The translations under genes and the position numbers were made by a program. A stretch of DNA of 64,000 nt, taken from IMG/VR virus record IMGVR_UViG_3300043466_001759, positions 8,859 through 72,858 of that record; one strand, written 5' to 3'. This DNA comes from a virus. Shown one piece after another: positions 1 to 64,000 of this stretch; position 1 is the first letter of the stretch; each line of letters opens with the position of its first letter. Under the pieces are notes generated by a model. The model saw nothing but the letters and a program-made list of their open reading frames with translations, ran no database searches and had not been told where the DNA came from.

Positions 1-129
1 TGTTGAAATGGATTTTGACTTTGGCAGTTGTGTTGTTCTGTGGATGCGCAGGACAACGAACACGGATCACACTAACGAGGGTTCATGGCGAACCATCAAT
101 CAGTATCGAGCTTGAGGAACGATAGGAAA

Positions 130-339
130 ATGAGCGACAGAAACACTACTGAAAAAAAGACATGCGAATGCGGCAGGGTATCAACCTATTTCGTGTCCCC
201 TAACAATGGCAAAAAGCTGTTGCGAGGCTTTTGCGACTCATGCTACGAAGATAGATGCCGCAGAGAATCCAACAAACGGCTGGACAGGATCCAGAAGTTT
301 AGAGATCGCAATCAATACGACAGGGAAGATCAATCCTAA
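130..339 (+). CDS. small Zn-finger-like hypothetical protein
   Basis: CECG...CDSC cysteine pairs; AGGA RBS before ATG at 130. Confidence 0.55.
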   Translation: MSDRNTTEKKTCECGRVSTYFVSPNNGKKLLRGFCDSCYEDRCRRESNKRLDRIQKFRDRNQYDREDQS

Positions 340-348
340 AGAACTAAT

Positions 349-558
349 GGCTTGTCACGGCAATGCCAGTCTAGGCGGGATAAGTCCTGGCGTGACGTGG
401 CAAGGCAAGGCAAGGCAAGGTTTCATGCATCGGCTGAAAAGTCGGTGCGTGGATTTACTGCGGCCCGGCGAGACGGAGCAAGTCGCGATCGGGCATGGCG
501 TAGCATGACGAGGCAAGGTTTCAACTGCTATCAGCGAGGCAGTTTTTAAGTTCGCTGA
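349..558 (+). ncRNA. GGY-NN pentamer guide array, block 1 (unit 1: 349-451; unit 2: 462-558)
   Basis: Unit 1: ggctt gtcac ggcaa tgcca gtcta ggcgg gataa gtcct ggcgt gacgt (ggcaa)4 ggttt, then hairpin 424-451 with GAAA loop. Unit 2: ggccc ggcga gacgg agcaa gtcgc gatcg ggcat ggcgt agcat gacga ggcaa ggttt, then a predicted pseudoknot at 523-558. Confidence 0.85.
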
Positions 559-588
559 AACATGGTTTTGTGCGTTAAGGATTTCAGT

Positions 589-1146
589 ATGAAGAAGGCA
601 ATTTGCAAATTACAGTCAGTCAGTCCGTATTCTCAATCGAGGTACATCCAAGAGAAAAGAACGCGAGACGAAACGCCAGCAGCGTTCGAAGAGCGATCCT
701 GGAAGCAACGGTGCCATTGGAACGAAAATGGCAATCTTTACATTCCTCCAATGTCGTTCAAAAACTGCTTGAGTGAAGCAGCAAAATACAAATCCATTCA
801 GATCCCAGGAAAGGGAAAGTCGACATACACCAAACACTTCGAGGCTGGGATTCTTGTTGTCGAGCCTCTAGTTCTCGACATTACGAAAGACAGTATCCAA
901 CACGAATGGCTGCACGTCCCCTCTGACGGCAAGCGTGGAGGAACAAAGCGTGTTGAAAAGTGTTTTCCGTTGATTCAGTCTTGGTCTGGCACTGTCGAGT
1001 TCTTGGTGTTGGATGAGACTATCACTGAGGATGTTTTCACAGCACACCTCCAAGACGCAGGGAGCTTTATTGGTATCGGTCGCTTCCGTCCGCGTAACAA
1101 CGGCTTTTACGGTCGTTTTGAGGTAAAGTCGGTGAGTTGGAAATAA
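589..1146 (+). CDS. stand-alone RAMP/Cas7-like RNA-binding protein (putative Vipr-type effector)
   Basis: N-terminal strand KLQSVSP; YIPPMSFKNCLSEAA resembles the Cas7/Csm3 IPGSSxKG motif; C-terminal Gly-rich loop GIGRFRPRNNGFYGRFEV; AAGGA RBS before ATG 589; flanked by arrays. Confidence 0.8.
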   Translation: MKKAICKLQSVSPYSQSRYIQEKRTRDETPAAFEERSWKQRCHWNENGNLYIPPMSFKNCLSEAAKYKSIQIPGKGKSTYTKHFEAGILVVEPLVLDITKDSIQHEWLHVPSDGKRGGTKRVEKCFPLIQSWSGTVEFLVLDETITEDVFTAHLQDAGSFIGIGRFRPRNNGFYGRFEVKSVSWK

Positions 1147-1149
1147 TCC

Positions 1150-1589
1150 GGCAGGGTTAGGCTTTGCGCGTCGCGGCTCGTTGCGGCGTTGTGCGGCAAG
1201 GCAAGACAAGGTTTCATGCATCAGCTGAGAAGTCGGTGCATGGATTGACCTCGGCACGTCTCGTTGGTGCAGGGCAGGGCCCGGCGTGGCGCGGCTAGGC
1301 AAGGCAAGGCAAAGTTTCACATCTGAGGCGAATAGGCTCAGGTGTGAATTGACCGTGGCACGGCGAGGCATGTTATGACTCGGCGCGGCAAGGCAAGGCG
1401 AGGTTTCCTATCTGGGGCGAATAGGCCTAGGTAGGGATTGATTAGGGTTTGGCTGGTCGGATCACGACAGGTCGGGGCTCGGCTAGGTAAAGCAAGGCAA
1501 GGTTTCACAGCTGGAGCGAACAGGTCCAGCTGTGGATTGGACTCGGCATAGTAGGCCGAGGCGGGGCGTGGTAAAGCAAGGCAAGGACT
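1150..1589 (+). ncRNA. GGY-NN pentamer guide array, block 2 (units 3-7: 1150-1242, 1253-1346, 1357-1435, 1441-1534, 1540-1589)
   Basis: Five tandem units with strict 5-nt periodicity; units 3-6 end in ..RGTTT plus a 10-12 bp hairpin (loop GAGA or GCGAAYAGG) followed by RATT; unit 7 ends GGCAAGGAC plus a T run with no hairpin. Confidence 0.9.
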
Positions 1590-1612
1590 TTTTTACAAAG
1601 GGAACAAAGGGA

Positions 1613-2089
1613 ATGTTATTTGAAAAATCATCAGACACAAAGATCTTAGAGGACACGCTTAGGCAGGTTGCAGTAGGTGACATGGCCACTTACGAAAACC
1701 TGTCAAAAGCAATTGGAAGGGACGTTCGAACGTTTGCGATCGCTGCACTACGTACAGCCCGACACGGACTCATTAAGGAAGGGTTCGTGTTCGGCGTCGA
1801 GCAGAATGTCGGACTCGTCAGGCTTAACTCTACAGAGATCGTCAAGAGCACAGAAATGGATCGAAAGTCGGTGCATCGAAAGGTTAATCGCACACTCAGC
1901 AAACTAAGCGTTGCGAAGTACGATGAGCTCGATGACGAGAATAAAAGAAAACACGTCACGATGTCAGCGCAGATGGGTGCTCTGGCGATGTTTTCAGCGA
2001 AGACGGCAACCACGAAGATTGAATCTAAAGTCACTGGCGACTCGAAAGTATTGCCAGTCGGCGAAACACTGAAATTGTTTGGTGGGTAA
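1613..2089 (+). CDS. hypothetical basic protein embedded between guide arrays (possible DNA-binding accessory)
   Basis: ATG 1613 after AAAGGGA; the upstream ORF-track extension runs through array unit 7; ATYENLSKAIGRDV looks like a wHTH helix pair. Confidence 0.8.
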   Translation: MLFEKSSDTKILEDTLRQVAVGDMATYENLSKAIGRDVRTFAIAALRTARHGLIKEGFVFGVEQNVGLVRLNSTEIVKSTEMDRKSVHRKVNRTLSKLSVAKYDELDDENKRKHVTMSAQMGALAMFSAKTATTKIESKVTGDSKVLPVGETLKLFGG

Positions 2090-2093
2090 ATAC

Positions 2094-2312
2094 AACACGG
2101 CGGGGTTGAGCCGGGCGAGTTAAAGCCAGGAGCGGTGCAGTAACGCAAGACAAGGTTGCTTGTCGTGAGCGAATAGGTCACGACAAGTATTACGCATGGC
2201 ACGTCTTCACTTGAAACGGCGGGGCGATGCGAGGTGGAGCGTGTCGGAGTAAGTCTCGACAGGTCGCCACAAGGCAAGGTTGCTTACCACGAGCGAACAG
2301 GTCGTGGTAAGC
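2094..2312 (+). ncRNA. GGY-NN pentamer guide array, block 3 (unit 8: 2094-2188; unit 9: 2193-2312)
   Basis: In-register pentamers ending in CAA-GGTT plus 11-bp hairpins gcttgtcgtga-GCGAATAGG-tcacgacaagt and gcttaccacga-GCGAACAGG-tcgtggtaagc. Confidence 0.88.
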
Positions 2313-2341
2313 ATTTATAGATCTCAATCGGAAAGAACACG

Positions 2342-2971
2342 ATGGCTAACGTTACAACAACCGACAAGATTCCAGCGTTCTACACACTGGAGAAGATTTA
2401 CGAGTCGATCGATAAAGTTAACGACAGCTGCGCCGATGGACAGCGAATTGATTTCTGGATTGCTGGGGGATCCGTTAGCGATCTGGCCAGAGGGAGGCGA
2501 TTTAAGGACATCGACGTGTTCAGCCCTAAGCCTGTGGAGCTAGTTGAAAAGCTCTCTAGAGCCTACGGAAAACCGTATTCAGAGATCGTTGGAATGTTTG
2601 CTAACTTCCGATTGGGAAAGCATACGGTTCAAATCATAACTGGATACACACCAGCAAGCGAAGACGAAGTAATCGAGCTATTTGACTTCACAGCTGTTTG
2701 CGGGGCGTACTCACCCGATAGATTCGTATGCCACGAGAGATTCTGGCAAGACAACTGCACGAGGCGATTAGTGATCAATAATTTACCAAAGCCTCTATCG
2801 ACACTAGATCGATTGGCTAAGTACTGTCGCAAAGGCTTCAAGCACTGCCCTGTCGGGTTGTCGCGAGTCATAAAAGCCATCGCAGCTGAAAACATCGACT
2901 GGGACAACCCTAGTCAAAACATAATCAACTTTTACCCAAATGGCCACATACGGTTTTTTGGGATCGATTAA
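2342..2971 (+). CDS. Pol-beta-fold nucleotidyltransferase (CCA-adding/poly(A) polymerase head-like)
   Basis: WIAGGSVSD...KDIDVF (hGG..D, DxD) and LFDFT motifs. Confidence 0.75.
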   Translation: MANVTTTDKIPAFYTLEKIYESIDKVNDSCADGQRIDFWIAGGSVSDLARGRRFKDIDVFSPKPVELVEKLSRAYGKPYSEIVGMFANFRLGKHTVQIITGYTPASEDEVIELFDFTAVCGAYSPDRFVCHERFWQDNCTRRLVINNLPKPLSTLDRLAKYCRKGFKHCPVGLSRVIKAIAAENIDWDNPSQNIINFYPNGHIRFFGID

Positions 2972-3003
2972 TCAACGCTTTATTTTTATTGAAAGGGAAA
3001 CCA

Positions 3004-3495
3004 ATGCTTGTATTAGGAAGAAAAGTCGGAGAGTCAATCACTATCAACGGCGATACCGTGGTAACAGTAAAGAAGCACAGCAGCAAGATCTTTTTGGCGA
3101 TCGAAGCTCCCGATGACGTATCGATCAAACGAACAGAATTACTAACCATAAAAAGAGACGATGAAACAGATATCAAAGCTATCTTACGATTGGATTGTCG
3201 CTCTCAGGAATTCCCTAGCGAAGAATGGTTGCAGTCACTCGGATTTGTTATCAACGAATCTGAGCATGCTCTTTTTGCTACAGCATTACTGGACGACTTC
3301 TCGGGCAATTGCCATCCTGCGCGTGTCGAGCTCAGGCTTATGCTTTTTGCCGATCAGACTGACGAGTGGGTCACTGACGTTGTGTCATACGATGCAAGTG
3401 GGACTGCGTCTTCAGTTGGTCTGGTAAACTCCTGGTGCAAGACCAAGGCTGATGTCATTCGACTTGGCAAAGCCCTCGGTCTTAAAGCTTGGTGA
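3004..3495 (+). CDS. csrA: CsrA-domain protein with long C-terminal extension
   Basis: MLVLGRKVGESITINGD...IEAPDDVSIKRTEL is a typical CsrA signature, followed by about 105 extra residues. Confidence 0.8.
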   Translation: MLVLGRKVGESITINGDTVVTVKKHSSKIFLAIEAPDDVSIKRTELLTIKRDDETDIKAILRLDCRSQEFPSEEWLQSLGFVINESEHALFATALLDDFSGNCHPARVELRLMLFADQTDEWVTDVVSYDASGTASSVGLVNSWCKTKADVIRLGKALGLKAW

Positions 3496-3558
3496 GTAGA
3501 GGAGCCTGCGGAACCGTCTCTTGAGTATCCTAAAAACACACTGGAGCTACAAGACTGT

Positions 3559-3801
3559 TTAGAACGCATCCGAAACAGCTAATGCTTGTTGCGCCTTAGT
3601 CGGCACCCAATCATAGGGAATCAACCCATTTGGCAATCTGACTGCAATACCATTGATTCGCCTGCGAACGTACAGATGCTCTATGATTGATCCGTTATTC
3701 AGCTCTTTGATGCCGACATCCTCAGGCTCACCAAAAAGTATGTTTCGCCTTCCATCGATTGGGCCTCCAACAAATTCGGCAGGTGCACTATTCATCATCA
3801 A
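3559..3801 (-). CDS. hypothetical protein
   Basis: FVGGPIDG motif common in small phage proteins; last gene of the minus-strand operon. Confidence 0.6.
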   Translation of the reverse strand: MMMNSAPAEFVGGPIDGRRNILFGEPEDVGIKELNNGSIIEHLYVRRRINGIAVRLPNGLIPYDWVPTKAQQALAVSDAF

Positions 3802-3988
3802 ACCTTAGCGAGTAAGTCTTTAACCATTCCAGGTATCTTTCCCCGTCCACTTGGACAATGCTGATCTGCCCTATCCACCATCCACAATCCGAGGTGATAT
3901 CATGTTGGCCCACCCAGTCATTGGGCACTGAATACTCTACATCCCCAACGCAGACCGAGGCATTTTTGCTTGGTAATAATAAAAGCAT
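3788..3988 (-). CDS. hypothetical protein
   Basis: Fills the gap in the minus-strand operon. Confidence 0.5.
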   Translation of the reverse strand: MLLLLPSKNASVCVGDVEYSVPNDWVGQHDITSDCGWWIGQISIVQVDGERYLEWLKTYSLRFDDE

Positions 3989-4002
3989 GTGCTTGCAACG
4001 TC

Positions 4003-4560
4003 CTAGTCTTTAGTTGACTTTCGTTGCTGGGCGAATCTCAACAGATCCTCAGGCCTGACCCTCCACAGGGCTCTCTGGGCTCCGCTAGGCCTGCAATCGA
4101 TCGCTGGAAGCTGTTTACTGTCAATCCATGACTGAACAGTCCTGCGATTCACTCTCATGCGTTCTGCGACCTCCTCTACTTTTAACAGCTCATCGTCCAT
4201 ATACTCGATAACCTCTTCTAACGTGATTCGATTGGGTGCTCTAGGATTGGTGAGCTCCAAATAAGACTCTAGGTCAAAATCATACAACCTGGACTGTGCC
4301 AAGACAGCTAGCTGCCGAGCTTCAGGCCATTTCCTGGCTGACCCAAGTTCCTCGTGGGATCGCCTGCAAACCACCAACAAGGCAAAACGCTTGTCCAGAG
4401 CCTTTTGCCTATGAACACCTCGACATATCTCGTGAACATCCAGGTCACTCGTGCGGTAGCCACTAACTTCACATCGCCCACCAACATCCGATCGCAATGC
4501 TTCTCGGACTGGCCTAGCTTCGTTATAGCGATTCCTCGCTCGATCACTCATACGTTTCAA
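4003..4560 (-). CDS. HNH-like domain fused to excisionase-like HTH
   Basis: RCEVSG..DVHE...VVCRRSH in the N-terminal part; LLKVEEVAERMRVNRRTVQSWI (HTH_17-like) in the C-terminal part. Confidence 0.65.
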   Translation of the reverse strand: MKRMSDRARNRYNEARPVREALRSDVGGRCEVSGYRTSDLDVHEICRGVHRQKALDKRFALLVVCRRSHEELGSARKWPEARQLAVLAQSRLYDFDLESYLELTNPRAPNRITLEEVIEYMDDELLKVEEVAERMRVNRRTVQSWIDSKQLPAIDCRPSGAQRALWRVRPEDLLRFAQQRKSTKD

Positions 4561-4709
4561 GATGAAATTCCTTCTGAGGGCTGTACCCTATAAGTTTTCC
4601 GCACACGCGACAAGTCGTTCTGATCCATCCATGCCGCTTGTGATCCGGTCGATCAACCCACAAAGATCGATCGATGGAACACTGGCTTTGCTGACACACA
4701 GTCAGTTGA

Positions 4710-4967
4710 CTAGAACGGCATTCCGTCGTCTTCTCGGGGAGGGGCAGATCGACTTTTGTTCCCTCCCGACTGGGAGTTTTCCTCCTTAGGCGAGAACGCC
4801 AGACTCATGAACATCGTGCCTTTGTCCGACTTTTTAACCCATGCCGATATCCACATCTCTTCGCCGTTTATCATCCCGCTACCGGTGTAGTCAGGATGCT
4901 TAGGCTCTTGCTTCCTTGCGTTCTTGAAGAGACTTCCGTTGTTGTCTTTTTGTTGATATCCCGACAT
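4710..4967 (-). CDS. small phage ssDNA-binding-like protein
   Basis: GSLFKN..K...HPDYTG...WISAW motif and an acidic tail ending DDGMPF. Confidence 0.65.
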   Translation of the reverse strand: MSGYQQKDNNGSLFKNARKQEPKHPDYTGSGMINGEEMWISAWVKKSDKGTMFMSLAFSPKEENSQSGGNKSRSAPPREDDGMPF

Positions 4968-4968
4968 C

Positions 4969-5373
4969 TTATTCCTCGTCCTCTGTAAATTTTGAATGTG
5001 TCTTGGCATTGTGACATTCAAGGCACAAGACCTTTAACTTGTCCGACTCACAAAACAAAAGTTCTGCAAAAACCTGCAGATCTTGAAAGCTCTTTAATTG
5101 ACCACATGGATGAATATGATCAACCTGAACTTTTTTACCTGGGAACCAGCCAGCACAATCAGCGCATTGGTACTCCCACTTTAACCTAGGGTTGTCGCTC
5201 TGGTTCGGTCGCTTAGCTGCATCCATCGCTAGTCTTGCGATCGGCGGCCACCGTCTCGACATCTGCCTTAAACCACTACGCAAGAACTGCCAGAATCTCG
5301 CTTCCGTCCATTCATTGCCTGCTCTGGTTCTCGGAACCTTTGGGTTCTTGACTGCTTTCTTCTTTTTGGCCAA
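4969..5373 (-). CDS. HNH endonuclease
   Basis: YQCADC...VQVDHIHP...LKVLCLECHNAKT. Confidence 0.8.
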   Translation of the reverse strand: MAKKKKAVKNPKVPRTRAGNEWTEARFWQFLRSGLRQMSRRWPPIARLAMDAAKRPNQSDNPRLKWEYQCADCAGWFPGKKVQVDHIHPCGQLKSFQDLQVFAELLFCESDKLKVLCLECHNAKTHSKFTEDEE

Positions 5374-5382
5374 TATCGCCTC

Positions 5383-6249
5383 CTATAACGTACACAACAA
5401 ATCTAACCACGCATTGCCTGACGTCAGCAACTCTCGTATGTCCTTGTATGGCTTAGGCGGAAAAACCCACGAGGTAGCCAGTTCAGCCGCGACTTTCTTA
5501 GCTCCAAACATACCAGGGAAGCAAAATGCACAACCACTACAATCCTTCTGGCAACTTGAAATAGTTCCTCGCTTCGACACCACCTCGTCTCGTTCTCCTA
5601 TGACAATAATCCGTTTCTTACACTGCGCCGCCTCAATCATCTTCTTGATGAACTCTCCTCCATGAGTATTCGACGATCTTCCTATCGCGCTGAGACAAGC
5701 TGACTCGCATGCTGCAACATCGCTTCCTCCTTCCACGATAAACAATGGTCCTGGATGCGAATTCCAATTGGAAGTGTAGAACACTCCCGTCGACCCTCCT
5801 TGATTGGTTCGCTTGGATCCATCATTGTATCGCCTGACATAACCTATGACTCTGCCTGTCTCATCCCGACTTGGCCAACTGGAAAACTCCGCATTGTTCC
5901 ATTCGTCCCATCCGATCCCAACCCTAAGATCCTCCAGCGAGCTGACGCTAACTGACAGATTGTCAGCAACTTCACATCTCTTCTGGTGGGCTCTCTCATG
6001 GTTAAACATGGCCCGACACTCTCTCGTCCAATCCTCCTTTCGTTCTACTGGTTTAGGTGGCGGCAGTGGCGGCAAAGGGTTGCTCAGGACATGCAACCAA
6101 GCCGATCCGCCATTCCTGTCAGGAGATGGCTTGTCGGACTCGACACGCATGCACCTAACAGCTGTCCCATCTGTAGTCCTGGTGCAGTAGTCAGGCTTTC
6201 CGCATACTGCACACGGCTCATGTCTTGTGACCCTAGCCCACTCAGCCAT
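5383..6249 (-). CDS. primase-like protein (Zn finger + TOPRIM)
   Basis: CAVCGKPDYC; FIVEGGSD TOPRIM motif; KDIRE near the C-terminus. Confidence 0.75.
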   Translation of the reverse strand: MAEWARVTRHEPCAVCGKPDYCTRTTDGTAVRCMRVESDKPSPDRNGGSAWLHVLSNPLPPLPPPKPVERKEDWTRECRAMFNHERAHQKRCEVADNLSVSVSSLEDLRVGIGWDEWNNAEFSSWPSRDETGRVIGYVRRYNDGSKRTNQGGSTGVFYTSNWNSHPGPLFIVEGGSDVAACESACLSAIGRSSNTHGGEFIKKMIEAAQCKKRIIVIGERDEVVSKRGTISSCQKDCSGCAFCFPGMFGAKKVAAELATSWVFPPKPYKDIRELLTSGNAWLDLLCTL

Positions 6250-6567
6250 TTAGTCCTCTGCTCCGCATGCGGCATCAGCCAGACACAAGGATTCGAATCG
6301 AGAATCCCACTCTCGTTCAATAGCCACCCTGGCCATCTCGTCTAGTTCCCCCCAGATCCAGTGATCGCCTCGATAACGCTCCTCGGTTGAGGTGTCCCAT
6401 CGCGTGACGCTGACATCGAGCAACTCCGCTTCAGCTGGGCAACCTGGATAACCTGAGCCATCTGAATAATATCGAACCATCGGCTCTTCCGGCGTAGCGC
6501 AGTAGTCGACAGCAACTTCTAAGCTACTCCTGCCAATATCCACTGTAACGTAAACAGTCCCTCGCAT
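6250..6567 (-). CDS. hypothetical phage protein
   Basis: AGGAGA RBS; DGSGYPGCPAE motif. Confidence 0.65.
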   Translation of the reverse strand: MRGTVYVTVDIGRSSLEVAVDYCATPEEPMVRYYSDGSGYPGCPAEAELLDVSVTRWDTSTEERYRGDHWIWGELDEMARVAIEREWDSRFESLCLADAACGAED

Positions 6568-6603
6568 TGCAAATCTCCTGCATAACAACGAAACGAACAG
6601 TTA

Positions 6604-7053
6604 TCACGCGCCAGATTTGGGAACCCACCCAACAGGCGCTCTATCTGCATACCTTTTTCTTGCCAACCCTACAGCCTGAACACTGCGTCCGATCTTCTCG
6701 GAAATCTGTGTGTCAGTCAGCTCTCGATCAAATGCCATTTCGATCTCGTAGTCCGACCACCTTCTGTGATCGTTGATCGCATACTGAGTCTTCTGGTAAC
6801 GACGCTTCTTTTGCAGCTGTCGCTTCTTCAGGGTCTCTGGCTTCTTCCTGCTCTCCTTTATGCGTTTCTTTCTTAGCTCGGCTCGAACTGGATCCTTCAG
6901 CTCTAGCCCCCTTGACCTGCGATTAATCAGTCTGACCCTCTCCGGATTAGCCTTTCTCCACATTCTCTGATACTCCGCATGTTTCCTGCGTTTCTCTTCG
7001 GTGTCATAACGAGCCGGAGCCGTGGACGATGTGTTATCTGAAATCATAGTCAC
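6604..7053 (-). CDS. basic protein with C-terminal HTH-like segment
   Basis: RRWSDYE...TDTQISEKIGRSVQAV. Confidence 0.6.
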   Translation of the reverse strand: MTMISDNTSSTAPARYDTEEKRRKHAEYQRMWRKANPERVRLINRRSRGLELKDPVRAELRKKRIKESRKKPETLKKRQLQKKRRYQKTQYAINDHRRWSDYEIEMAFDRELTDTQISEKIGRSVQAVGLARKRYADRAPVGWVPKSGA

Positions 7054-7055
7054 TC

Positions 7056-8630
7056 CTATTCTTGATACGGATTATGTTCTCGCCCCCAATTGCCTACCGT
7101 AAACCCATACAGATCCCTGACGCATCTAGTGCAATCACCGTCTCCGTATGGAACTGTTCTAAACCACCTGCCAGCCACGAAAAACCTAGCTGGCGTCACA
7201 AAGCTAGTCCCTTGCTCTTCTGCCTCTCTGAAAGCAAGCTTCCACGCCTGCCCCCATGTCCCACCTTTTGAAGCAGCACGGTACAACGACCGAAGCATTA
7301 TCTGCTCGTTCGTTTTCTTCTTTTTCTCCTTCTTTTCCTTTTTGTCTTTTTTAACTTCCTTGAGTTCACCTCCAGAGAACTCGAGGCCTTCCGACTTGGT
7401 TCCTTTCTTTATTGGTTCGTATCCGCAGCTTCGACACTTCCCTCCACGATAGATCGCTCCGCATGACGGGCACTCTACAGTGGCGCGTGGCTCGTGAGTC
7501 TTTGATGGCCTCTCTCCCCATTCCAGCGTCCATGCCACATCGTCTTCAAAGAATCCATGCTTACGTATGTTGTTGGCATGATCTAAAACGATGCAATCTT
7601 TAACATCAGGATGCACTCGTGAACCTCGACCAACCATTTGTCTGTAACGAACAACGCTACCGATCGCAGTACACAGCTGGACGCAACCAACGCGAGGTAT
7701 GTCAGTCCCTCGCTCGATGACACCCACATTGCAAATGTATTGAATCTCGCCATTGTCTAGTCTGTCAAACAAGTCTTGCCGTTCTTCGTCACCGGTCTCG
7801 CCGTCAACATAGTGAGCATCGATTCCATTGTCTCTGAGCATCTGCATCGCCTCCTGCGCGTGCGAACGTCTCGGAAAAAAACCGATGGTCGCTCTACCTT
7901 CGGCCAATCTCTTCCAATCTCGAATCAGGTCGCCAGTGAGCCCTTCCATAGCTGCTGCAACGCTGTCCTCTGTGTAATCATCACCGCTCTTCTTAAGTAG
8001 CTTCAGATTGCCCACAGTGCCCTGAAAATACCTGAATGACGATAGATACCCATTGTCGATCAACCATGATGGCGTAGGACCGTTGACGATCTTCTTGAAC
8101 ACCTTGTTCAATTCTTTGTGTTGGGGTGTCGCGGACAGCCCTAGAACGAATGGCTCACTAAGACCCAGCTCGTTCCTCTTGGCATTGTGCGCAGCTAAGA
8201 ACGTCCGAAACTTAGAGACTTGCGAATGGATCTCATCGAACACTAAGAAGTCGTACGTAAAATCAGTCCTGTAGTCTCTTTTGTCTACATACCAGCTGTT
8301 GATAGTATCGATCGAAGCTACCTGCAGCGGCGAGTCTGGAGATGTTTCGTATCCAGACATGATCACTCCATGGAACAGCTTGGGATACTCGTTGAACGAA
8401 TCACTAGCGTTTTGTACAAGTCCCCTGCGATGGACCATAAACGCAGCCTTACCAGATTCCGTTGGCTTCTTTGGACGATTTAGATATGACCCCAGAATGA
8501 ATTTGGAGGTGACTGTCTTACCAGCTCCCGGTGGCATGCACGCAATCAAATTCCTATGTGTCACTATCTCTCGCCTCAGCTCATCGACCAAGGACTCTTG
8601 ATAGGGCCTGAGTACTGGTAGCTCGATCAT
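7056..8630 (-). CDS. SF2 DExH helicase (RadD/UvsW-like) with Zn ribbon
   Basis: LRPYQ, PPGAGKT, DEIH, LSATP, QMVGRGSR, CPSC/CRSC. Confidence 0.92.
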   Translation of the reverse strand: MIELPVLRPYQESLVDELRREIVTHRNLIACMPPGAGKTVTSKFILGSYLNRPKKPTESGKAAFMVHRRGLVQNASDSFNEYPKLFHGVIMSGYETSPDSPLQVASIDTINSWYVDKRDYRTDFTYDFLVFDEIHSQVSKFRTFLAAHNAKRNELGLSEPFVLGLSATPQHKELNKVFKKIVNGPTPSWLIDNGYLSSFRYFQGTVGNLKLLKKSGDDYTEDSVAAAMEGLTGDLIRDWKRLAEGRATIGFFPRRSHAQEAMQMLRDNGIDAHYVDGETGDEERQDLFDRLDNGEIQYICNVGVIERGTDIPRVGCVQLCTAIGSVVRYRQMVGRGSRVHPDVKDCIVLDHANNIRKHGFFEDDVAWTLEWGERPSKTHEPRATVECPSCGAIYRGGKCRSCGYEPIKKGTKSEGLEFSGGELKEVKKDKKEKKEKKKKTNEQIMLRSLYRAASKGGTWGQAWKLAFREAEEQGTSFVTPARFFVAGRWFRTVPYGDGDCTRCVRDLYGFTVGNWGREHNPYQE

Positions 8631-8631
8631 A

Positions 8632-9393
8632 TCAGCTCCACAGCTTGACAGACTGAGCAACCTTTACCAGACGATCTCTCTCCCTAGCGTTTGGCTTGTG
8701 ATAGTGATAATCGTCGATCGCTCGGACTAGTTTTGCCCTGTACTGATCAGCAAGACTCTTGACCTTCTTGGCCTCGTCTTCTGGAGTGGCCTTAGGCTTT
8801 GGCATCTCCTCAGACAACTTCTTGCCGGACTTCTCAGCCTTCTTTGCGACGGCTCTCTGCTCAGCCTTGGGAAGCTTAGCCAGCTCCTTGATCTTTGTAG
8901 TAGGGAGCGATTCAGCAGCTTCCTTAACTTGATCATCAAGCTTATTGATTAACTCAGTCTTCTCAACGTCTCGATAGACTTGCCTTTCCGAAACTTTAGC
9001 TTCCTTGGCTACGATCGCCACAGCATCAGACTTGCTGTGGCCAATACTCTCTTGGTAGGCCACCATCTCTGCGCGTAACCGAGACTGAACAGAAGCAGTC
9101 AAGTTACGTTGGTAGATCGCATCGCGTTTCATGCGATACTCAACCTCTTCGATCGTCTCTGCGGTCTCATAGACCTGCTTGACGTCAAACGGAAGCTTGT
9201 TCTTCTTGCAAAGCTTGTAACGATGATGACCGTCAACAAGGACATCGCCCCACAACCAAAGAGGATTGTACGCACCTCCTTCATCAACCAAGGACTGCTC
9301 GAGCCCTGCTAACTGCTCCTCGTCTAGCGGAGGGATCAAATCTCTCAGCTTATCGACTACTCGTATCTTACCGTTGTATGGTTTCTTGCTCAT
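8632..9393 (-). CDS. ParB/Srx-like N-terminal domain protein with HTH
   Basis: LIPPL..E...LE.SL..EG..NPL...LVDGHHRY; VAKEAKVSERQVYRD. Confidence 0.75.
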   Translation of the reverse strand: MSKKPYNGKIRVVDKLRDLIPPLDEEQLAGLEQSLVDEGGAYNPLWLWGDVLVDGHHRYKLCKKNKLPFDVKQVYETAETIEEVEYRMKRDAIYQRNLTASVQSRLRAEMVAYQESIGHSKSDAVAIVAKEAKVSERQVYRDVEKTELINKLDDQVKEAAESLPTTKIKELAKLPKAEQRAVAKKAEKSGKKLSEEMPKPKATPEDEAKKVKSLADQYRAKLVRAIDDYHYHKPNARERDRLVKVAQSVKLWS

Positions 9394-9422
9394 GCTATTG
9401 CTTTCGCTTGTAAGAATTAACT

Positions 9423-9662
9423 CTACTGCTTGGGCCAATACTTGTGTATCAGCTCGATAATGTTTTCGACCGCGTGGTTTGTGTTGTCGAGCCTCATTAC
9501 ACTCGCCGTGGCTATGCGTCTAAGGCCTTCATCTAAAGGCTTTCTAGCTGCTGCGGTCGCATCAAAATTAGCAGCTACCTCCAGGATCTTAACTCTATTG
9601 TTTATCTCATTAATGAGAGCCCACTTGGCAGAGTTGAGCTGCCTTGCTTTGTCATCACTCAT
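9423..9662 (-). CDS. hypothetical protein
   Basis: Overlaps the end of the upstream gene in the operon. Confidence 0.5.
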   Translation of the reverse strand: MSDDKARQLNSAKWALINEINNRVKILEVAANFDATAAARKPLDEGLRRIATASVMRLDNTNHAVENIIELIHKYWPKQ

Positions 9663-11007
9663 CTTCGGTCTCAAGTTCCTCTTCGGCTCCAACCACACGA
9701 CCGTCCTCGATAATCACTGCACATCGTTCCGCATCGGCATCAGTGCGGGTAACTAGCTCGATGATTAACTGGAAGTCGTTCTCCTTGACTACAGACTCCA
9801 GTGCATCCAGCGTGTCGTTATCTAGATCGCTGCCGTGTTGACACACAAGCAATCTCAACTTGGGATTGAGCGCCATACCAACCTTAACGCTCGCCATGAT
9901 TCGCTGACTTGTTGACGCCTGCTCGAATGGTAGGCCATTCATCAGCAACCCATCCTCATTGAGTTCCATACCCTCCATCGGCCATTCTGCGTTAGCAACT
10001 TCCTCGGCTCGCATGTCTTGAATAGCCTTAAGCTTGTCAGTCAGTTTTTGCCAATCCCCTCGAGACTTCTTAAGCTCGGCTTCGACCTCGTCGTGCTTCT
10101 TGTTGGCACGAACTTTTTCATTGACCGAGTCAGCATCTGATATCTTCTGCTTCACTGACGTTATATCACTAGCAACGTCAGGAGCCTCAGAAAACTCCTT
10201 CTTGGCTTTCTCTAAGCTCTCTTCCGACTTAGCATAGAGCAGCTTGCTGTAATCCAGGCGAGACTGAAGGTCAGCTATGGATTTCATGAGCTTCCGTTCT
10301 TCCTCGTTGATATCCTCCTGCTCGCTTTTGATTTCCTCGATCTTCCGCTCCAAGTCCTGGCGTTGCTTCTCTTTGTCTTTGAGACCGTCTAACTCGGCCA
10401 TCAAGTCAGCAACCCTAACTTCTTCAGCTGGAGCACCCTCGTGTCTTTTCAAACCTTCAAGCTGGGATGCAAGCTTCTTTCCATCTCGCCCCAGGTCGGT
10501 GCGTTCCGCAAACACCCGCTTGTATTCGTCATCGAACTTACCAAGATCCAGTCCAAGCATCTCCTGGACCAGCGTAGCCTTCTCCTTTGGCTTCATTCGC
10601 TCGAATGCCAAGGGATCGAATGCTCGCAGGGTGAACAGCCTCTGAAGCAGCTTACGGGGCTCTGGGGCCTCCTCGCCAGTCGAATCCAGAACACGAAACT
10701 CTTCAACAACTGCCCCTGATGGCTTCTGACGCAACGACAGTTCGACCGTGATAGACTTGGATTCCATCAGCTCCTCGTCGCCAGTGAGCTCGATCGTTAC
10801 CTTGCCTTTCTTCTGACCCTTTCGAAGAGCGATATCTGGATAGTCCGAGCCAGACTTGCCGGCCAGTGCCATAATCAGCGCCGTCAATGCTGACGTCTTA
10901 CCCTGGCCGTTCTTTCCTCCGACCAGGAACAAATGTCGACCAGCCAAGTCGAATCGAACATCTTTAACACCCAACACGTTGTGGGCTTCGTACTTGATAA
11001 CCTGCAT
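9655..11007 (-). CDS. Rad50/SbcC-like coiled-coil P-loop ATPase
   Basis: GGKNGQGKTS Walker A, long coiled coil, degenerate signature QASTSQ; AGGAGA RBS. Confidence 0.85.
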   Translation of the reverse strand: MQVIKYEAHNVLGVKDVRFDLAGRHLFLVGGKNGQGKTSALTALIMALAGKSGSDYPDIALRKGQKKGKVTIELTGDEELMESKSITVELSLRQKPSGAVVEEFRVLDSTGEEAPEPRKLLQRLFTLRAFDPLAFERMKPKEKATLVQEMLGLDLGKFDDEYKRVFAERTDLGRDGKKLASQLEGLKRHEGAPAEEVRVADLMAELDGLKDKEKQRQDLERKIEEIKSEQEDINEEERKLMKSIADLQSRLDYSKLLYAKSEESLEKAKKEFSEAPDVASDITSVKQKISDADSVNEKVRANKKHDEVEAELKKSRGDWQKLTDKLKAIQDMRAEEVANAEWPMEGMELNEDGLLMNGLPFEQASTSQRIMASVKVGMALNPKLRLLVCQHGSDLDNDTLDALESVVKENDFQLIIELVTRTDADAERCAVIIEDGRVVGAEEELETEDE

Positions 11008-11038
11008 AGCAAATCTCCTCAGAAACAAATCTCAAAAA

Positions 11039-11353
11039 CTAAACAGCACTGGCAGCATTCAAGAAAACAAAGACTGCCTCATGCCCAACGCCAAACGGAA
11101 AGTCCACAAACCACAGAACAGTGGTTCCAGACATCTTCTGCACCGTCCAGAACGGGCAGTCTCTTGATTCAGTCAGAACGCGAAACGTACCACTGACATA
11201 CACAAACCTGGGAGGATTCTTTAGCTTCTCCTGGTTCTTGTACTTCAAGCAGTCGTCATTGAACTTCTTGCGCTCCTTACAAAAGAATCCCTTTTCAATT
11301 AACGCATTCTCCATAGCATGCGTCTCAATCTTTAAGTTTTTAGCCAACGTCAA
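11039..11353 (-). CDS. hypothetical protein
   Basis: ORF in operon context. Confidence 0.5.
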   Translation of the reverse strand: MTLAKNLKIETHAMENALIEKGFFCKERKKFNDDCLKYKNQEKLKNPPRFVYVSGTFRVLTESRDCPFWTVQKMSGTTVLWFVDFPFGVGHEAVFVFLNAASAV

Positions 11354-11357
11354 TCCC

Positions 11358-11708
11358 CTATACCCGCTTGATGATTTCTAGCCTCGCCAAGTCCTCTTCT
11401 CGGAGAACATAATCCTCTTCAAACAGGTGCTCAGCAAAAAACAGGAACAAGCTGGCCTTAGCCCTGTGGTCCTGAATGTCTCGCTCCAAGTCCTTGACTG
11501 GCTCAACTGGATCCATGTGGTACGCAGACCTTGAAACAGATGGCATCATGTTTGCCATCGCTCTATTACCATGCATGGACTCAAGAGTTTTCTTCAACTC
11601 TGGTAAACTCGACTCCTTTTCTGCTGCGCGATCACGGTGATACGCGGATCTGCTCTTCAAATGTGACGCAAGCTCCTGCCGGCTAACCTTAAACTTCAAA
11701 CCTTCCAC
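11358..11708 (-). CDS. hypothetical protein
   Basis: AGGAG RBS, GTG start. Confidence 0.65.
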   Translation of the reverse strand: MEGLKFKVSRQELASHLKSRSAYHRDRAAEKESSLPELKKTLESMHGNRAMANMMPSVSRSAYHMDPVEPVKDLERDIQDHRAKASLFLFFAEHLFEEDYVLREEDLARLEIIKRV

Positions 11709-11723
11709 AACTAATCTCCTTGA

Positions 11724-12137
11724 CTATGACTCTAAAACGTGTGGCACACCTTGCAGGTTAAATGGCAGCATTGCACCTTTGGGCAATACCCACATCCAAC
11801 GCATGTCGGCCACGTCCACAATCTTCTCTCGCGGTGGAAACACCTCCACTGCGATTCGCTCAGGCCAGAAATGATCCTTGATGGCCTGCATGTCGTTCCA
11901 GGTGACAGGCTTGTCGTAGCCTCTCTTTTCTGCCTGACTTGGTTTCTTGGCTGAAGTATGCTTGATCGCAACTCTTAACGTTCCCTCCCAGGGAGTTCCG
12001 TTGCAAGCTGGAGTAGCATTACCCCAAACCTGGACGCAGACACCGTTCTTACGGTCGACATACGCCATATCTGGGTGTCCTGGAACATTCGCCATGACAC
12101 CCTCTACCCTCACCAGTTTCTTCGGATCGATCGCCAC
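11724..12137 (-). CDS. conserved phage hypothetical protein
   Basis: TWNDMQAIKD...AVEVFPP...VDVADMRWMW motif seen in many phage proteins. Confidence 0.7.
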   Translation of the reverse strand: MAIDPKKLVRVEGVMANVPGHPDMAYVDRKNGVCVQVWGNATPACNGTPWEGTLRVAIKHTSAKKPSQAEKRGYDKPVTWNDMQAIKDHFWPERIAVEVFPPREKIVDVADMRWMWVLPKGAMLPFNLQGVPHVLES

Positions 12138-12370
12138 TAGACGCCGACCTTATCCATGTCGATTTCCTTCTCGTCAGGCTCCTTGGCCCCAGACGTCTTA
12201 ACAACGCCTTCGGAGTCAATCCTCGACAACGCCTCATCCAGATTCGTAATGTCAGGAAAGAACTGAGTCAGATCCTTAACGATCATCTGCGCGTCAGTCA
12301 GCTTGTGAATCTCGGTGCGAGTCAATTTCGCTTTCTTGACGCCCTTACTTGTATGCAACTGCATAGCCAA
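12137..12370 (-). CDS. hypothetical protein
   Basis: Coupled to the downstream gene. Confidence 0.55.
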   Translation of the reverse strand: MAMQLHTSKGVKKAKLTRTEIHKLTDAQMIVKDLTQFFPDITNLDEALSRIDSEGVVKTSGAKEPDEKEIDMDKVGV

Positions 12371-12403
12371 ACCTTTCTTTGAAAAACACTGACACTGAGT
12401 CAG

Positions 12404-12625
12404 CTAAAACGGAACACATGCATCATCAAAACTACAATCGACATCATTCAGATCCCACTGAACATTGTTGACAACAACGGTAGCCACCGCTTCCAGGACA
12501 GTGAAAGCTTGACCTGGACACAGCCTAGCAAGCCTCTCGGCCTCTTTTGCCGCATCTGCCTTACTAGCGTGCCTGTAAACAGGCTCGCCCTTACCAAGAA
12601 CCATCCAGAACTTATCGCGTCCCAT
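12404..12625 (-). CDS. conserved small phage protein
   Basis: FWMV.G...P..RH.S...A..EAERLA...PG..F.VLEA motif; GAGG RBS. Confidence 0.7.
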   Translation of the reverse strand: MGRDKFWMVLGKGEPVYRHASKADAAKEAERLARLCPGQAFTVLEAVATVVVNNVQWDLNDVDCSFDDACVPF

Positions 12626-12793
12626 GCTTACCTCACAGCAAAACGGAAAGAACAGCGCAAGACACGACACACACCAACAGAGACATCAAGATCGCAACAG
12701 CGCATCCCTTGAACACTGCTAATGGATCTGACGAGAACTGCTCGTCGTAATCATCTTCGTAGCTCATATCAACCTCCTGAAAACAAAAACCAG

Positions 12794-12868
12794 TGGACGG
12801 ACAGGACTCGAACCTGCCTCTGCGACATCGCCCAACAGTCGCCGCTAAACCATCTCAGCTACTCGTCC
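12794..12868 (-). tRNA. tRNA-like element with abnormal 11-nt anticodon loop
   Basis: GGACGAG-TA-GCTG..TAGC D-arm; GCGAC-TGTTGGGCGAT-GTCGC; GCAGG-TTCGAGT-CCTGT T-arm; bulged acceptor stem. Confidence 0.55.
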
Positions 12869-12875
12869 GCTTGTC

Positions 12876-13544
12876 CTAAGAGAAACTAAGAAATACCTCC
12901 TTAGTCTCGATAGCATCTAAAACTTCCTGGATGTCATCCACTCCTCGAAGCTTGTTGTTGCCTATAGCGACATCCACCCTTTGCTTGACGGAAGCCAGTT
13001 TCTCTAAGCTTGAAGCTGCTGCTATAACAGCTAGCATCTTATCCTTCATGGCATTCTGCTCTTTCGACCTCTCTTGCAAGTCCCTGACGTAATCAACATC
13101 GTCATACATGCCCATGAACACATCAGAAGAAAATCCCAACCAAGACAGAGCTTTGGATCGCGTGTTGGTAACAAGCTTTTTCAACGTCTCCTGGCCGCGT
13201 GAAAACTTATCGTCATTCATCACCTCGAAAGACGCCTCCTCGCCACTCACGCTAGGATAGAAGAACTTGGCGGACAAGACGATCGCGTATTCGACGTATG
13301 GTCCATCCGTACCGATACCATCCATGCGAATAATCTCGTGCTTGATATCTCGCAACCCCCACTTATCTCCGTAGGGCCCCCACAGCTTAGTTGCCTGCTG
13401 AACCTGCCATTGAGGATCAACGGTAGTAAACTCTCGCTTGCCGTACTTAACGGGCCTCTGATGGTCAGGGTCGGTAGTCTTTACCGCATCCCAAAGCTTC
13501 ATGTTCAATGCATACTGCTCTGCTGTCACGATGTCCTTAGACAA
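12876..13544 (-). CDS. putative ssDNA annealing protein (Rad52/Sak-like)
   Basis: FTTVDPQWQVQQATKLWGPYG..WG and KALSWLGFSSDVFMG; adjacent to the exonuclease gene. Confidence 0.55.
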   Translation of the reverse strand: MSKDIVTAEQYALNMKLWDAVKTTDPDHQRPVKYGKREFTTVDPQWQVQQATKLWGPYGDKWGLRDIKHEIIRMDGIGTDGPYVEYAIVLSAKFFYPSVSGEEASFEVMNDDKFSRGQETLKKLVTNTRSKALSWLGFSSDVFMGMYDDVDYVRDLQERSKEQNAMKDKMLAVIAAASSLEKLASVKQRVDVAIGNNKLRGVDDIQEVLDAIETKEVFLSFS

Positions 13545-14181
13545 GATCCACCGCCTTTCGAATTTTAGATAAACGAATATTCATCTGACCAATGAACCGA
13601 GACACGGCAGCCTCAAGATCTTCGATCATATCCTCGTCGCGATTGACGCGAACAACATGCATCCGCAACGGTTCTGGCATCAGAGGGTGAAACGAAACGT
13701 AATCAAGCCATTTGCGACCAGTCACCCAAAGACCACCTTGGCACTGCCACTGATAATCCTTGTCGGCAATCAAATCGCCCTCGAGAACAGCCAAGTGATT
13801 CTCGACTGTATATGGGCACTTGATTTCAACAAGCCCCTCATCACCGACCAAAGCATCGGGAGAGTAGCCAACATCCTCGTACTCAGGATGCACACAAAAA
13901 CCAACGCGGTGGATCGGATGGCTGCCCTCGAGATCCCACTCGTAAAGATCCCTAGCAGTAGGCTCATGCTCATGACCCCACGCAACAAACTTATTGTTCA
14001 GTTCGTCCGAAGGAACGCCAGACAACCTTTCTCCAATAAGCTTTGTCATGTAACTCAAGGCTGTCTGACTAAGGCCATCGCCACTGCGAGGCTTCGTCAT
14101 GATTTTACCAAAGCAACTGGCCGTCACCTTTCCCAGCCTAGCTGCATGCCATTCAGGCGAACCCTGAACTAACTCTCCCAT
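13537..14181 (-). CDS. YqaJ/lambda-type exonuclease
   Basis: QGSPEWHAARLGKVTAS, YSPDALV, EIKCP, YQWQCQG. Confidence 0.92.
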   Translation of the reverse strand: MGELVQGSPEWHAARLGKVTASCFGKIMTKPRSGDGLSQTALSYMTKLIGERLSGVPSDELNNKFVAWGHEHEPTARDLYEWDLEGSHPIHRVGFCVHPEYEDVGYSPDALVGDEGLVEIKCPYTVENHLAVLEGDLIADKDYQWQCQGGLWVTGRKWLDYVSFHPLMPEPLRMHVVRVNRDEDMIEDLEAAVSRFIGQMNIRLSKIRKAVDLV

Positions 14182-14236
14182 AGACAAATCTCCATTTGAA
14201 CTAAGAAACAAACCCGACGCGTAAATAGTAACGAAC

Positions 14237-14269
14237 AAACCCCAGCGTGCAATAGCATGCTGGGGTTTT
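14237..14269. terminator. intrinsic terminator (possibly bidirectional)
   Basis: aaaccccagcgtgc-aata-gcatgctggggtttt hairpin after the late operon. Confidence 0.7.
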
Positions 14270-14294
14270 CGTAAGTTTATTTTGGAGTTTTTTT

Positions 14295-15434
14295 CTAGAG
14301 GCTTTTTAGCTTCATATCGGCTATTTGCCTTAGGATTGCATCTGCTTCCCAGTAGCCAATCTTCACCATGGACTCATTGCCGACTTCCAGGCGGAATCTT
14401 GGGACTCCACTGCCTGAGACATCGCCAGCAACAATCTCCACCTCGGCCTTTTGTAAAACTGGCCTATCTCTCTCGTTCCATCTCTTGCACCAAGAACAGA
14501 ACTCATTCGAGGCTACAACAATCTTAGCCGTAGCAACTGGCTTGGGATCATCGTTATTGAACTGATCGCCTTCACTGAAGGGAGATATGCCAAACGGATC
14601 CTGAACTGCAGTCGGTACAGCATAGAAAGTATGAGACGGATGTACCGTTGCTAAGTGCTGAGCCCAAGTGACCCAGAAGAATCCACCGTCACCCTGGCTC
14701 GTTCCATGGCTTGAGTGTTCTCGGAATTCAAATCGGCCTGCTCGACGGTTGTATCGAACGTGGTCTAGGTGCTCGCTGTGATTGCCTGGACCTCGATCGC
14801 CAATCAACACTCCATCTTTGTCGAAATTCTTCCAATTGCGTCCTACGTGAATCGCAATAACAACTGGCTTTCCGCTTGCGAGAGCTGCGACAACCTCCTG
14901 CTCGCTAGGCGTACCAAACCCCTCGTGCGCTCGAAAACGTAACGCTTCCTTGTCCGCAACTGCTGTGTTGTACATGTTACGAAAGATCTGGCCTTCCTTA
15001 ACAGTCTTACGTGTGGCAATGCCCCTCTCAGTTGCGGCTCGCAAGTTCTCGCCTAACGTCCCTCCTTTGTCCACACCGTCGTTACAAAGAGAATATAGGT
15101 AATCGTCCGACAGTGGAACAAACGGTTGACCGCCTCGATATCTCGCCTTTTCTACTGCGTACGTTGCTGCACTCGACGCACACTTACCCCATCCATTTTG
15201 GTTCTTAGTCAAGTCGCTTCCAAAGTGAGCCATCCCCCCAACATTCTTTTGGTACTCTTCGGACTCAACTATGTCGATAAGCTCCGATCGACTAGGGAGC
15301 CCTCCAACCAACTGACCGAATGACATTAACCTTGGCGGATTTGGATCTGGAAGCAAACCAAGGCAATGAACCGTTCCGTCAGGAGAGACTACCGCCTCTT
15401 TGCCATCTTTAATGACGATATCGCATTTACTCAC
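14295..15434 (-). CDS. papain-like (C1) cysteine peptidase with C-terminal thioredoxin-like CxxC domain
   Basis: NQNGWGKCASSA (oxyanion Q and catalytic C), GNHS His, HSSHG in place of NSWG; FCSWCKRW. Confidence 0.7.
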   Translation of the reverse strand: MSKCDIVIKDGKEAVVSPDGTVHCLGLLPDPNPPRLMSFGQLVGGLPSRSELIDIVESEEYQKNVGGMAHFGSDLTKNQNGWGKCASSAATYAVEKARYRGGQPFVPLSDDYLYSLCNDGVDKGGTLGENLRAATERGIATRKTVKEGQIFRNMYNTAVADKEALRFRAHEGFGTPSEQEVVAALASGKPVVIAIHVGRNWKNFDKDGVLIGDRGPGNHSEHLDHVRYNRRAGRFEFREHSSHGTSQGDGGFFWVTWAQHLATVHPSHTFYAVPTAVQDPFGISPFSEGDQFNNDDPKPVATAKIVVASNEFCSWCKRWNERDRPVLQKAEVEIVAGDVSGSGVPRFRLEVGNESMVKIGYWEADAILRQIADMKLKSL

Positions 15435-16110
15435 CTGTCACCTCCTTCAGGATAGACTTCAACTCCTCTAATGACTTCGGCGCTGCGAATACTCGAAAGT
15501 TCTTCGCATCCTGACTGACGATTAACGCTGGCACTTCTTTGGCGACAGCAAGAAAAGGCTTGGCTTGCTCCTGCTCGTCGTCATAAGCAGCCATCTTAAT
15601 ATTCCGTGTCTCAAGATACTTCCGCGTCTCGATCGACAACCTAACGTTCGTCTGTTGGATCTGATCGATTGCATCGGCCTGTTCGTAAACCCAGACAACC
15701 CAATCCGCCTTTAGTTTCGGATCGGGCTTGGGATCGGGTTTCGGCTTAGGATCTGGTTTAGGATCGGGAATAGGCGGAACAGGTTTAGGCCCTGCGTCAT
15801 CCCCCTCCTGAACGATCTTAATTAACGTTGAATCGCCAGTAGTGATCAGATAGTCACCAGGGGGGGCCGCGAAGATCGTATGCTTCTCAGCCCTTTCGAA
15901 ATGAGAGTCTGGCAAGTACTCCCATGTAACCACTCCGCCTAAGACCTTGGCGTATATCGCCTGAACCTTAGCCCCAGGTGGATGGTTGATTTTTATTGGT
16001 CGATCACGCTTAGCAACCGAGGGTGACTCCACCTTGTAAACAGGCGGATCCTGCGAACCTGCTGTTGAACATGCCAACAGCATCATAAAAGCTAACACAT
16101 ACCTAACCAT
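15427..16110 (-). CDS. secreted/membrane protein with PDPKP linker and thioredoxin-like C-terminus
   Basis: Signal-like N-terminus VRYVLAFMMLLAC; (PDPK)n repeats; VPALIV. Confidence 0.65.
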   Translation of the reverse strand: MVRYVLAFMMLLACSTAGSQDPPVYKVESPSVAKRDRPIKINHPPGAKVQAIYAKVLGGVVTWEYLPDSHFERAEKHTIFAAPPGDYLITTGDSTLIKIVQEGDDAGPKPVPPIPDPKPDPKPKPDPKPDPKLKADWVVWVYEQADAIDQIQQTNVRLSIETRKYLETRNIKMAAYDDEQEQAKPFLAVAKEVPALIVSQDAKNFRVFAAPKSLEELKSILKEVTGE

Positions 16111-16140
16111 GACCGACCCTCCAACAAAGACCATAAAATG

Positions 16141-16557
16141 TTACAGACCGCTGGCTTCGCCAAGGGTTATCTCGAACCCTTCGTCATCAACGCATACTTG
16201 GCTATCACGAACGATATCCAAGATCTCCTTGACGATCGCAACAGCCTCCTCGAGGTCGATACAGCTCAGCATGTCCATGAAGCTACAACCCCCCTCAGGG
16301 CACTTCTTACACCCATCCAGGAGGGCTACGATCCGCTTACCCACCTCCATGACTCGCTTCATCGGGAAGCATCGAAGAAAGCCAAAGATGTCAAGTATGC
16401 CGAATGCCAAGTTCGGCTTGTTAAGTCCTGACTCAAGGCTTACCGCCAACGCCATAGGCTCGTCGCAAATACCGTCTGGACAGTCGTCATGTCGCTTGAC
16501 AGTGCTTAGGAAGACCTCGAGAAGCTTAACCAACATCAATAAAAAAGTTTGCGACAC
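16141..16557 (-). CDS. Cys-rich hypothetical protein
   Basis: GAGG RBS; CPDGIC and CPEGGC repeats. Confidence 0.7.
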   Translation of the reverse strand: MSQTFLLMLVKLLEVFLSTVKRHDDCPDGICDEPMALAVSLESGLNKPNLAFGILDIFGFLRCFPMKRVMEVGKRIVALLDGCKKCPEGGCSFMDMLSCIDLEEAVAIVKEILDIVRDSQVCVDDEGFEITLGEASGL

Positions 16558-16641
16558 AATGTCACCTCGTAACTGAAACCATTGAAACTAAAAACTTGAC
16601 AGACCCATCATACCCCCAAAACCGGAAACCGCCTACCAGTT

Positions 16642-19600
16642 TTAATTGGTAAATACTTTTCTTAACTGACGGAGCCTGAGACTCAGCCCTTCCTTGTAGA
16701 CTACGACGCCTTTCTTCGTCTCCTTAGCCGATCCATAGTTATCTTCCCAGTGCTCTATCAACAGCCTCCTGGCTTCAGTCATGCTGATGCCAGATTTCTT
16801 GAGAGTTTTCATGTATTCATCTCGAGAAGTGACAGCGTCTTTGTAAGCCTGATCGCTCTTGTAGTTTTTGCGGGATGGATTAGCAGATGCCGCATAGACT
16901 AGACTCTGTTTCTTTTTCTGCTGAGCGTCCCTCGCTTGCTTCTTTTGAGATCCGCTTAGGCTATCGCTGTACGCAAGATCCTTGTCATCCCATTTCATGC
17001 CTCTCAAGTCTTTATCAAATAGCTCCTTCTTTTCCTCGTCGCTTGCTCCTGAATACTCAGTGCGAGGACCATAGGTAGAAACCGACACTCCAAAGAACGC
17101 CTCGAGAGACGCTAACGTACCGCTAACGACTCCAAGCTCTTTCTCGGCTGCAGCTATTTCCTTCCATGTTAAAGGTGTGAGACGAGATCCGATTATGTGC
17201 TTAGGCACTGCCAACGGATCTCCCTCTTTTGCTATGTTCCTGCCTACGGCATCTTTTCCAGAGACCCACTCTAATATCGATGCTGGACCTGTACCTAGCT
17301 TGTACCTAGCGAAATTAATAAGGAAGTCCGCTCCGGTCTTTCCACCGTATTGAACATCTTCACCGTAAATCGATTTGATCTCGCCACTGCTGGTCTTTAT
17401 TGTTCCAGTTAGTAACCTCGAAGCTAAAACAACAGCTGGCATTAAACCACCATCATCTTTGAATCGCGTCTCTCCAACCTTCATAACCCAGGCATCACTA
17501 GATCTTGGATCCCATTCAATGGTGGGCTCCTTCTCTTCGTCGTCCCCAGCGAGTAGTGAGTAGGCAAAGTAACCCATGGCCATTTTCGTAGCGTGCCCCA
17601 TGAGAGTTTGAATGTACAGCTTTGCCAGCGACACTCTCATTCCACGGTCGGCATTCCATTGACCTATCCATGAGGGGGTAGCCAACTGGAGCGGCAAAAT
17701 GAAGTCGGCTTGAATTCTGGACCACGTCCATCGTCTTGCCAAGAAAAAGAAATCTAGCCACGGACTTCCACCTCTAAGGCCAGTCCCTCGACCGCTAAAG
17801 ATGTTTGTTATTCTGCCAGCCTCTTTGATGTCGCTATCAGTCCACTCCATATTTGTGCCGAAAAACTCTCGAGCTGCCAGTGTGTCTCGCTTCTGAATAT
17901 CGTACAGATCAGCCTTCATGATATTCGCGAAGGTCCGGTTCCCTCGCTCGAAAGCTCCGTACGCACCAACCCAAGCGCGAAACGGAAGCAACCACGGAGT
18001 CTTGGTGTTCTCGAGCCATCGGATAACGGCCGACTGGTACATCTCTTCCAGCTGAGCTCTTGGCCCATCTTTCTTAGTGAACTCAACCTCTGCCTGCAGA
18101 TACTCCTTCGCATTTGGACGGCTCTCCAGGCTTTCCACCGAAGCCAGAGCCAGCCGCTGACTCCACACTGCCGGTATCGCCTCGACTGCCGCCATGAACG
18201 CTCTGACTGGATGCGATCGCGAATAGAAAAAGCCCTGCCTCAGAAAGAACGACAACTCCATGCCAAGCATCAGAGTCTTGGGTATTAAAGAGGTTGCTTC
18301 CAGCAATCCGTATTGCATCCACTGACCAGCATTCCAGGTTGCTCGTTTCGCCTTTTCGATCTCATACATCGCCTCATACTTTATCTTTTCGATCTCGAGG
18401 TTCTTGTCGAGGATGTCCTCTTCTGTGATCGTCCGCTTATTGCGTGGAACTGGAAGTATCCCTGACTTTGCTTCGTCACGTCGCTTCTCCCAGAACGCCA
18501 GACGCCTCTCCTGGCCTTTTCGGTATCGCTCCCAGTACTTCGCTTCTTCACGAGCTTGGTAGACAGGGCTCGCCTTCCTGGCTTCATCACGTACCTTCCT
18601 GAGATCAGCCAGCTGGGCCCGTAATGACTCAAGAACGCTAGAAGTAGGAACCTTGCCCTTTACCGCAGGAGCCCACGTTCCATCAGTCAGTGACTTCGTG
18701 TCAGCTTTTATATCATCGATTTGAGATTGCAGCATTCGCTCTGCCATGGCCAGCCGCTGCTCCTCAGTCATCGGCTTTCGACCACCCTGTGCAGGTATTG
18801 CTCCACCGTCATCATCGTAGCGACCCTGCTCAGCCTCAGCTGCTGCTTGCCTTGCCGCTCTTAGACGATCCTGCCACATCTTGAGCTGCGACTGGACCTC
18901 AGCAGCAACTAGGCTAGGCTTCTTGGTTGAGTCGACCTCCTTGCCATCCTTTACTTGCTGAAGCTTTTCTTTTAGTTTCTCGATAGCCTTAAGAGCTCGT
19001 TGTGTCTGCTGCTCAGCTGAAAGCATCCTCTGCTTCTTGGACCTCGGGAATATTTTTTCGTACTCAGTCTTCAAGTCGTCGCGTTGCTTCCTCTTCGCCT
19101 CGAGCTGGCTCCTTATTGAAGCTAACTCTGCGTCTGGCTTCAATGGAGTGCGATCGTTAACCGACCTTGCCAGCACAGTACGACTCTCGATAGCTTCTTC
19201 CAGTGCCTCAATGTCTTTGCTTAACATCTCGAGCCTGTTCTTGCCAGCAGTCTTGGCTGTGCTCAGCGCAGACTTGAGTTGGCCCTCACGAGACTCCGTT
19301 GAAACCGGAAGCTCTTTTTTGAGCTTATTGAACTCAGCAATCAGATCTCGCTCGATGCTATCTGGAGTAGGCTGTTCTCGTCCTGTTGATTTCGGTAGCA
19401 AGTTCTGGTCTCGAAGTCGACGAGCAACCTCTTCTGGACTTACACCATTCTTAAGCCACTCTTCACTTTGAGCGATGGCCTTAATGGTGTCCTCGATCTT
19501 TAAGGACTGACGAGTCTTTCCTCGAATAGCTCGAGTCTTTACTGCAATCTCCTCTTTGTTCAGTGGACGCCATGAACCGTAGTCAGACATGGCCTGCATA

Positions 19601-22600
19601 GTGTCGTATTCTGAAATACCAGGAACTTCGATCGACAACTGCGCATGAACAACATCGACAACTTCCCTCCAAGTTTCATTGGTCGCTCCATAACCGGCCT
19701 CAATCGCTAGGGTCATCAACTCTTTCGCCCTCGCTCCAATAGCAGACGGCTCAGGATCATCCCCGATCGGAGACTCTACCTTCTTCTTGCTATTGCTCTC
19801 CGCCCAGGCGTCTTTGATTACTGACATCTGTTCAAGAGTCACGTTTGGCATGTTGGCTTTAACTTGCGACTCCAACTCTAGGACAGAGCTAACTCCCATC
19901 TCTCGCAGAGCGTTAACAATACTGTCAGCTGCTGACTTAATGTCAGTGCCTTGCCGCGACGGAGAGTAACGAATGTCAGGATTCGTCTTATCAAAATCGC
20001 CTGTGTTAGAAGTGGCAGACTTCACCTGGGATGATTCAACAACAAACCAGGACTCTCCCGATCCATCGTTTTCTTCATATACCTTCACTCCATCGTAGCC
20101 ACGCTCTTTCATTCTTTCGACAACCTTAGGATTGTCCAACGCATGCCAGTCTATCATGCCGTCGATGAATATCTCGTTGATCCAGTCCCCATCGCTGTCC
20201 ACCTCGGTGTTCGAAACACCACCTCCAGTGTCTATCCACCGCTTGCCACCTTCTTCGTAGATCATTGGCTCTAAGATGTACTCAGCATCTTCAAAAGCCT
20301 TTGCAGAAGCAGCCTTAACTTCTTCACTCGATCGACTACTGATACCGATCACCTTTGGATCCATCAGCCTGTTTTGAACAGAAAGATAGACTGGCAAGAC
20401 ATTCTTTCCGTACTGCCTAGCATCGTCTTCGCTAGGGCTAAAGAAAAACCCGCTAGTCTCTACATCAAACGACGAGAGCATTACTGATCGTTGCGATGTC
20501 CTGCCTGACTCAAACACAGAGAACTTTTCGTTGGTTCCGTGATACACAACTAGAGGGTTACCATCCTCATCGACAACCTTGCTGTCACCGAACCACTTCT
20601 TAAAGGCAGCTGTGTCGATCTGTGATCCGCCAGCACCTCCCTGCGCGTCCTCCCAAGCTTTAATAGCGTACTCGAGAGGATCCAGTATGACCTTTGACGC
20701 ATCAAGTAAGTTCGTGACCTCAGACCCGATGTCAGGATTGCTAGAGACATACTTCGGAAGATACTTAACAAAGGAGTTGGCAAGAGCCTTGTAATCCGAT
20801 GGATCGCTAAATCGGTCCTCATCGAACTCGACTCCTGACTCACTGGCTATTTGCTCGAGCATCATGCGAGTGCCTCGAGACCTGTCTCTGAATAGTGCTT
20901 GGACTCCTTCGGCCCAATTCCTTTCTTGCAAGTCAGATTGGACAGTCCACTTGCTAAACATCCTCATGAGCTTACTGTCTGCCTTGAACGGATTCTCGTC
21001 TCCGAACACAGTCCCTAGAACAGCTATGTCTTCATCACTCAGTTTAGACTCAGGAATGGCTTTCATTATCAGCGGCATATACGCTCGCAACCACTCGTCT
21101 CGAGACACAGTAGATGGGTCTGGAAGCGTGTCGGTGCCAAATCCAAAACCGTTCACATTGGTGATCGCACTGCGACTAACAGCTGCGCGACCAGATGATC
21201 CGCCGCCCCATGCGTTTTGAAATGCTGCAAAACCATCCGCAACCTTTTTCATAAGCGTAGCTCGCTTAGTACCGATCTTCTCTCGAGGAGGATCTGTCTT
21301 TGGTACTGACGCCGCTTCAGCTTTCTTTCTTGCGATTGCTTCCTTGGCAAGTTTTTCCGCAAGGGCAGCTGTTTCCGCTTCTAGCTTATCTATACGCTCA
21401 GCCATCTCGGCGTACTTAGCGATCTGCTCTGGGCTCGGGTCAGCTTCAACGTGGCTTGTGTGCTGTCTGGTTAACCCTTCCACTGAGAAGTCAGACGCCA
21501 ACTCGGCCTGAGCGGCATGCCCTGCGTAGCCCCATTCCGAATGCCCTCTCTGAACAGTCCTGTTGAGATCTAGCCATTCCTTCCTGTCGCTTCCAGAGAT
21601 GTCTCCTTCATTCTTGAGCTCTCTAATACGAGCGTTAAGTATCGCATCTTCCATGTCCGTCAACGGTCTAGGCTTAGCGTTCATCTCTGAGATGATCTCG
21701 TACGGACGGCCTGGATTAGCTGCGAGTTCTGCAATCGCTTTCTTTTGCCTGTCCTTGACCTTTCTTGGACCAAACCATTCTCTAGGAGAGTCACCTACAG
21801 ATTTTCTCTGTCCTTCAGTCCTGGCGTACTTTGTTCCAGTAGTTTCCGGTAGTGAACTCTGCCCAGGCTTCGCTAACCCTCGTTCCTCCATAGCTTTCAT
21901 AAGCTTGGCGAACATCTCGTCTTGTCGGCTTGGAGAATAACGGATATCTGGATCAAACTTGTCGAACGTGCCTCGATTGCCAGTCGCTGACTTGATCTGC
22001 GAAGAATCAAAAGCAACAACTTCCGCGAATGGCAAGTCTGACTGATTGACTATCACCCCATCGTAACCAGCTTCTTTAAGCCTCTTGGTTATCTCGATCG
22101 ACTTCTCTGGGTCCAGGTGTGACGTCGGATCACCATCGTACACATCGTTAAATACCTTAGCTACTTTTGCGTCAACATAGTCCAGCTTGCCGCCAGACAT
22201 AGACAGAGCGTCTGCAGTGTTGTCTCGATAGGTGTCATTGATGATCGCAGGGTTCTTAATGTCAACATAGACCTCCAGAATGCGAGATCCATCACCCCTG
22301 CCCGCGTACCTACCAGCACCTTCGCTGTCTGTTGTAAAGTAATACCCCTTTCCGTAGTAACCTCCGTCAGTAGACGTTTTCGCCTTTCCTTCGAAAACGT
22401 TGAAGTCCCTCTTAGTTCCGTGATACAAAGAAAGAGGCTGTCCGTTCCAAACAATCTTAGAGGAGTTCTCAGGATCATTCTCCCAATCTCCGAACCATTT
22501 CTTAAAAGCTGGAGAGTCGACCTGACGACTCGGAGAATAGCGAATCGACTCTCCTTTTGTTCCTTTGGGAGAGATCCGAACACCGTTCTTCTCAAGCTCG

Positions 22601-25600
22601 GCGCGGAGTTGAGGCGTTACCGTGTTCTCTGGTATAGATAGCCTGCTGGGATTGACAATATCTGCAATCTTTTTAGCAACTTCAGCATCAGGCACAATGC
22701 GTTTGATTCGCAGATATCTTGAAAGAACCACTTCCCTGCCTCCAGGGAGCTTAGATGCAACAACGCCAGCTGTCCATTTGTTTGACCCGACCTTCTTACT
22801 AGACCCTTCTGCCTGATACCCACTGGTCATCTCACTTGCCGGAACTTCGACTTCAACAATGACCATCTTCGGTCGCTTGACCCCATCGTTGTACCAGGAA
22901 GCCGTAAACTGATCGTTAAGAGGTATCGGAGAAGCATGGAAGTACGGAGCATATGCTGCCCAGGTTGTTCCCTTTGGTTTCTTCAATGGGAATTTGCCAG
23001 CATACTTGCCAGTCTTAGGGACCAAGTCAGGCCTCTCCTCAGCAACCATCCACTTGCCTACAGGCTCAGGCTTCCTTAAAGACAGCTTCTTACCGTCGTT
23101 GATCTTCGAGGACATTGGCGGGTATAGATTCCCGTCAATCATTGTCATAGCGCGATACAACGTCACCGTCTCGCCTTTATCTAGCTCCTTAGCTAATTCA
23201 GGCCGTGCGATTGCGTACCGAAGACCGGAGTTAAGATCTCGACTGTCCAGTGCTGTCGCGTTTTCAATCGCGGCCGATCGCTGCGACCTGACTGCTTCGT
23301 CGATGTCGTCGAAAGCTTTACCTTCGCCGCTATTGTGACGATAGATGTCGGTTCGCTGAGGATCGTAGGCCATGAAGACCACGTCTGGCTCGCCGTTGTT
23401 GAAGTCTGAGTACTCCTCCTTGCTCCAGCCACTCGGTGCAAACTCATCGCTCCACTTGGCACGAGAGATCACTCGGAACCCATTGGCACTGTAAAGAACA
23501 GGAAGGAACGTATCGAAGGCGTCCAGAGTGTTACCGCCCTCTTCCACAGCAAGACGCATCATCGAATAACTAACGCCACGATGTGCGTTATTGGCCGTGT
23601 TGAAAACTGACACAATGTCAACCACACCGGCCTCTCCAGAGTCCTTCAAGGCGAAACCTGCCTTGCCATCTTCCGTCAAGAATAGCCGCATATCACGGTA
23701 GTCTTGCTCCGGATAAACATAGACAGATGCACCGAGCTTACCCTGGCTTTCACGCGCCGCATTTATAGCCGCCGTAAACTGTGACGCAGACTTCTCTGAC
23801 TTCTGTAGCTCTACGAAACTGGGAGCGGCAACCCCAACATCAGCCCACTCGGCAGCATCAGCCTCGTAGGTCGCAACTACGCCATATCCGCCCAGCGTTC
23901 GGCTTTCTTCTGATCTACTCCAAGCTCTTCCATTAGATCCAACACGGCTCCGGATGGTGGCTGTTGCTTCCCTGCCGCTTCTTTTTGCAACTGCAGCTCT
24001 TTCTCTAGTTTTTCTGGACCTGTCTTCTGACCCGTCTTTTTCTGTGGTTCCATCAGTACTCTCCCTATCTGTTGTTTCTGAATAATCTGCCGCACGACCT
24101 TCCGTCCAGGTCCACTCTGGCATCAAGCCAGTCTTCTGATCAGCAAAGGTCGTGTCCTCTACTTTTGCAGTACGATTCTTGTCTCCGTGCGGACCATAGT
24201 TCAACCACGAGTTTTGACCTCGGGTCTCGCTCGTGATCGCACCAACAGCATCACCCGTAAACAGCCTTACGTGAGCCTGCCAAGCGTTCTCTTCGCCTCG
24301 AGCTCTAAACCCAGCCCCTTCTAGACTATGGCCAAATGCGTCGTGAACGGCTCGGAACAAGTCGTTCGCCGTAACTGGTTTCATTTGCCCGTCCAAACCA
24401 CCGGAAGGCCATTTGATACCAGTATCTTCTAGCAACGGGTTGTCGTTGACATCAAGATCGCTGGTTCCAAATCCGTCCGATGTCGGGAATACGCCCATCT
24501 GCTTGTTTTGTCGCAGATCTCGCAAAGCGTTATACGGGCTTGACGCGTACTCAGCATTACTTGGCACATTCAAGTCCATAAACCAGAACTTGTACCCAGC
24601 GTCTTCCAGAGCCTTGTACTGAGCAGTGGTCTGCCTAATCAGCTCTTTGTACGCGGCCTTAACCTTTGGATCCTGGGGAGCATGAGCCATTTGCTCGTAA
24701 GCATCGGCTATCCTCTTAGCTCTCTCAGGATCTACCTGAACGTACTCTGCTTGTCGCTTTAGGTCGATTCCGTTTTCTTTTGCGTATCGCTCGGCGACTG
24801 CAACGACCTCGGGGTCCGGCCCGTTAATGCCCGGGACCGATGGCGAGCCTGCAAGAGGCGAATTCTTCCTAAGGTCTTTTCGTCCTCTTCCGTCTCCGGC
24901 CGATTCGGGTCGTTGTCGCCCCACTCCTGCTCTGGTGCCATCTGCACCGGATCCGGCATATTCTCCGCCATCCAACTCTCTACCGCTGCCAGCGTCCTCT
25001 CCTGATTGAACAGTCGATTGTGCTCGTCCTGTTGCTTCTGGAGAGACTCGCTGTCCGGAAGAAATCGACTCTCGTCGACCATCTCGCTTCGACGCTCTGT
25101 GTTCTTGGCTGACCTTTTTTGCTGCTTGTTCATAATCTAGTTTTTCAATCTCCTTAGATAAACCGAGTTTTCCCCACAACTCTTTCTCATAGTACCACAT
25201 CAAAGCCTGGAAGTCAGCTTTAGTAATGTCCTTTCCGATAACTTCCTTTACTTGCTTAATCGCCAGCTCAGCTACCTCCCTCTGAACCTCCCTGTCTTTT
25301 CCTGACTTTGCTATTTCGTACAACCCATAGGCGTTCACGACTACGTTTTTCGCGGCTTTGAATTCAGTAGTATTAACTTCAGTTCGCCTCGCTATGGCGT
25401 CTCGAGCCATTCCAGCTATCGACTCGCTGCTGACTTTCCCGGCTACCTTCGAGTTTCCTATCTTTTCTGACAGTTGACCATAAAACTTCTTTTCGTTGGC
25501 ATTTAGTTTAGACGGATCAACTGGAGCGAATTGCTGTATCGAGCCGTTTTCAATAGATCCAAGTTCATCGGCTTTTTTGATTGCCGACACGTAAGAACTT

Positions 25601-28600
25601 ATGGCTGTGCTTGTGAACACTGAAGCGTTGTGCGACTTGAGCATTCTTGCGTACCTGAGTGCTGCGCGGTCATTCCTCGCAACATCTTCGCGACTCATAC
25701 CAAACTTCTTCAAGTACTTGTCTGATAGATTTTTACGAAGCCCGTTATCTATGGACTTTTGAGCGTTCTCAACATTTACTGATTCAAGCTTGCCTCTTAA
25801 CCTTCCAATTGTCCTGGACCACCACAAGTCCATAGTGATAGTGTCAAATCTATAATTCAGGTTGTTGTAGAAGCTTCCTATTTTGGCTCCGAAAATCATG
25901 GATCCATAAACTCTAGCTGTAACCAGCTCGCCACCAACCTTGAATGATTCCTTAGAAATGCTAATGCTTGGATCAATGCCATCTTCTACTGTAAATCCAT
26001 GTTTAGAAAGCTGAGCTGCTGTCAATGGAGTGGCTAGAAAAGCCTCTACCCTCTCCCATCCAAACTTCTTAACAAGCTTGTCCATAGTGTCTAGGCTAGA
26101 CTCAACACCAGACCTATGCCCCCACCCTGACAACGTCCCTGTTTTCTTCCATCGCTCGTATATTTCCACCGCCATGCGGAAGTTCGGCAGAACATCTTGG
26201 CCGTCGCTACTGATAGCAAGCGCAGCCTTGAACATCATCTGATGTTTACCGGGAGCGACGATCTCTGGGAATATGTCCGCCATGTGATCCAGAGCGCCGG
26301 TGACCTTTTCATTATACCAACCGATAGCCCCCTCAGCCCAGTCCATTTTGAGCGCGTGCAAAGCCTCCTTGGCTAGCTGGTTTGCCATCCTTGCTTTTGC
26401 AGACTTGGAATGCTTAGAGTTGGGCGAAAGGGAATGACCAGAAGCCTTCTTGTAAAGCGATTGCAGCCACTGAGCCACATCCCACTTAGTTCTCTTAAGA
26501 TTGTTCTTCTGTGAATCGCTCCTGGCTTCTAGATCCTGGGGAATTAACGAAGTATCTATTCCGTTGGAAATGATATCCTCTGTTAAAAGCCACGGCTTAT
26601 TCTTTTCTACTCTTAAGCCATAAACAGCCATGTCTGGATCAACCCCAGCAAGCTTTGCTTCTCGTGCTATCGCTTGCTTTCGCTTTTTATCCCAAGACCT
26701 GAGACGATCCAAACCCTCTGGAGTTAGCTTGCTTCCAACAACAAGCCCATTGCTCTTAAGGTTCTTAATTCGAGAAGGAGTGATGTCTGACTTAACAAAG
26801 TCACGCTTCGAATGCTTGTTTGCAATTGCGATTAAAGCATCGTGCTCGTCTGGAGTTGCTGATCTAGCTGACTCTCTGATTTCTGCAACCCTGCTTGCCT
26901 CGCTGTCTTGATTTTCACTGCTTCTTGCAGGCGATGCTCTCCCACCTGAAGAAGGCGATATGCCATTACTTTCCATCGCAGACTCAATAGCCAATCGAAC
27001 TTGACCAGCTAGCGTGTCTGGCTCAGCGAACCGCAATGCCTTACGCAACCACCTACCGATCTTAGCAAGCAACCCCGGCTTGCTATTGCCTAACTCGTTC
27101 CAGAAATCGAAATCGCCAGCTCTGTCTTCAAGATAACGCGACAGCGATTCTTCTTGCCGAATGTCCTCGTTAGAGTTGAACTCGTTAATGAAATCGGAAA
27201 GGTCTTTTGTTTTTTGACTGAGATCACCCTTTTCTTTGAGCGATCCGTCCTTGTTGAATATGTCGTACTTAAGACCAGCTTTTAAGGCAGCTTTAAGAAG
27301 ATCTTGCCCAGAAACATCCTTGTCGACATCGACGGCCTTGCCAGACCTTTTAATGTCCGCCCTAACACTCGATAGCAATTCTCTATCGAAATCGCCAATG
27401 TAGTCTTCACCAGCCTTCTTTAATCCGTCTTGTTCTTTGCTAGATTCGTGTTTCGAAACCCAGTTGTAAAGCTGATTCCAAGCCTCTGGGTTTCCTACTT
27501 TCATTGCGTGAAATGCCTCGTGCGCAAAAAGGCCCCAGGTCATCCACTTTGAATTCTCACCCCTCTCCCTATTCATATTGGTTACGTAGTTGCGATTGAT
27601 CCAAATCGTCATGGTACTTGGCCGGAAAAGTCCAGGAAGACTCAGATCTCTTCCGTTGACAAATCGCATGCTAACGCCCATCTTGTCAAGGATCTTCACC
27701 TGCTGCTTTTCGTCGTCCGAGAGTTCTTCCGATGAGACTAGCGTTACATTCCCGAGCTGTTTAGGAACATCCTCCTTTGCAGCCTGTCTATTGCGACTAG
27801 ACGCTGCCTTCTTCGGTTTAGTCTTAGACTTCCTGGCAGGAGATATGGCGACAATGGCATCCACAAGACCTGGATTGTTGACCAGGTCATTAACAGTTAC
27901 TTCTGTACCTAGACTTTCAGTCAGACTCTTGGCAATTGCCTCTCGTTGACCAGGGCTTAACTCATTGAGGTACTTCTCCGCCACAGCCTTCTTTCTGGAT
28001 TCTTCTTTAGGCTTGCTTGCCTCATTAGAATCTCTCTTGGGCCTAGCTGGAGGCTTAGGTGCTTCTTTTTGTTTTGATGAAGAAGAGTCAGACGACGGAG
28101 TCCCCGCCGTCGCCTGACCTTCAGGTTTCTCAGGGCTTACTTGCCCTTCGGCTTTGGTTTGGGCATTGGTTTGCCCTTCCCTCCGCTCTTCGGTTTGCAC
28201 TTCACTAGGATCACCTCCTCTCTTGGTCTGTGGAGCATCTTTATCCTCCTGGTTGCGAACAGGTTCCACTGACACTGCGTCAGAAGACTTGGCTTCAACT
28301 TGAGCAGGGGATTTGTCGCCACTGCTTGTGCGTTGTTTCAATGGTGGCGGTGTAGCTGACTTTGGAAGTAGAGGTGGTGTCGATCCAGTCTTAGATGGTG
28401 GCGGCACGCTCTCGCTAGACTTTGCGTTAAGCTTGTTTTCGCGTCCCATGCTTTTCTTGGATTCCTTCGGCGCTGACGTCGTGTCAGTTGACTTCTTGTC
28501 GCTTGGCTTAGCCTGACTGAAATTCAGAGCCTCTTCCAGCACGCCACGAATCTGAGCTGTCCTCTCCTTGTCCTCGACAAAACTGCCGTTCTGCATCTTT

Positions 28601-31230
28601 CCGACACGAACGACTGGAGCCCCTCCACGAGGATGCCAAGCATTGTCCAATACGGACTTGTTGACTCCCCTTCCTCCACTCCAGTCTCTTACTCTCGCTG
28701 AGTAGTTCTTCCATATCTTGGAACCGAGGCCTTCACCGCCAGTTGCTCGCCCTGTACTGTCGACCAGCCCAGCACCTTCTGACGTTGTCCATGGATGAGA
28801 CATGCCGCTAATCATCACGGTAGTGTCGCCATCCTCAAACCCCATGCCTCGCATCTCTTTTTCCAAGCTCGAGACGCCCTCAATGGTTCTCTTTTCACCA
28901 ATCAAGTTACTCTTAGATCTTTCGTACTGGTCTTTATACCGAGCGTCACTCTTTCTTACTGGACCACCCTCAGAGCCTTTAAACAACTCTTGACGTTTCG
29001 ACTCTATCTCATCTTCTGAGAGCTGATAGGAGTCTGCCGCAGGAACATCCTTTGCATCGGACGACTTCGCAGCCGACTCAGCCGGAACAGAGGCCTTCTG
29101 ACTTGGGAACGCCGTTCTTGCCTGTTCCCATTGCTCTCGCCTTTGATTCTCGTCTGGTGCTTGCGATGCATTGGAGTCATCACCAAAGATGATCTCTGAC
29201 CACTGCTCGGGACTAGGTGCACTTTCTAAGCCAGCAAATTTCCGACGTATCTTGTCATACTCTTGCTTGTCTGATGGGTTATCAAACACTGGCTCTTCCT
29301 GCTTAGCTACTGACGTTGCGTCAGCTGGCTTTGATCCTGTGCCTTCACTCGAAGATCGCTGTAGCTCCTCTCCTCCGTCCTTTACTTTCTGATACACATT
29401 CCTGGCTGCATCCATACTTGAATGCTCGCTGGAATAGATCTGCTTACCACTCCCAGTTTCAACAGAACGAACTACCCACTTCTTTCCGTCTTCAGACTCA
29501 AAGAGCTCGTGGCGAACACCATTGTCAAGTTCTGTGATTTCATCAAGCTTCTTTGCTGGCTTTCCGGCGATCGACACCTTCTCGTCACCGCCGACTGCAT
29601 CACTTAGCGGCTGGCTTACTGGCTGACCGGTAGGAACAGGCCCTACTTGGCTTTCGGCCTGGGCTGCTTCTTCTGCGACTGGCTGGACTTCTTGCCTGCC
29701 TTGGGCTTGGATTTCCCCGCCTTGAGGCTCGCTTTGGGGTCGTACGGCATTCTGTTCTCCTTGGTCGACTTCTGGTGGACCAGCAGGCAATGACTGATCA
29801 GACGAAGCCTGAGAGGCCCTGTCATTTATGAGTTTCTGTCCTGCCTCCCACTGCTCTCTCCGGACATTTGCATTGGGAACTGTCTTGTCATCACGAAGAC
29901 CGGGATCACCCAGTACGATCTTAGCCCACTCGCTACGGCTTGGGGGCTCTTTAAGGCTTCCTATCTGAATCGATATGTCATCTATTTTTTGTTGGTCTTC
30001 AGGACTTACCTCATCAGCCGATTGTTTTGCAACAACCTCTGCGTCGTTTCCAGTATTGACGTCACCAGTCGGAGCAGGCGACTGGCCGACTGGCGCGATT
30101 GCGACCCCTTCAGCAGGCAGCTGATCAACCACTTGATCGTCAGGAACCTTCCTTCCTGTTCTTTTACCGACAGCGGCAGATAATCCACTTTGTGCACCAC
30201 TGATTACGCCACCACCTAAAGCACCCGCAGCCGACGCTTCGAACCATTTCATCCAGGTTTCTCGATCCGTAATCTTGTGATTCGGATCAACTATCTCTGC
30301 ATTTATGCTCTGCAGCATCTCCTGGAAGCCCTCCTGGACGCCTTCCGAGCCAGAGCTCTTTACAGCGTCCCACAGATAAGCAGCTGCCGCTTTATTCCCA
30401 GATTGCTTTGCTATTTCGCCAGCGCCTATCTTGTTGATGAATTTCATCAAAGACGGGGTCGCTCCAAATGCAACTTCGGATGCTCCAGATACTTGACCTA
30501 ACAACAGTGCTGTAAAAGGACTGTCGATACCCTTCTCTCTTTGTTCGCCATACATGCCACCGCCTTCATGTAAAGCTGTGACCTGCTGGGAGGCGACTGC
30601 ACCGCCAGCCTTTTTAGCTAAAGAATTGTAAACAAGCTTCTTGGCGGATTCCTCTGCAACTTCTTTTGTAGCTCCTCTGATTACATACTCTTTAGCTATG
30701 TCCGCGATCTTTTTCTTAATTGCTGTTTTTCCAAGAAAGCCAGTGATAGCACCGACAGGAACAGTAGCAACGTCAGCAGGATCAGGACCAGGAACCAACA
30801 TAGAACCCGCTGCTGCACCAACGATCCCAGTACCAACAGATTCTGCTATAGATGGAGCTAACTCCCCTAGAGTACCAGCTGCCCATGTTGCCATGTTTCC
30901 AGGGCCTGCCATAGCACCTGTCTTTTCATCAGTAGAAAAGAAGTCTGTGACTGTCTTTGGGTTTTCAGACGCCTGCTCCATTTCCTTCTGATATTTTTTG
31001 AAACGTTCTCTAGCTGCAGATTCATTGCCCATTGCGGAGTGGTACGCGGCAATACCACCGTGATAGGTAGCCTGCGTCTGGTCGATGCCTCGCAGCAAAC
31101 CTCGATACGCTTCGCTTCTGTTTTTTAAGTTGTCTTGAGTTCTTACCGCAGACTCTCTCTTGATCCTCATCAAAGAAAGTTGGTCAGCGAACTCTCCGTC
31201 GTCCATAACATCAACTTCAGGTGTTGCCAT
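16642..31230 (-). CDS. giant polyvalent virion/ejection protein (4862 aa)
   Basis: Uninterrupted ORF at the end of the tail module; two ART-like domains (AFKKWFGD..YHGT..GYDG..QIKSAT), HEAFH zincin motif, RAVHDAFGH, GNAT-like LDAFDT..LY...GF, glycosylase-like KIGSFYNNL..TMDLW..QALMW. Confidence 0.85.
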   Translation of the reverse strand: MATPEVDVMDDGEFADQLSLMRIKRESAVRTQDNLKNRSEAYRGLLRGIDQTQATYHGGIAAYHSAMGNESAARERFKKYQKEMEQASENPKTVTDFFSTDEKTGAMAGPGNMATWAAGTLGELAPSIAESVGTGIVGAAAGSMLVPGPDPADVATVPVGAITGFLGKTAIKKKIADIAKEYVIRGATKEVAEESAKKLVYNSLAKKAGGAVASQQVTALHEGGGMYGEQREKGIDSPFTALLLGQVSGASEVAFGATPSLMKFINKIGAGEIAKQSGNKAAAAYLWDAVKSSGSEGVQEGFQEMLQSINAEIVDPNHKITDRETWMKWFEASAAGALGGGVISGAQSGLSAAVGKRTGRKVPDDQVVDQLPAEGVAIAPVGQSPAPTGDVNTGNDAEVVAKQSADEVSPEDQQKIDDISIQIGSLKEPPSRSEWAKIVLGDPGLRDDKTVPNANVRREQWEAGQKLINDRASQASSDQSLPAGPPEVDQGEQNAVRPQSEPQGGEIQAQGRQEVQPVAEEAAQAESQVGPVPTGQPVSQPLSDAVGGDEKVSIAGKPAKKLDEITELDNGVRHELFESEDGKKWVVRSVETGSGKQIYSSEHSSMDAARNVYQKVKDGGEELQRSSSEGTGSKPADATSVAKQEEPVFDNPSDKQEYDKIRRKFAGLESAPSPEQWSEIIFGDDSNASQAPDENQRREQWEQARTAFPSQKASVPAESAAKSSDAKDVPAADSYQLSEDEIESKRQELFKGSEGGPVRKSDARYKDQYERSKSNLIGEKRTIEGVSSLEKEMRGMGFEDGDTTVMISGMSHPWTTSEGAGLVDSTGRATGGEGLGSKIWKNYSARVRDWSGGRGVNKSVLDNAWHPRGGAPVVRVGKMQNGSFVEDKERTAQIRGVLEEALNFSQAKPSDKKSTDTTSAPKESKKSMGRENKLNAKSSESVPPPSKTGSTPPLLPKSATPPPLKQRTSSGDKSPAQVEAKSSDAVSVEPVRNQEDKDAPQTKRGGDPSEVQTEERREGQTNAQTKAEGQVSPEKPEGQATAGTPSSDSSSSKQKEAPKPPARPKRDSNEASKPKEESRKKAVAEKYLNELSPGQREAIAKSLTESLGTEVTVNDLVNNPGLVDAIVAISPARKSKTKPKKAASSRNRQAAKEDVPKQLGNVTLVSSEELSDDEKQQVKILDKMGVSMRFVNGRDLSLPGLFRPSTMTIWINRNYVTNMNRERGENSKWMTWGLFAHEAFHAMKVGNPEAWNQLYNWVSKHESSKEQDGLKKAGEDYIGDFDRELLSSVRADIKRSGKAVDVDKDVSGQDLLKAALKAGLKYDIFNKDGSLKEKGDLSQKTKDLSDFINEFNSNEDIRQEESLSRYLEDRAGDFDFWNELGNSKPGLLAKIGRWLRKALRFAEPDTLAGQVRLAIESAMESNGISPSSGGRASPARSSENQDSEASRVAEIRESARSATPDEHDALIAIANKHSKRDFVKSDITPSRIKNLKSNGLVVGSKLTPEGLDRLRSWDKKRKQAIAREAKLAGVDPDMAVYGLRVEKNKPWLLTEDIISNGIDTSLIPQDLEARSDSQKNNLKRTKWDVAQWLQSLYKKASGHSLSPNSKHSKSAKARMANQLAKEALHALKMDWAEGAIGWYNEKVTGALDHMADIFPEIVAPGKHQMMFKAALAISSDGQDVLPNFRMAVEIYERWKKTGTLSGWGHRSGVESSLDTMDKLVKKFGWERVEAFLATPLTAAQLSKHGFTVEDGIDPSISISKESFKVGGELVTARVYGSMIFGAKIGSFYNNLNYRFDTITMDLWWSRTIGRLRGKLESVNVENAQKSIDNGLRKNLSDKYLKKFGMSREDVARNDRAALRYARMLKSHNASVFTSTAISSYVSAIKKADELGSIENGSIQQFAPVDPSKLNANEKKFYGQLSEKIGNSKVAGKVSSESIAGMARDAIARRTEVNTTEFKAAKNVVVNAYGLYEIAKSGKDREVQREVAELAIKQVKEVIGKDITKADFQALMWYYEKELWGKLGLSKEIEKLDYEQAAKKVSQEHRASKRDGRRESISSGQRVSPEATGRAQSTVQSGEDAGSGRELDGGEYAGSGADGTRAGVGRQRPESAGDGRGRKDLRKNSPLAGSPSVPGINGPDPEVVAVAERYAKENGIDLKRQAEYVQVDPERAKRIADAYEQMAHAPQDPKVKAAYKELIRQTTAQYKALEDAGYKFWFMDLNVPSNAEYASSPYNALRDLRQNKQMGVFPTSDGFGTSDLDVNDNPLLEDTGIKWPSGGLDGQMKPVTANDLFRAVHDAFGHSLEGAGFRARGEENAWQAHVRLFTGDAVGAITSETRGQNSWLNYGPHGDKNRTAKVEDTTFADQKTGLMPEWTWTEGRAADYSETTDRESTDGTTEKDGSEDRSRKTRERAAVAKRSGREATATIRSRVGSNGRAWSRSEESRTLGGYGVVATYEADAAEWADVGVAAPSFVELQKSEKSASQFTAAINAARESQGKLGASVYVYPEQDYRDMRLFLTEDGKAGFALKDSGEAGVVDIVSVFNTANNAHRGVSYSMMRLAVEEGGNTLDAFDTFLPVLYSANGFRVISRAKWSDEFAPSGWSKEEYSDFNNGEPDVVFMAYDPQRTDIYRHNSGEGKAFDDIDEAVRSQRSAAIENATALDSRDLNSGLRYAIARPELAKELDKGETVTLYRAMTMIDGNLYPPMSSKINDGKKLSLRKPEPVGKWMVAEERPDLVPKTGKYAGKFPLKKPKGTTWAAYAPYFHASPIPLNDQFTASWYNDGVKRPKMVIVEVEVPASEMTSGYQAEGSSKKVGSNKWTAGVVASKLPGGREVVLSRYLRIKRIVPDAEVAKKIADIVNPSRLSIPENTVTPQLRAELEKNGVRISPKGTKGESIRYSPSRQVDSPAFKKWFGDWENDPENSSKIVWNGQPLSLYHGTKRDFNVFEGKAKTSTDGGYYGKGYYFTTDSEGAGRYAGRGDGSRILEVYVDIKNPAIINDTYRDNTADALSMSGGKLDYVDAKVAKVFNDVYDGDPTSHLDPEKSIEITKRLKEAGYDGVIVNQSDLPFAEVVAFDSSQIKSATGNRGTFDKFDPDIRYSPSRQDEMFAKLMKAMEERGLAKPGQSSLPETTGTKYARTEGQRKSVGDSPREWFGPRKVKDRQKKAIAELAANPGRPYEIISEMNAKPRPLTDMEDAILNARIRELKNEGDISGSDRKEWLDLNRTVQRGHSEWGYAGHAAQAELASDFSVEGLTRQHTSHVEADPSPEQIAKYAEMAERIDKLEAETAALAEKLAKEAIARKKAEAASVPKTDPPREKIGTKRATLMKKVADGFAAFQNAWGGGSSGRAAVSRSAITNVNGFGFGTDTLPDPSTVSRDEWLRAYMPLIMKAIPESKLSDEDIAVLGTVFGDENPFKADSKLMRMFSKWTVQSDLQERNWAEGVQALFRDRSRGTRMMLEQIASESGVEFDEDRFSDPSDYKALANSFVKYLPKYVSSNPDIGSEVTNLLDASKVILDPLEYAIKAWEDAQGGAGGSQIDTAAFKKWFGDSKVVDEDGNPLVVYHGTNEKFSVFESGRTSQRSVMLSSFDVETSGFFFSPSEDDARQYGKNVLPVYLSVQNRLMDPKVIGISSRSSEEVKAASAKAFEDAEYILEPMIYEEGGKRWIDTGGGVSNTEVDSDGDWINEIFIDGMIDWHALDNPKVVERMKERGYDGVKVYEENDGSGESWFVVESSQVKSATSNTGDFDKTNPDIRYSPSRQGTDIKSAADSIVNALREMGVSSVLELESQVKANMPNVTLEQMSVIKDAWAESNSKKKVESPIGDDPEPSAIGARAKELMTLAIEAGYGATNETWREVVDVVHAQLSIEVPGISEYDTMQAMSDYGSWRPLNKEEIAVKTRAIRGKTRQSLKIEDTIKAIAQSEEWLKNGVSPEEVARRLRDQNLLPKSTGREQPTPDSIERDLIAEFNKLKKELPVSTESREGQLKSALSTAKTAGKNRLEMLSKDIEALEEAIESRTVLARSVNDRTPLKPDAELASIRSQLEAKRKQRDDLKTEYEKIFPRSKKQRMLSAEQQTQRALKAIEKLKEKLQQVKDGKEVDSTKKPSLVAAEVQSQLKMWQDRLRAARQAAAEAEQGRYDDDGGAIPAQGGRKPMTEEQRLAMAERMLQSQIDDIKADTKSLTDGTWAPAVKGKVPTSSVLESLRAQLADLRKVRDEARKASPVYQAREEAKYWERYRKGQERRLAFWEKRRDEAKSGILPVPRNKRTITEEDILDKNLEIEKIKYEAMYEIEKAKRATWNAGQWMQYGLLEATSLIPKTLMLGMELSFFLRQGFFYSRSHPVRAFMAAVEAIPAVWSQRLALASVESLESRPNAKEYLQAEVEFTKKDGPRAQLEEMYQSAVIRWLENTKTPWLLPFRAWVGAYGAFERGNRTFANIMKADLYDIQKRDTLAAREFFGTNMEWTDSDIKEAGRITNIFSGRGTGLRGGSPWLDFFFLARRWTWSRIQADFILPLQLATPSWIGQWNADRGMRVSLAKLYIQTLMGHATKMAMGYFAYSLLAGDDEEKEPTIEWDPRSSDAWVMKVGETRFKDDGGLMPAVVLASRLLTGTIKTSSGEIKSIYGEDVQYGGKTGADFLINFARYKLGTGPASILEWVSGKDAVGRNIAKEGDPLAVPKHIIGSRLTPLTWKEIAAAEKELGVVSGTLASLEAFFGVSVSTYGPRTEYSGASDEEKKELFDKDLRGMKWDDKDLAYSDSLSGSQKKQARDAQQKKKQSLVYAASANPSRKNYKSDQAYKDAVTSRDEYMKTLKKSGISMTEARRLLIEHWEDNYGSAKETKKGVVVYKEGLSLRLRQLRKVFTN

Positions 31231-31235
31231 TTTAT

Positions 31236-33026
31236 CTAATAACCTCTATCTATTGCTTTTGGGCGCTTAGGTTTTTCTTTGTCTTTTTCTGAAGGCACAT
31301 CACCTAGGACCATTTTGGGAATGTCTTCAGAAAATTGCGAAGCCAACACTTGCGTATAGACACGCTGCTCCGCTTCTTTAGGTGTCATCTTACCAGCCTC
31401 AGCTGTTTTTTTAATAATATCCTCAACACTTGGGACGGCCTGAAAAGCCCTAACGTAAGCCTTTGGGCTGTACATGCCAAGATCGCCAGCTAACTGATCA
31501 AGGGCAACTCGCTGCTTGGTTGGCATGTCCTTCCGGTTTTTATATCTATCAGACCGACCGACTGCCTCAAACAAACCCTTGGCCCCACCCGAGAAAGACA
31601 TGCTAGCGGCTGATGCGATATCATAATCATCGACTGTCCCGTTCTCTTTTAAGTCCTGTAGCCTATCCAGAATATTTCTCCTTTCTTCTGGAGAGCTAGA
31701 CATCATTTTTTTCCCCCAAGACTCCACCCTTGTTTTCATAGGAATTGACTTTTCTTGGTTCTCTAACAATCTGATAGCCTCGGGGTCATTGGCTTCTACC
31801 ATAGCCCTCAGATTATCTAGTTCTGCGGGGTTTTTCAATTTGGCTTTGATTTCCGCCTTCTGCTCGTCAGAACCGTTCTCCAAGATGTTGTTCATTCCTG
31901 CAATGTCCATACCTGCGGGCTCAGTTGCGCCGCCCTGGCCCCCCATCTGACCGCTAGATCCAGATGGGGGTAATTGCTGACTCGCTTCGTCGTACTTACC
32001 AGACAACGCATTACCCATGAAGTCTCGCTTCCTTTTCATTCGCCTCCAAGTCTCTCTCTCCATCTCGTCTTCGCTTGCAAACGGCTTGATCTTCCCTGAC
32101 TCAATGTCTTGCTCAATCAAGCTCCTGGCTTCGGCGCTGTCGTCGATAAAGGCCTCTTGATTCTCATTGTAATACTGCTGAGCCGAAGGCGGCCCCTGCT
32201 GCTCCTGTGGTTGTTGACCTGGGATCAGCTGCTTAAGGGTCTTGTCGTAGATATCGTCTCCTTCCTTTTGAGCAGACGAATACTTGCCTGTGTTTCTGTC
32301 CCTGTAAGAGACATTTCTGTTCATCGCAACATTAGGGTCGTAGTCAGGAATGCTCATCAATATGGGCACAGCCTTCGCCATCATCTTATCTATGTAGTCC
32401 TTCTGCATCGTCTCGTTGAAGTTACCATTCGGAGCAAGGACAAAGTCCCTGGTGTTTTTAAGATCCAACAGTTTTTTTCTTGTCTCACTATCAAGATCAT
32501 CTCTTGCAAGGGCAGAATCTACTTGCCCCATGACGCTTGCCTTCTGCTCCATCGCCTGATTGTAGAGAATTGCAGAATTTTGTCTTTGTAAGGCCTCAGC
32601 TCTCACCTTGGCGTCATTATCCCACCCTGCTTGCCGAAATGTATTTTGCTGATCCCATCCTGCTTGCCGAAATGCAGTTTCTTCAGCAAGTGCGTCTTTT
32701 GCTCTTTGGGTGTCTCTATCAAACACCCTCTGCTCATTCTTAGTGTTCCTCGTGAACTCAGTATCATTCCGGTCGTTGATCATTTTCATCCGACCTCTGG
32801 CTCGCAACTCCTCGTTGATGCCAGCCTGATCTCTCCAGGCAACCATACCTATGTCGTGGTTCCTCTGTCTTTCGTTTTCAACGAGATCCTGAGCCATCTT
32901 CTGACGCTGCAGCATGAAATCCAAGCCGTACTTTCCGCCACGACCGCCACCGCCGCCACCTCCACCACCGCCGCCTCCACCGCCGCCGCCAATTCCTGCT
33001 GTATCGTGCCGTAGCGAAATGCCCAT
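31236..33026 (-). CDS. putative internal virion/ejection protein with N-terminal poly-Gly
   Basis: Q/E/R-rich helical composition; position between the tail genes and the giant protein. Confidence 0.6.
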   Translation of the reverse strand: MGISLRHDTAGIGGGGGGGGGGGGGGGGRGGKYGLDFMLQRQKMAQDLVENERQRNHDIGMVAWRDQAGINEELRARGRMKMINDRNDTEFTRNTKNEQRVFDRDTQRAKDALAEETAFRQAGWDQQNTFRQAGWDNDAKVRAEALQRQNSAILYNQAMEQKASVMGQVDSALARDDLDSETRKKLLDLKNTRDFVLAPNGNFNETMQKDYIDKMMAKAVPILMSIPDYDPNVAMNRNVSYRDRNTGKYSSAQKEGDDIYDKTLKQLIPGQQPQEQQGPPSAQQYYNENQEAFIDDSAEARSLIEQDIESGKIKPFASEDEMERETWRRMKRKRDFMGNALSGKYDEASQQLPPSGSSGQMGGQGGATEPAGMDIAGMNNILENGSDEQKAEIKAKLKNPAELDNLRAMVEANDPEAIRLLENQEKSIPMKTRVESWGKKMMSSSPEERRNILDRLQDLKENGTVDDYDIASAASMSFSGGAKGLFEAVGRSDRYKNRKDMPTKQRVALDQLAGDLGMYSPKAYVRAFQAVPSVEDIIKKTAEAGKMTPKEAEQRVYTQVLASQFSEDIPKMVLGDVPSEKDKEKPKRPKAIDRGY

Positions 33027-33071
33027 CTTAAGACTCCTATCAATGAAATACTTAATGACTCAGTTTACCAA

Positions 33072-34250
33072 TCAAGACGTTTTTACCCACCTAGTACGGC
33101 TGTATTTCCATCCTGAATCTTCAAGACTGTCACGAAAATCCGAACTTCCCCAGTCAACCAACACACCAAGATTCTCTTGCATCCACAATTTTCCTGACTC
33201 CCAGTCTTTTGTGTGCCAATTGACAGGATGATCCTCATGGAACAAGAACGGCTTGTGAAGAATATTTAATTTAACACCTAAGCTTCGCATTAACGCTGGA
33301 ACTGCGTAATCCCAAACTGGATGGCCAATCGCAAACGGAAAGTCTTTCGGTATTAAAGACGCTTGCCTTGGAGTAAAGCTAAAGGCGTCAAGACCCCATC
33401 TGAACTCGCTAACAACATGCGGAAACCCTGGATCACAGTTCCACCTGACGCCCACAAACTGATTATCTTCGTCAAACTCCAACCAGTCCTTATGCCCTCT
33501 TAATTCGCAATCACTATTAATAACCAGAACTGGCTTATCTAGCTCTACAGCTGTCCATGCAAGCCTTTGTATCCTTTGCGTCGGATACGCATAGCCCACT
33601 GACACTGCGTCATCAACAATCCAATTCAATCCTGGAAAGAATGGCGACAACGCATCAATCTCTTCCTTAGTGTTTCTTGCGTACACCTTCAGTCCAAATC
33701 TCCGCCAAGAATCAAAACAAGCTTGTTGCCTTGCTCGCGAGTACTTACTTGCTGATATAGCTGTGACTACAACTATGTCGTTTCGCTCCTCGTGGACACG
33801 ACCATCTGGATATCCAAAAACAGCCATCGCCTCATCTAGATCTAGGTTGTCTTTGTCTAGTTTTTTATTGACCGCTGACTTCAGGCTCCACTTCCATTCG
33901 AAAGAGAGTTCATTGCCTAAATGATTCTCCAGCTTCCAGTTTTTGTAAAATCTATCGCAGTCGCATCCGTACTTCGGAATCTTGGCTTCCCATCGATCTA
34001 AATCTTCGTGCGTCTCTACTGCAGTAAAGAGTTCTTCCCACAATTCGCGACCGAGCTTTGCTATGTCCTCTCGCCGTTTAACTACGACCCGTCTCGCGGT
34101 CCTGTCTTTTGTTGATAGCTGTCCAGGCCCACGATTGTCCTCCCACGCCTGAAAGAAATCTGGCCGCGTTTGGCAAAGGTGCAACAAATGAGGAGTCTTG
34201 TCAACGTTGTGTCGCGTACAGAAACCAGAAATAGAACATTCGCATCTCAT
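33072..34250 (-). CDS. Cys-rich/Erv1-like N-terminal region fused to glycosyltransferase-like domain
   Basis: IPKYGCDC..FY..W...FEWKWSLKSAVNKKLDK; IVVVTAIS...INSDCE...WDY GT-A-like pattern. Confidence 0.55.
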   Translation of the reverse strand: MRCECSISGFCTRHNVDKTPHLLHLCQTRPDFFQAWEDNRGPGQLSTKDRTARRVVVKRREDIAKLGRELWEELFTAVETHEDLDRWEAKIPKYGCDCDRFYKNWKLENHLGNELSFEWKWSLKSAVNKKLDKDNLDLDEAMAVFGYPDGRVHEERNDIVVVTAISASKYSRARQQACFDSWRRFGLKVYARNTKEEIDALSPFFPGLNWIVDDAVSVGYAYPTQRIQRLAWTAVELDKPVLVINSDCELRGHKDWLEFDEDNQFVGVRWNCDPGFPHVVSEFRWGLDAFSFTPRQASLIPKDFPFAIGHPVWDYAVPALMRSLGVKLNILHKPFLFHEDHPVNWHTKDWESGKLWMQENLGVLVDWGSSDFRDSLEDSGWKYSRTRWVKTS

Positions 34251-35452
34251 GCTGGAACCAATGTTACCCTGTAGAGAATAGTTGGACACGATGGCAAACA
34301 TCCCGCTTCAGGGCAGCAATAAGGAATGTAGCCGCTCACTCCAGGCGTTGCACACGGACCAAAAAAACATTGCAGAGTAGCATACTTATAGACAAGTGAT
34401 AAAGGCTCACAAGTAGACTCGTCGAAGTCAGGAAACTTGATGGAAGGAGTTTCGCCAGCATCGTAATCTGGATCGTCCCACTGCAAAGCAATTGATGCTG
34501 TTTGATTGTCGACACCGTTAATCAACTGCATAGTTAGCGCTCTGAACACTCGACCTTCTTCGTCGAAGTTTTCGCAGTTCAACTTAATGGCAAAGGTAGT
34601 CGTGCAGATAGTAGCATTTCCACTCAGCCATGTATCACGGTTGTTGCCAAACAAGTTAAGCAGAATCTCAAAGTCGTTTATCCCGCAAGCTGATGCGTCG
34701 ACGCTAGCATAGACGAGCTGAAATATCGCCTTCATGCTCGCTGGAAAACACTCTCTCTCAGGCTCGAACCTGTCCTCTGGCAAAAGACCCTTCAAGCAAT
34801 AGCACCCGCAGGGAACGCAAGACAGATCATCAATGGCCGTAGCCCAATACTGCCAATTGTCGAACGCGCCCTCAATGAACGCAAAGTTGCCAACGTCCAC
34901 GCCTCCAACCACATAGCATCTGCTTCCAGTCCCACCAATGCAAATTGCCGCAACGGGTATCTGGCCACCGAAACTGCCGATAGACGCTCTGAGCATGACT
35001 CCAGGCTGATAACACCCAAACGCATTCACCGAGTCCGCAGAAGTGGTGCCACCGTAGCTAGCGACTGGCCATGGATGCTCAACACTGTCGGTTGTGGACG
35101 GGCCAATCACTGTTACTTTTATTCGTGCTGTCGCCAAATCCATGTCGAGCGGCTCGAAAGTTATCTCGTAAGGTGACGTCGATGGATTCCCTGCGCGTAT
35201 CCGGTACATATCTCGAGATCGCACCTCCTTCAGCTGGAAGTTAGCGATCCAACTTCCTTCTTCATAGGCAAATGGATGGCAGATGGTCGTCGCAAGAATG
35301 CCAGGAGTCCCGTCATCTTTTATGTACTGATCGGTAAGACTCCAGTTTCCAGATATCTCATGCCACCTCCCAGAAGGAGGATTAGCATCGACCCTGTTGA
35401 AGTCATCGAGACCAAGTTCACAGCTAGGACAGCAGCAGCGTCTAGTGGCCAT
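34247..35452 (-). CDS. Cys-rich virion-associated protein
   Basis: RRCCCPSC N-terminus, DDFNR motif, many cysteines; TAATG coupling to the upstream gene. Confidence 0.7.
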   Translation of the reverse strand: MATRRCCCPSCELGLDDFNRVDANPPSGRWHEISGNWSLTDQYIKDDGTPGILATTICHPFAYEEGSWIANFQLKEVRSRDMYRIRAGNPSTSPYEITFEPLDMDLATARIKVTVIGPSTTDSVEHPWPVASYGGTTSADSVNAFGCYQPGVMLRASIGSFGGQIPVAAICIGGTGSRCYVVGGVDVGNFAFIEGAFDNWQYWATAIDDLSCVPCGCYCLKGLLPEDRFEPERECFPASMKAIFQLVYASVDASACGINDFEILLNLFGNNRDTWLSGNATICTTTFAIKLNCENFDEEGRVFRALTMQLINGVDNQTASIALQWDDPDYDAGETPSIKFPDFDESTCEPLSLVYKYATLQCFFGPCATPGVSGYIPYCCPEAGCLPSCPTILYRVTLVPA

Positions 35453-36252
35453 TATGAGCAACTTCTGTAAATGGCCGTGTTAGGATCGCAACATCTATCG
35501 TCTGCAGACCAATAACGAACAAGCTTCGTGCATTCTTTGGTTGTGTCCATAGTTACAGCCCACGATTCATGCGCCCAGATACAGTAGTTCGCTACGTTTA
35601 TATCAAATATACATCCCTTGCGATCGTGAACCCTGACTGTCTTTCCTATGATGGCCGTGTTAGACGACTCGATAACCAGAACGTCAGCGTACTTCAAATC
35701 AAGCAAGTCGGGATCTGTTTCGACGCCAGTTGCTGACACGACGCCAGTAAGAGCGTGATACTCATTGCTGTCAACGAGAAGCCAGTTAACGACGGCGTTG
35801 TTGTGATCGTAAAGAATATCGATCCTGTTTTTCAAGTCCTCTGGCTGACCACCATCTAGGCCATCCTTAGTGATCCCAGGATTCTGGCCCAATCGAGTTT
35901 CTATATCGATAGGCGATGGAGGAGTGTACATCGCATTGCCTTGTGTCGGGAGCAACGCTGGATAAACATCTGACTTTCGATAAACATCTAAGAATCGCTT
36001 TCCATACGGTTTCGCAACAGTTATCCCAGGCTTTTCCTCGTTGCCTTTTTCATAATCGACGAAACGCAACATCCTAGTGTCGAACCCTCGGCACAAGACA
36101 TAGTTCTCGTAGATATCGTCCTCGGCTATCTGCATAAGAGCGCAGTACGGCATTACACCGTACATCCTTAGATTGGCATTCTCGCCATGCACCGGATTGA
36201 ACGGAGGCGGTATCTTAAACTCTGGCGTTGGCCTCCTACGCTTACGAAACAT
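35452..36252 (-). CDS. hypothetical tail-region protein
   Basis: GAGG RBS; position in the structural operon. Confidence 0.7.
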   Translation of the reverse strand: MFRKRRRPTPEFKIPPPFNPVHGENANLRMYGVMPYCALMQIAEDDIYENYVLCRGFDTRMLRFVDYEKGNEEKPGITVAKPYGKRFLDVYRKSDVYPALLPTQGNAMYTPPSPIDIETRLGQNPGITKDGLDGGQPEDLKNRIDILYDHNNAVVNWLLVDSNEYHALTGVVSATGVETDPDLLDLKYADVLVIESSNTAIIGKTVRVHDRKGCIFDINVANYCIWAHESWAVTMDTTKECTKLVRYWSADDRCCDPNTAIYRSCS

Positions 36253-36262
36253 CGCCTACCTC

Positions 36263-38257
36263 TTAACTAGGTGTTAGCCATCCGCCGCCCGAATCACCGA
36301 GCCCAGCGATCATTGTTGCCATGTCTTTCCATTGCGGAGCGACATCCTCTCGTCTTTCAACAAACGAATAAAGCCCAATCAACAGCTTATTTCTCTCATC
36401 AAGCTGATAAGCCATGAGTTGTCTGTTCTGATCCGCGATCGATTGCCAACCATCAAGCCTCTTGATAGCGGTATTCATCTTCTCGAGAATCGCCTTGTGC
36501 TTGTGCTCAGCTAACGTGCTAGCATTTTGCATCAGAAGAGCCGAATATCGCTCCTTGCCAGACAAAAGGCTCTTTAGAGCATCTTGTATTTGCTGGAGCA
36601 ACGTGTCCCTTTGAGTGATTTCGACTCTGACGACATCTTGATTCGAAGCATACTCCTTATCAACACCAGCCAATAGTTGCGACTCCATTTGCTGGACCTG
36701 CTCGTAAAGCTTGTGTGTCTCAGTATTCTCCCACTTCCCAAACAAGTCTCGCAACTGGTAAACGCGATCGGCCGCCTCTATAGTCCTCTGTCTAACTTCC
36801 TGCAGCTTAGCGTACAAGTTCGACTGCATCTCCATCGCCAGCTTTTCGTTCGCGTCTTTCGCGGTGAAGATCGCCTGCTTGCCAGACAAGACTCTGTTTC
36901 GGATCTCCTGTTGAAGTCCGTAAATGTTGCTGACTAGAGAAGCTTGATACCTAAGGACTTCTTGTTGAACTCCATGCAACTGATTAGAGCCCTCTAGGTT
37001 TCTTCCTCTTGTTGCTACTTGCTGCTCGTAAAGCCTATGCTGATTCTCAAGCTTCTCTCTCATCAGCCTGTCATTTAACGCTTGGATCCTATCGTCACGG
37101 TCTCTGCTGTTCCTGGCCGTAACATCCGAAACTATCTTGGACACAAAAAGGCCCTGGCTAACAAGCCTTTGTATCTGTGCTGCCAAGCTCGCTGCAAACT
37201 CCTCGTTTATCCTAGCTAGCTCTTCGCTTCCGAGGTCAACCAGGAATCCCCTGGCGATCACGGCATGCTGCTCGTAATCTGCAGTAAGGCTACCCAAAAT
37301 CGATTGATACCGAGCCGCGTGACCGTCAACAAGATCCCCTGCGTCTCCCTTTATCGTCTCAAGTTCTGACTCCACGTCAGTAAAGTCTGCCTCGATTCGT
37401 GTCAGGATGTCAGTGACGTCGGCGACGTAGGTGGTGACGTTCGCAGTTATCCTGGTGAGGGCATCCTCAATTTCAGCCGCGTGTGCCGTGTAGTTGCTTG
37501 CCAGAATTGAGAATTGTTGGTTGTAGTCAACAACGTGACTGTCAAGCACTGCATCCAGACCTGCTATCTCAGACAACACCTTTGCTAAGTGAGATGCAAA
37601 GTTCTGATCCATCTCGGCCAGTCTTAGCCTGTAAGCTGTGATGAAGTCCTGAAGGTTGGAGATTTGCTCCGTCAGAAGCGATTCAATCTCGTCTGCGCTG
37701 GTGTTGGCATTCACCTCGAGGTCCGTAAGCCTCGTATCCATCTGCCCAAGAGCATCTTTTGCCTCTGCCGCATCAAGGACCATCTGAGCCCTGTTCTCTG
37801 CAATCAGAGTCTCAATCTCGTCCATGTACTGGTCTAGATCGGCGAGATAAACGCCTGATTGTGCATTCTGGACCGTCGTTTGAGCGTCAAACTGCTCATG
37901 CGACGTGTCGATCATCATAGTCCAGTTCCTCAGGATCTCGTTATACCTGACCTGATTCGCTGTTCTGGCATCGTTAGCTGCTATGGTGTAAGAGTTACAC
38001 AAATCCAACAGCACGTCTTGCGGACGAAGCCCATTCCTCTTCAAGTTGAAGTAATAGGTAGGCGGAGTCGTTGTTCTGTCCAACCTGATGTTGGTTATTT
38101 CGTACCCTTGAGCAACGAGCCATCCCATGACGTTCTCGGGAACATCTGAAACAGTTTGCTGAGCCCACCAAATATTCAAGGCGGGATTGATAACTCTTGG
38201 AAGCCAGAGTTCCGATTGGCTTGGATCCTGCTCTGGTATGTTAGGAATAGATGACAT
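36263..38257 (-). CDS. long coiled-coil virion (ejection/pilot-like) protein
   Basis: Heptad-rich helical sequence; position in the operon. Confidence 0.6.
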   Translation of the reverse strand: MSSIPNIPEQDPSQSELWLPRVINPALNIWWAQQTVSDVPENVMGWLVAQGYEITNIRLDRTTTPPTYYFNLKRNGLRPQDVLLDLCNSYTIAANDARTANQVRYNEILRNWTMMIDTSHEQFDAQTTVQNAQSGVYLADLDQYMDEIETLIAENRAQMVLDAAEAKDALGQMDTRLTDLEVNANTSADEIESLLTEQISNLQDFITAYRLRLAEMDQNFASHLAKVLSEIAGLDAVLDSHVVDYNQQFSILASNYTAHAAEIEDALTRITANVTTYVADVTDILTRIEADFTDVESELETIKGDAGDLVDGHAARYQSILGSLTADYEQHAVIARGFLVDLGSEELARINEEFAASLAAQIQRLVSQGLFVSKIVSDVTARNSRDRDDRIQALNDRLMREKLENQHRLYEQQVATRGRNLEGSNQLHGVQQEVLRYQASLVSNIYGLQQEIRNRVLSGKQAIFTAKDANEKLAMEMQSNLYAKLQEVRQRTIEAADRVYQLRDLFGKWENTETHKLYEQVQQMESQLLAGVDKEYASNQDVVRVEITQRDTLLQQIQDALKSLLSGKERYSALLMQNASTLAEHKHKAILEKMNTAIKRLDGWQSIADQNRQLMAYQLDERNKLLIGLYSFVERREDVAPQWKDMATMIAGLGDSGGGWLTPS

Positions 38258-38272
38258 TTGCTTGGTTCCTTA

Positions 38273-40537
38273 TTACGCAGCAGCAGCTCTAGCTGTCATT
38301 TCAAAAACCGTCCAAGTGTTAGCTGCAGAACAAAAACACCTGACGCCTTTACTAGCAAGAACGACTACGGCCGCGTTTGTCGCAAGCCCGTTTATCGTTC
38401 CGCCAGTTGCAGGATACAACTTAGCCGCAAAAGCGCTATTGTTTATCACTTCCATTATGTCGCCAGCCGCACCTGTCGGAAGAGCAACCCCCTTAGCAGC
38501 GTTGTCCGACGTTATGAACGTTGTATTGGTCGACGCAAGCAGAGCAGCATCCGAAAATAGAGTTCCAGCAGCAGCCGTAGCCGTAGCAGTCAAACTGGCG
38601 TAGGATCCCCATGTTCCATCTCCTTTGAGAAACTGCCTTGCGTTGTTGCTTAGCTTCGGAAGCAAGCCGTGTCTTGCTGAAGTTGCATTAAGATCCGTGT
38701 TGTCATCAGGAGCGGCAAAGTCATCAAGCTTTATGGCCTGTGCGTCATAAAGATATCGATTGCTCCACAACTGGCCTACAGTTGCCTTGCGATTTGCTCC
38801 ACCCTCGCTCAAGAGTAGCAGATCATCGTTGGAAACAGTTGCGTCCGCGAGAACAGTCAAGTCAATGTTACCAGACGTAACGCCTGTCACATAAGCGGCA
38901 AAAGCAGCAACATCTAACTTATAGCTGGTCGACCCTCTACGCATCCAGATATCATCGCCAGCTTGAACCGCTGGAGTTGCATCCACCTTGCTCCACATCT
39001 TATCTTCTATGTAAGAAGATACGTTCGCGATAGTTGCCTTGCGATTTACTCCTCCATCATGAATCAAGAACAAGTCGTTGTCAGAAAGAGCTGCTGTAGC
39101 CAGGGCATTAATATCAATGCTTCCAGCCAAAATACCACTGACATAAGTAGCGAACACGCCAACATCCAACTTGTAGCTCGTTGAGCCACGACGCATCCAT
39201 ATATCATCTCCAGCTAAAACTGACGCTGCGTCAGCCTTGTCCCACATTTCTGTTTCGGCATAGGATGCTATGTTTGCTGCAGTTATCTTCTTAGGAGTAG
39301 TTCCCTCAATTACATAAAACACGTCAGCATCTTCAAGAGGGGTTAACGCTATCAGTGCCGACACGTAGTCCTCAAAGTCGGCCCAGAGCTTTGTCTCGAG
39401 CTCCGCAAGAGTAGCCTTCCTTGCGTTAGAGCCATCTCCAATTAACAACAAAGAGCCAGAGGCCAGTGTTGCTGAAGTGAGCCCAGTGAGATTCAAAACA
39501 TTAGCCTGGATACCATTTAAGATGTACGTCTCAAGCTGATCCACTGTCACACTAAGAGTCGTTCCAGCTCTTCCGATCAAAACCTTATCGCCAGTAGCAA
39601 CGGGATTGCCGCTTGTGGCCGACCAACCTGAAGCCAAGACATAGGTAGAAAGCAGCCCTATGTCCAGCTTGAATTGCGTTCCAGATCTGAATATAAGGAA
39701 GTCATCACCAACTACAGCTCCTACGGCATCGGCTGCGCTGTTCTGGGTTCCGACAACGTAAGAAGCAATATTGGCCCCAGTAGCTGTCCTGCCTGTTCCG
39801 CTTCTTTCCAGTAAGAACACGTCAGTAGCATTCGTCGCCGCCCCTAAAGCCGCGTAAGTATCCCAAGCTGCTGACACTGCGTCAGTAGATATCTTAGACT
39901 GCATGTAGGCAGCCAAGACTGCAGCAGTAACCTTGCTCGCAGTTCCACCGTCATTGATGTAAAAAGTATCCCCATCAACAACAGTCCCTGTCGCTACCGA
40001 TGGCAATGTACCTAGATAGGTCAAGAATTGAGAATGAACACGACTGGCAATGCTGGTGAATGTTGTTTTTCGAGCCGTGGTTCCTTGCGCCACCACGTAC
40101 TGATCGGAGTCCGCAAGCGTTGCCGTTGTCAGCGCTGATATCTGACTCCCAAGGCTTGCTATACCTGCGTTAATAAACGTACGAACGTTATCAATATCGA
40201 TTTGCTTGAGAACGCCTCCGTCGACATAGAGGAGCTTGTCTCCAGAAAGAATTGTAGTCTCGACACCAATAGCCTCGAGCTTGTCTACTATCCAATTGAA
40301 GAAGTTCTGCGCCGTAAGGATCTTCTCAACATCCGACTGGAACACGTTGAGCTCGTCAGAATCCGCTACGGTCGTTATGACCGAGGCCTGATGAAGCTGA
40401 TCGATCGTAAACGCAGCCAACAATGCTGCTGTCGCATGCTTCGATGTCGTACCGTCCAACAACGGCAACTTCTCTGGACCTGTCAGAGTGTCGACAACGA
40501 GACCGTTAATCCAGTCTGAAAAAGGAACATCAGGCAT
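38273..40537 (-). CDS. tail fibre protein with internal repeats
   Basis: Repeated D.ll..dG....K.T units; duplicated AGDDIWMRRGSTSYKLDV; LLPKLSN...FLKGDGTW. Confidence 0.7.
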   Translation of the reverse strand: MPDVPFSDWINGLVVDTLTGPEKLPLLDGTTSKHATAALLAAFTIDQLHQASVITTVADSDELNVFQSDVEKILTAQNFFNWIVDKLEAIGVETTILSGDKLLYVDGGVLKQIDIDNVRTFINAGIASLGSQISALTTATLADSDQYVVAQGTTARKTTFTSIASRVHSQFLTYLGTLPSVATGTVVDGDTFYINDGGTASKVTAAVLAAYMQSKISTDAVSAAWDTYAALGAATNATDVFLLERSGTGRTATGANIASYVVGTQNSAADAVGAVVGDDFLIFRSGTQFKLDIGLLSTYVLASGWSATSGNPVATGDKVLIGRAGTTLSVTVDQLETYILNGIQANVLNLTGLTSATLASGSLLLIGDGSNARKATLAELETKLWADFEDYVSALIALTPLEDADVFYVIEGTTPKKITAANIASYAETEMWDKADAASVLAGDDIWMRRGSTSYKLDVGVFATYVSGILAGSIDINALATAALSDNDLFLIHDGGVNRKATIANVSSYIEDKMWSKVDATPAVQAGDDIWMRRGSTSYKLDVAAFAAYVTGVTSGNIDLTVLADATVSNDDLLLLSEGGANRKATVGQLWSNRYLYDAQAIKLDDFAAPDDNTDLNATSARHGLLPKLSNNARQFLKGDGTWGSYASLTATATAAAGTLFSDAALLASTNTTFITSDNAAKGVALPTGAAGDIMEVINNSAFAAKLYPATGGTINGLATNAAVVVLASKGVRCFCSAANTWTVFEMTARAAAA

Positions 40538-40539
40538 GG

Positions 40540-41787
40540 TTATCGCCACCTTCCACTTGGTTCAATGAAACAACGTGCGCCTTCCCAGGCCCAATCACCA
40601 CTACTTGCGGACAACAACAGAACCATGAACTTACCTCTAGCTCGAGGGTAAGACCTATGGTTAGCTCCCGTTCCCGTCCAAACACCACTGCTTTGAATGT
40701 TTGCTGGCGTATTGCCTGCTACCAAAGCCTCAATCGCTGCTTTGGCATTCTGCGTGACCTGCTCAGCTGTATCGGCTACCAAAACTCTCCACGTCACGTT
40801 TACCGAGCTCTGAGCTAGGATCCCATGTATCTGAATCAACCTTCCAAAGGTCGCTCCATCGCCAAGCAAGATCGGCCCCATGGCAACATACGACCCTGTA
40901 TGCCCAACCTTGAAAGGCCAGAATCCTTGCCTCTCCGTGTCGAACAACCACGACTCCGAAGCTGACGGAATGCGAATGTACACTCCGCGTGTTTCGTGAT
41001 CGTACTCAAGAACCGTATCTTCGTCCGTAACGCCAGTCAGCTGTTCTGGTATCACATCCTCGGAAAGAGCTTGAAGGCCCTCGCCTGATGCTGCAACAGT
41101 GTAAAGACCGTGAGACGAAAGGAAGTAGTATCGGTCGAGATGATCGCGACACCACGCCTTTGCTCCTACCATCCCTACTCCCCTGGAAATGTTTCTCAGC
41201 GATCCATCAGCAGTAGGATCGCCCTGAAGCACCCAAAGAGAATTACTAGTAGCTGCCAGCATGTAAGCATCTTTGTGAGGAATTAGTGACACGACGTCAG
41301 CGCCGATCTCTCCTGCCTCAGAAAGTTGAATAACAAATGCCCTGCCCGAGTCACTGACGTCAACACTCAAATCCCAGTTCGTGTAGTCGCCCTGACGACT
41401 GGCATATATCAATCCTCCTTCAGGACGAACCAAACGAGCACGATACAAGCATTGTGCTGAATGACTCGCTGGAGCATCTGCACCTGGATCCACAAAAGCG
41501 GATCCACCGCTCCTGTTAACTGCGACATCAACACCAATGACGATCTGATTTCCACTGGAGTCGGTAATTCGATTACCTGACCCATCAGTTAAGTATCGAC
41601 TTTGTGTTGAAGCTCCTGCTGCAGCTGCTGTCGGCGACCAGGATCCTCCTCGAAGCCTACCAGTAAAATCCTCTAGGCGAACATTGAGAGCCCAGGGAGC
41701 AAAATAGCGATCGCGACTGCCAGCACTTTGCCGCAGAGACACTCGCCTGTTGACTCCCGAGGGAAATATTATCTCTTTGTTCGCCAT
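40540..41787 (-). CDS. putative tail nozzle/tubular protein B-like
   Basis: Beta-propeller-like composition, YASRQGDYTNWD; podovirus gene order. Confidence 0.55.
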   Translation of the reverse strand: MANKEIIFPSGVNRRVSLRQSAGSRDRYFAPWALNVRLEDFTGRLRGGSWSPTAAAAGASTQSRYLTDGSGNRITDSSGNQIVIGVDVAVNRSGGSAFVDPGADAPASHSAQCLYRARLVRPEGGLIYASRQGDYTNWDLSVDVSDSGRAFVIQLSEAGEIGADVVSLIPHKDAYMLAATSNSLWVLQGDPTADGSLRNISRGVGMVGAKAWCRDHLDRYYFLSSHGLYTVAASGEGLQALSEDVIPEQLTGVTDEDTVLEYDHETRGVYIRIPSASESWLFDTERQGFWPFKVGHTGSYVAMGPILLGDGATFGRLIQIHGILAQSSVNVTWRVLVADTAEQVTQNAKAAIEALVAGNTPANIQSSGVWTGTGANHRSYPRARGKFMVLLLSASSGDWAWEGARCFIEPSGRWR

Positions 41788-41794
41788 ATCAGGA

Positions 41795-42196
41795 TTATGG
41801 TGCAGCTACTTGGAGAGTCGTAACAGTTCCGTTAGAAGCAATCGTGAAGCCCTTCCAGTTAGTTGCCGATTCGCAAATGGCAATAACCATCATGTTGGCT
41901 GCGATCGCCGATTCAGCATCCACGCCAACACCACCGTTAATGCCGATGGTCGCAGGATTGCTACTTCGAAGCTCACCGCCAGTTGCGGTCCCTGCAAGGA
42001 CAACAATCCGTCCTGGAACTGGTGGAGGCAAGATCAAAATATTATTCGCGCCACCCCAAGTAGGAGTGACCATCATTAAAAAGCGATCATCCGGCATGCG
42101 GACGCCTTCAGCAGTCGCAGTCAAAGCAACGTTTCCAGGCCCATCAGCCGAGAACGCTTTCAAAACATCATTCAAAATACGATGAGACATCGCCAA
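41795..42196 (-). CDS. small structural protein
   Basis: ILILPPPVPG; similar to the C-terminal domain of the neighbouring fibre gene. Confidence 0.6.
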   Translation of the reverse strand: MAMSHRILNDVLKAFSADGPGNVALTATAEGVRMPDDRFLMMVTPTWGGANNILILPPPVPGRIVVLAGTATGGELRSSNPATIGINGGVGVDAESAIAANMMVIAICESATNWKGFTIASNGTVTTLQVAAP

Positions 42197-42208
42197 CTCC
42201 TTGAAAAA

Positions 42209-42532
42209 CTAATCTTTTAACGTGTAACCAATTTCACCAGCGACATCACCAGTGACTCTCAAAAACATAGCTCCTTGCATTGCTGCAGGGATTGGATGAG
42301 CCTGACCAGCCGCGACAGTCTGAACGATAGCCGCCCCTGCTTCATTGTCGGCCGCCATGTACGGACCTTCTTCAGCTAGGCTTGCATGCCAAGTCAACGA
42401 GGTCAAACTTGAGCCAGCAGGAACATAAACAACTCCACTTCTGGCGTTTTCGTATTTAATCGTTCCGCTACCAGTAACAGCAGTCGCCACCACTAATGAT
42501 GCCACCGAAACGCTATATGCTTGATTCGTCAC
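42209..42532 (-). CDS. small beta-rich structural protein
   Basis: GTGA overlap with the upstream gene. Confidence 0.6.
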   Translation of the reverse strand: MTNQAYSVSVASLVVATAVTGSGTIKYENARSGVVYVPAGSSLTSLTWHASLAEEGPYMAADNEAGAAIVQTVAAGQAHPIPAAMQGAMFLRVTGDVAGEIGYTLKD

Positions 42533-43773
42533 AATGAGTCCCCGTTTAATGTTAGTCCGCCTATGCGATGCTCTCGCATCCTGTAATCATAATCGAAAAC
42601 GCCGAATTTTCCATTCTCTCCCGCAGGAGCATCTGGCCCCAAAGACGTCGGAGAACTGCGATACTGGTCGTTTCGGATCGCCACTCCTAACATTTCCATG
42701 AATCTTTTCTCATGAACATGCTCTCTCTCCTCGAAATTGTGCTCAGCCGCCGCTAAACAGGCCTCCAAAATGACCTGACTGAGCAATTCCCCTCCGATGG
42801 GGTACTGATTTGTGTCATCTAGCATGACAGGCCTCAGGATCATCGGGACTCGCATGGTGTATTCAGCGTCAGGAGTAGGGTAGAACGCCAAAACCTTGCG
42901 ACTTCCAACAGTAGGGTTGAACAATGACGTTCGAACGCTGTAGAAGCATGGTCGATTAAATTCTGGATTGCTTTCCTCAAGGCTGCGGATCGTGGCATCA
43001 TGCCTTTGCTTCACTGAGGGGAACCACCGATCGTTTCCAGGATAATAGGTCAAGTCACTGTCGTTCGTCACGGCATCAAAGGACGCATCCAAGGCGACCT
43101 CAGGATTGCCCAGCTGGTAGTCCGAGGCTGTTGCGATCGTGACCGAGGTATTCTCAAGTGTGATCTGGGTGTTACTATCCCTGCTGGCAACTGCATAATG
43201 CTTACCATCAACCTTAATTAGTCCGTTGGCGGCCCAGGACGGAAACACTCCTCCAGTCAGTGTTGCGACTCCTGCTGACACAGTGACAGTACCAGTTGTG
43301 TACGGCGCTGTTGTGGTGACATCAACTAAAGGCCTAAAGAATGACCACTCGTGCGCAGCGTAGACTCTATGCAGCCCGTCCCTGATGCAATCATTGATAT
43401 CAGCCTCTTGATCGACCAAGAATCCACTTCGAATACCAAATAGGTAATGACCAACTCTCTCAAGCAAGCTCGCATAGCTTGTCGTCATTCCCGAAGTAGT
43501 AGATCTGGCAAGAAAGTCCACTTCGAAGTGATAGGTAGCACCATCGTAGACAAACTCAACATAGGCCGTGTAGGAGACTGCAACAATGTCCTCGAATGCG
43601 TACTCGTAGACACCAGCCGATATCCTGGTCATTACAGTACCGTCAGCAACTACGACATTGTTATTGTCGTTACGCTTGACCCCGTAGGTTCCAGTAGGAT
43701 CGGACAGTCTTGCTGACGTGACGTCAGTAGGGACTCCATCAACCTTGAATGTTTTTCTTACTACTCGAGACAT
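42529..43773 (-). CDS. putative head-tail adaptor (tubular protein A-like) with inserted beta domain
   Basis: INDCIRDG...WSF...FYPTPDAEYT pattern. Confidence 0.55.
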   Translation of the reverse strand: MSRVVRKTFKVDGVPTDVTSARLSDPTGTYGVKRNDNNNVVVADGTVMTRISAGVYEYAFEDIVAVSYTAYVEFVYDGATYHFEVDFLARSTTSGMTTSYASLLERVGHYLFGIRSGFLVDQEADINDCIRDGLHRVYAAHEWSFFRPLVDVTTTAPYTTGTVTVSAGVATLTGGVFPSWAANGLIKVDGKHYAVASRDSNTQITLENTSVTIATASDYQLGNPEVALDASFDAVTNDSDLTYYPGNDRWFPSVKQRHDATIRSLEESNPEFNRPCFYSVRTSLFNPTVGSRKVLAFYPTPDAEYTMRVPMILRPVMLDDTNQYPIGGELLSQVILEACLAAAEHNFEEREHVHEKRFMEMLGVAIRNDQYRSSPTSLGPDAPAGENGKFGVFDYDYRMREHRIGGLTLNGDSL

Positions 43774-43774
43774 G

Positions 43775-44062
43775 CTATTCCACAGTTATGCTGCGGTCCT
43801 CTACTGTAATGTTTGCTGACGATCCGCCTGACAAATCAAAGTAGCCTTTCGCAAGACTCCAATTTGCAGGTTGAGAGGCACCTTCAAAGAAGTACCATAA
43901 GTCGGAAACTGCTTCATCCAGGCTAGCCGTGTATCGACCAGTGTTAGCACCTGTCCCCTCTGTGAGAAGGATCCTGTTGGTAGCCCAAGTAGCCAACGAC
44001 AAGTCAGCAGGGAACGCATAAAGCGTCTGGCCCGATGTGCGAGCTAAAGAAACGTTTTTCAT
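43775..44062 (-). CDS. hypothetical structural protein
   Basis: Tightly packed operon. Confidence 0.6.
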   Translation of the reverse strand: MKNVSLARTSGQTLYAFPADLSLATWATNRILLTEGTGANTGRYTASLDEAVSDLWYFFEGASQPANWSLAKGYFDLSGGSSANITVEDRSITVE

Positions 44063-44065
44063 GAT

Positions 44066-44224
44066 TTACTCGGCAGTTGGTTCATCTTGTTTCGCCTCTG
44101 CGATCTTTTGCACGAGAGGCATGATCTGTACCGCTGCTTGAAGACTGTTCGGTGCGTGCTTTACTGCTGAGTCAATACACGCAAGCAGTAATTGCTGTTC
44201 GTCTTTTGTGAGTTCGATCTGCAT
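44066..44224 (-). CDS. 52-aa hypothetical protein (absent from ORF track)
   Basis: MQIELTKDEQQLLLACIDSAVK...; fills the intergenic gap exactly. Confidence 0.6.
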   Translation of the reverse strand: MQIELTKDEQQLLLACIDSAVKHAPNSLQAAVQIMPLVQKIAEAKQDEPTAE

Positions 44225-44228
44225 GATT

Positions 44229-44534
44229 TTACTCTACTGTTTGTTGAGATTCGACCCAAGCCTGCAGCGGCTTAACCGCTGACAGTATCGCCTGATATGC
44301 AGCTGCTAACTCAGGCACTTCGTTAATAGCTTGGAACAATCTAGTTGATGTGATCTGTATCGATCCGTTACCCCAGAACAGCTCACCGTTTTCAGACATT
44401 GGAAGAAGTTCGAGATAGACACTTCCTTCCGCTGCCGGATCATGGGCGGCTATACGCAGATTGCGAATCCAAATAATAGGAAACGATTTCTGATCTTTTG
44501 GCGGTTCAATAATCGGTTCGTCAAAAAAAAGCAT
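44229..44534 (-). CDS. hypothetical protein
   Basis: GGAGA RBS before ATG 44534. Confidence 0.6.
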   Translation of the reverse strand: MLFFDEPIIEPPKDQKSFPIIWIRNLRIAAHDPAAEGSVYLELLPMSENGELFWGNGSIQITSTRLFQAINEVPELAAAYQAILSAVKPLQAWVESQQTVE

Positions 44535-44536
44535 AA

Positions 44537-44701
44537 TCACGTTCTCCAGGTTCCTGAAATTCTTATTGTAGGCGATGCTACTTTCCACACGCCACCGATG
44601 CGAATATACACCGTTGTTTCTTTCCACACCCCACCAACACGCACCCAAATTTTACTAGATGGTGCCGGTGAGCCTTGCGGTGCTAATAAGGTGAGCAGCA
44701 T
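44537..44701 (-). CDS. 54-aa tail-fibre-associated protein with GGVWK repeats (absent from ORF track)
   Basis: MLLTLLAPQGSPAPSSKIWVRVGGVWKETTVYIRIGGVWKVASPTIRISGTWRT. Confidence 0.7.
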   Translation of the reverse strand: MLLTLLAPQGSPAPSSKIWVRVGGVWKETTVYIRIGGVWKVASPTIRISGTWRT

Positions 44702-44702
44702 G

Positions 44703-46139
44703 CTAAATTACCATTTGCCGATACATGAGCGATGAAGTGTTCATAAGCATATAGACATAATGGATTTCAGTTGCTCCGTCGTAGTACGTTGCATCAAATG
44801 CCGTGTCTCCAACGATTGCAGCACCTTGAGCCACTGGCATGGTCGTCCAGCCAGTCATGTTTTGATCCGCAATGTCATATTCAAACCACCGGTTGGTTGC
44901 TTCTTTTTGGATATAGATTTTATCAACACGGTAGTTGTACTTGCTGCCAGTCGTAAACGTTTCTGCTGCCGGTGAATACGACACGCCTGACACCCATGTG
45001 TTGGCTGCAATGTCGTAGTAATCCAGAACAGCACCGGCACTGCCTCTAAACGAGAGAATGCGTTGACCGTTAATGATTGTGTTTTCATTAGTCCAAACAG
45101 TGTTAGTCTCACCATACACCCAATGAGCGGATAAACCCGCACCTGGTGCCGCTGCTCTTGCCGCTACTGGTGACAACGTAGACCAAGTGTTACCACTGAT
45201 CGAGTAACGATACATCGTGACAGCGTTGTTCCCCATGTAGTAAATGAAGTCATCATTACCCTCAATCGAATACACTGAAGTTGCATCGGGTTGTGTTGTC
45301 CACGCAGCACTCGTAGTAATCACCGTTGCCGTGTTGGAAGCAATCGTTCTGATCTGTCCTGCACCCGTACCAGACACAATACGAATCTGGTAGTTGGTCC
45401 AAGAGTTGACTGTCCACGCTTTACCTGAATTTGTCAGCGTTGAAGCACCACCTGCTGTTGCTGTCCCCGTGGCAAATGCTCGATAGTCAGTGTTGATCCA
45501 ACTCGGAGTAGATACCAACTTTCCATCAGTAGCCAGCGAGGCAGGCAAGCCAGTATTTACAAGCGTTGTCCAGTTGTTTGTAGCGTAGCAATACTTTTTG
45601 AACGATCCAGAAGCAAGTGTGCCAGCACCAACAACGTACCATACCGGAGTCAACATTCTGTACACTGTCGAAGCGGTAAATGCAGACCCTTGCGTTGCTA
45701 CTGTGATCGTAGCGTTAGCCCCAACAGTGTTGGAAACAATCGGTAGTGTCACACCTGCATTTGGTCCTGATAATATATGAACCGAATAGCCAGCCAGAGA
45801 TCGAGCTAGCGTCTGGTTGGTGATAATCGTACTCGTTGTTCCGCCTGTTGCAGTTAAAGATGCTGCTCCAACAGTTGTTCCTGTTGACCATCCTGCTGCA
45901 ACACCTGCCGCACCTGCCCCAAACGTGCCAGCCAAAGCAGGCGAAGGCAACTGTACCCATCCGTCCTCAAACGGACTGTATAGCCAAGCTGTAGTGTTGC
46001 CGTTGAGATACAACTGTTGTTGTCGAAAGTGCCTCGACGATGCGATAAACGCGCCTGCAACAGTCGCACTGGGAGCAGGGGAAAGTTGTTCCCATCGTTT
46101 CAGATCAAGTAGTTTTCTATTTCCGTTTGTTGTTGGCAT
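44703..46139 (-). CDS. tail fibre/spike-like protein with kelch-like blades
   Basis: T/G/A-rich; Y......W repeats; SGTGAGQIRTIASNT motif. Confidence 0.65.
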   Translation of the reverse strand: MPTTNGNRKLLDLKRWEQLSPAPSATVAGAFIASSRHFRQQQLYLNGNTTAWLYSPFEDGWVQLPSPALAGTFGAGAAGVAAGWSTGTTVGAASLTATGGTTSTIITNQTLARSLAGYSVHILSGPNAGVTLPIVSNTVGANATITVATQGSAFTASTVYRMLTPVWYVVGAGTLASGSFKKYCYATNNWTTLVNTGLPASLATDGKLVSTPSWINTDYRAFATGTATAGGASTLTNSGKAWTVNSWTNYQIRIVSGTGAGQIRTIASNTATVITTSAAWTTQPDATSVYSIEGNDDFIYYMGNNAVTMYRYSISGNTWSTLSPVAARAAAPGAGLSAHWVYGETNTVWTNENTIINGQRILSFRGSAGAVLDYYDIAANTWVSGVSYSPAAETFTTGSKYNYRVDKIYIQKEATNRWFEYDIADQNMTGWTTMPVAQGAAIVGDTAFDATYYDGATEIHYVYMLMNTSSLMYRQMVI

Positions 46140-46140
46140 A

Positions 46141-46578
46141 TTATGTCACCGATATGTTTCTTCTAAGGTTATCTGCTGTTTGTCGTTCAAAACAAGTCAC
46201 TTGCGAGTTTGCAGGTTGCCCACCAATACTTGCTTGATTGCCTACTGTCGTTACATCTTGAATCACCCAAGTTCCCGACCGTGTGACTGCAAGCGTAGCG
46301 TTTAAGACTTGTGCATCGACCTGCGCCCTCCCAGTCAGTGGGCTCACCTGCGTTAATCCGACTGTTCGATTGAGCGATTGAATAGCCATTCGCATAGCTT
46401 CAATTGCCTCGATCAATTCACCCATTACTTTTACTGGGTAAGGGTTGCTATCCGAAGTTTCGTGAGCTACTCCGTCTACACCATGAGTTACCTTAACTCG
46501 CTGGTACAAAGCTCCATCTATCTCATCAGCAGCGACTATCGCTCCTGTTCCTGGGGTGTACCCTACGTTATCTGGCAT
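46141..46578 (-). CDS. tail-associated hypothetical protein
   Basis: AADEIDGALYQRVKV..G.DG motif common in phage tail regions. Confidence 0.6.
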   Translation of the reverse strand: MPDNVGYTPGTGAIVAADEIDGALYQRVKVTHGVDGVAHETSDSNPYPVKVMGELIEAIEAMRMAIQSLNRTVGLTQVSPLTGRAQVDAQVLNATLAVTRSGTWVIQDVTTVGNQASIGGQPANSQVTCFERQTADNLRRNISVT

Positions 46579-46587
46579 GATCTATTC

Positions 46588-47226
46588 CTATACATATTGC
46601 AAGTAAATGTCCCCATCGACCCCGCCGCTTGGTGCTGCTGTACCGGAAGTGATGGTTTTCTGACCATCGGTGATTCCGTAGCCAACCAAGGTAGTCGGCG
46701 TGCTGGTAATCGTGCTCCACGCTTGATCATGTGCTATCGGAGTTCTAGCATCGCTTAGTCGGCTGTCATTCCCTTGACAAAACGTATTCGCTGTAGTTCC
46801 GAATGATCCTACTTGGATTACCCCTGAAGCCCCAGTAATAAGCGGCAAGTTGGCTGTCGATCCGATTGCACCGGCATTGGTTATGTTACCGTGAATATGC
46901 GAAGCCGGTGTAAACGTAGAAGGAATACCACTCAATGAACCATAAGCCCCGTTGAAATTACTGGTTCCTGCTCCGATAGTAGCTCGCGTTGCTTCGGCAT
47001 CTGCTTGCGTAAGCAAGCCTCTGCCGAATACAGTAGTAGTCAGCATGGCAATTGCAGTAAGATCCGCATCGACAGGCTGCGCATCAGTAATGCCATAGCC
47101 AACGAGCGTTGTAGGTGTGCTGGTAATCGTGCTCCACGCTTGGTTATGGGCTTCTGGCGGTCTAGTAGGCCAAGTACGAGTGACTATACCTGCGGCATCC
47201 TGAGAGACTATTGGATATTCGATCAT
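46588..47226 (-). CDS. tail fibre protein with phage tail repeats
   Basis: Two copies of H.QAWSTITSTPTTLVGYGITD; GNDSRLSDARTP; SGGVDGDIYLQY. Confidence 0.75.
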   Translation of the reverse strand: MIEYPIVSQDAAGIVTRTWPTRPPEAHNQAWSTITSTPTTLVGYGITDAQPVDADLTAIAMLTTTVFGRGLLTQADAEATRATIGAGTSNFNGAYGSLSGIPSTFTPASHIHGNITNAGAIGSTANLPLITGASGVIQVGSFGTTANTFCQGNDSRLSDARTPIAHDQAWSTITSTPTTLVGYGITDGQKTITSGTAAPSGGVDGDIYLQYV

Positions 47227-48899
47227 GCTAGCCTCACAATCATGTGGCCGTTATTCGAAGCTGTATTGATCTGCAATGTCTTATTGGTCGTATCGGTTGA
47301 GACAAGCGACCCTCGGAATGCCCGAACCGCTGTTGCAGTTAGATCTGCCAAGTAATCTGGTAAAGTCACTGACACGTTGCCAGTAGAAGTTGTCCAAGCA
47401 AAGTAAACCAGCCAGGAATCCTCGGAACGAACAAACGTCCAGAAATCTATTCCGCTAACAGGAGGAGTCCAACGCCTATGACTGCGCATCTTGAAGGTAC
47501 GGAATTGCGACAGAGCGGTGTCAATCGAGAAGTTCATTGGATAAAACTTTCGGCTTGTTGGCGCAATTCTCAAAAACTCTTTACAGTGGCTCGTTCTTGT
47601 AGCTGGAACAAGATCTCCGAAGGTAGGATCGAAAGCTGCTAAATGAGCTGAAGTCCAACCGCTAACAGAACCAGTACCAGGGGCAGCAAACTGAATAACG
47701 TGGTCAGGGATCGTACCTGCAATGAGAGTAGCATTTTCCATCGTCATGTCGGTGCCGCTTGCCGTTGTTAACGGCTGTGGCGTATTGTAGTCTATGGTTG
47801 GATTTGCTACACCATTGACCGTTGTTCCAGTGAACGTAATTGGGGCTATACCAGGAACCCATACGTGTAAGTTTTGGGAGCCAACTAATCCTAGTAAAGG
47901 ATTGTATTGGATATTCCCAGCATCGTTCATTCGCAGACCACTAGCAAGGAGTCTTGCGTTATCTTCAATGCTCAGTTGGCACCAAGGAAACCAAGTGTAC
48001 TGAATCGTCCTCGTCCACATACTGCCTAAAGCCGCATCAGTCCACCTAGCCGCCGATCCTGTCGTCGTAAAGTAGGTATAGGCGTTTCGCAGATCAGGAA
48101 CTCGCGTGTACTCAATGATATCGAGCCGTGTTCCATTAACCAACCGACCTGGAACGAGGGGTTCTCCGTCGATCAGGAACTCTTGCCGTAAGTCAGCACA
48201 AGCTGTAGGGCCGAAGAACGAATCAGTATAAGCCGCAGTCCATCCAGATTGGTCTGTCAAGCCATCCATCCCAGTAAGCGTAGAGCCACCAGCAGGTAAG
48301 TATCGAGTAAAACCGCTGTCACCAATCAACGTAATTGGTTGCTGGGCAAGCCAAAAGACTGACGAACTAATAATGTTCGTTACGACATACATCCGACTAT
48401 CTGAGCCTTGGAATCGCTTTCCGATGTCCGCAGTCGTTAATCCGTGTCCAGCTTTAGTAACGGAAACAATTTCCATGGAGTGTGCTCCACCAGCCCGCCC
48501 GTTACCAGCAGTCAGGTAGCCCATCGTCTCGTCCTGGAATGACGCAATCGAAGTGATTGTGGGTGTTCCGCCGTATTCGCTCGTATTGCTGACCGTACCA
48601 AGTTCATCGAAGATAAAGCAAGGATTGGTCGTCGTCGCGTTCCTGCGCATATTGCAGACAAGATCTAACGTCGAGTTGAAAGGCATCCTGACATAGATCT
48701 CACCATCACCATTGTCCCACACCCACAAAGTAGGCAACGGGGTATTAGAGTTGTGCAGCCAAGTTTTCCAGGCTGCTTGCCCCTGAGCCGTTGGAATCGC
48801 CGAGGAGCCAGTATTGTTGAGCAATGCAGTATTGGCAGCGATTGGGCCAAGACTCCCCCCCTCAACATCAGTATTAACCCCGACGATTATTTGACTCAT
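47223..48899 (-). CDS. virion-associated beta-rich protein (receptor-binding candidate)
   Basis: Position and T/G/S-rich composition. Confidence 0.55.
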   Translation of the reverse strand: MSQIIVGVNTDVEGGSLGPIAANTALLNNTGSSAIPTAQGQAAWKTWLHNSNTPLPTLWVWDNGDGEIYVRMPFNSTLDLVCNMRRNATTTNPCFIFDELGTVSNTSEYGGTPTITSIASFQDETMGYLTAGNGRAGGAHSMEIVSVTKAGHGLTTADIGKRFQGSDSRMYVVTNIISSSVFWLAQQPITLIGDSGFTRYLPAGGSTLTGMDGLTDQSGWTAAYTDSFFGPTACADLRQEFLIDGEPLVPGRLVNGTRLDIIEYTRVPDLRNAYTYFTTTGSAARWTDAALGSMWTRTIQYTWFPWCQLSIEDNARLLASGLRMNDAGNIQYNPLLGLVGSQNLHVWVPGIAPITFTGTTVNGVANPTIDYNTPQPLTTASGTDMTMENATLIAGTIPDHVIQFAAPGTGSVSGWTSAHLAAFDPTFGDLVPATRTSHCKEFLRIAPTSRKFYPMNFSIDTALSQFRTFKMRSHRRWTPPVSGIDFWTFVRSEDSWLVYFAWTTSTGNVSVTLPDYLADLTATAVRAFRGSLVSTDTTNKTLQINTASNNGHMIVRLA

Positions 48900-48940
48900 A
48901 CCTAAACCCCTGGCTTAAGAGCATCCGAACGAAACAACGA

Positions 48941-49264
48941 TCAGGCGTCTTTTCGATGCCTTTGATTGTCTATTTCGTGCGAATACTGCGTTCCGTCGAC
49001 ATTTATCGTTTCAATACGCTTCTTCAGTGTCGCGATCTCAAACTTGTTGACTTCGCAAGCGGCAAAAAGCTCGAACCTATCCCTTTCGCACTTTTCAGCC
49101 TTAGTCTCGGTAGCTGCAACTTTTTCTTCCAGCCTTGCAATTGCTTTCGAGTTTTCGTTTTCACGCATCTTAAACAATGTAGCGACCGCACCTGCTAATA
49201 CTGACACAATGCCACCTACTCCCGCTAGAACCCACCCTAGTAATGACGAGTCGTTTGTACTCAA
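48941..49264 (-). CDS. single-TM + coiled-coil protein (holin-like)
   Basis: Hydrophobic N-terminus LLGWVLAGVGGIVSVLAGAVATLF followed by a coiled coil. Confidence 0.5.
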   Translation of the reverse strand: MSTNDSSLLGWVLAGVGGIVSVLAGAVATLFKMRENENSKAIARLEEKVAATETKAEKCERDRFELFAACEVNKFEIATLKKRIETINVDGTQYSHEIDNQRHRKDA

Positions 49265-49345
49265 TTTAGATCGTCTTTCTAATAAAACAGTTTACAAGCC
49301 ATCCAACCCCTAACCTTTTATTGGATGACGAACAAAAAGAAAAAC

Positions 49346-49372
49346 GTCCAGGGAGCGATATGCCCCCTGGAC
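49346..49372 (-). terminator. intrinsic terminator
   Basis: gtccaggg...ccctggac stem followed by a T-tract on the minus strand. Confidence 0.6.
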
Positions 49373-49387
49373 TAAAGAAAACCGCTA

Positions 49388-50239
49388 TTAGAGGTTTTGA
49401 GCACAGGCGATCCAGTCAACTTTCATGTTAAGCGCCGACGCAGATCCAGCGACGTCCTTGATCGCAATAACAGGAGTCATCAAGGTGGTGCTTGGGAACA
49501 GAACGCTTGCCACCTGGGATGATGTCAACCGAGCTGGCGCTGCAGCAGATCCAGCTAGAACGCCGTTCACGAACCACTCAACAGTTTGCGGAGCCGCACG
49601 ATAACGGAATCCAAGCTTAACGAAACCATTGACCGTCAAGGTGGCCAAGTTCAGAAGCCTTGTGTTGGTCGAACCGTTTTGAACAGCCTGACCAACAGCT
49701 CGATAAGCCCCTGAAACGCCAGAAGAAGCAGCAGACAGCTTATTGAAGCCAACAAAGCTAGTGTCAGCCAAAATACCAGTGGTATCAGTCAAAAGACCGT
49801 CCGTAGCACCAGCTCCAACAACAGCCAATCCTACGGCCCAGGAGTGCAAAGCAGTCGTGATGCTACTAACGTTCAATCGAGTTTCGAAAACAAGATCGTT
49901 TCCTGAAAACTGGAACGGAGCTCCAAGCCCACGACCCCATTGAAGGATAGCCTCATCGTTGGCAGCGTTTCCGTCAATTGCCAACTGAATCAAACCCTTT
50001 TCAGTCGCGGTGTCGGCGATCTGCTCAACAGTACATCCTGTACCTTCTACAATCCGATACGGTCCTTCTGCTGTCGTAGCATGGAACGAGTGAAAGTTGT
50101 CATAGAAACCAAACGATGGGTTTCCAGACTGGCTGATAGACGCTCCACCAGCAGGGCCGAATGATGTTGGAGGTGCAAAACCTCTCCACAACCTTCCAGA
50201 TGGTAGGTACGGAATATTTAGCTCGTCGTAAGTAATCAC
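49388..50239 (-). CDS. putative capsid decoration/minor structural protein
   Basis: Directly after the capsid gene; lectin-like beta sandwich ending MKVDWIACAQ. Confidence 0.55.
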   Translation of the reverse strand: MITYDELNIPYLPSGRLWRGFAPPTSFGPAGGASISQSGNPSFGFYDNFHSFHATTAEGPYRIVEGTGCTVEQIADTATEKGLIQLAIDGNAANDEAILQWGRGLGAPFQFSGNDLVFETRLNVSSITTALHSWAVGLAVVGAGATDGLLTDTTGILADTSFVGFNKLSAASSGVSGAYRAVGQAVQNGSTNTRLLNLATLTVNGFVKLGFRYRAAPQTVEWFVNGVLAGSAAAPARLTSSQVASVLFPSTTLMTPVIAIKDVAGSASALNMKVDWIACAQNL

Positions 50240-50306
50240 TTTGTTTTTTCCTTTTCAAGAAGATTGCGGGATATCTCAGCTTTGGGTGAGCGTTTTCCCA
50301 GTAAAG

Positions 50307-50337
50307 TTGGGGGCGATATTTAACGCCTCGCCCCCAA
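50307..50337 (-). terminator. hairpin/terminator after the capsid gene
   Basis: ttgggggcga...tcgcccccaa stem. Confidence 0.55.
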
Positions 50338-50369
50338 AGGCTTTTAAGTTACTGACTCTATGTCAGTAA

Positions 50370-51488
50370 TTACGCAGTTTCCGTCACTGCTTGTGTGCAG
50401 TAACCACGGAAGTTAGCTCGACGATTGAAGCAAACCATTTGCACCGAATCGTCCATGCAGCGAACGCGAACGTTGCTCATTTCTGGGTGTTGGAACGCTT
50501 TTCGCTTACGCATTTGCCGACCAGCAGCGTAGTAAGCTCGGAACGTCGACCAGTTAACACCGAGAATGACACCGTCAGTGCGCTGATTGACGCTCGCAGC
50601 ATTCGTCCAAGCTGGAACCCAGTTCAAAGGAACGCCTCGAACGTAAACGTTTCCGCTGTACTTCGCGACATCCTCTCCGATGTTGTCATTGCCCAGCTGC
50701 AGCAATTGACGCAAACGTGCCAAAACGCTGTAAGTTGTCAACAACTCCCAGTCCATTCGTTTTTGGTCAACAATGTCTGGACGTTGAACAGGAGGAGTGA
50801 AGCTACAAAGATCCATCGAAGTGATGACTTCTTCAACAAAGTCGCTTCGGCTGATCTGAGTGTAGGGGAACGTTCGGTTACGCCATTGTGGGTAATCTCG
50901 GCAGGAGATGCCACCAACGCCGTTATTTTGCCATCCAACAGGCTCAAATCCGTTGAAGCCCTTTGCTGCATTGTTTTCCGAAACGCTATCCTGAGTGGCA
51001 GTGATCCACCACAGAAGCGATGCAACAGAGAATGGAGACTGAGTAGGACCAGTCGGACCAGGACCAAACACCAGATCTTCCATTCCAGTGTAGAACGAGG
51101 TCATAAGATCTCGCTCCAGATCCTCGATGTAATCGTAGATCTGACGTCCACCGGTTCGGAAAATTTCCTCGTCGATGTCGTAGTGGTAGTTGTTAGTGGT
51201 CAACGCCCACTTCATTTCGCCTTGATCCAGGGTGTTAACCCGAGTCGAGGAGTCTCGGTGGTAAAGACCGACCGTCTGGAAGTTGTCGTTGGTGTTAACC
51301 TTAACTTTCCACTTGCACTCCGATGTGCTCATGGTGTCTTTCTTCAGGTTGCCTGAGAAAAGACGTGACGCATACTTGTAATCTTGCAAAGGCAAGGACA
51401 AGTCCTGCGCTGCCAAACGATCTTCGCCTGCAAACTTCTGATGAATGCTTGCTACGAAGTCGTCAATTTGTTCGATCGATAAAGCCAT
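50370..51488 (-). CDS. major capsid protein
   Basis: 372 aa; follows portal and acidic scaffold; downstream hairpin. Confidence 0.75.
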   Translation of the reverse strand: MALSIEQIDDFVASIHQKFAGEDRLAAQDLSLPLQDYKYASRLFSGNLKKDTMSTSECKWKVKVNTNDNFQTVGLYHRDSSTRVNTLDQGEMKWALTTNNYHYDIDEEIFRTGGRQIYDYIEDLERDLMTSFYTGMEDLVFGPGPTGPTQSPFSVASLLWWITATQDSVSENNAAKGFNGFEPVGWQNNGVGGISCRDYPQWRNRTFPYTQISRSDFVEEVITSMDLCSFTPPVQRPDIVDQKRMDWELLTTYSVLARLRQLLQLGNDNIGEDVAKYSGNVYVRGVPLNWVPAWTNAASVNQRTDGVILGVNWSTFRAYYAAGRQMRKRKAFQHPEMSNVRVRCMDDSVQMVCFNRRANFRGYCTQAVTETA

Positions 51489-51504
51489 TTGGCAAACCCT
51501 TTAT

Positions 51505-52464
51505 TTATGACCTCGAAAGTTCCGCGTAGAGGCGATCCGCTTCAGTTCTCGGATCATCGCTCGGAGGCAACGGCTTGACCGAGCTTCCACCCAGTCGCAA
51601 GTTGCTCATCTTCGAAACTTTTTGAGTTTGTTGTTTAAGTTTCTTCTTCATGAAATCTTCCGCATAGACCATATTGGCTACGCGACTGACTAACTGATCG
51701 GTCAGCTCTACTGGTCGCCCCAGACGCTCCAGACCTATCATCTGCGCCCTGACTGCAACGTGCAGATCACGACGTCGTTCGAGCTCCTTCTCTGACTCCT
51801 TACCAGTCTTGCCAAACAAATCGGCATGACCAAGAGAATCAACAAAGCTGTCGAACTTCTGCTCTTCCGTTTGAACGCTAACTTCTTGAAACTTTGACTC
51901 TAAAGTCCTGAGACGCGATTCGTAGTGATCTCGCATTCTTTCGAACTCGCCAACAATCTCATCGTCGTAGATATCCTTGTCTAAGGACACTCTGTAGCGA
52001 CCATCAGAATCAACAGGTTGCTCTTCTTCCTTTTTGGCAAACTGACCTTTCTCGTTGCGAGTCTTGTCATCACCTGTTTCAGAGAGAGCCTTTCGGCCAG
52101 CCTCCAAAGCAGTCTTGTCAAAAAGACGTAAAGCTCTATCCAACTCTTCGCGACTAGAGAACTCTGCCAAATCAGCATCATTCAGACCGTACGCGGCCAC
52201 CTCGGCTTTAACCTTATCGTTCACCCACTTCGGGAGAACAGATTTATCGCCGGAATTGTCAACGGAACTATCATCGTCAACGGGTTCACTGCTGGAATTA
52301 TCATCAGCAGATGTTTCGGTTGCTGACGAGGTGTCAGCTACTATTTCAGCATCGGACTTTCGCTCACCCATGCGCTCTTGCTCTACTTCCTTGGCAACAG
52401 CATCAGCATAGGAAGCGATTTCTTCGCTTGTCATGTTTTCGTTTAATTCTAATTCTGTACTCAT
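51505..52464 (-). CDS. capsid scaffolding protein
   Basis: Acidic N-terminus, RNEKGQFAK motif, helical; precedes the capsid gene. Confidence 0.7.
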   Translation of the reverse strand: MSTELELNENMTSEEIASYADAVAKEVEQERMGERKSDAEIVADTSSATETSADDNSSSEPVDDDSSVDNSGDKSVLPKWVNDKVKAEVAAYGLNDADLAEFSSREELDRALRLFDKTALEAGRKALSETGDDKTRNEKGQFAKKEEEQPVDSDGRYRVSLDKDIYDDEIVGEFERMRDHYESRLRTLESKFQEVSVQTEEQKFDSFVDSLGHADLFGKTGKESEKELERRRDLHVAVRAQMIGLERLGRPVELTDQLVSRVANMVYAEDFMKKKLKQQTQKVSKMSNLRLGGSSVKPLPPSDDPRTEADRLYAELSRS

Positions 52465-52476
52465 ATCAACCTCTGT

Positions 52477-52815
52477 TTAAGCATCTCCATAACCACCATC
52501 CATGTCGTGCATGTTCACGCCACGGATCTCATTCAACGTCCGAATCAACTGATTCCTGCCTCTGCGGCTAGTAATCCTCATCTGGCCGTTATCCATAACC
52601 TTTACACCCTGGATGCCTTCTCGTTCGATCATCTTTCGCATCTCAGGAACTTGGCTTCTAACGCAACCAAGACTGTCAGATATCAACGGATCATGCTCGG
52701 TGTACGTGTTAGCTGTCATGGCTGGCCCGTCCAACCAGTTAGCTTTTTTAGGCATAAGCTTGTCCAGCTCTTCGGCTGTGACGGTTTTGCCTTTGTATTT
52801 CCTTGCTATCTTCAT
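52477..52815 (-). CDS. hypothetical head-module protein
   Basis: ATGA overlap with the portal gene; SDSLGC...QVPE motif. Confidence 0.65.
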   Translation of the reverse strand: MKIARKYKGKTVTAEELDKLMPKKANWLDGPAMTANTYTEHDPLISDSLGCVRSQVPEMRKMIEREGIQGVKVMDNGQMRITSRRGRNQLIRTLNEIRGVNMHDMDGGYGDA

Positions 52816-54602
52816 CCCATTCCCTGTAGCATTGAATTTCGTTGTTGAGAATTAACTTGCGGCTTACCGCCCATCAATGTTTGTATCAAGGCGTTGTTCC
52901 TGGCCTGCTCAGTGCCGCCGCCGCTAACGTTCTTGCGAATAGTCTCTCGAGTTGTATGAGGAGACTGGCGAATAGAATTTTCATCGCCACCAAGCATCCC
53001 GTTGGAGTTAGCGAACGTAATGAACTTTTTAAATTCCGGCCTGTTCTTCAGTCTGGCAATTTCTTCGACGATAGCTTCGGCATCAAGGGTTGCTCCCGCA
53101 GCCTGGAACATTGGCCACAACGGAGCGAGCTCTCGCATAATCTGAAAGACTTCCTGGAGCTTCTGCTCTGGTGTCGTAAACACCATTGAGTACGGCTCGA
53201 CTCTGAACTCGTAGTCTTCGAACGCTCCAACTCTGTAGTCTGGCGTCCAGCTGGATCCGAGGCGAATTCCAGACTTGCCAACCGGAATAGAAGTCTGCAA
53301 CTCAAGAGTTTGATCCTCCCACATGAGCCTCCCAAGATCCAATATGCAGTCAGAAGCAAAGGAGACCACGGCCATCCTCATGTCTGCTACGTTTCTCGAT
53401 AAGTTGCCATGAATCAACTCTTCTTGGCCCACAGTAGAAGCTTGAGACCCGAGTCCACCCATAGCTTGAAGGTTTCCTGCAAACCGATCGTATTCACCCT
53501 GAAGGAACGTAGACAGGGCCATGTCTCTCTGGTCGACACCGCCCATCTCATACTGCTTAATCTGCTCAGGAGACTTGCCTTGAATCCAACTGTTCCTTTT
53601 TGCCGTCCGCAAATTATTAGCGTCGTTTTCCATTCCAGGTGGATAAACATTCACCACTCTATGGGCATCCGAGTCTTCTTCCATGCGACGATGCAATCTA
53701 TTCTGCAAGTCGTGCATGCCCTTCAGGTTTATCGCTGGAGATGTTGGCATGACATTGTCAGGAGTATCACCTAGCGAAAGGAACTTGTATGGCCCTGCTT
53801 GTGACCCAACCCAATCTCGCTCTATCAATGGAAGCAAGTCGGCTTGATCACACGCCATGGTGACAATGGAATTGTTTTCAGCAATCCACACGTCCATCAG
53901 CCAAACCATATCTTTCAAGTCGTCATCCTCAGCAGTACCAGATTCGGACGCGATGTCTCGAACTGCCCCTGTAGTGTCGTGATGACTTCTGTTTGTTGGC
54001 TTAAGCTTTTCCTTTGCTTTTTTGTTGTACCCAGGCTCATCCATGACCTTTTCGTAATCTGCGCGATAGCGATGTCCGCAGTATCGCATCTTGGTCAGCT
54101 CCTTGGCCGACATGTCAAGAATAAGATCATCCAACGAAACTCGGTTAAACCATGGCTCACCTGGATCTAACCAAACATCCTCTTCAGATTCCAAAAGACC
54201 ATGAAAGCGAGTATCAGTGTCTCGCATCATTACAACGCCACACCCGATACAAAAGAACGCGTCAAGCAATATTGCTCGGAACGTCTTGTCGAGAGACATG
54301 TCGCTAATGAGCTTGTTAAGATTAACCTCAAAACGATTTGCAAACGCCAACGAAGCATCGTTTGGAGTCGACACCATAACCCTAGGGTTGTTGGCAGCAA
54401 GGGCGACGGTATAGATCCGCGCCGTTTGGTTCATCAGATTGACCAGAGTCTTATTGTCCGCACCAGACTGAGAGTACCAAGAACCAACATAGTCCTTGAT
54501 AAGCTCTTTGCGGACTCGACGAAAAGGCTCCAAAGCATCTCGCGAAGATTTGATTGCTTTGTAGAGTCTAGCTCGTTTTTCGTCGTTAGATAAATCAAAC
54601 AT
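52812..54602 (-). CDS. portal protein
   Basis: 596 aa after the terminase; P22/podovirus-like portal features and Q-rich tail. Confidence 0.8.
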   Translation of the reverse strand: MFDLSNDEKRARLYKAIKSSRDALEPFRRVRKELIKDYVGSWYSQSGADNKTLVNLMNQTARIYTVALAANNPRVMVSTPNDASLAFANRFEVNLNKLISDMSLDKTFRAILLDAFFCIGCGVVMMRDTDTRFHGLLESEEDVWLDPGEPWFNRVSLDDLILDMSAKELTKMRYCGHRYRADYEKVMDEPGYNKKAKEKLKPTNRSHHDTTGAVRDIASESGTAEDDDLKDMVWLMDVWIAENNSIVTMACDQADLLPLIERDWVGSQAGPYKFLSLGDTPDNVMPTSPAINLKGMHDLQNRLHRRMEEDSDAHRVVNVYPPGMENDANNLRTAKRNSWIQGKSPEQIKQYEMGGVDQRDMALSTFLQGEYDRFAGNLQAMGGLGSQASTVGQEELIHGNLSRNVADMRMAVVSFASDCILDLGRLMWEDQTLELQTSIPVGKSGIRLGSSWTPDYRVGAFEDYEFRVEPYSMVFTTPEQKLQEVFQIMRELAPLWPMFQAAGATLDAEAIVEEIARLKNRPEFKKFITFANSNGMLGGDENSIRQSPHTTRETIRKNVSGGGTEQARNNALIQTLMGGKPQVNSQQRNSMLQGMG

Positions 54603-54644
54603 CCGGTTGTCACAAAAAACGGCATTTCTGCCTGATTGTTACGA

Positions 54645-54909
54645 CCGGGTTCTAACTCCGAATCTTAAATGGCTTCTTACAGAACAACTAACTTTACGTC
54701 AGCTGCTTACTTTTGGTTTGCAGGTTTAACTGCAGTACTCAGGTTCAATTTCGCGTGAGACAAGTTTAAAACTGCCTGCGACAAGTGTAACGCCTTCTGG
54801 GAATCATGAGCACTGGCAGCAACCATGTCCGCCACCTTACCCACTGCCGCATCAATCTTCTCACCGTTGTCTTGGTTCATATTTTACTTCCAGGTTCTAA
54901 CTCTGAATC
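54645..54909 (-). repeat. 20-nt direct repeat pair (54645-54664, 54890-54909)
   Basis: ccgggttctaactccgaatc vs ccaggttctaactctgaatc (18/20 identical). Confidence 0.8.
54707..54880 (-). CDS. 57-aa helical protein (absent from ORF track)
   Basis: MNQDNGEKIDAAVGKVADMV...ALHLSQAVLNLSHAK. Confidence 0.6.
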   Translation of the reverse strand: MNQDNGEKIDAAVGKVADMVAASAHDSQKALHLSQAVLNLSHAKLNLSTAVKPANQK

Positions 54910-54923
54910 GGACTGACTCAATG

Positions 54924-56831
54924 TCAGTATCTTCTAATTACATCTCGTATTCCATAGCTTGGTGCGCCGGAATTACTAGATTTCTGCTCCTGCAGCTCTC
55001 GCCACCTGAAGCTTCCATATTCGGGATTCTGCCCTGTTTCTTCATCATTGTCAACTTTTGCAACTTCTTTATCTTTGGAATAAACAAGCCATACGCCAGC
55101 TGAGGAGATCACTCTGTCACCGTGGTTCTTTTCTTTTGCACCCTTGTTTTTTGTTGGTGCGTGAATGATTTTCCCACCGTCCCATTCGTATTCCGAGCAC
55201 TCCGCAAGCATTTCTGCCGACCTGGGAATAAACTTTCCTTTTTCCATGGCCAATGCGAATTGCTCAAACATGTCGGCCTTGTCCGCGTCTCGACATGGGA
55301 ACCCGACCTTTCGACTTTTCTTTTGTGAGCCAAGTTGCATTGTCTCTCGAAAATAGACGTTTCCGTAACGGCATACATCCATGACCTCTTGTGCGAATCC
55401 ACTCGACACTCCCGAGTCTTCCCAGCCTAGAAGAGCATTGCGGAGCCAAAGACATAAACCAACTGCTCTCCTAGCAAACGCTCTTGGTTCAATCCCCTTA
55501 ATAACGTACTCCATTATTTGCTCATTAGTACGATCGTCGAAGCCTTCTGCAACCGAGTTTGACGAGTAAGCTCCTGTTCCACCGCTTGCTATGTCGCATG
55601 CAACTGTAAATGGTCCCAATGGAGGACTGTCGTCGATCCCTGGTCTAAACCAAAGCGACAACGGCCCGTCCTCTCGAGACAGCAATCCTGTCAACTTTAA
55701 AGTTTCAGCGTCGAAAATCGGAACTCCTCTCCAAACCGGTGGCTTAGCGTGTTTCATTTTCATTTCATCCAGCAACACTGTCTGGAATACTTTGCCAACT
55801 GCGCCCTTCGGATTCCTGTCAAGCTGCGAGGCGATCAACTGAGGCCTAGCTGTTTTCCGTAAGCAACGCATGTCATACCAGGGCGATCGAACAACGCCTT
55901 CGTACTTGTAACCTTTTCGTTCCAGGTTCTCTCGCAACAAAGGATTGTTCTTGTGATACTCAGCAACAGCACTGGCGTCCTCAGGCTTCATCGCAACTGG
56001 AACATTCTCTTTGACTATGTAAGCGTGCTTCGAATGAACTGGATGATCCTTCCAGTCCAATATTAAATGCCAACCACCCTCCACTGTTCCAGCTTCGCAC
56101 GCTTCGTGAAACACTCCTTGATCTATGTAACGCGCCGAGACCAATCGAAGATAGTTAGTAACGTCGTGCAAGCTTTCCATGACCGCGTAATCTTTGCCTG
56201 CTGACACGAAGTCTTTAGCTCCAGCTTCGTCCATCGTAAAAACTGTTGCCCGCCCACCAGCTGCAACGTCCTGACCTGCTGAGTATCCCTTTAGCAGCGA
56301 TCCGTTTTCCTTGTTCTCAAATGTGTGCTGGCTTAGGTTTCGTTCGTACTTGGGCTGCATCCAAACAGGAAGCATGTTAATAGCAAACTGAACTTTCCAT
56401 AACACAGTGTCGGAGTCAGTCTTGCTATCAACCAGATCAGCGTTACGAGTCACGTAGCCAGCTGAAAACATCGTGTCCTTCAGCCATCTTCTGAGATCTA
56501 CCCAGAGATAACCAAACGTCCCTCCCTGAGCTCGAGCTTTATCTACCAGAACGTCTAAGGTGTTACCTTCTTGGGTATGCTCGAAAGCCTCATCAAGCTT
56601 TCGAAACACTTTCTCCTGGTGAACGTAGGGAATAAACGGAACGACTTTGTGCTTGGCTCGCGGATCATACCCCCAGCAAACAGCTGCCATGAAAAAACAG
56701 ACGTCTTCCATGCAAGCAGTCCAGAAAGCATTTCTAAAATGCTTGTCGACCAGAGCTCGCTCCCGGCAGCGAATCCTCCATTGAAGATTCTTGATCGGGT
56801 CTTTCGGGATTAAGTCATACAGTGACGCCAT
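54924..56831 (-). CDS. terL: terminase large subunit
   Basis: DKARAQGGTF Walker A-like, FTMDEAG Walker B, ACDIASG RNase H Asp, HGDRVIS. Confidence 0.88.
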   Translation of the reverse strand: MASLYDLIPKDPIKNLQWRIRCRERALVDKHFRNAFWTACMEDVCFFMAAVCWGYDPRAKHKVVPFIPYVHQEKVFRKLDEAFEHTQEGNTLDVLVDKARAQGGTFGYLWVDLRRWLKDTMFSAGYVTRNADLVDSKTDSDTVLWKVQFAINMLPVWMQPKYERNLSQHTFENKENGSLLKGYSAGQDVAAGGRATVFTMDEAGAKDFVSAGKDYAVMESLHDVTNYLRLVSARYIDQGVFHEACEAGTVEGGWHLILDWKDHPVHSKHAYIVKENVPVAMKPEDASAVAEYHKNNPLLRENLERKGYKYEGVVRSPWYDMRCLRKTARPQLIASQLDRNPKGAVGKVFQTVLLDEMKMKHAKPPVWRGVPIFDAETLKLTGLLSREDGPLSLWFRPGIDDSPPLGPFTVACDIASGGTGAYSSNSVAEGFDDRTNEQIMEYVIKGIEPRAFARRAVGLCLWLRNALLGWEDSGVSSGFAQEVMDVCRYGNVYFRETMQLGSQKKSRKVGFPCRDADKADMFEQFALAMEKGKFIPRSAEMLAECSEYEWDGGKIIHAPTKNKGAKEKNHGDRVISSAGVWLVYSKDKEVAKVDNDEETGQNPEYGSFRWRELQEQKSSNSGAPSYGIRDVIRRY

Positions 56832-56855
56832 GTCAGTAACCTATGGACATAAAAA

Positions 56856-56885
56856 TAGGCCGCGTGTCAGGAGTCACGCGACCTA
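56856..56885 (-). terminator. putative terminator
   Basis: tagg.cgcgtg...cacgcg.ccta stem followed by TTTTT on the minus strand. Confidence 0.5.
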
Positions 56886-56941
56886 AATTGGAGATTTGCT
56901 CGTGAGAGCAGCTGTTAACTTTATCAAAACCGATTTTCATG

Positions 56942-57247
56942 TCAACGATTATTTCCAAGAGCTAACGCTTCCTTTAGACCCATGGTCACCAACCTTGCAC
57001 GAAGAGTCGATTCATTGATCTTGTACTTTTCAGCCCACTCCTTAACCGTCATCCGCTTTCCGTCGTACTCAATCCCGCAACTTCCGCAGCTGGAAGTATG
57101 TCCGCTACGCAAGTGATCCAAGCGAACTTCCGTTTTGTTTCCGCACGAGCAAACGCACCAGAATTTCCTTCTTGGAGTCGATGTCGATTCATGAATTACA
57201 GTTAATTCACCATACTTCTCTCCTTTTTGAACCTTTATTCTTTTCAT
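56942..57247 (-). CDS. homing-endonuclease-derived DNA-binding protein lacking the nuclease core
   Basis: KYGELTVI..WCVCSCG..LRSGHTSSCG joined directly to IEYDGKRMTVKEWAEKY..TLRARL. Confidence 0.65.
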   Translation of the reverse strand: MKRIKVQKGEKYGELTVIHESTSTPRRKFWCVCSCGNKTEVRLDHLRSGHTSSCGSCGIEYDGKRMTVKEWAEKYKINESTLRARLVTMGLKEALALGNNR

Positions 57248-57340
57248 TTGAATTCACCTCTCCGCGTAGCTTACCACAATAACCCCTACAACGTAAACTA
57301 AGACGGATCGAGTTTTTTCTGCCATTTATCTGAGAAAAGC

Positions 57341-57949
57341 ATGATTATTGCCGCATACGTCTTTGCGAACAAGTTTGCCAACAACGAGACAGCTCAAGTC
57401 CGAGCTATCCAAAAGTGGATCTCAAGCAACCGCATCAAGCCATCAACAGTCCAGTGGTACTTCGACCGCGAGATCGGCATCGACAACTTCCGACCCGAGT
57501 TCGCGCAGCTCCAGCGTGACATCGAGGCCAAGGCTGTCGGTACTGTACTGATCTACAGCCTCAACCGTATCGCCTGTTCGTTCAAGTCCGGACTAGAGGT
57601 TCTCGAGGCTTGGTGCAAGAAGGACGTTCGCGTAGTTAGTGTCTATCAGTCGTTTGACATCAAGTCAGACTACGAGAATGTTACTGCGCTGATCAAGGCA
57701 ATTTCAACATGGAACCTCGAGATTCGCAAGGAGCGACAAGCCATCGGTATGCAATCTGCCCGGCAAAAAGGTAGACTGCATGGGCGCAGAAAAGGAGCTT
57801 TCAAAGCTGGAGTCAACTACAAGAGAGCCGCATTGCTGCGCAGAAGAGGCAGGACAATCAAACAGATCGCTACAGCCCTAGGAGTATCCGCGAGCACTGT
57901 ATCGCGATACCTGAAACACGCTAAGTCACTCGAACAGCAACGAGACTAA
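57341..57949 (+). CDS. resolvase/invertase-like serine recombinase fold with degenerate active site and C-terminal HTH
   Basis: RPEF..L..DI...VLIYSLNRI, ERQ..G...AR.KG...GR, TIKQIATALGVSASTVSRYL; YxRVS motif replaced by YVFAN. Confidence 0.75.
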   Translation: MIIAAYVFANKFANNETAQVRAIQKWISSNRIKPSTVQWYFDREIGIDNFRPEFAQLQRDIEAKAVGTVLIYSLNRIACSFKSGLEVLEAWCKKDVRVVSVYQSFDIKSDYENVTALIKAISTWNLEIRKERQAIGMQSARQKGRLHGRRKGAFKAGVNYKRAALLRRRGRTIKQIATALGVSASTVSRYLKHAKSLEQQRD

Positions 57950-58321
57950 CACTGACGTTAAGTCAGCGAGATTAACTGACTGTAGTACGAGCGCACCCCA
58001 GGCCCAATAAAGGATGCAGTCTCGCGTGTTGTCGGAAATCAGGGTGATTTTCCCTGATACTGGTTAACAAAGCTTACTCTAAACAGTGATTGGCGGTGGC
58101 CTGTGAAACCACTTGCTCGCCTTTTCCTGTAAACGCGTTCACTCTGCACCCAGCCTGCTGCTCCTGTACGACCCTTAAGGTTAGGAATTCGTGACCGCAC
58201 CACAGATGTGCCACAAAACTCGGTCCCATGCACTTTGGCGGTCTTCTACAGATCGGACAACTTGCTCAAGCGACTGATCGTACAAGCGACAGTTGTCTGC
58301 CATTAAACTCATACGAAAAGT

Positions 58322-58352
58322 GCTCCCCCTCAATTGTGGCACGAGGGGGAGC
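58322..58352 (-). terminator. strong hairpin/terminator downstream of tRNA-Met
   Basis: gctccccctc...gagggggagc stem followed by a T-run on the minus strand. Confidence 0.55.
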
Positions 58353-58459
58353 GATTGTGCGAAAAAGCAAAACAGACCGCACAGATAGCGTCAAGAAACG
58401 CTAATTCTCCATTCAACAATCTATTCTTGCTTTTTCTACTTGGTGCCACCCAAGTCGAG

Positions 58460-58531
58460 TTGCGGGTAATGGAATCGAACCATTTACCTCTGGATTATGA
58501 GCCCAGCGAATCGCCATTCTTCTGACCCGCA
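58460..58531 (-). tRNA. tRNA-Met (CAT), initiator-like
   Basis: TGCGGGT/ACCCGCA acceptor, CTGGG-CTCATAA-TCCAG anticodon arm, AATGG-TTCGATT-CCATT T-arm; no encoded CCA. Confidence 0.85.
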
Positions 58532-58600
58532 AGAAAAATACTAATCAACGCTTTTTGCCAACGCAAGACTATTTTCAAAAATTTGGACGTCTTGTAACAG

Positions 58601-58813
58601 CTAGCATGGTCTTTCTTTTTTTCTCTGACAAGATGTCAGTAACTTCTGAGAACGCTTCCATGCAGCATAGCGTTTCCTAGCGTGCTTTGCCAATCGAGAG
58701 CATCTTTGCGATTTGTTCCTAGCTGCACGAAGCTTCCGCTCATCCCATTTTCGCTCAGATGGCGGATTGTAGTCAGCTGGCCAACATCCAGGGTTGTTTC
58801 CAAAGTAAACCAT
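58601..58813 (-). CDS. small basic hypothetical protein
   Basis: ORF following the upstream gene. Confidence 0.4.
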   Translation of the reverse strand: MVYFGNNPGCWPADYNPPSERKWDERKLRAARNKSQRCSRLAKHARKRYAAWKRSQKLLTSCQRKKERPC

Positions 58814-58820
58814 GGTTTTC

Positions 58821-59165
58821 CTAGTCGCACTTAGAAGTGTCTACATTAAACAAAATTTCCATAATTCTGTCTGCAGCCTTGATAGCAAACTCTCTGTCGC
58901 CGCCCTCGTCAACAAACGCCATGGCAATGTTGCTATGCCACACCCAAACAAGATCAGAATCTTTTTGCATCTTCTTGGCAATGATGTCTATTTGCGGCAT
59001 AATGCCTTGATCTGCAGGCTCTGGCTTCGCGTCATAGAGCACCTTGGCAAGCCTCCACGCTTCTAGTGCATCTTCTTCAAAGCTTGTGCCTCGTCTTGGA
59101 TCACTTACCAGAGACGACATGATCTGTATCGCTGCAAACTCAATAAAATCTGGTTGTTGATTCAT
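58821..59165 (-). CDS. hypothetical protein
   Basis: AGGAG RBS; WHSNIAMAFVDEG motif. Confidence 0.7.
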   Translation of the reverse strand: MNQQPDFIEFAAIQIMSSLVSDPRRGTSFEEDALEAWRLAKVLYDAKPEPADQGIMPQIDIIAKKMQKDSDLVWVWHSNIAMAFVDEGGDREFAIKAADRIMEILFNVDTSKCD

Positions 59166-59193
59166 AACTATCTCCTGAGTAAAAAACAAACAG

Positions 59194-59271
59194 AGGGGTG
59201 AGCGGGAGTCGAACCCGCAACTTCTTGTGCTTCCCTACAAGCTGACTTTCCTGGATTAAATCGACCACCCC
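59194..59271 (-). tRNA. tRNA-like gene with 8-nt anticodon loop
   Basis: GGGGTGG/TCACCCC acceptor; CTTGT-AGGGAAGC-ACAAG; GCGGG-TTCGACT-CCCGC. Confidence 0.6.
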
Positions 59272-59282
59272 AAACAAATGTG

Positions 59283-59480
59283 CTAAACCACCCAGCCTTT
59301 CCATTGGCTATCGTTTTTGTTTTCCGCCATCTCGCGAACTCTCTTCGGGATGTTTACAGGATCATGAGCCTTCTGCAAATCCTCGTAGGCCTTGATCCTA
59401 GCATCATCAAACGAAAAACCAGCTTCGGTTTGCATGATGGCTACTCGTTCCAAGTACAACTCTGTCAAATCATTTTTCAT
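59283..59480 (-). CDS. small hypothetical protein
   Basis: ERVAIMQTEAG...A motif common in phage replication regions. Confidence 0.55.
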   Translation of the reverse strand: MKNDLTELYLERVAIMQTEAGFSFDDARIKAYEDLQKAHDPVNIPKRVREMAENKNDSQWKGWVV

Positions 59481-59518
59481 TTGGTATGCCCAGATAGATT
59501 GATTCGATTATTTAACAG

Positions 59519-59630
59519 AGGCTAGAGTTGGAGTCGAACCAACACGATCGCTACCATCAGGTCATGACTCCCTACTCTTGCGACACACTATCACCTTGCG
59601 GGTGACGCTCTACCTTTGAGCTACCTAGCC
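59519..59630 (-). tRNA. tRNA-like RNA with 5-nt anticodon loop and ~47-nt variable insertion
   Basis: GGCTAGG/TCTAGCC acceptor; GCTC-AAAGGTA-GAGC D-arm; TCACC-CGCAA-GGTGA; GTTGG-TTCGACT-CCAAC. Confidence 0.7.
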
Positions 59631-59790
59631 ATAGTGCCGGTCTTTCCCGGCTGTCCGGTTGCCTTGCCCTCTATGGAGAAAAGGCCTCAACCTGCACTGG
59701 ATACTCAACTTGTTGGCCGACTCTCGGTGCCCACCGGCCTGTTGAACTTGATGCGACAATGCAGCCAAAAAACGCATCAAGATTTATGTC

Positions 59791-60171
59791 TTAGCTCACC
59801 AAAGCAGATCGTCTTGCCTCGATCGTTTCTTTCCAAAGTGCGTTCAACTGCTGGAGGCACTCGTCTAAAGTTCCTTCCATCATAGGAACCTCAGCATTAC
59901 ACAAGTAGTCATGGATCTCTTCTAACGGACACCATGCTTCATTCCAACTGCATCCGTGGCGAATCTCCTCAGCTGCGATCGACAACTGCTTTCGTTTGCA
60001 CTCGTCGCAAACATAGTAAGAGTAGAAGTCACCTTCCATCTTACCAGCGTTGTATTCTACCTTGATCCCTACGGGAATTCTCTTGAAGCAACAGTCGCAC
60101 TGATGCTCCTTTCGCGTCTTTACGATCCTGGAATTGTGGAACTCTGGAACGTAGTCGTAATCAAAGCACAT
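59791..60171 (-). CDS. Zn-finger phage protein
   Basis: KTRKEHQCDCC...YVCDEC. Confidence 0.7.
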   Translation of the reverse strand: MCFDYDYVPEFHNSRIVKTRKEHQCDCCFKRIPVGIKVEYNAGKMEGDFYSYYVCDECKRKQLSIAAEEIRHGCSWNEAWCPLEEIHDYLCNAEVPMMEGTLDECLQQLNALWKETIEARRSALVS

Positions 60172-60532
60172 TGCTTTCCTCCACTGTACATCGAGACTCC
60201 ATAGCCTGCTCCAAGGTTGGATGTCGTTTGTGAAGCATACCATCTCGAGATACGCGGTTGTGAAGCAAGATCTTAACTCCACGCATCCCGTAGTTGTCGA
60301 CCTCTGCGCGAAGACCAAGGTCGTGTGAAGCGATAACAATCTTTGTCAGCTTGTCATCGTCATACGTCGATAATCCGCCCCAAGGAACAATCTGGTAGAA
60401 ATGTCCCATGCACTCGCATTTCCTGACGCGATGAACGCCACCGAACACGAACGAGACGAACTCGTTTACTTTATCCGACAAGGGAAGCTCGATCGGATCC
60501 ATTAGAGCAGGCCCCACAGGTTCGACAAACAC
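60161..60532 (-). CDS. hypothetical phage protein
   Basis: LSTYDDDKLTKIVIASHD..LRAE...HPTLEQA motif. Confidence 0.65.
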   Translation of the reverse strand: MFVEPVGPALMDPIELPLSDKVNEFVSFVFGGVHRVRKCECMGHFYQIVPWGGLSTYDDDKLTKIVIASHDLGLRAEVDNYGMRGVKILLHNRVSRDGMLHKRHPTLEQAMESRCTVEESNVL

Positions 60533-60819
60533 CTGGGCTCTTTTGCTGACACCTTGTCAGTGTCTAGTCTTGGGTTCAGCACGGTAGCCATAGGCTCGAC
60601 CGCAACCGAGAATGTCTTTAAGAAATCGTTCTCATCGTCTGCATCGTAGGTCTCGACCTTTATTACGCAAAACGTTAAACCTCGCCTCCTGGCCTCTTCA
60701 ATCGCATGCTCACGAACAGCATGGAAGGTCACCGCGTTACCGTAATTCAAAAACGGACCCTCTATCAAGTTTGATTCGTCGTCAGCTTCGATCTCTACCG
60801 TTCGGCATCGCTTGTTCAT
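60502..60819 (-). CDS. hypothetical protein
   Basis: GGAGA RBS. Confidence 0.55.
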   Translation of the reverse strand: MNKRCRTVEIEADDESNLIEGPFLNYGNAVTFHAVREHAIEEARRRGLTFCVIKVETYDADDENDFLKTFSVAVEPMATVLNPRLDTDKVSAKEPRCLSNLWGLL

Positions 60820-61030
60820 TATCTATCTCCAAGTAAAAGTAAAAAACGCATCGGCCGGGAACTTCCCCCGAAAAAGTGTCGTCACTTCCTGACTACCTGC
60901 CGCTCGCGTGAATCGTTAAGTCCCCTAGAGGTAGTTCAGTTGCACTTGGCAATACCGATGCGTACCGATGGCTCTCGGCAGACTCACCACTCATCATGCA
61001 GGTGACTCGCGTCACGTTCTTCAACGTGAG

Positions 61031-61098
61031 TAGCATCTGTTGGAGTCGAACCAACGTTTCGGAGATATAAGCTCCAATGCCTTACCACAGGAGATGCT
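61031..61098 (-). tRNA. tRNA-Ile (TAT)-like gene with reduced D-arm
   Basis: AGCATCT/AGATGCT acceptor; TGGAG-CTTATAT-CTCCG; GTTGG-TTCGACT-CCAAC; only 68 nt. Confidence 0.6.
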
Positions 61099-61366
61099 AA
61101 GTGCCAGGGTTGTCGAGTTGTACCTGGCTCCCTTCGCTAGAAGGACAATCACTGCGACGTCAGTAACCAACGGGCTGATTAACGTGGAGCCGAACCACGT
61201 ATTGCACACCAAGGATGAAAAATGTTAACGACTTGGTCACAATATGCACTGGATCTGTCACCACTATCCAAATGACTACGGCTCTCGGTGCCCACCGCTC
61301 TCAGAAATAATACCAACACTGCCCCGCAGACGCAAGACAAAAATGGTAACGTTACCACCTGTGGGC

Positions 61367-61627
61367 TTAGCCTTCTTGGTGAACAATCATTTCAGGTTGA
61401 ACAATAATTCCGCAATCGCCGCCACGATGGTTGATTTGGTGAATCGTAGCGGTTGGATACTCCGCCAAGACCAGTTCATTGACCTTGGCAGAATCTGTAG
61501 CCGCGACCATCACATGAACGTTCTTCTTGGTTGGGTACTCATGCACCTCGTCACCATGCTTGTACCGGTGAATCGAGGGAATAGAGAATCGAACATCCCA
61601 GAACTTTGCTTCCGCACTAAACTTCAT
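61367..61627 (-). CDS. hypothetical protein
   Basis: GAGGA RBS. Confidence 0.6.
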   Translation of the reverse strand: MKFSAEAKFWDVRFSIPSIHRYKHGDEVHEYPTKKNVHVMVAATDSAKVNELVLAEYPTATIHQINHRGGDCGIIVQPEMIVHQEG

Positions 61628-61634
61628 ATCGTCC

Positions 61635-61898
61635 TCATTTCTTAACTAAGATTACTCGTTGCCTAACAATCGCCTGCTGCGCAATAAACGCTCGGCATTC
61701 TTCTTCGGTATCAAACACTGACACTCTGACACCAGCAAACAATGGCGTTTCGCCACTTGATACGCTTGCTGCGTCTTTCTTGAGAAACTCCCAAGTCTCT
61801 TTGGTCATGCAGTAAGAGCCAAGCTCTTGGAGCATGTGCTTCGTCTGCGCTGCTATCATGGCAATTGATGACGGACCTTTTTGTGGACCAATGCTCAT
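61635..61898 (-). CDS. hypothetical protein
   Basis: ATGA coupling. Confidence 0.6.
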   Translation of the reverse strand: MSIGPQKGPSSIAMIAAQTKHMLQELGSYCMTKETWEFLKKDAASVSSGETPLFAGVRVSVFDTEEECRAFIAQQAIVRQRVILVKK

Positions 61899-62128
61899 GT
61901 CTCGCCTCGTGCTTTCTTGATGACTAAACGCGCCTGCATTAAAACTTCCGGCGTTAGATCAACACAGCTATCGATTGCACTGTAAAGCAAATCCACCGCT
62001 TCCAGCAACTCATCGCAACCTGATGCCGCGTGACCCGCTTGGTAGGCGTCAAACATCGCCTTAAAAACGTTTGAGTCTATCCTTTCGTAAGCGTCTAGCC
62101 ACGCTTCAAACTGCTCTCGCAAACTCAT
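61895..62128 (-). CDS. hypothetical protein with ELLEA..KARGE C-terminal module
   Basis: ATGA coupling; shared C-terminus. Confidence 0.65.
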   Translation of the reverse strand: MSLREQFEAWLDAYERIDSNVFKAMFDAYQAGHAASGCDELLEAVDLLYSAIDSCVDLTPEVLMQARLVIKKARGET

Positions 62129-62418
62129 GCCTCGCCTCTTGCTCTTTTTACAGCCAGCAACGCTGCCTGCCACTTGGGAAACATCATTTCATCGTATTCA
62201 TCTTCTGGCACAAAGTCGCAACGCTCTGCTTCGTGACATTCGATTGACTTGCAAACATCTTCTAATGTACGCAGTAGCTCTGTATTAATTGCCAAACCTT
62301 TTTGAAAAGCATTGATAGCTCTAACTGCGGTAGAGTAGACGCCCTGCACAGATCCAAAGTGCTTAATGCTCAATTCTGTCATCTCGTGCTTGGCGATCTC
62401 AATCTCTTCGTTGGTCAT
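62125..62418 (-). CDS. hypothetical protein with ..RARGE C-terminal module
   Basis: ATGA coupling; shared C-terminus. Confidence 0.65.
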   Translation of the reverse strand: MTNEEIEIAKHEMTELSIKHFGSVQGVYSTAVRAINAFQKGLAINTELLRTLEDVCKSIECHEAERCDFVPEDEYDEMMFPKWQAALLAVKRARGEA

Positions 62419-62669
62419 GTTTCGCCTCGTGCTTTCTTGACAGCCTCTTGTGCAGGCTTCAACAAGTATGTCGGCCAGCCTGCTTGCGTTGCCTTGTCTA
62501 GCATCCATTCAAGCTCTTCAAGCAAATCGGGAGCCGCCTTGAACAGCAATGCATTGGCATGTGTTTGCTCAGGATGTTCATTGCTGATCTTTGCAACAGA
62601 AAATCCTGTCGTCTCCGTGTAGATGAGGTTACCGCAGATCCCATACGGCCCAGGTGTGTGACTACTCAT
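62415..62669 (-). CDS. HTPGP..ANA.L..AAPDLLE..KARGE family phage protein
   Basis: Widespread phage early-protein motif. Confidence 0.75.
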   Translation of the reverse strand: MSSHTPGPYGICGNLIYTETTGFSVAKISNEHPEQTHANALLFKAAPDLLEELEWMLDKATQAGWPTYLLKPAQEAVKKARGET

Positions 62670-63465
62670 TTTCTATAACAACTCCGAATGGTGTACCGTC
62701 TTGACGCTTGAAAGTAATAAGAGCGTCATGGAAGTCTACAAAACCACGACCCCCAAAAACAATGCCCGAATCCGAAACTCGCATCACCTTGACCGCATTA
62801 CCGCTTTCATCAATCCACCATCCATCGCAATGAGCCAACGCCTCATCTCGGTTTGCAAACTTCCTGTAATCTTTATGCGGCGGATCAACTTCGCGGATAA
62901 GCCAAGATTCGGGATTTGTGTTTTCTCCTTTGTCGTCGTACCACAATGGAGCTATCTTCCAAGCAGGACGATATCCCATGACATCGCAAGACGAGTACGG
63001 CTCACACGGCCCGACAATCTTTCCGTCTTGCCGTTCGTACCATGCCCCTTCGCGCATCTGAAGATTTATCCCTATCTTGCGAGCCATGGGTAAATGATCT
63101 TCCAGGCTGAACTTCTCGCCAAAAACAACTGAATGCGAATCTATGACATTCCATGCACCACCAGAAAAAGCCATATCGCCATATTTGATCTTCTCGCCTT
63201 CTTTTAGTAGGCCCCAACCATCTGGTGCTTTTATTGGCTTCGGTGGCTTCCAATCAAAGCCAGTGCAGTCAGGGAGGTGCTCAACGATGTCCCAGTTAAC
63301 GTTGTTGCAAACATGCTTTCCATCGCTAGCAACGTAGTAGCAACTATTCCATGCTTCGACTACAAAAGAGCCAGCGTAACGAATGCCACCTGCGACTACT
63401 CTCACAATGCTTCCGCCTCGCGTCCTATACCACTGCCCCGCCTCTAACTTAATTTCGCTTTCCAT
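62662..63465 (-). CDS. modular hypothetical protein
   Basis: Repeated EAGQWYRTRGG / EGAWYERQDG modules; DGTPFG end. Confidence 0.7.
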   Translation of the reverse strand: MESEIKLEAGQWYRTRGGSIVRVVAGGIRYAGSFVVEAWNSCYYVASDGKHVCNNVNWDIVEHLPDCTGFDWKPPKPIKAPDGWGLLKEGEKIKYGDMAFSGGAWNVIDSHSVVFGEKFSLEDHLPMARKIGINLQMREGAWYERQDGKIVGPCEPYSSCDVMGYRPAWKIAPLWYDDKGENTNPESWLIREVDPPHKDYRKFANRDEALAHCDGWWIDESGNAVKVMRVSDSGIVFGGRGFVDFHDALITFKRQDGTPFGVVIENE

Positions 63466-63523
63466 AATAAAACCCTTCTCTGCTTGTTTGTGTAAAACCA
63501 ATCAACTACCTACCGCCTTGAAT

Positions 63524-63775
63524 TTACTGAATAGGGCGATCTGCGTTGTCCTTTTCCATAGCCAACATTAACTGCCGCAGCGCGTCTAAAGTATTTGGCG
63601 AGCGTCCTCCGCTAACGCAAAACTCAACTGTCACGCCAAAAGGAGACCCCTCGTAATCCGTGTCGCTCTTGCTAGGACGAATGTTGACGATCATATCTCC
63701 GTCGCGTTGCTGCAGTAAGACCAGCTTTCCATCTGGCGACATGTCTTCGTTTCGTTCAACTTGCTTGCTTGCCAT
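63524..63775 (-). CDS. hypothetical phage protein
   Basis: GGAG RBS; VEFC.SGGRSP.T..AL..L..AM.KDN motif. Confidence 0.7.
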   Translation of the reverse strand: MASKQVERNEDMSPDGKLVLLQQRDGDMIVNIRPSKSDTDYEGSPFGVTVEFCVSGGRSPNTLDALRQLMLAMEKDNADRPIQ

Positions 63776-63812
63776 ATCAACTCCAATTTAAAACAAGAAT
63801 ACCCATTAACCA

Positions 63813-63995
63813 TCAGGGATTGCTTTGTTCCCAAACCCTGTCGTGTGACACAAGGCCTCTCAACTGCTGCTCATTCGTCTTCTTCCTTGTGCAGACAATT
63901 GCAACGATCTCAGCCATCGTGCGACCCTCGAGATGCGCAGCTACTTCGCGAACAGCTCTCGCTAACGATTTCCACTGCCTGTCGCTCAGAAGCAT
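63813..63995 (-). CDS. hypothetical protein (may extend beyond the window)
   Basis: ORF at the window edge. Confidence 0.4.
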   Translation of the reverse strand: MLLSDRQWKSLARAVREVAAHLEGRTMAEIVAIVCTRKKTNEQQLRGLVSHDRVWEQSNP

Positions 63996-64000
63996 ATTGT

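Follow-up and report, generated by a model that had tools for sequence, protein, structure and literature searches.

Organization of the locus

The window analysed here is a stretch of 64,000 nucleotides of phage DNA, positions 8,859 to 72,858 of the IMG/VR virus record IMGVR_UViG_3300043466_001759. Nine tracts of pentanucleotide repeats are found at 349-2277, all on the plus strand, where they occupy the gaps between plus-strand genes. The tract at 1441-1500 is referred to as unit 6 and the other tracts are numbered likewise. The features of the region are listed below.

349-418, plus strand: repeat tract of putative vrRNA 1, 14 pentamers; tail hairpin at 419-455 with a GAAA loop (minimum free energy -20.8 kcal/mol, z -5.87)
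457-516, plus strand: repeat tract of putative vrRNA 2, 12 pentamers; followed by a short hairpin and a T-run directly 5' of vipr
589-1146, plus strand: vipr, encoding a 185-aa minimal RAMP (Cas7-like) protein, assigned by homology and predicted fold
1150-1209, plus strand: repeat tract of putative vrRNA 3, 12 pentamers; tail hairpin at 1210-1251
1253-1312, plus strand: repeat tract of putative vrRNA 4, 12 pentamers; tail hairpin at 1313-1354
1357-1401, plus strand: repeat tract of putative vrRNA 5, 9 pentamers; tail hairpin at 1402-1443
1441-1500, plus strand: repeat tract of putative vrRNA 6 (unit 6), 12 pentamers, placed by its pentamer register
1501-1542, plus strand: tail of putative vrRNA 6, consisting of GGUUUC, a 12-bp stem with a C-G pair closing a pentaloop, and then GGAUUGGAC
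1545-1584, plus strand: seventh tract in genome order (unit 9), 8 pentamers, without a hairpin tail
1613-2089, plus strand: candidate vap (vipr-accessory gene), 158 aa, a conserved neighbour of vipr in relatives
2099-2153, plus strand: repeat tract of putative vrRNA 7, 11 pentamers; tail hairpin at 2154-2195
2218-2277, plus strand: repeat tract of putative vrRNA 8, 12 pentamers; tail hairpin at 2278-2319

The nine tracts comprise 102 pentamers, with 8 to 14 in each. Position 1 of the pentamer is G in 82 of the 102 and position 3 is C or T in 101, and positions 4 and 5 are near-random (0.29 and 0.11 bits, respectively). Position 2 is G in 72 pentamers, T in 17, A in 11 and C in 2. Since G is present at this position in only 72 of 102 cases, the scaffold is a related consensus and not a strict GGY.

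In eight of the tracts the repeats lead into GGTTKC and then a hairpin. The 72,858-bp genome has eight conserved repeat-tail junction motifs, all of them located at 414-2273 of the window. Unit 9 has no tail; a T-run comes after it, and then the ribosome-binding site for the next gene. Seven of the eight tails fold far better than shuffled sequences (z -3.7 to -7.0), that of vrRNA 6 with a minimum free energy of -22.9 kcal/mol and a z of -5.52; the tail of vrRNA 2 folds no better than its shuffles (z -0.99). In a covariation test that took in five tails (4-8), the common hairpin was paired in 65 of 65 cells, 9 of its 13 pairs were changed on both sides, and none of 500 shuffles scored as well. 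A search of Rfam at gathering thresholds returned three tRNAs only, with no match at 349-2320. GenBank phages gave no DNA match to 340-2340, and the literature on pentanucleotide repeats yielded nothing relevant to the tracts.

Contigs from four lake-water runs carry no differing letters wherever the locus is covered. Unit 6 is covered in part by contigs of runs X5 (to 1479) and X7 (to 1484) and completely by a contig of run X8 (1394-1910), with no differing letters in any of the three. Contigs of runs X4, X5 and X8 either stop within the array region (at 398-420 and 1270-1403) or link 1403 to 398 through seven other letters. These breaks suggest that variants with rearranged guide units co-occur, which contigs cannot prove.

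The Vipr protein and the VIPR systems

The protein encoded at 589-1146 belongs to no Pfam family, matches phrog_4652 at 6.3e-16 and has one distant protein match among GenBank phages (Pseudomonas phage LESphi2, 23% identity). A profile of 44 homologues matched one sequence in the PDB, 36pp_D, "SUSP1 Vipr protein", with an E value of 4.5e-33, and the single protein reached 1e-05 against SUSP1 Vipr. Its G-loop, GIGRFRPR, aligns with GVGDWRPR of SUSP1. The AlphaFold (AF2) model of the protein has a pLDDT of 94.7 and a pTM of 0.87. When this model was used in a Foldseek search, 103 matches were obtained at E <= 0.001, the top ones being type VII and type III Cas7/Csm3 chains (best match 8z4j_J, E 6.7e-08). 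The model predicts an RRM core, a glycine-rich loop and a thumb like those of Cas7/Csm3 from Class 1 CRISPR systems (types III and VII). Unlike a Class 1 CRISPR system, however, the locus contains no CRISPR array and no other cas genes. The guides differ as well: in contrast to the 5+1 arrangement of Class 1 CRISPR, a VIPR guide is non-contiguous, with two of every five RNA bases pairing and one of every three DNA bases skipped.

The RNA-guided silencing of DNA by VIPR was described only very recently, and the system has been proposed to be older than CRISPR. According to the available text of the preprint (10.64898/2026.04.26.720920), VIPR loci combine vipr, the gene for the minimal RAMP Vipr, with the accessory gene vap and with vrRNAs that flank vipr, each made up of 9-16 YNNGG repeats and a structured 3' tail. 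The same text states that the target is set by the NN dinucleotides under a "1 nt skip" rule and that most inferred targets are coding sequences, on either strand, with the skipped base at the wobble position. Binding represses transcription, promoter-proximal targets repress well, and perturbation of GGY abolishes silencing by the SUSP1 system. The available text of the companion preprint (10.64898/2026.04.26.720927) reports that SUSP1 Vipr binds with one protomer per repeat, that all twelve units engage the target and that the NN bases are presented for pairing in the solved structures. In that account G1 is contacted by H17 and D177, G2 is contacted by R138 and W178, and the Y3 pocket excludes purines. 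The 2026 VIPR preprints (10.64898/2026.04.26.720920, 10.64898/2026.04.26.720927, 10.64898/2026.10.15.759431) list seven types and 664 loci, and the clade studied here may already be among them.

The match to the published VIPR description identifies the window as carrying a VIPR locus, and 1441-1542 very probably encodes one guide RNA of this phage-borne system. The locus resembles the VIPR systems of Escherichia phage SUSP1 and a Pseudomonas fulva prophage (type II) in having a small RAMP homologous to SUSP1 Vipr, 5-nt units of three scaffold and two variable letters (8-14 units per RNA here), structured 3' tails, vrRNAs upstream and an array downstream of vipr, and a conserved small gene that may be the counterpart of vap. 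It is also phage-borne and without a self-target. The locus differs from that of SUSP1 in its scaffold, which is purine-N-pyrimidine with position 2 free here, and GGC or GAC in relatives, instead of a strict GGY. The tail here is a plain 12-13-bp hairpin (only the hairpin was examined) whereas that of SUSP1 is reported to include a pseudoknot, and the last two or three units in this clade nearly always have AA as their NN.

A further difference from SUSP1 is found in the protein, in which alignment places F, R and F at the positions of R138, D177 and W178. Because these residues are replaced, the reading of the scaffold in this clade may differ from that in SUSP1. Distant members of the Vipr family retain R and D-W/F at the aligned R138 and D177-W178 positions. 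Judged from the alignment, the altered G1/G2 pocket would fit the relaxed second letter of the scaffold. The pyrimidine at position 3 in all pentamers but one fits the pyrimidine-only Y pocket of Vipr. The combination of a relaxed second letter with replaced G1/G2-reading residues should be useful for understanding how Vipr reads its scaffold.

Arrays in related phages

Relatives of the Vipr protein are encoded in 141 of 156 candidate IMG/VR stretches, of which 80 loci were kept; the phage thus belongs to a large uncultured clade. Arrays were surveyed with a strict detector in 81 sources, namely the first 9 kb of the window and the 80 IMG/VR loci found through the protein. The detector recorded 128 arrays, spread over 55 of the 81 sources, and 126 of the arrays are on the strand of the vipr relative. 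The scaffold in these arrays is GGC (1084 pentamers) or GAC (539 pentamers), and the NN are variable. The arrays of the relatives are 8 to 38 units long and much cleaner than the tracts in the window; they begin a few bases past a stop codon and often end just 5' of the next ribosome-binding site. In the clade, the last unit has AA as its NN in 87 of 124 arrays, and the two preceding units often have AA too. If all units pair as in SUSP1, targets of this clade would need to end in AAxAAxAA; otherwise the AA units may serve as a constant handle.

The association between gene and array was also found in the converse direction. The pattern (GGCNN)8GGC, used alone, matches at least 120 IMG/VR stretches, and a family member lies within 3 kb of the array in 81 of the 120 matches listed, 80 of them on the strand of the array. 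This count comes from an HMM search on array-free ORFs, a filter by which one or more true positives (L086 among them) were lost; when the window protein alone was the query instead of the HMM, a member was found in 31 of the 120 matches listed. (GGCNN)n arrays are common in uncultured phages, and single contigs can have up to seven matches (L083-L202).

A homologue of the ORF at 1613-2089 adjoins vipr on the same strand in 52 of the 80 related loci, and on this basis the ORF is a candidate vap. Pfam provides weak hints for its product, such as an HU-like domain (E 0.066).

Register and decoded series of unit 6

The register of 1441-1500 was set from the conserved GG of GGTTTC in 5-nt steps. 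In this register the tract consists of 12 pentamers: ATTAG GGTTT GGCTG GTCGG ATCAC GACAG GTCGG GGCTC GGCTA GGTAA AGCAA GGCAA. The layout is purine-N-pyrimidine-NN; position 1 holds a purine, and position 3 a pyrimidine, in 12 of 12 pentamers. None of 20,000 shuffles, each scored by the best of its five registers, equals this register, nor does any of 61,440 other 60-nt windows within the 64,000-nt window. The scaffold is degenerate: GGY is present in 7 of the 12 units and the others have ATT, GTC, ATC, GAC and AGC.

The NN series at positions 4-5 is AG TT TG GG AC AG GG TC TA, exactly as given in a preliminary description of this DNA, and is followed by AA AA AA, so that there are nine variable dinucleotides. 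The preliminary description had extended the tract to 1505; the stretch 1441-1500 is the repeat tract but the last five bases, 1501-1505, are already part of the 3' tail. It had read each NN as the first two letters of a codon with the third letter skipped. This rule is the published 1-nt-skip code of VIPR, at least in the available text of the preprint (10.64898/2026.04.26.720920), and by analogy would apply in this clade. The resulting translation, [RS][FL][CW]GT[RS]GSY, is right by the standard code, although TGN and TAN also include stop codons. The preceding tail ends in the conserved GGATTGA, which ATTAG overlaps, so that the AG of the first unit, from which the first Arg was proposed, may not be a guide position. 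A run of seven codon prefixes (TT TG GG AC AG GG TC) is compatible with FWGTRGS. The motif (K/R)FWGTRGS is what we take to be the N-terminal motif of MBL-fold hydrolases.

Searches for the target of unit 6

The series had been proposed to target the start of a host gene for an MBL-fold hydrolase. Exact AGnTTnTGnGGnACnAGnGGnTCnTA stretches were found twice in genome_contigs (185,579 species genomes), not at all in viral_contigs (IMG/VR) and seven times in metagenome_contigs (JGI), two of the seven being identical at the site. No stretch from these three collections falls within an MBL-fold gene or is in register in a real gene; the real genes at these sites use other frames. On these collections the proposed target therefore fails the test that the preliminary description had named as refuting it. 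The in-register frames have stops inside or are open for at most 96 aa. They read RLCGTSGS between stops, SF*GTRGS*, SFWGTSGSY*, SLCGTRGS*, RF*GTRGS* and RSLWGTSGSY*, and in short frames IRLWGTRGSY (23-aa frame) and SLCGTRGSY (56-aa frame). The pattern without the doubtful first unit matched four viral stretches, none of them MBL. The FWGT[RS]GS codon pattern was found in 46 viral stretches, none at the start of an MBL gene. Thirty of the 46 are one repeated sequence in a 41-44-aa frame. Of the long in-frame ORFs among the 46, those at three loci encode a tail fibre bearing an S74 chaperone domain, and the others encode a fusion of UDG, exonuclease and DNA polymerase A and a phrog_358 protein. 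The phage's own genome has no Lactamase_B_2 (PF12706) gene. Exact-pattern scans of this kind miss mismatched targets.

The peptide reading of unit 6 is not unique, as the opposite-strand wobble frame reads Y[DE]PLVP[HQ][KN]L. Codon-position dinucleotide frequencies from 33 long ORFs of this phage give the frame of the preliminary description a posterior of 0.04-0.06 among six frames, compared with 0.09-0.15 for the opposite-strand wobble frame. The evidence is weak and goes no further than showing that the peptide frame is not favoured. Several candidates for the opposite-strand peptide were rejected. The peptide is in frame in the gene for a major head protein (L211, 19/24) and in that for a 994-aa membrane protein (L204, the same as L208); the two proteins are unrelated, and the matches in L210 and L213 lie outside a real gene. 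The opposite-strand matches were judged to be due to chance.

The exact 10-NN patterns of units 1 and 8 have no stretches in viral_contigs (IMG/VR). On 1.85 Mb of related VIPR loci no guide scored above its shuffled null; for unit 6 the best score was 17/24 and the null averaged 17.6. The phage's own genome holds no self-target for unit 6. The best own-genome score is below 80% for 8 of the 9 guides, with 15/24 for unit 6 and 14/18 (78%) for unit 5. The VIPR systems in the available text of the preprint likewise have no self-target at an NN identity of at least 80% (10.64898/2026.04.26.720920). When 160 guides sampled from the 350 of the relatives were compared with the 1.85 Mb of loci, no excess was found at a skip of 0, 1 or 2. 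The skip-1 test gave 2 versus 1 matches at an identity of at least 0.9, and a skip of 3 finds only the arrays themselves.

One further candidate was a phrog_358 gene on a 21-kb phage fragment (G001), where unit 6 matches 20/24 in frame, above the 80% threshold; the match had been preselected by a 16-letter pattern. It was rejected on account of this preselection and because the other eight guides do not converge on the record. The best of these on the record are unit 3 with 18/24, a score that 23 of 500 shuffles attain, and unit 5 with 15/18 (27 of 500), and the rest are at the null. The part concerned, L247 (G001:C1, about 4476-10168), is a jumbo-phage fragment with sites at locus positions 2196, 717 and 2901. 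Unit 6 (20/24) and the tail-less tract (13/16) match in frame within one 883-aa phrog_358 gene, and unit 3 (18/24) matches just upstream of the start of that gene. This co-location is not significant once the number of tests is allowed for.

Proposed mechanism and alternative explanations

Homology with the SUSP1 and P. fulva systems suggests that the vrRNA would be expressed and would form a ribonucleoprotein, Vipr polymerising along it with one protomer for each 5-nt unit. Every protomer would grip the purine-N-pyrimidine scaffold and present the NN dinucleotide, and the NN series would pair with one strand of double-stranded DNA, every third target base being flipped out. The bound filament would obstruct transcription, and the hairpin tail may cap the 3' end of the vrRNA. 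The nine variable dinucleotides of unit 6 would specify a gapped target of about 26 nt. The natural VIPR targets named in the available texts of two of the preprints are competing phages, satellites, prophages and other VIPR loci (10.64898/2026.04.26.720920, 10.64898/2026.10.15.759431). By analogy, unit 6 is most probably directed at a competitor within the same lake-water host, whether phage, prophage or satellite. The exact scans of the three collections returned no natural target for it. The roadblock envisaged in the preliminary description agrees with the published mode of action, silencing by the bound complex, as given in the available text (10.64898/2026.04.26.720920). The idea that the phage programmes the knock-down of a host gene goes further, since such targets are absent from the natural targets in the available texts (10.64898/2026.04.26.720920, 10.64898/2026.10.15.759431).

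A guide against the opening codons (R-F-W-G-T-R-G-S) of an MBL-fold hydrolase gene in the host, which would be knocked down by a roadblock at its 5' end, draws on a published decoding rule, on the good repression of promoter-proximal targets and on the seven consecutive codon prefixes compatible with FWGTRGS. In addition, satellite-borne vrRNAs steer VIPR to decoy sites within the host's genome according to the available text (10.64898/2026.10.15.759431), so that host DNA can be a target. However, none of the 2, 0 and 7 exact stretches and none of the 46 viral FWGT[RS]GS stretches points to an MBL gene, the phage lacks a Lactamase_B_2 gene of its own, the first R comes from a unit that overlaps the preceding tail, and composition favours the other wobble frame over this one. 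Moreover, by genetic-code arithmetic, a typical gene of this kind (with CGN Arg codons and with Ile/Val-Pro after the Ser) would match at most about 14-15 of the 24 guide positions, which is under the 80% threshold in the available text of the preprint (10.64898/2026.04.26.720920). This target is thus very unlikely, and it is equally hard to believe that unit 6 acts on the start of a chromosomal MBL-fold gene of the host that is missing from the scanned collections or mismatched in them. If it were true, a lytic lake-water phage would be using VIPR to switch off a host gene instead of a rival mobile element, and a host gene shown to be a target would widen the known biology of VIPR. Unit 6 may instead be an eroded, non-functional guide, a decaying copy kept only by linkage, as GGY is present in only 7 of its 12 scaffolds and the GGC/GAC arrays of relatives are much cleaner. 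Such erosion is improbable: the purine at position 1 and the pyrimidine at position 3 are kept in all 12 pentamers, and the degeneracy is mainly at position 2, whose SUSP1 contacts (R138, W178) are replaced and where relatives use A. The tail hairpin is also intact and covaries with its paralogues, and the contigs of three lake-water runs are identical over part or all of the tract.

TRAP binds RNA with (G/U)AG-NN repeats, about 11 of them and one per protein subunit, and the spacers carry no information. The tracts resemble TRAP RNA in their 5-nt period and in having three conserved and two variable letters, in 9-14 repeats. They also fill the spaces between co-oriented genes, often stopping a few bases short of a ribosome-binding site, and a CsrA-like gene is nearby. 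On these grounds the tracts could be binding sites for an RNA-binding protein that forms rings or filaments and controls the genes downstream, with the NN as meaningless spacers. In contrast to TRAP, however, the protein linked to the tracts is a RAMP with homology to Vipr (E 4.5e-33), and the two variable letters serve as a guide: solved structures present the NN for pairing, and the NN fix target specificity in the experimentally studied VIPR systems. The TRAP-like or CsrA-sponge idea, which is highly improbable, was dropped in view of the Vipr match and of the CsrA-like gene being present in none of the 80 related loci. With this window the known VIPR systems gain a complete lake-water phage of 72.9 kb that carries nine guides, and its clade numbers 141 confirmed relatives in IMG/VR. 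The analysis also has corrective value: the decoding rule was right, and already published, but a peptide derived from nine dinucleotides is not the identification of a target.

Neighbouring features

Several other features of the phage were recorded. Directly 3' of the last vrRNA is a nucleotidyltransferase-like ORF (2342-2971, plus strand; phrog_4400 at 1.4e-11, and a weak match to the PolyA_pol head domain at E 0.027), which is present in none of the 80 related loci. The CsrA-like gene (3004-3495, plus strand), also absent from all 80 related VIPR loci, encodes a 163-aa protein with a CsrA domain in the first 48 residues (Pfam 8.6e-12), followed by an extension of about 110 aa. A 4,862-aa ORF lies on the minus strand at 16642-31230, and its parts match only PHROGs of unknown function (best phrog_21376, 2.7e-44); in view of these matches, the idea that the hairpins are N4-like promoters was abandoned. 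The three tRNA matches in Rfam are on the minus strand at 58460-58531, 59519-59630 and 61031-61098. The middle one may carry an insertion or intron, as it spans 112 nt for a 71-position model.

Follow-up and report, generated by a model that had tools for sequence, protein, structure and literature searches.

Results

Organization of the locus

The window, which is the whole 64,000-nt stretch of viral DNA analysed here, contains nine tracts of five-base repeats between positions 346 and 2313. The tracts and the structured elements behind them are spread over three separate intergenic regions on the + strand and flank two genes, vipr and the gene following it. The locus lies at a strand switch, with genes for a primase/helicase, a helicase and a ParB-like protein as neighbours. 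Where contigs of four lake-water DNA runs covered positions 300–2400 they were identical, and they contained no informative variants or joints. No RNA run was listed as containing the locus. A blastn search of positions 340–2340 against phage genomes gave no match. An Rfam scan of positions 300–2400 (E up to 1) retrieved only a spurious lncRNA match of 14.6 bits, and at the gathering threshold no match was found in the array and only three tRNAs elsewhere.

The first gene (vipr, 589–1146, + strand) encodes a RAMP protein of 185 aa, the predicted vrRNA-binding subunit, which matches phrog_4652. Vipr proteins are small RAMPs with a single RRM. Comparison with the PDB entry 36pp_D, 'SUSP1 Vipr protein', gave E values of 1.6e-9 for the profile and 1e-5 for the single sequence (residues 27–181). 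The AF2 model of the protein reached a pLDDT of 92, with type VII Cas7 and Csm3 as top Foldseek matches (E 7e-8, prob 1.0). In SUSP1 Vipr, GGY contacts are described for the thumb residue R138 and the G-loop residues D177, W178 and R179. In the HMMER alignment R138 corresponds to R121 of the window protein, and W178 and R179 correspond to F166 and R167. According to the summary of alignment A1 (37 sequences), R121 and R167 are invariant and F166 is present in 90% or more. SUSP1 D177 aligns with an arginine (R165) in the window's Vipr and H17 lies outside the aligned part. Identity to the studied Felixounavirus proteins is about 24%.

The second gene (1613–2089, + strand) is a candidate vipr-accessory (vap-like) gene, for whose 158-aa product a winged-helix domain is predicted at the N-terminus. 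The vap genes of VIPR systems adjoin vipr, and their products are predicted to interact with DNA. Its AF2 model (pLDDT 91) shows the topology H-E-H-H-E-E, and the best Foldseek matches are GntR/MarR-type regulators, although these are weak (E 0.013 or worse). A Pfam search gave no match, and no similarity to the accessory neighbour gene of Felixounavirus was detected (E 0.17). Homologues of 1613–2089 adjoin vipr in 59 of 104 related loci.

Repeat tracts and candidate guide units

Each tract consists of 9–17 YNNGG repeats, and 113 repeats were counted in total. A pyrimidine occupies position 1 in 110 of these, and G stands at position 4 in 93 and at position 5 in 82. Perfect YNNGG was found in 62 of the 113 repeats, and tracts C1 (5/12) and C2 (5/17) are rather degenerate. 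Autocorrelation of GG yielded 38 at lag 5, 34 at lag 10 and 19 or fewer at other lags; the peak at lags 5 and 10 was not seen in neighbouring coding sequence. Published VIPR guide tracts consist of '9-16 YNNGG repeats', in agreement with the tracts of the window (bioRxiv 10.64898/2026.04.26.720920).

Seven units end in a hairpin, which always begins exactly 1 nt past the last GG; behind the hairpin stands a 5-nt leader whose register matches that of the following tract. Including one pseudoknot, the tails begin 1–5 nt past the last GG. Candidate vrRNA A1 (346–453, + strand, as all units) comprises 15 repeats (346–420), one U and the tail 422–453, a 14-bp stem with a GAAA tetraloop in which 14 of 14 pairs form (−20.0 kcal/mol, z −7.8; 39.8 bits with covariance model R1). 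It is followed by candidate A2 (454–557) with a 5-nt leader, 12 repeats (459–518) and an H-type pseudoknot as tail. Stem 1 of this pseudoknot is formed by 523–529/538–544 (−7.9 kcal/mol, z −3.3) and has a T-run behind it, and the loop bases 531–537 pair with 552–558, a loop-to-downstream complement of 7 nt.

Downstream of vipr, candidate B1 (1147–1244) consists of 13 repeats (1147–1211), a U and the tail 1213–1244 with a GAGA tetraloop, in which 13 of 14 positions pair and one A.C mismatch occurs (−15.2 kcal/mol, z −5.1; R1 36.3 bits). Candidate B2 (1245–1348) has the leader UUGAC, 13 repeats (1250–1314), a U and the tail 1316–1348, with 12 bp and the loop GCGAAUAGG (−19.8 kcal/mol, z −7.0; R1 75.4 bits). 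The same order of leader, repeats, U and tail is seen in candidate B3 (1349–1437; 10 repeats, 1354–1403; tail 1405–1437; −19.3 kcal/mol, z −4.5; R1 75.1 bits) and candidate B4 (1438–1536; 12 repeats, 1443–1502; tail 1504–1536; −22.1 kcal/mol, z −6.1; R1 75.7 bits). Unit B5 (1537–1600) has a leader and 9 repeats (1542–1586) without a hairpin. It extends, by way of ACUUUUUU, into the ribosome-binding region of the gene downstream. Beyond the candidate accessory gene follow candidate C1 (2096–2189), with 12 repeats (2096–2155), a U and the tail 2157–2189 (−19.8 kcal/mol, z −7.3; R1 73.1 bits), and candidate C2 (2190–2313), with a leader, 17 partly degenerate repeats (2195–2279), a U and the tail 2281–2313 (−21.9 kcal/mol, z −6.3; R1 72.1 bits). 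Hairpin, pseudoknot and tail-less units are thus combined in one locus; the pseudoknot tail (523–558) and the tail-less unit B5 had not been listed in an earlier sequence-only reading of this DNA.

A 1-nt-skip target search was performed for all nine guides against the own genome and 340 loci (2.8 Mb), and none of them scored higher than controls with shuffled repeat order.

Structure and covariation of the tails

The sequence-only reading had described five hairpins with an invariant GCGAAYAGG loop on fully paired stems of 10–11 bp, some with G-U pairs. All five hairpins are present (tails of B2, B3, B4, C1 and C2), but each stem has exactly 12 consecutive pairs, G-U allowed, and the boundaries shift accordingly. 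The loop motif occurs six times in the 64-kb window, where 1.06 occurrences are expected, and none of 100 shuffles reached this count; five copies lie in the array, and the sixth, at 28255, has no stem. Minimum free energies of the five hairpins range from −19.3 to −22.1 kcal/mol (z −4.5 to −7.3), and for each of them none of 200 shuffles folded as well.

Across the five stems 60 of 60 cells pair, six of them as G-U. Nine of the 12 pairs change on both sides and three never vary. This covariation score was reached by none of 500 shuffles, which bears out the proposed selection on RNA structure, and in a control with the partners slid by 1–3 columns only 33–38% of the cells paired. Since the G-U pairs would become A.C mismatches on the other strand, the structure of the tails is specific to the + strand.

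The loop itself is shared by the five hairpins as had been reported, but it is unlikely to be open over all its nine nucleotides. With RNAfold an inner C-G pair forms, with a G.G mismatch below it and a GNRA-like GAAYA pentaloop above it as the predicted apex. When two tails of a related metagenome contig were added, 91 of 91 cells paired and 11 of 13 pairs were compensatory, including the inner loop pair, which is C-G in six tails and G-C in one tail of the relative. An (R)ATT following each hairpin had also been noted. It is indeed seen, but R and A are the last two paired bases and the UU opens the 5-nt leader.

The GAAA hairpin (422–453) and the GAGA hairpin (1213–1244) had been assigned to a second class. 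Both exist, but rather than a different element they appear to be an isosteric variant, since they and the GCGAAYAGG hairpins look alike in having 14 helical layers under a GNRA-type loop. Among the seven tails with a 9-nt loop (five of the window, two of the relative), the longest complement between loop and flank was 2–5 nt and involved inconsistent places and loop parts. No pseudoknot of the SUSP1 type is detectable in these seven rod-hairpin tails.

Relatives of the locus

Among 53 stretches returned by a metagenome scan, one is a real relative, contig L382. Its Vipr is 86% identical to that of the window, and it contributes the two additional 12-bp tails. In one of these the inner loop pair is flipped; a tail loop in L382 reads GGAUA. 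The counterpart of the A2 pseudoknot in L382 keeps both stems by compensatory changes, as judged by eye from the alignment, and the same tail-less arrangement as in B5 is found ahead of the homologous gene. A scan of viral contigs with the 14-mer of the tract end returned 120 stretches, nearly all by chance, with about five real relatives recognized by eye (L006, L023, L036, L044 and perhaps L007). A further scan with handle and loop likewise returned 120 stretches. ARAGORN detected no tRNA in the array of L006.

In 100 loci of Vipr homologues 161 tracts were found on the vipr strand and 28 on the opposite strand. An uninterrupted hairpin of 9 bp or more stands behind 16 of 182 tracts counted, and four of these 16 are the window's own. 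Because most relatives lack such tails, the rod hairpin is no general requirement of the window's Vipr clade. None of 149 foreign occurrences of the loop motif (2.8 Mb) had more than four flanking pairs. The covariance-model scan suggested in the sequence-only reading scored the five tails at 72.1–75.7 bits, but over 99 loci of Vipr homologues the best foreign score was 24 bits and was driven by the CAAGG handle.

Discussion

Because the product of 589–1146 matches the solved SUSP1 Vipr protein and has a predicted Cas7-like fold, the locus at 346–2313 is, judged from its sequence, a VIPR system; beside vipr and a syntenic candidate accessory gene it contains nine candidate guide RNAs (vrRNAs). 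VIPR is described as a CRISPR-related, RNA-guided DNA-silencing system of phages and was first reported in 2026 (bioRxiv 10.64898/2026.04.26.720920). We consider the GCGAAYAGG hairpins to be the structured 3′ tails of the vrRNAs of this phage VIPR system, with a probability of roughly 0.85. Structure, covariation, the fixed position relative to the repeats and the homology of Vipr were computed here; filament capping and the NN code are taken from the preprints, and for the phage of the window we infer expression, processing and binding. The earlier idea that the hairpins cap guide units fits well with these data, as each hairpin stands 1 nt past a YNNGG tract beside a Vipr homologue and a capping tail is described in the preprints. 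The functions proposed along with that idea, a processing signal, 3′ protection or a protein-binding cap, may each apply, and diversified stems may also limit recombination between units.

The type II VIPR of Escherichia phage SUSP1 (bioRxiv 10.64898/2026.04.26.720920; bioRxiv 10.64898/2026.04.26.720927) resembles the window in having a structured element directly 3′ of the YNNGG tract, arrays flanking vipr and an accessory gene, which in the window is a candidate one, and units of about 100 nt. In the preprints, as in the window, tails of one clade differ by compensatory changes. The SUSP1 tail of about 40 nt is called 'invariable' and forms a pseudoknot, whereas seven of the nine units of the window end in a plain rod hairpin of 32–33 nt. 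The window's tails differ from one another at 9 of 12 stem positions, and only unit A2 carries a pseudoknot, unlike SUSP1. Tails of the Felixounavirus locus examined differ in stem sequence, as they do in the window.

In class 1 CRISPR systems the crRNA carries a repeat-derived 3′ hairpin handle held by Cas6, and its guide is bound lengthwise by RAMP (Cas7-like) subunits. The tails of the window are comparable to this handle, as both are stable 3′ hairpins marking unit boundaries on a guide that is, or in the window would be, bound by RAMP proteins. Nevertheless, CRISPR repeats are identical within an array whereas the stems of the window are diversified, and a crRNA guide is a contiguous spacer whereas the window's guides follow a five-base repeat code. 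No Cas6-like gene was seen adjoining the array. The apex of the tails recalls lambda boxB, in which a 5-bp stem bears a GNRA-like pentaloop with the fourth base extruded and is bound by the N peptide in antitermination. The pentaloop GAAYA of the tails fits the pattern G-N-R-(N)-A, and only its fourth base varies, the position extruded in boxB. This likeness is a structural analogy only, and nothing ties the tails to antitermination.

Alternative explanations

The hairpins could serve as mere processing punctuation, being recognized by a host or phage RNase that cuts the array and trimmed off the mature guide. Just 3′ of each stem A|UU is found, which we take to resemble an RNase E-type site. 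Many tracts of the window's Vipr clade, as well as unit B5, do without a hairpin. In the preprint, hammerhead ribozymes serve as punctuation in some VIPR arrays, and other arrays are staggered and lack separate tails. Nevertheless we regard this explanation as improbable: the constant 1-nt spacing to the last repeat is more in keeping with an element that is kept and docked than with one that is discarded, and so are the fixed length of 14 layers and the apical fold conserved across two sequence classes. Moreover, a stem of 12–14 bp is short for RNase III. In the complex of the studied VIPR system the tail is retained and resolved.

Intrinsic termination or attenuation between early genes is very improbable. 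Stable, GC-containing intergenic hairpins on the coding strand would suit such a function, and the neighbouring element at 523–544 with its T-run was indeed flagged as terminator-like. However, none of the seven hairpins has a U-run behind it, only UU followed by G, A or U, and none is listed by the terminator scan, whose total of 5 is close to the shuffle mean of 4.3. The arrangement of four hairpins in tandem within about 330 nt is not explained by termination either.

Similarly little weight is given to the array as a sponge or decoy RNA, in the manner of CsrB/RsmZ, for a CsrA-like protein encoded 700 nt downstream (3004–3495). The product of this gene has a CsrA domain (Pfam E 8.6e-12), and the AAGG repeats as well as GGAUU at the stem bases are loosely like GGA sites, but no GGA lies in the loops, and at the stem base the GGA is engaged in pairing. 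The NTase-like and CsrA-like genes downstream are present in none of the 104 related VIPR loci, where tracts and tails track vipr, and in L382 the same tails occur although the downstream genes are unrelated. Furthermore, the 5-nt repeat matches exactly the Vipr code given in the preprints.

The elements might instead function as DNA, be it as cruciforms, as recombination sites or as origin iterons next to the divergent replication module, which could be suggested by the strand switch and the primase/helicase, helicase and ParB-like neighbours. This is least probable of all, as six of the 60 stem cells are G-U pairs that turn into A.C on the other strand, the tracts follow the strand of the genes (161 vs 28) and the units are spread over three intergenic regions instead of one. 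Further candidates were dropped: N4-like hairpin promoters, as the 4862-aa ORF encodes a polyvalent protein with an ART domain and not an RNA polymerase; a G-quadruplex, as the relative L248 has NNGAC repeats; and a sigma-54 promoter and a site for a TRAP-like ring protein, which gave way to the Vipr match.

Proposed role of the tails

If the hairpins are vrRNA tails, the + strand of 346–2313 most probably yields a transcript that is cleaved into units of about 90–125 nt, each with a 5-nt UUGAC-like leader, 9–17 YNNGG repeats, a single U and a tail hairpin. One Vipr protomer would occupy each repeat, hiding GGY and presenting the NN dinucleotides. The tail would act as a rigid rod of fixed length that comes in two builds. 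One consists of a 12-bp stem with a G.G mismatch, a single pair and the GNRA-like GAAYA pentaloop on top, the other of a 14-bp stem that bears a GNRA tetraloop. The tail may mark the end of the Vipr filament and set its register, protect the 3′ terminus against exonucleases and direct cleavage between units to a position immediately past the stem. For these boundary, protection and cut-placing roles, which would parallel those of the 3′ pseudoknot of the SUSP1 vrRNA and of the crRNA repeat handle, we see slightly better than even chances. According to the preprints, the tail 'caps' the variable region of the vrRNA in the model VIPR system, the 3′ pseudoknot caps the RNA in cryo-EM structures with the adjoining protomers 8–12 resolved in all DNA-unwinding intermediates, and a solo vrRNA is regarded as able to assemble Vipr by virtue of sharing the tail. 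Constraint would act on the helix geometry, the two basal pairs and the apical fold alone, so that the stems drift by compensatory change.

A more far-reaching proposal is that the tail is a molecular ruler, of which the 14-layer helix and the GNRA-type tip are read while the stem sequence is free, that the diversification of the stems is itself selected and that tail types correspond to guide classes. We regard this as rather doubtful. The reader of the tail geometry would be Vipr or the accessory protein. In SUSP1-family phages, as reported in the preprints, rivals aim vrRNAs at the repeat-tail junction of their competitors' vrRNA genes. If the ruler proposal is true, one rival guide would be unable to silence all units with diversified stems; blocking of guide-deleting recombination could equally drive the diversification. 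Pseudoknot, rod and tail-less units would then represent distinct guide classes, differing for example in loading or time of expression.

With these nine candidate guides an uncultured lake-water phage joins the known carriers of VIPR, and no new class of system is revealed. The rod tail, the two apparently isosteric tail classes and the mixed endings in one locus are not described in the available parts of the VIPR preprints. The SUSP1 pseudoknot is the only structurally studied VIPR tail in these sources, and the rod hairpin with its GNRA-type tip would be a second, simpler design. From its compensatory variation, constraint is seen to rest on its length, on the two basal pairs and on the apical module, and the remaining stem is free. 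This may bear on how Vipr filaments terminate or nucleate on RNA, on how arrays are cut into guides and on the minimal tail of an engineered vrRNA.

Organization of the guide array

The window covers bases 8859-72858 of a viral record that is 72,858 bp long and carries direct terminal repeats. The locus of interest (340-2320, + strand) consists of three intergenic regions around two genes, 589-1146 and 1613-2089, and its sequence is identical, without variants, in four lake-water DNA runs wherever their contigs cover 300-2400; no RNA run was found to contain it. Nine G-rich tracts show a strict 5-nt period: GG autocorrelation over 967 nt of tracts gave 38 at lag 5 and 34 at lag 10, with 19 or fewer at other lags, and the same count revealed no lag-5/10 peak in flanking coding sequence. 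Read in a YNNGG register, the tracts hold 113 repeats with a pyrimidine at position 1 (110/113) and G at positions 4 (93/113) and 5 (82/113), while positions 2-3 are variable.

Each tract belongs to one candidate guide RNA (vrRNA). Units B2 (13 repeats), B3 (10 repeats) and C1 (12 repeats) end in a 12-bp hairpin with a GCGAAUAGG loop, and B4 (12 repeats) and C2 (17 repeats) in a 12-bp hairpin with a GCGAACAGG loop; in the order B2, B3, B4, C1 and C2, these five lie at 1316-1348, 1405-1437, 1504-1536, 2157-2189 and 2281-2313 (+). A1 (15 repeats) and B1 (13 repeats) end in tetraloop hairpins, A2 (12 repeats) in an H-type pseudoknot, and B5 (9 repeats) has no tail, either here or in L382, a metagenome contig with a closely related locus. 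Every hairpin begins 1 nt past the end of its tract and is followed by a 5-nt leader in register with the next tract (UUGAC, UUGAU, UUGGA, UUACG or UUUAC), which gives a unit length of 89-124 nt. This spacing, at a locus with a Vipr homologue, bears out the sequence-only reading in assigning the hairpins to guide units.

The locus encodes a Vipr homologue

A profile built from the 589-1146 (+) protein together with 36 homologues matched PDB chain 36pp_D, 'SUSP1 Vipr protein', with E 1.6e-9, and the single sequence did so with E 1e-5. The closest structures to its AF2 model (pLDDT 92) are Cas7-type RAMPs (type VII Cas7, Csm3; E 7e-8). One preprint describes Vipr as a small ancestral RAMP binding ~100-nt vrRNAs, in each of which 9-16 YNNGG repeats lead into a structured 'tail' at the 3' end; this 'caps' the variable region like the repeat handle on a crRNA spacer. 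Double-stranded DNA is read by the NN dinucleotides, every third base being skipped; vipr is followed by a vipr-accessory gene (vap), and seven types with varied array architectures are distinguished (bioRxiv 10.64898/2026.04.26.720920). The window locus matches this description point by point, and we therefore regard its hairpins as vrRNA 3' tails of a phage VIPR system, with a probability of about 0.85. Rfam gave no match in the array (300-2400), and a search under the skipping rule over 2.8 Mb (the phage's own genome and 340 loci) found no target above shuffled-order controls.

The protein of 1613-2089 (+) is predicted to adopt a winged-helix topology (pLDDT 91), and its homologues adjoin vipr at 59 of 104 loci. 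As Foldseek matches to GntR/MarR-type regulators were weak (best E 0.013) and no similarity to the Felixounavirus gene beside vipr was found, it is a candidate vap only. Directly after the last vrRNA tail lies 2342-2971 (+; 209 aa), which matches phage nucleotidyltransferase-like PHROGs. In the 163-aa product of 3004-3495 (+), Pfam places a CsrA domain at the N terminus (residues 1-48, E 8.6e-12), while the C-terminal extension (~110 aa) matches no family. Neither gene has a counterpart at any of the 104 related loci, which places the CsrA-like gene outside the VIPR cassette.

Elsewhere in the window, a 4862-aa ORF (16642-31230, -) contains an ART-PolyVal ADP-ribosyltransferase domain (E 9.5e-50); it is a polyvalent protein, a type presumed to be delivered along with the phage DNA. 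A 112-nt tRNA (59519-59630, -) was called by Rfam and not by ARAGORN and may contain an intron or insert; a tRNA-Pro (12792-12870, -) was called by ARAGORN and not in the Rfam gathering-threshold scan.

Structure of the tails

The GCGAAYAGG loop motif occurs six times in the window (1.06 expected), five times in the array region, where exactly 12 consecutive pairs flank each copy, not the 10-11 bp claimed earlier. Folding energies range from -19.3 to -22.1 kcal/mol (z -4.5 to -7.3) and were equalled by none of 200 shuffles for each hairpin. In the ungapped alignment all 60 stem cells are paired and both sides change in 9 of 12 pairs, a covariation score reached by 0/500 shuffles; with partners slid out of register only 33-38% of cells pair. 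The proposal of covarying hairpins with a common loop thus stands, and since 6/60 stem cells are G-U, the structure is that of the + strand. The second, tetraloop class also proved real, with 14 bp and a GAAA loop in A1 (422-453, +) and 13/14 pairs and a GAGA loop in B1 (1213-1244, +).

RNAfold predicted an inner loop pair, which among the seven 9-nt-loop tails (five here, two in L382) is C-G in six and G-C in one. On our reading the '9-nt loop' would comprise a G.G mismatch and, above it, a single pair closing a G-N-R-(N)-A pentaloop in which only the fourth base varies. In the boxB fold the variable base is likewise the fourth. The tetraloop class, with its 14 bp and GNRA loop, then appears isosteric with the 12-bp class, in which the mismatch and the pair lead up to a GNRA-like fold, and both classes would present the same tip at equal distance from the last repeat. 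A flank scan detected no conserved pseudoknot partner for the seven loops.

The A2 tail (519-558, +), directly upstream of vipr, pairs stem 523-529/538-544 and, through a 7-nt complement, loop 531-537 with 552-558. In its L382 counterpart both stems are kept via compensatory changes (alignment judged by eye). A T-run follows the stem, and the tail may double as a terminator ahead of vipr.

Comparison with related loci

Homologues of the window Vipr (40-79% identical) were collected at 100 loci, 80 on viral contigs and 20 in genome bins. With vipr set on +, these contain 161 GG-lag-5 tracts on + versus 28 on -, and at least one + strand tract occurs at 58 loci. Among cultured phages, a homologue was detectable only in the Felixounavirus/SUSP1 group (~24% identity). 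The covariance-model scan that the sequence-only reading had proposed, run with the five 12-bp tails as model over the window and 99 Vipr loci, recovered all seven window tails (72-76 bits for the five, 40 and 36 bits for the tetraloop tails) but no foreign tail in the 99 loci, the top foreign score being 24 bits. Hairpins with no interruption over 9 bp or more follow 16 of the 182 tracts counted in the window and related loci, four of the 16 being the window's own; many tracts lead directly into a ribosome-binding site.

L382, with a Vipr 86% identical and unchanged cassette order, adds two 12-bp tails (52 and 48 bits), one combining the window's loop with another stem and one a GGGGAUACG loop with a stem resembling the tetraloop class. 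Together with the window's five, 91/91 cells are paired and 11/13 pairs are compensatory, inner loop pair included. Its cassette (1206-2712, -, of a 4.3-kb contig) is smaller, ~five units versus nine. The guides differ from the window's and the tail types are identical, indicating guide turnover between close relatives. Beyond the last tail, L382 and the window carry unrelated genes, so the cassette ends at that tail.

In L248 (Vipr 76% identical) NNGAC pentamers replace NNGGC at 3800-3890 and 4375-4450, in line with the 'related consensus' of bioRxiv 10.64898/2026.04.26.720920; this suggests that repeat specificity has shifted within one Vipr clade. Between two tracts of L006 (~3775-3830), a tRNA-like minihelix with a 7-bp acceptor-like stem and a GGTTCGACTCC T-arm was seen by eye, where ARAGORN called no tRNA; in that array it may act as a processing signal of the RNase P/Z type.

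Proposed role of the tails

According to two further preprints, one protomer binds per repeat, the RNA is capped by a 3' pseudoknot, and every DNA-unwinding intermediate resolves protomers 8-12, those nearest the pseudoknot (bioRxiv 10.64898/2026.04.26.720927); the tail that a solo vrRNA shares is taken to be what allows Vipr to assemble on it, and rival vrRNAs target the repeat-tail junction (bioRxiv 10.64898/2026.10.15.759431). We infer that vrRNAs of the window phage are expressed, processed and bound by Vipr, and a capping role may be carried over from the SUSP1 work. Most likely the tail determines where the Vipr filament ends on the 3' side and in which register it lies, and it would also shield the RNA 3' end and place the cut between units at A|UU directly 3' of the stem; we rate these specific roles as somewhat better than an even guess.

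That the hairpins are a disposable processing signal seems improbable. Terminators are unlikely because the stems lack a U-run and a terminator scan called none of the hairpins. An array acting as a CsrA sponge is unlikely, the CsrA-like gene being missing from all 104 related loci, and the G-U pairs, together with the strand bias of the tracts, make action at the DNA level improbable. The RNA structure is genuine and strongly supported, and it is of a known kind, the VIPR vrRNA tail; the rod-hairpin, absent from the descriptions in the consulted parts of the three VIPR preprints, is a variant form of this tail.

Follow-up and report, generated by a model that had tools for sequence, protein, structure and literature searches.

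Organization of the array

Positions 349–2320 of the window, the whole 64,000-nt stretch of DNA analysed here, hold a VIPR-type locus on the + strand of a 72.9-kb (72,858-bp) phage contig, consisting of nine vrRNA units and two candidate protein-coding genes. VIPR systems combine a minimal RAMP protein, Vipr, with an accessory gene, vap, and guide-bearing vrRNAs; the available text of the preprint describing them places them mostly in phages and prophages, counts 664 loci, sorts the systems into types I–VII and gives a vrRNA 9–16 YNNGG repeats (at least 4) and a conserved 3′ tail (10.64898/2026.04.26.720920). The features of the window locus are as follows.

349–453, + strand: vrRNA 1; tract 349–420 (10 variable NN, then 4 × ggcAA), tail hairpin 422–453
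458–544, + strand: vrRNA 2; tract 458–518, with a terminator-like hairpin and T run at 523–544 replacing the usual tail
589–1146, + strand: vipr candidate; 185-aa RAMP protein with predicted Cas7-like fold and C-terminal glycine-rich loop GIGRFRPRNNGFYGRF; alternative start ATG at 562
1150–1244, + strand: vrRNA 3; tract 1150–1211, tail hairpin 1213–1244
1248–1348, + strand: vrRNA 4; tract 1248–1314, tail hairpin 1316–1348
1352–1437, + strand: vrRNA 5; tract 1352–1403, tail hairpin 1405–1437
1441–1536, + strand: vrRNA 6; tract 1441–1502, tail hairpin 1504–1536
1540–1595, + strand: vrRNA 7; tract 1540–1586, ending in GGACTTTTTT (T run) without a hairpin tail
1613–2089, + strand: vap candidate; 158 aa, without a significant Pfam family
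2099–2189, + strand: vrRNA 8; tract 2099–2155, tail hairpin 2157–2189
2193–2313, + strand: vrRNA 9; tract 2193–2279 (15 variable NN and 2 handle AA), tail hairpin 2281–2313

Each of the nine tracts is built of 10–18 pentamers in a single phase, a G-N-Y triplet followed by a dinucleotide (NN). Of the 119 pentamers in all units together, 90 begin with G, 74 have G in second place and 116 have C or T in third, and the last two bases vary; the consensus is G-N-Y and not strict GGY. All nine tracts carry GGCAAGGCAAGG or a one-base variant of it at their 3′ ends, and a hairpin tail follows the tract in seven of the units, units 2 and 7 being the exceptions. The periodicity is local: in a scan of the 64 kb, stretches of 10 pentamers in which 6 or more show G..C in phase were confined to 337–2267, and no comparable periodicity was found elsewhere on the 72.9-kb contig. 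With at most one mismatch, 43 copies of the motif AAGGCAAGG are found where 17.8 would be expected; 17 of the 43 fall on the + strand within 402–2279.

The seven tails align as TTYC-stem-GCGAAYAGG-stem-GGATTG with a mean column identity of 72%. RNAalifold predicts 13 base pairs across them, 11 of which show a compensatory change (both sides altered and the pair kept in at least one sequence), which argues for an RNA structure under selection and against a DNA repeat. The units adjoin one another in three blocks, an arrangement that suggests processing from longer transcripts.

Tandem Repeats Finder calls no repeats other than short GGCAA runs, an Rfam scan found no family at the array, and a blastn search of window 1–3500 against phages gave no match. 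The near-identical direct repeats and unique spacers with cas genes that are the hallmark of CRISPR do not occur at the locus, and Pfam scans of 42 window ORFs (8 + 34) detected no other cas family. A search of sequencing runs finds the stretch in 18, all of them DNA and none RNA; 17 carry the label lake water metagenome, and the other is labelled simply metagenome.

The candidate Vipr protein, its neighbours and its relatives

The 185-aa protein encoded at 589–1146 matches no Pfam family but does match phrog_4652. An AlphaFold2 model computed from a 77-row alignment reached a pLDDT of 97.4 and a pTM of 0.90. Foldseek compared this model with the PDB and gave 77 matches at E ≤ 1e-3, led by 8z4j_J, a chain of a type VII CRISPR–Cas complex (E 3.5e-8, TM 0.57), which we take to be its Cas7, and followed by Csm3 and Cmr4. 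In a wide search with VIA-align, which is independent of Foldseek, the top 46 rows were all CRISPR RAMPs, the best with Z of 11.1 and 11.0. Invariant or near-invariant residues (G162, G164, R167, G172, G175 and R176) cluster in the C-terminal glycine-rich loop GIGRFRPRNNGFYGRF (the G-loop). As modelled, then, the protein appears to be a minimal RAMP with a glycine-rich loop, as is characteristic of Vipr.

Homologues of this protein are abundant, numbering 3661 at E ≤ 1e-3 (90% clusters) and 1243 representatives at 50% identity; one is labelled as coming from a Porticoccaceae MAG. A tblastn search of cultured phages recovered 118 records. Most are Felixounavirus, and the match covers 95% of the query at 24% identity. 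The homologue in the Felixounavirus phage tootiki is 25% identical over 179 aa (pairwise E 1e-12), aligns through the G-loop and has GGY/NN tracts on either side; phage DSL-LC04 has a vipr homologue and GGY/NN tracts arranged in the same way. Within the G-loop the window protein has the triplet R-F-R where tootiki has D-W-R, residues that would correspond to D177-W178-R179 of Escherichia phage SUSP1, which are named in the accessible part of the structural preprint (10.64898/2026.04.26.720927).

Closer relatives came from IMG/VR, where vipr is present in all 80 related loci at 56–79% identity. A strict detector called 193 tracts on the vipr strand in these 80 loci and the window's own contig. 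No guide is common to the window and the 80 relatives, the best ungapped overlap being 10 of 14 bases; the NN are thus hypervariable, as the VIPR family requires. The relatives keep triplet positions 1 and 3, and position 2 differs array-wide (GGC, GAC or GTC), which suggests that Vipr variants may read different triplets. Arrays of GGC/NN occur in the window and at related loci L143, L147, L193 and L205, arrays of GAC/NN at L134, L140, L151, L179, L203 and L204, and GTC- or GTT-rich arrays at L135 and L136. Two relatives also carry in-phase tracts of 39 pentamers (L149:9121–9315 and L205:11642–11836), far above the 9–16 described. About 4.3 kb separates the L149 tract from vipr, and such tracts may be fused or staggered vrRNAs.

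Downstream of the vipr candidate, the ORF at 1613–2089 shows no similarity to the neighbour gene in tootiki, and in 50 of the 80 related loci a homologue of it directly follows vipr in the same orientation. Judged by its sequence and position, it is a plausible adjacent accessory gene (vap). With this gene, the locus shows every sequence-level VIPR feature that could be checked, and we regard it as a VIPR array with very high confidence; the general inference of the original prediction, a gapped-guide RNA, was accordingly correct and had already been published.

Other features of the contig are recorded here for completeness. Directly 3′ of vrRNA 9, a 209-aa ORF at 2342–2971 (+) has a weak match to the poly(A) polymerase/CCA-adding head domain (PF01743, E 0.027) and a match to phrog_4400 (E 1.4e-11); this nucleotidyltransferase-like ORF lies beside vipr in none of the 80 relatives. 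The next ORF, at 3004–3495 (+), is CsrA-like over residues 1–48 (PF02599, E 8.6e-12), its C-terminal ~110 residues match no known family, and it too accompanies vipr in none of the 80. On the − strand, window 16642–31230 is a single ORF of ~4860 codons, roughly one fifth of the contig, and window 59519–59630 scores as an Rfam tRNA over 112 nt (43.7 bits, full model) that is not in the ARAGORN output and may hold an insertion or intron; ARAGORN tRNAs elsewhere are tRNA-Pro, Met and Ile(TAT). The terminase large subunit, TerL, is 25–29% identical to those of cultured phages, and the portal protein has no match.

The guide of unit 9 and its candidate targets

By analogy with SUSP1, one Vipr protomer would bind each pentamer, hide its G-N-Y triplet and present its NN; the resulting filament would pair its NN, in order, with one of the two strands of a DNA duplex, every third target base being skipped, and the outcome would be silenced transcription of a competing genetic element. 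As far as the available portions of the preprints extend, VIPR NN pair with double-stranded DNA with a 1-nt skip that falls overwhelmingly at the codon wobble position, and the targets, which may be on either strand, belong to competing phages and satellites (10.64898/2026.04.26.720920). In the structure, each repeat holds one Vipr protomer, GGY is sequestered, N4N5 pair with target N1N2, x3 is extruded and the complex forms an R-loop triplex (10.64898/2026.04.26.720927). That the NN act as the guide has been shown experimentally in the homologous system (10.64898/2026.04.26.720920, 10.64898/2026.04.26.720927, available portions). For the window locus we infer expression, ribonucleoprotein formation and silencing on this model, and the identity of the target proposed below has the same standing.

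Unit 9 contains 18 in-phase pentamers at window 2188–2277, the phase being anchored on the terminal GG: tatTA cgcAT ggcAC gtcTT cacTT gaaAC ggcGG ggcGA tgcGA ggtGG agcGT gtcGG agtAA gtcTC gacAG gtcGC cacAA ggcAA. Counted from 2193, a TA lies before the series, which then runs through 15 variable NN and two handle AA. The triplets of this unit are the most degenerate of the array, with G at position 1 in 11 of 18 and Y at position 3 in 17 of 18. The re-derived pentamers agree exactly with the series given in the original prediction (AT,AC,TT,TT,AC,GG,GA,GA,GG,GT,GG,AA,TC,AG,GC), and its decoding as codon positions 1–2, [IM]-T-[FL]-[FL]-T-G-[DE]-[DE]-G-V-G-[KN]-S-[RS]-A, was reproduced. With the skip at the wobble base, the unit 9 NN spell a β-strand and then a Walker A loop, TG[DE][DE]GVGKS, making a P-loop-coding stretch of an ATPase gene the most likely target. 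A P-loop NTPase gene is, in our view, a reasonably probable target of unit 9, and would be carried by a rival phage, satellite or prophage.

The P-loop reading exceeds chance. When the NN of unit 9 are permuted, GxxGxGK[ST] arises at a frequency of 0.0005, and when nine-guide arrays are generated at random from the clade NN composition, at 8e-5; the looser GxxxxGK[ST] arises at 0.006 and 0.0023, respectively. Because Walker A was chosen post hoc, these figures are to be loosened by the number of recognizable motifs. The openness of the guide itself is no test of frame, since an NNx reading never holds an obligatory stop, and the antisense reading of unit 9 is equally open.

Matches in public DNA lend the P-loop reading independent support. 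The 9-NN core of unit 9 (T-G-[DE]-[DE]-G-V-G-[KN]-S) occurs at 128 places, 72 metagenome loci and 56 species-genome loci. At 114 of these the guide frame is open for at least 100 codons, and at 103 the ambiguous residue is Lys rather than Asn. Among 27 sampled products, 23 match P-loop NTPase families (AAA_22, AAA_16, AAA_25, Sigma54_activat, nSTAND3, Ras and others) and four match none.

A Walker A decoding is found in 2 of 195 clade guides, both in the sense direction, against roughly 0.05 expected (an estimate from the per-array chance rate). One is unit 9 and the other, at L176:3570–3660 in a related locus, reads A-G-[DE]-P-[HQ]-[IM]-G-K-S-Y-V-A, a Walker A loop; its exact 11-NN pattern has 0 matches in viral contigs. 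On a milder form of the holB reading discussed below, for which this count speaks, the guides of the clade would by preference target catalytic motifs of universal conservation, Walker A among them.

The size and position of the skipped base were assessed in two ways. First, NN3–13 of unit 9 were searched with at most 3 mismatches in one fixed sample of 151 genomes, the backward pattern serving as control. A gap of 1 nt gave 23 places (control 6), compared with 4 (control 2), 2 (control 2) and 7 (control 1) at gaps of 0, 2 and 3 nt, a comparison for which the phylum was picked through the holB match described below, itself one of the 23. Examined by eye in frame, the gap-1 places are mostly [FL][FL]TG..G.GK[ST]-like stretches. 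This is the comparison of gap sizes by which the original prediction proposed to be judged, and it came out for the 1-nt gap.

Second, the 1936 NN in 167 unique clade guides were strand-symmetrised and their composition was compared with that of dinucleotides in long ORFs of the same phages. It follows codon positions 1–2 (r 0.82, rho 0.67) more closely than positions 2–3 (r 0.42, rho −0.19) or 3–1 (r 0.00); with only ten independent dinucleotide classes, this fit is supportive and not decisive. Both results favour a gap of 1 nt that falls on the wobble base. The gapped guide with its skipped base on the wobble, as originally claimed, matches the published VIPR rule, and both the codon fit and the gap control agree with it.

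Under the structural model, in the form available to us (10.64898/2026.04.26.720927), the further claim that a sense guide pairs with the template strand follows, and unit 9 would pair in that way. At such a site changes at codon positions 1–2 would cost function and synonymous changes would give no escape. This blocking of synonymous escape, also put forward in the original prediction, holds as a published principle for codon positions 1–2 but is not new: the available text on SUSP1 describes a guide footprint in step with the codon period of a satellite recombinase and argues that mutational escape is thereby prevented (10.64898/2026.10.15.759431).

The searches turned up no target. The full exact 15-NN pattern, which had been predicted to lie in an NTPase gene, gave 0 in-frame full-length matches in the viral, metagenome and genome contig collections. 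On the refutation test set by the original prediction itself this counts against a target, so that an NTPase-gene target is something we infer on good grounds rather than a finding. In viral contigs, exact searches with NN1–11, NN5–15 and the 9-NN core of unit 9, and with guides 2 and 4, each returned 0 matches, and ten related virus records contained no unit 9 match at up to 3 mismatches. The 195 clade guides, set against 1.17 Mb of related phage DNA, gave 0 exact 9-NN matches at gaps 0, 1 and 2 and 8 at gap 3, the latter probably array remnants that escaped masking.

Nor does the phage appear to target itself. On the source contig no self-target of unit 9 was found, its best gap-1 match being 20/30. 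For the nine guides taken together, the highest-scoring gap-1 matches to the 72.9-kb contig run from 10/12 to 20/30, and the only self-matches of at least 80% belong to the shortest guides, 5 (12/14) and 7 (10/12), within chance for a contig of this size. The available preprint text finds its targets with nhmmer at permissive thresholds, keeping gapless hits and scoring them by NN match (10.64898/2026.04.26.720920). As it describes mismatched targets as common and sets the target threshold at an 80% NN match, and as exact scans are blind to scattered mismatches, the absence of a target is weak evidence.

The alternative that survives best is that unit 9 is a real vrRNA whose P-loop reading is coincidental, its target being something else (antisense coding or non-coding) or the unit being a decoy or decaying guide; we regard this as unlikely, though still to be reckoned with. 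It draws on the absence of a target from every collection searched, on the post hoc choice of the Walker A motif and on the strand preference of the clade, whose NN fit antisense (r 0.65) above sense (r 0.37), the P-loop reading being sense. The degenerate triplets of unit 9 could mark a decaying guide, and decoy and orphan vrRNAs are described in the available part of one preprint (10.64898/2026.10.15.759431). Against coincidence stand the rarity of GxxGxGK[ST] in random arrays, the hydrophobic run that precedes the loop as in real P-loops, the open guide frame at most of the public core matches, the excess of places at gap 1 over the 2–7 at other gaps, and the second clade guide that also decodes to Walker A. 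On balance we continue to prefer a P-loop-coding target.

A more specific alternative is that unit 9 is aimed at the host clamp-loader gene holB, encoding DNA polymerase III delta prime, and that VIPR thereby shuts down host replication. The best full scores among the 128 core places are 27/30, 26/30 and 25/30, and the 26/30 place is unlike a P-loop. The 27/30 place, the closest near-match that 185,579 species genomes yielded, is a chromosomal holB in a MAG titled Desulfobacteraceae (L131:1417–2424, G001:C35), identified by Pfam DNA_pol3_delta2 and sitting between LptD and PSP1; NN3–15 match exactly (26 bases), and it is the sole zero-mismatch NN3–13 place among the 151 genomes searched in its phylum. 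The runs that contain the phage are labelled lake water metagenome.

Set against this, NN1–2 disagree at the H-A position, which is presumably conserved in clamp loaders. With up to 3 mismatches allowed, only 1 of 58 genomes of the MAG's family has a match, and guides 1, 2 and 4 find no site in the genome that carries this holB. The natural VIPR targets given in the available text are mobile elements (10.64898/2026.04.26.720920). A Poisson-binomial null built from 114 unique core places expects about 0.09 matches that good. When contigs of four runs were aligned to the holB locus, they yielded five short, poor pieces that left the locus uncovered, which is no proof of absence. The holB match is probably chance, and silencing of host replication through it seems improbable to us; a P-loop gene of a competing element remains the preferred target.

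Relation to known systems and meaning for the clade

The closest counterparts of the window locus are the VIPR systems of Escherichia phage SUSP1 and a Pseudomonas fulva prophage. Like them, it is phage-encoded and sets a small single-RRM RAMP with a G-loop beside a small accessory gene, flanked by RNAs made of pentamers (a triplet and a hypervariable NN) with a conserved structured 3′ tail; it likewise lacks a self-target, its NN fit codon positions 1–2 and its guides favour a 1-nt gap. It differs in several respects. The protein is only about 25% identical to an Ounavirinae homologue, the one compared being from tootiki and not from SUSP1 itself, and its G-loop has R-F-R in place of the D-W-R of tootiki. 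The triplet is G-N-Y, whereas the described systems have GGY. The tail is a plain 12–13-bp hairpin with a GCGAAYAGG loop and not a pseudoknot, a constant GGCAAGGCAAGG handle closes every tract, and the units abut in three blocks.

Class 1 CRISPR filaments of Cas7, Csm3 or Cmr4 share the fold (Z 9–11) and, in the available account, the assignment of one protomer to each RNA repeat unit, with a thumb insertion that periodically breaks the guide–target duplex (10.64898/2026.04.26.720927). In those filaments the period is 6 on both strands and one guide base is flipped per unit, whereas VIPR sets 5 nt of RNA against 3 nt of DNA and hides three; the window, moreover, has neither a near-identical repeat array nor other cas genes among its 42 ORFs. 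TIGR-Tas resembles the locus in having phage-borne tandem guide-RNA arrays outside CRISPR, but it uses a Nop-domain protein and contiguous split spacers, and the portion of its description available contains no pentamer code. Pfam scans of the 42 window ORFs gave no Nop-domain family.

TRAP, the trp RNA-binding attenuation protein, reads GAG/UAG triplets as an oligomer, with two-base spacers that carry no information. The window tracts resemble its sites in having triplets separated by two bases; they differ in that the two-base units are informative and the protein is a RAMP. That the tracts are protein-binding scaffolds or sponges for an oligomeric RNA-binding protein, with NN as inert spacers, is suggested by this triplet-plus-2 periodicity and by the CsrA-like gene nearby at 3004–3495, but is very hard to credit: the adjacent protein is a Cas7-like RAMP and not TRAP or CsrA, CsrA is syntenic in none of the 80 relatives, the NN composition tracks codon positions 1–2, and in the homologous system, as the available texts report, the NN act as a guide by experiment (10.64898/2026.04.26.720920, 10.64898/2026.04.26.720927). 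We dropped a TRAP-like or CsrA-sponge scaffold on the RAMP fold and the VIPR literature.

The code that the original prediction worked out from the bare sequence, a pentamer guide with one skipped target base on the wobble, is correct and was published in 2026 in three bioRxiv preprints. To it the window adds a well-formed nine-guide VIPR locus from a large freshwater/environmental phage clade (3661 homologues). This clade sets itself apart from the Enterobacteria and Pseudomonas systems by its G-N-Y triplet (GAC or GTC in relatives), its simple covarying hairpin tail and its GGCAAGGCAAGG handle, and its members with differing triplets provide naturally covarying material from which Vipr's way of reading the triplet might be learned.

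Were the holB reading true, a phage would be using VIPR to take over its host by silencing an essential gene of host replication; no such use appears in the available portions of the three VIPR preprints. If guides are aimed at conserved motifs, a single guide would cover many alleles of a gene family. And if the P-loop target of unit 9 is confirmed, the reading of near-invariant codons would extend from one satellite recombinase to Walker A, among the most conserved motifs in biology.
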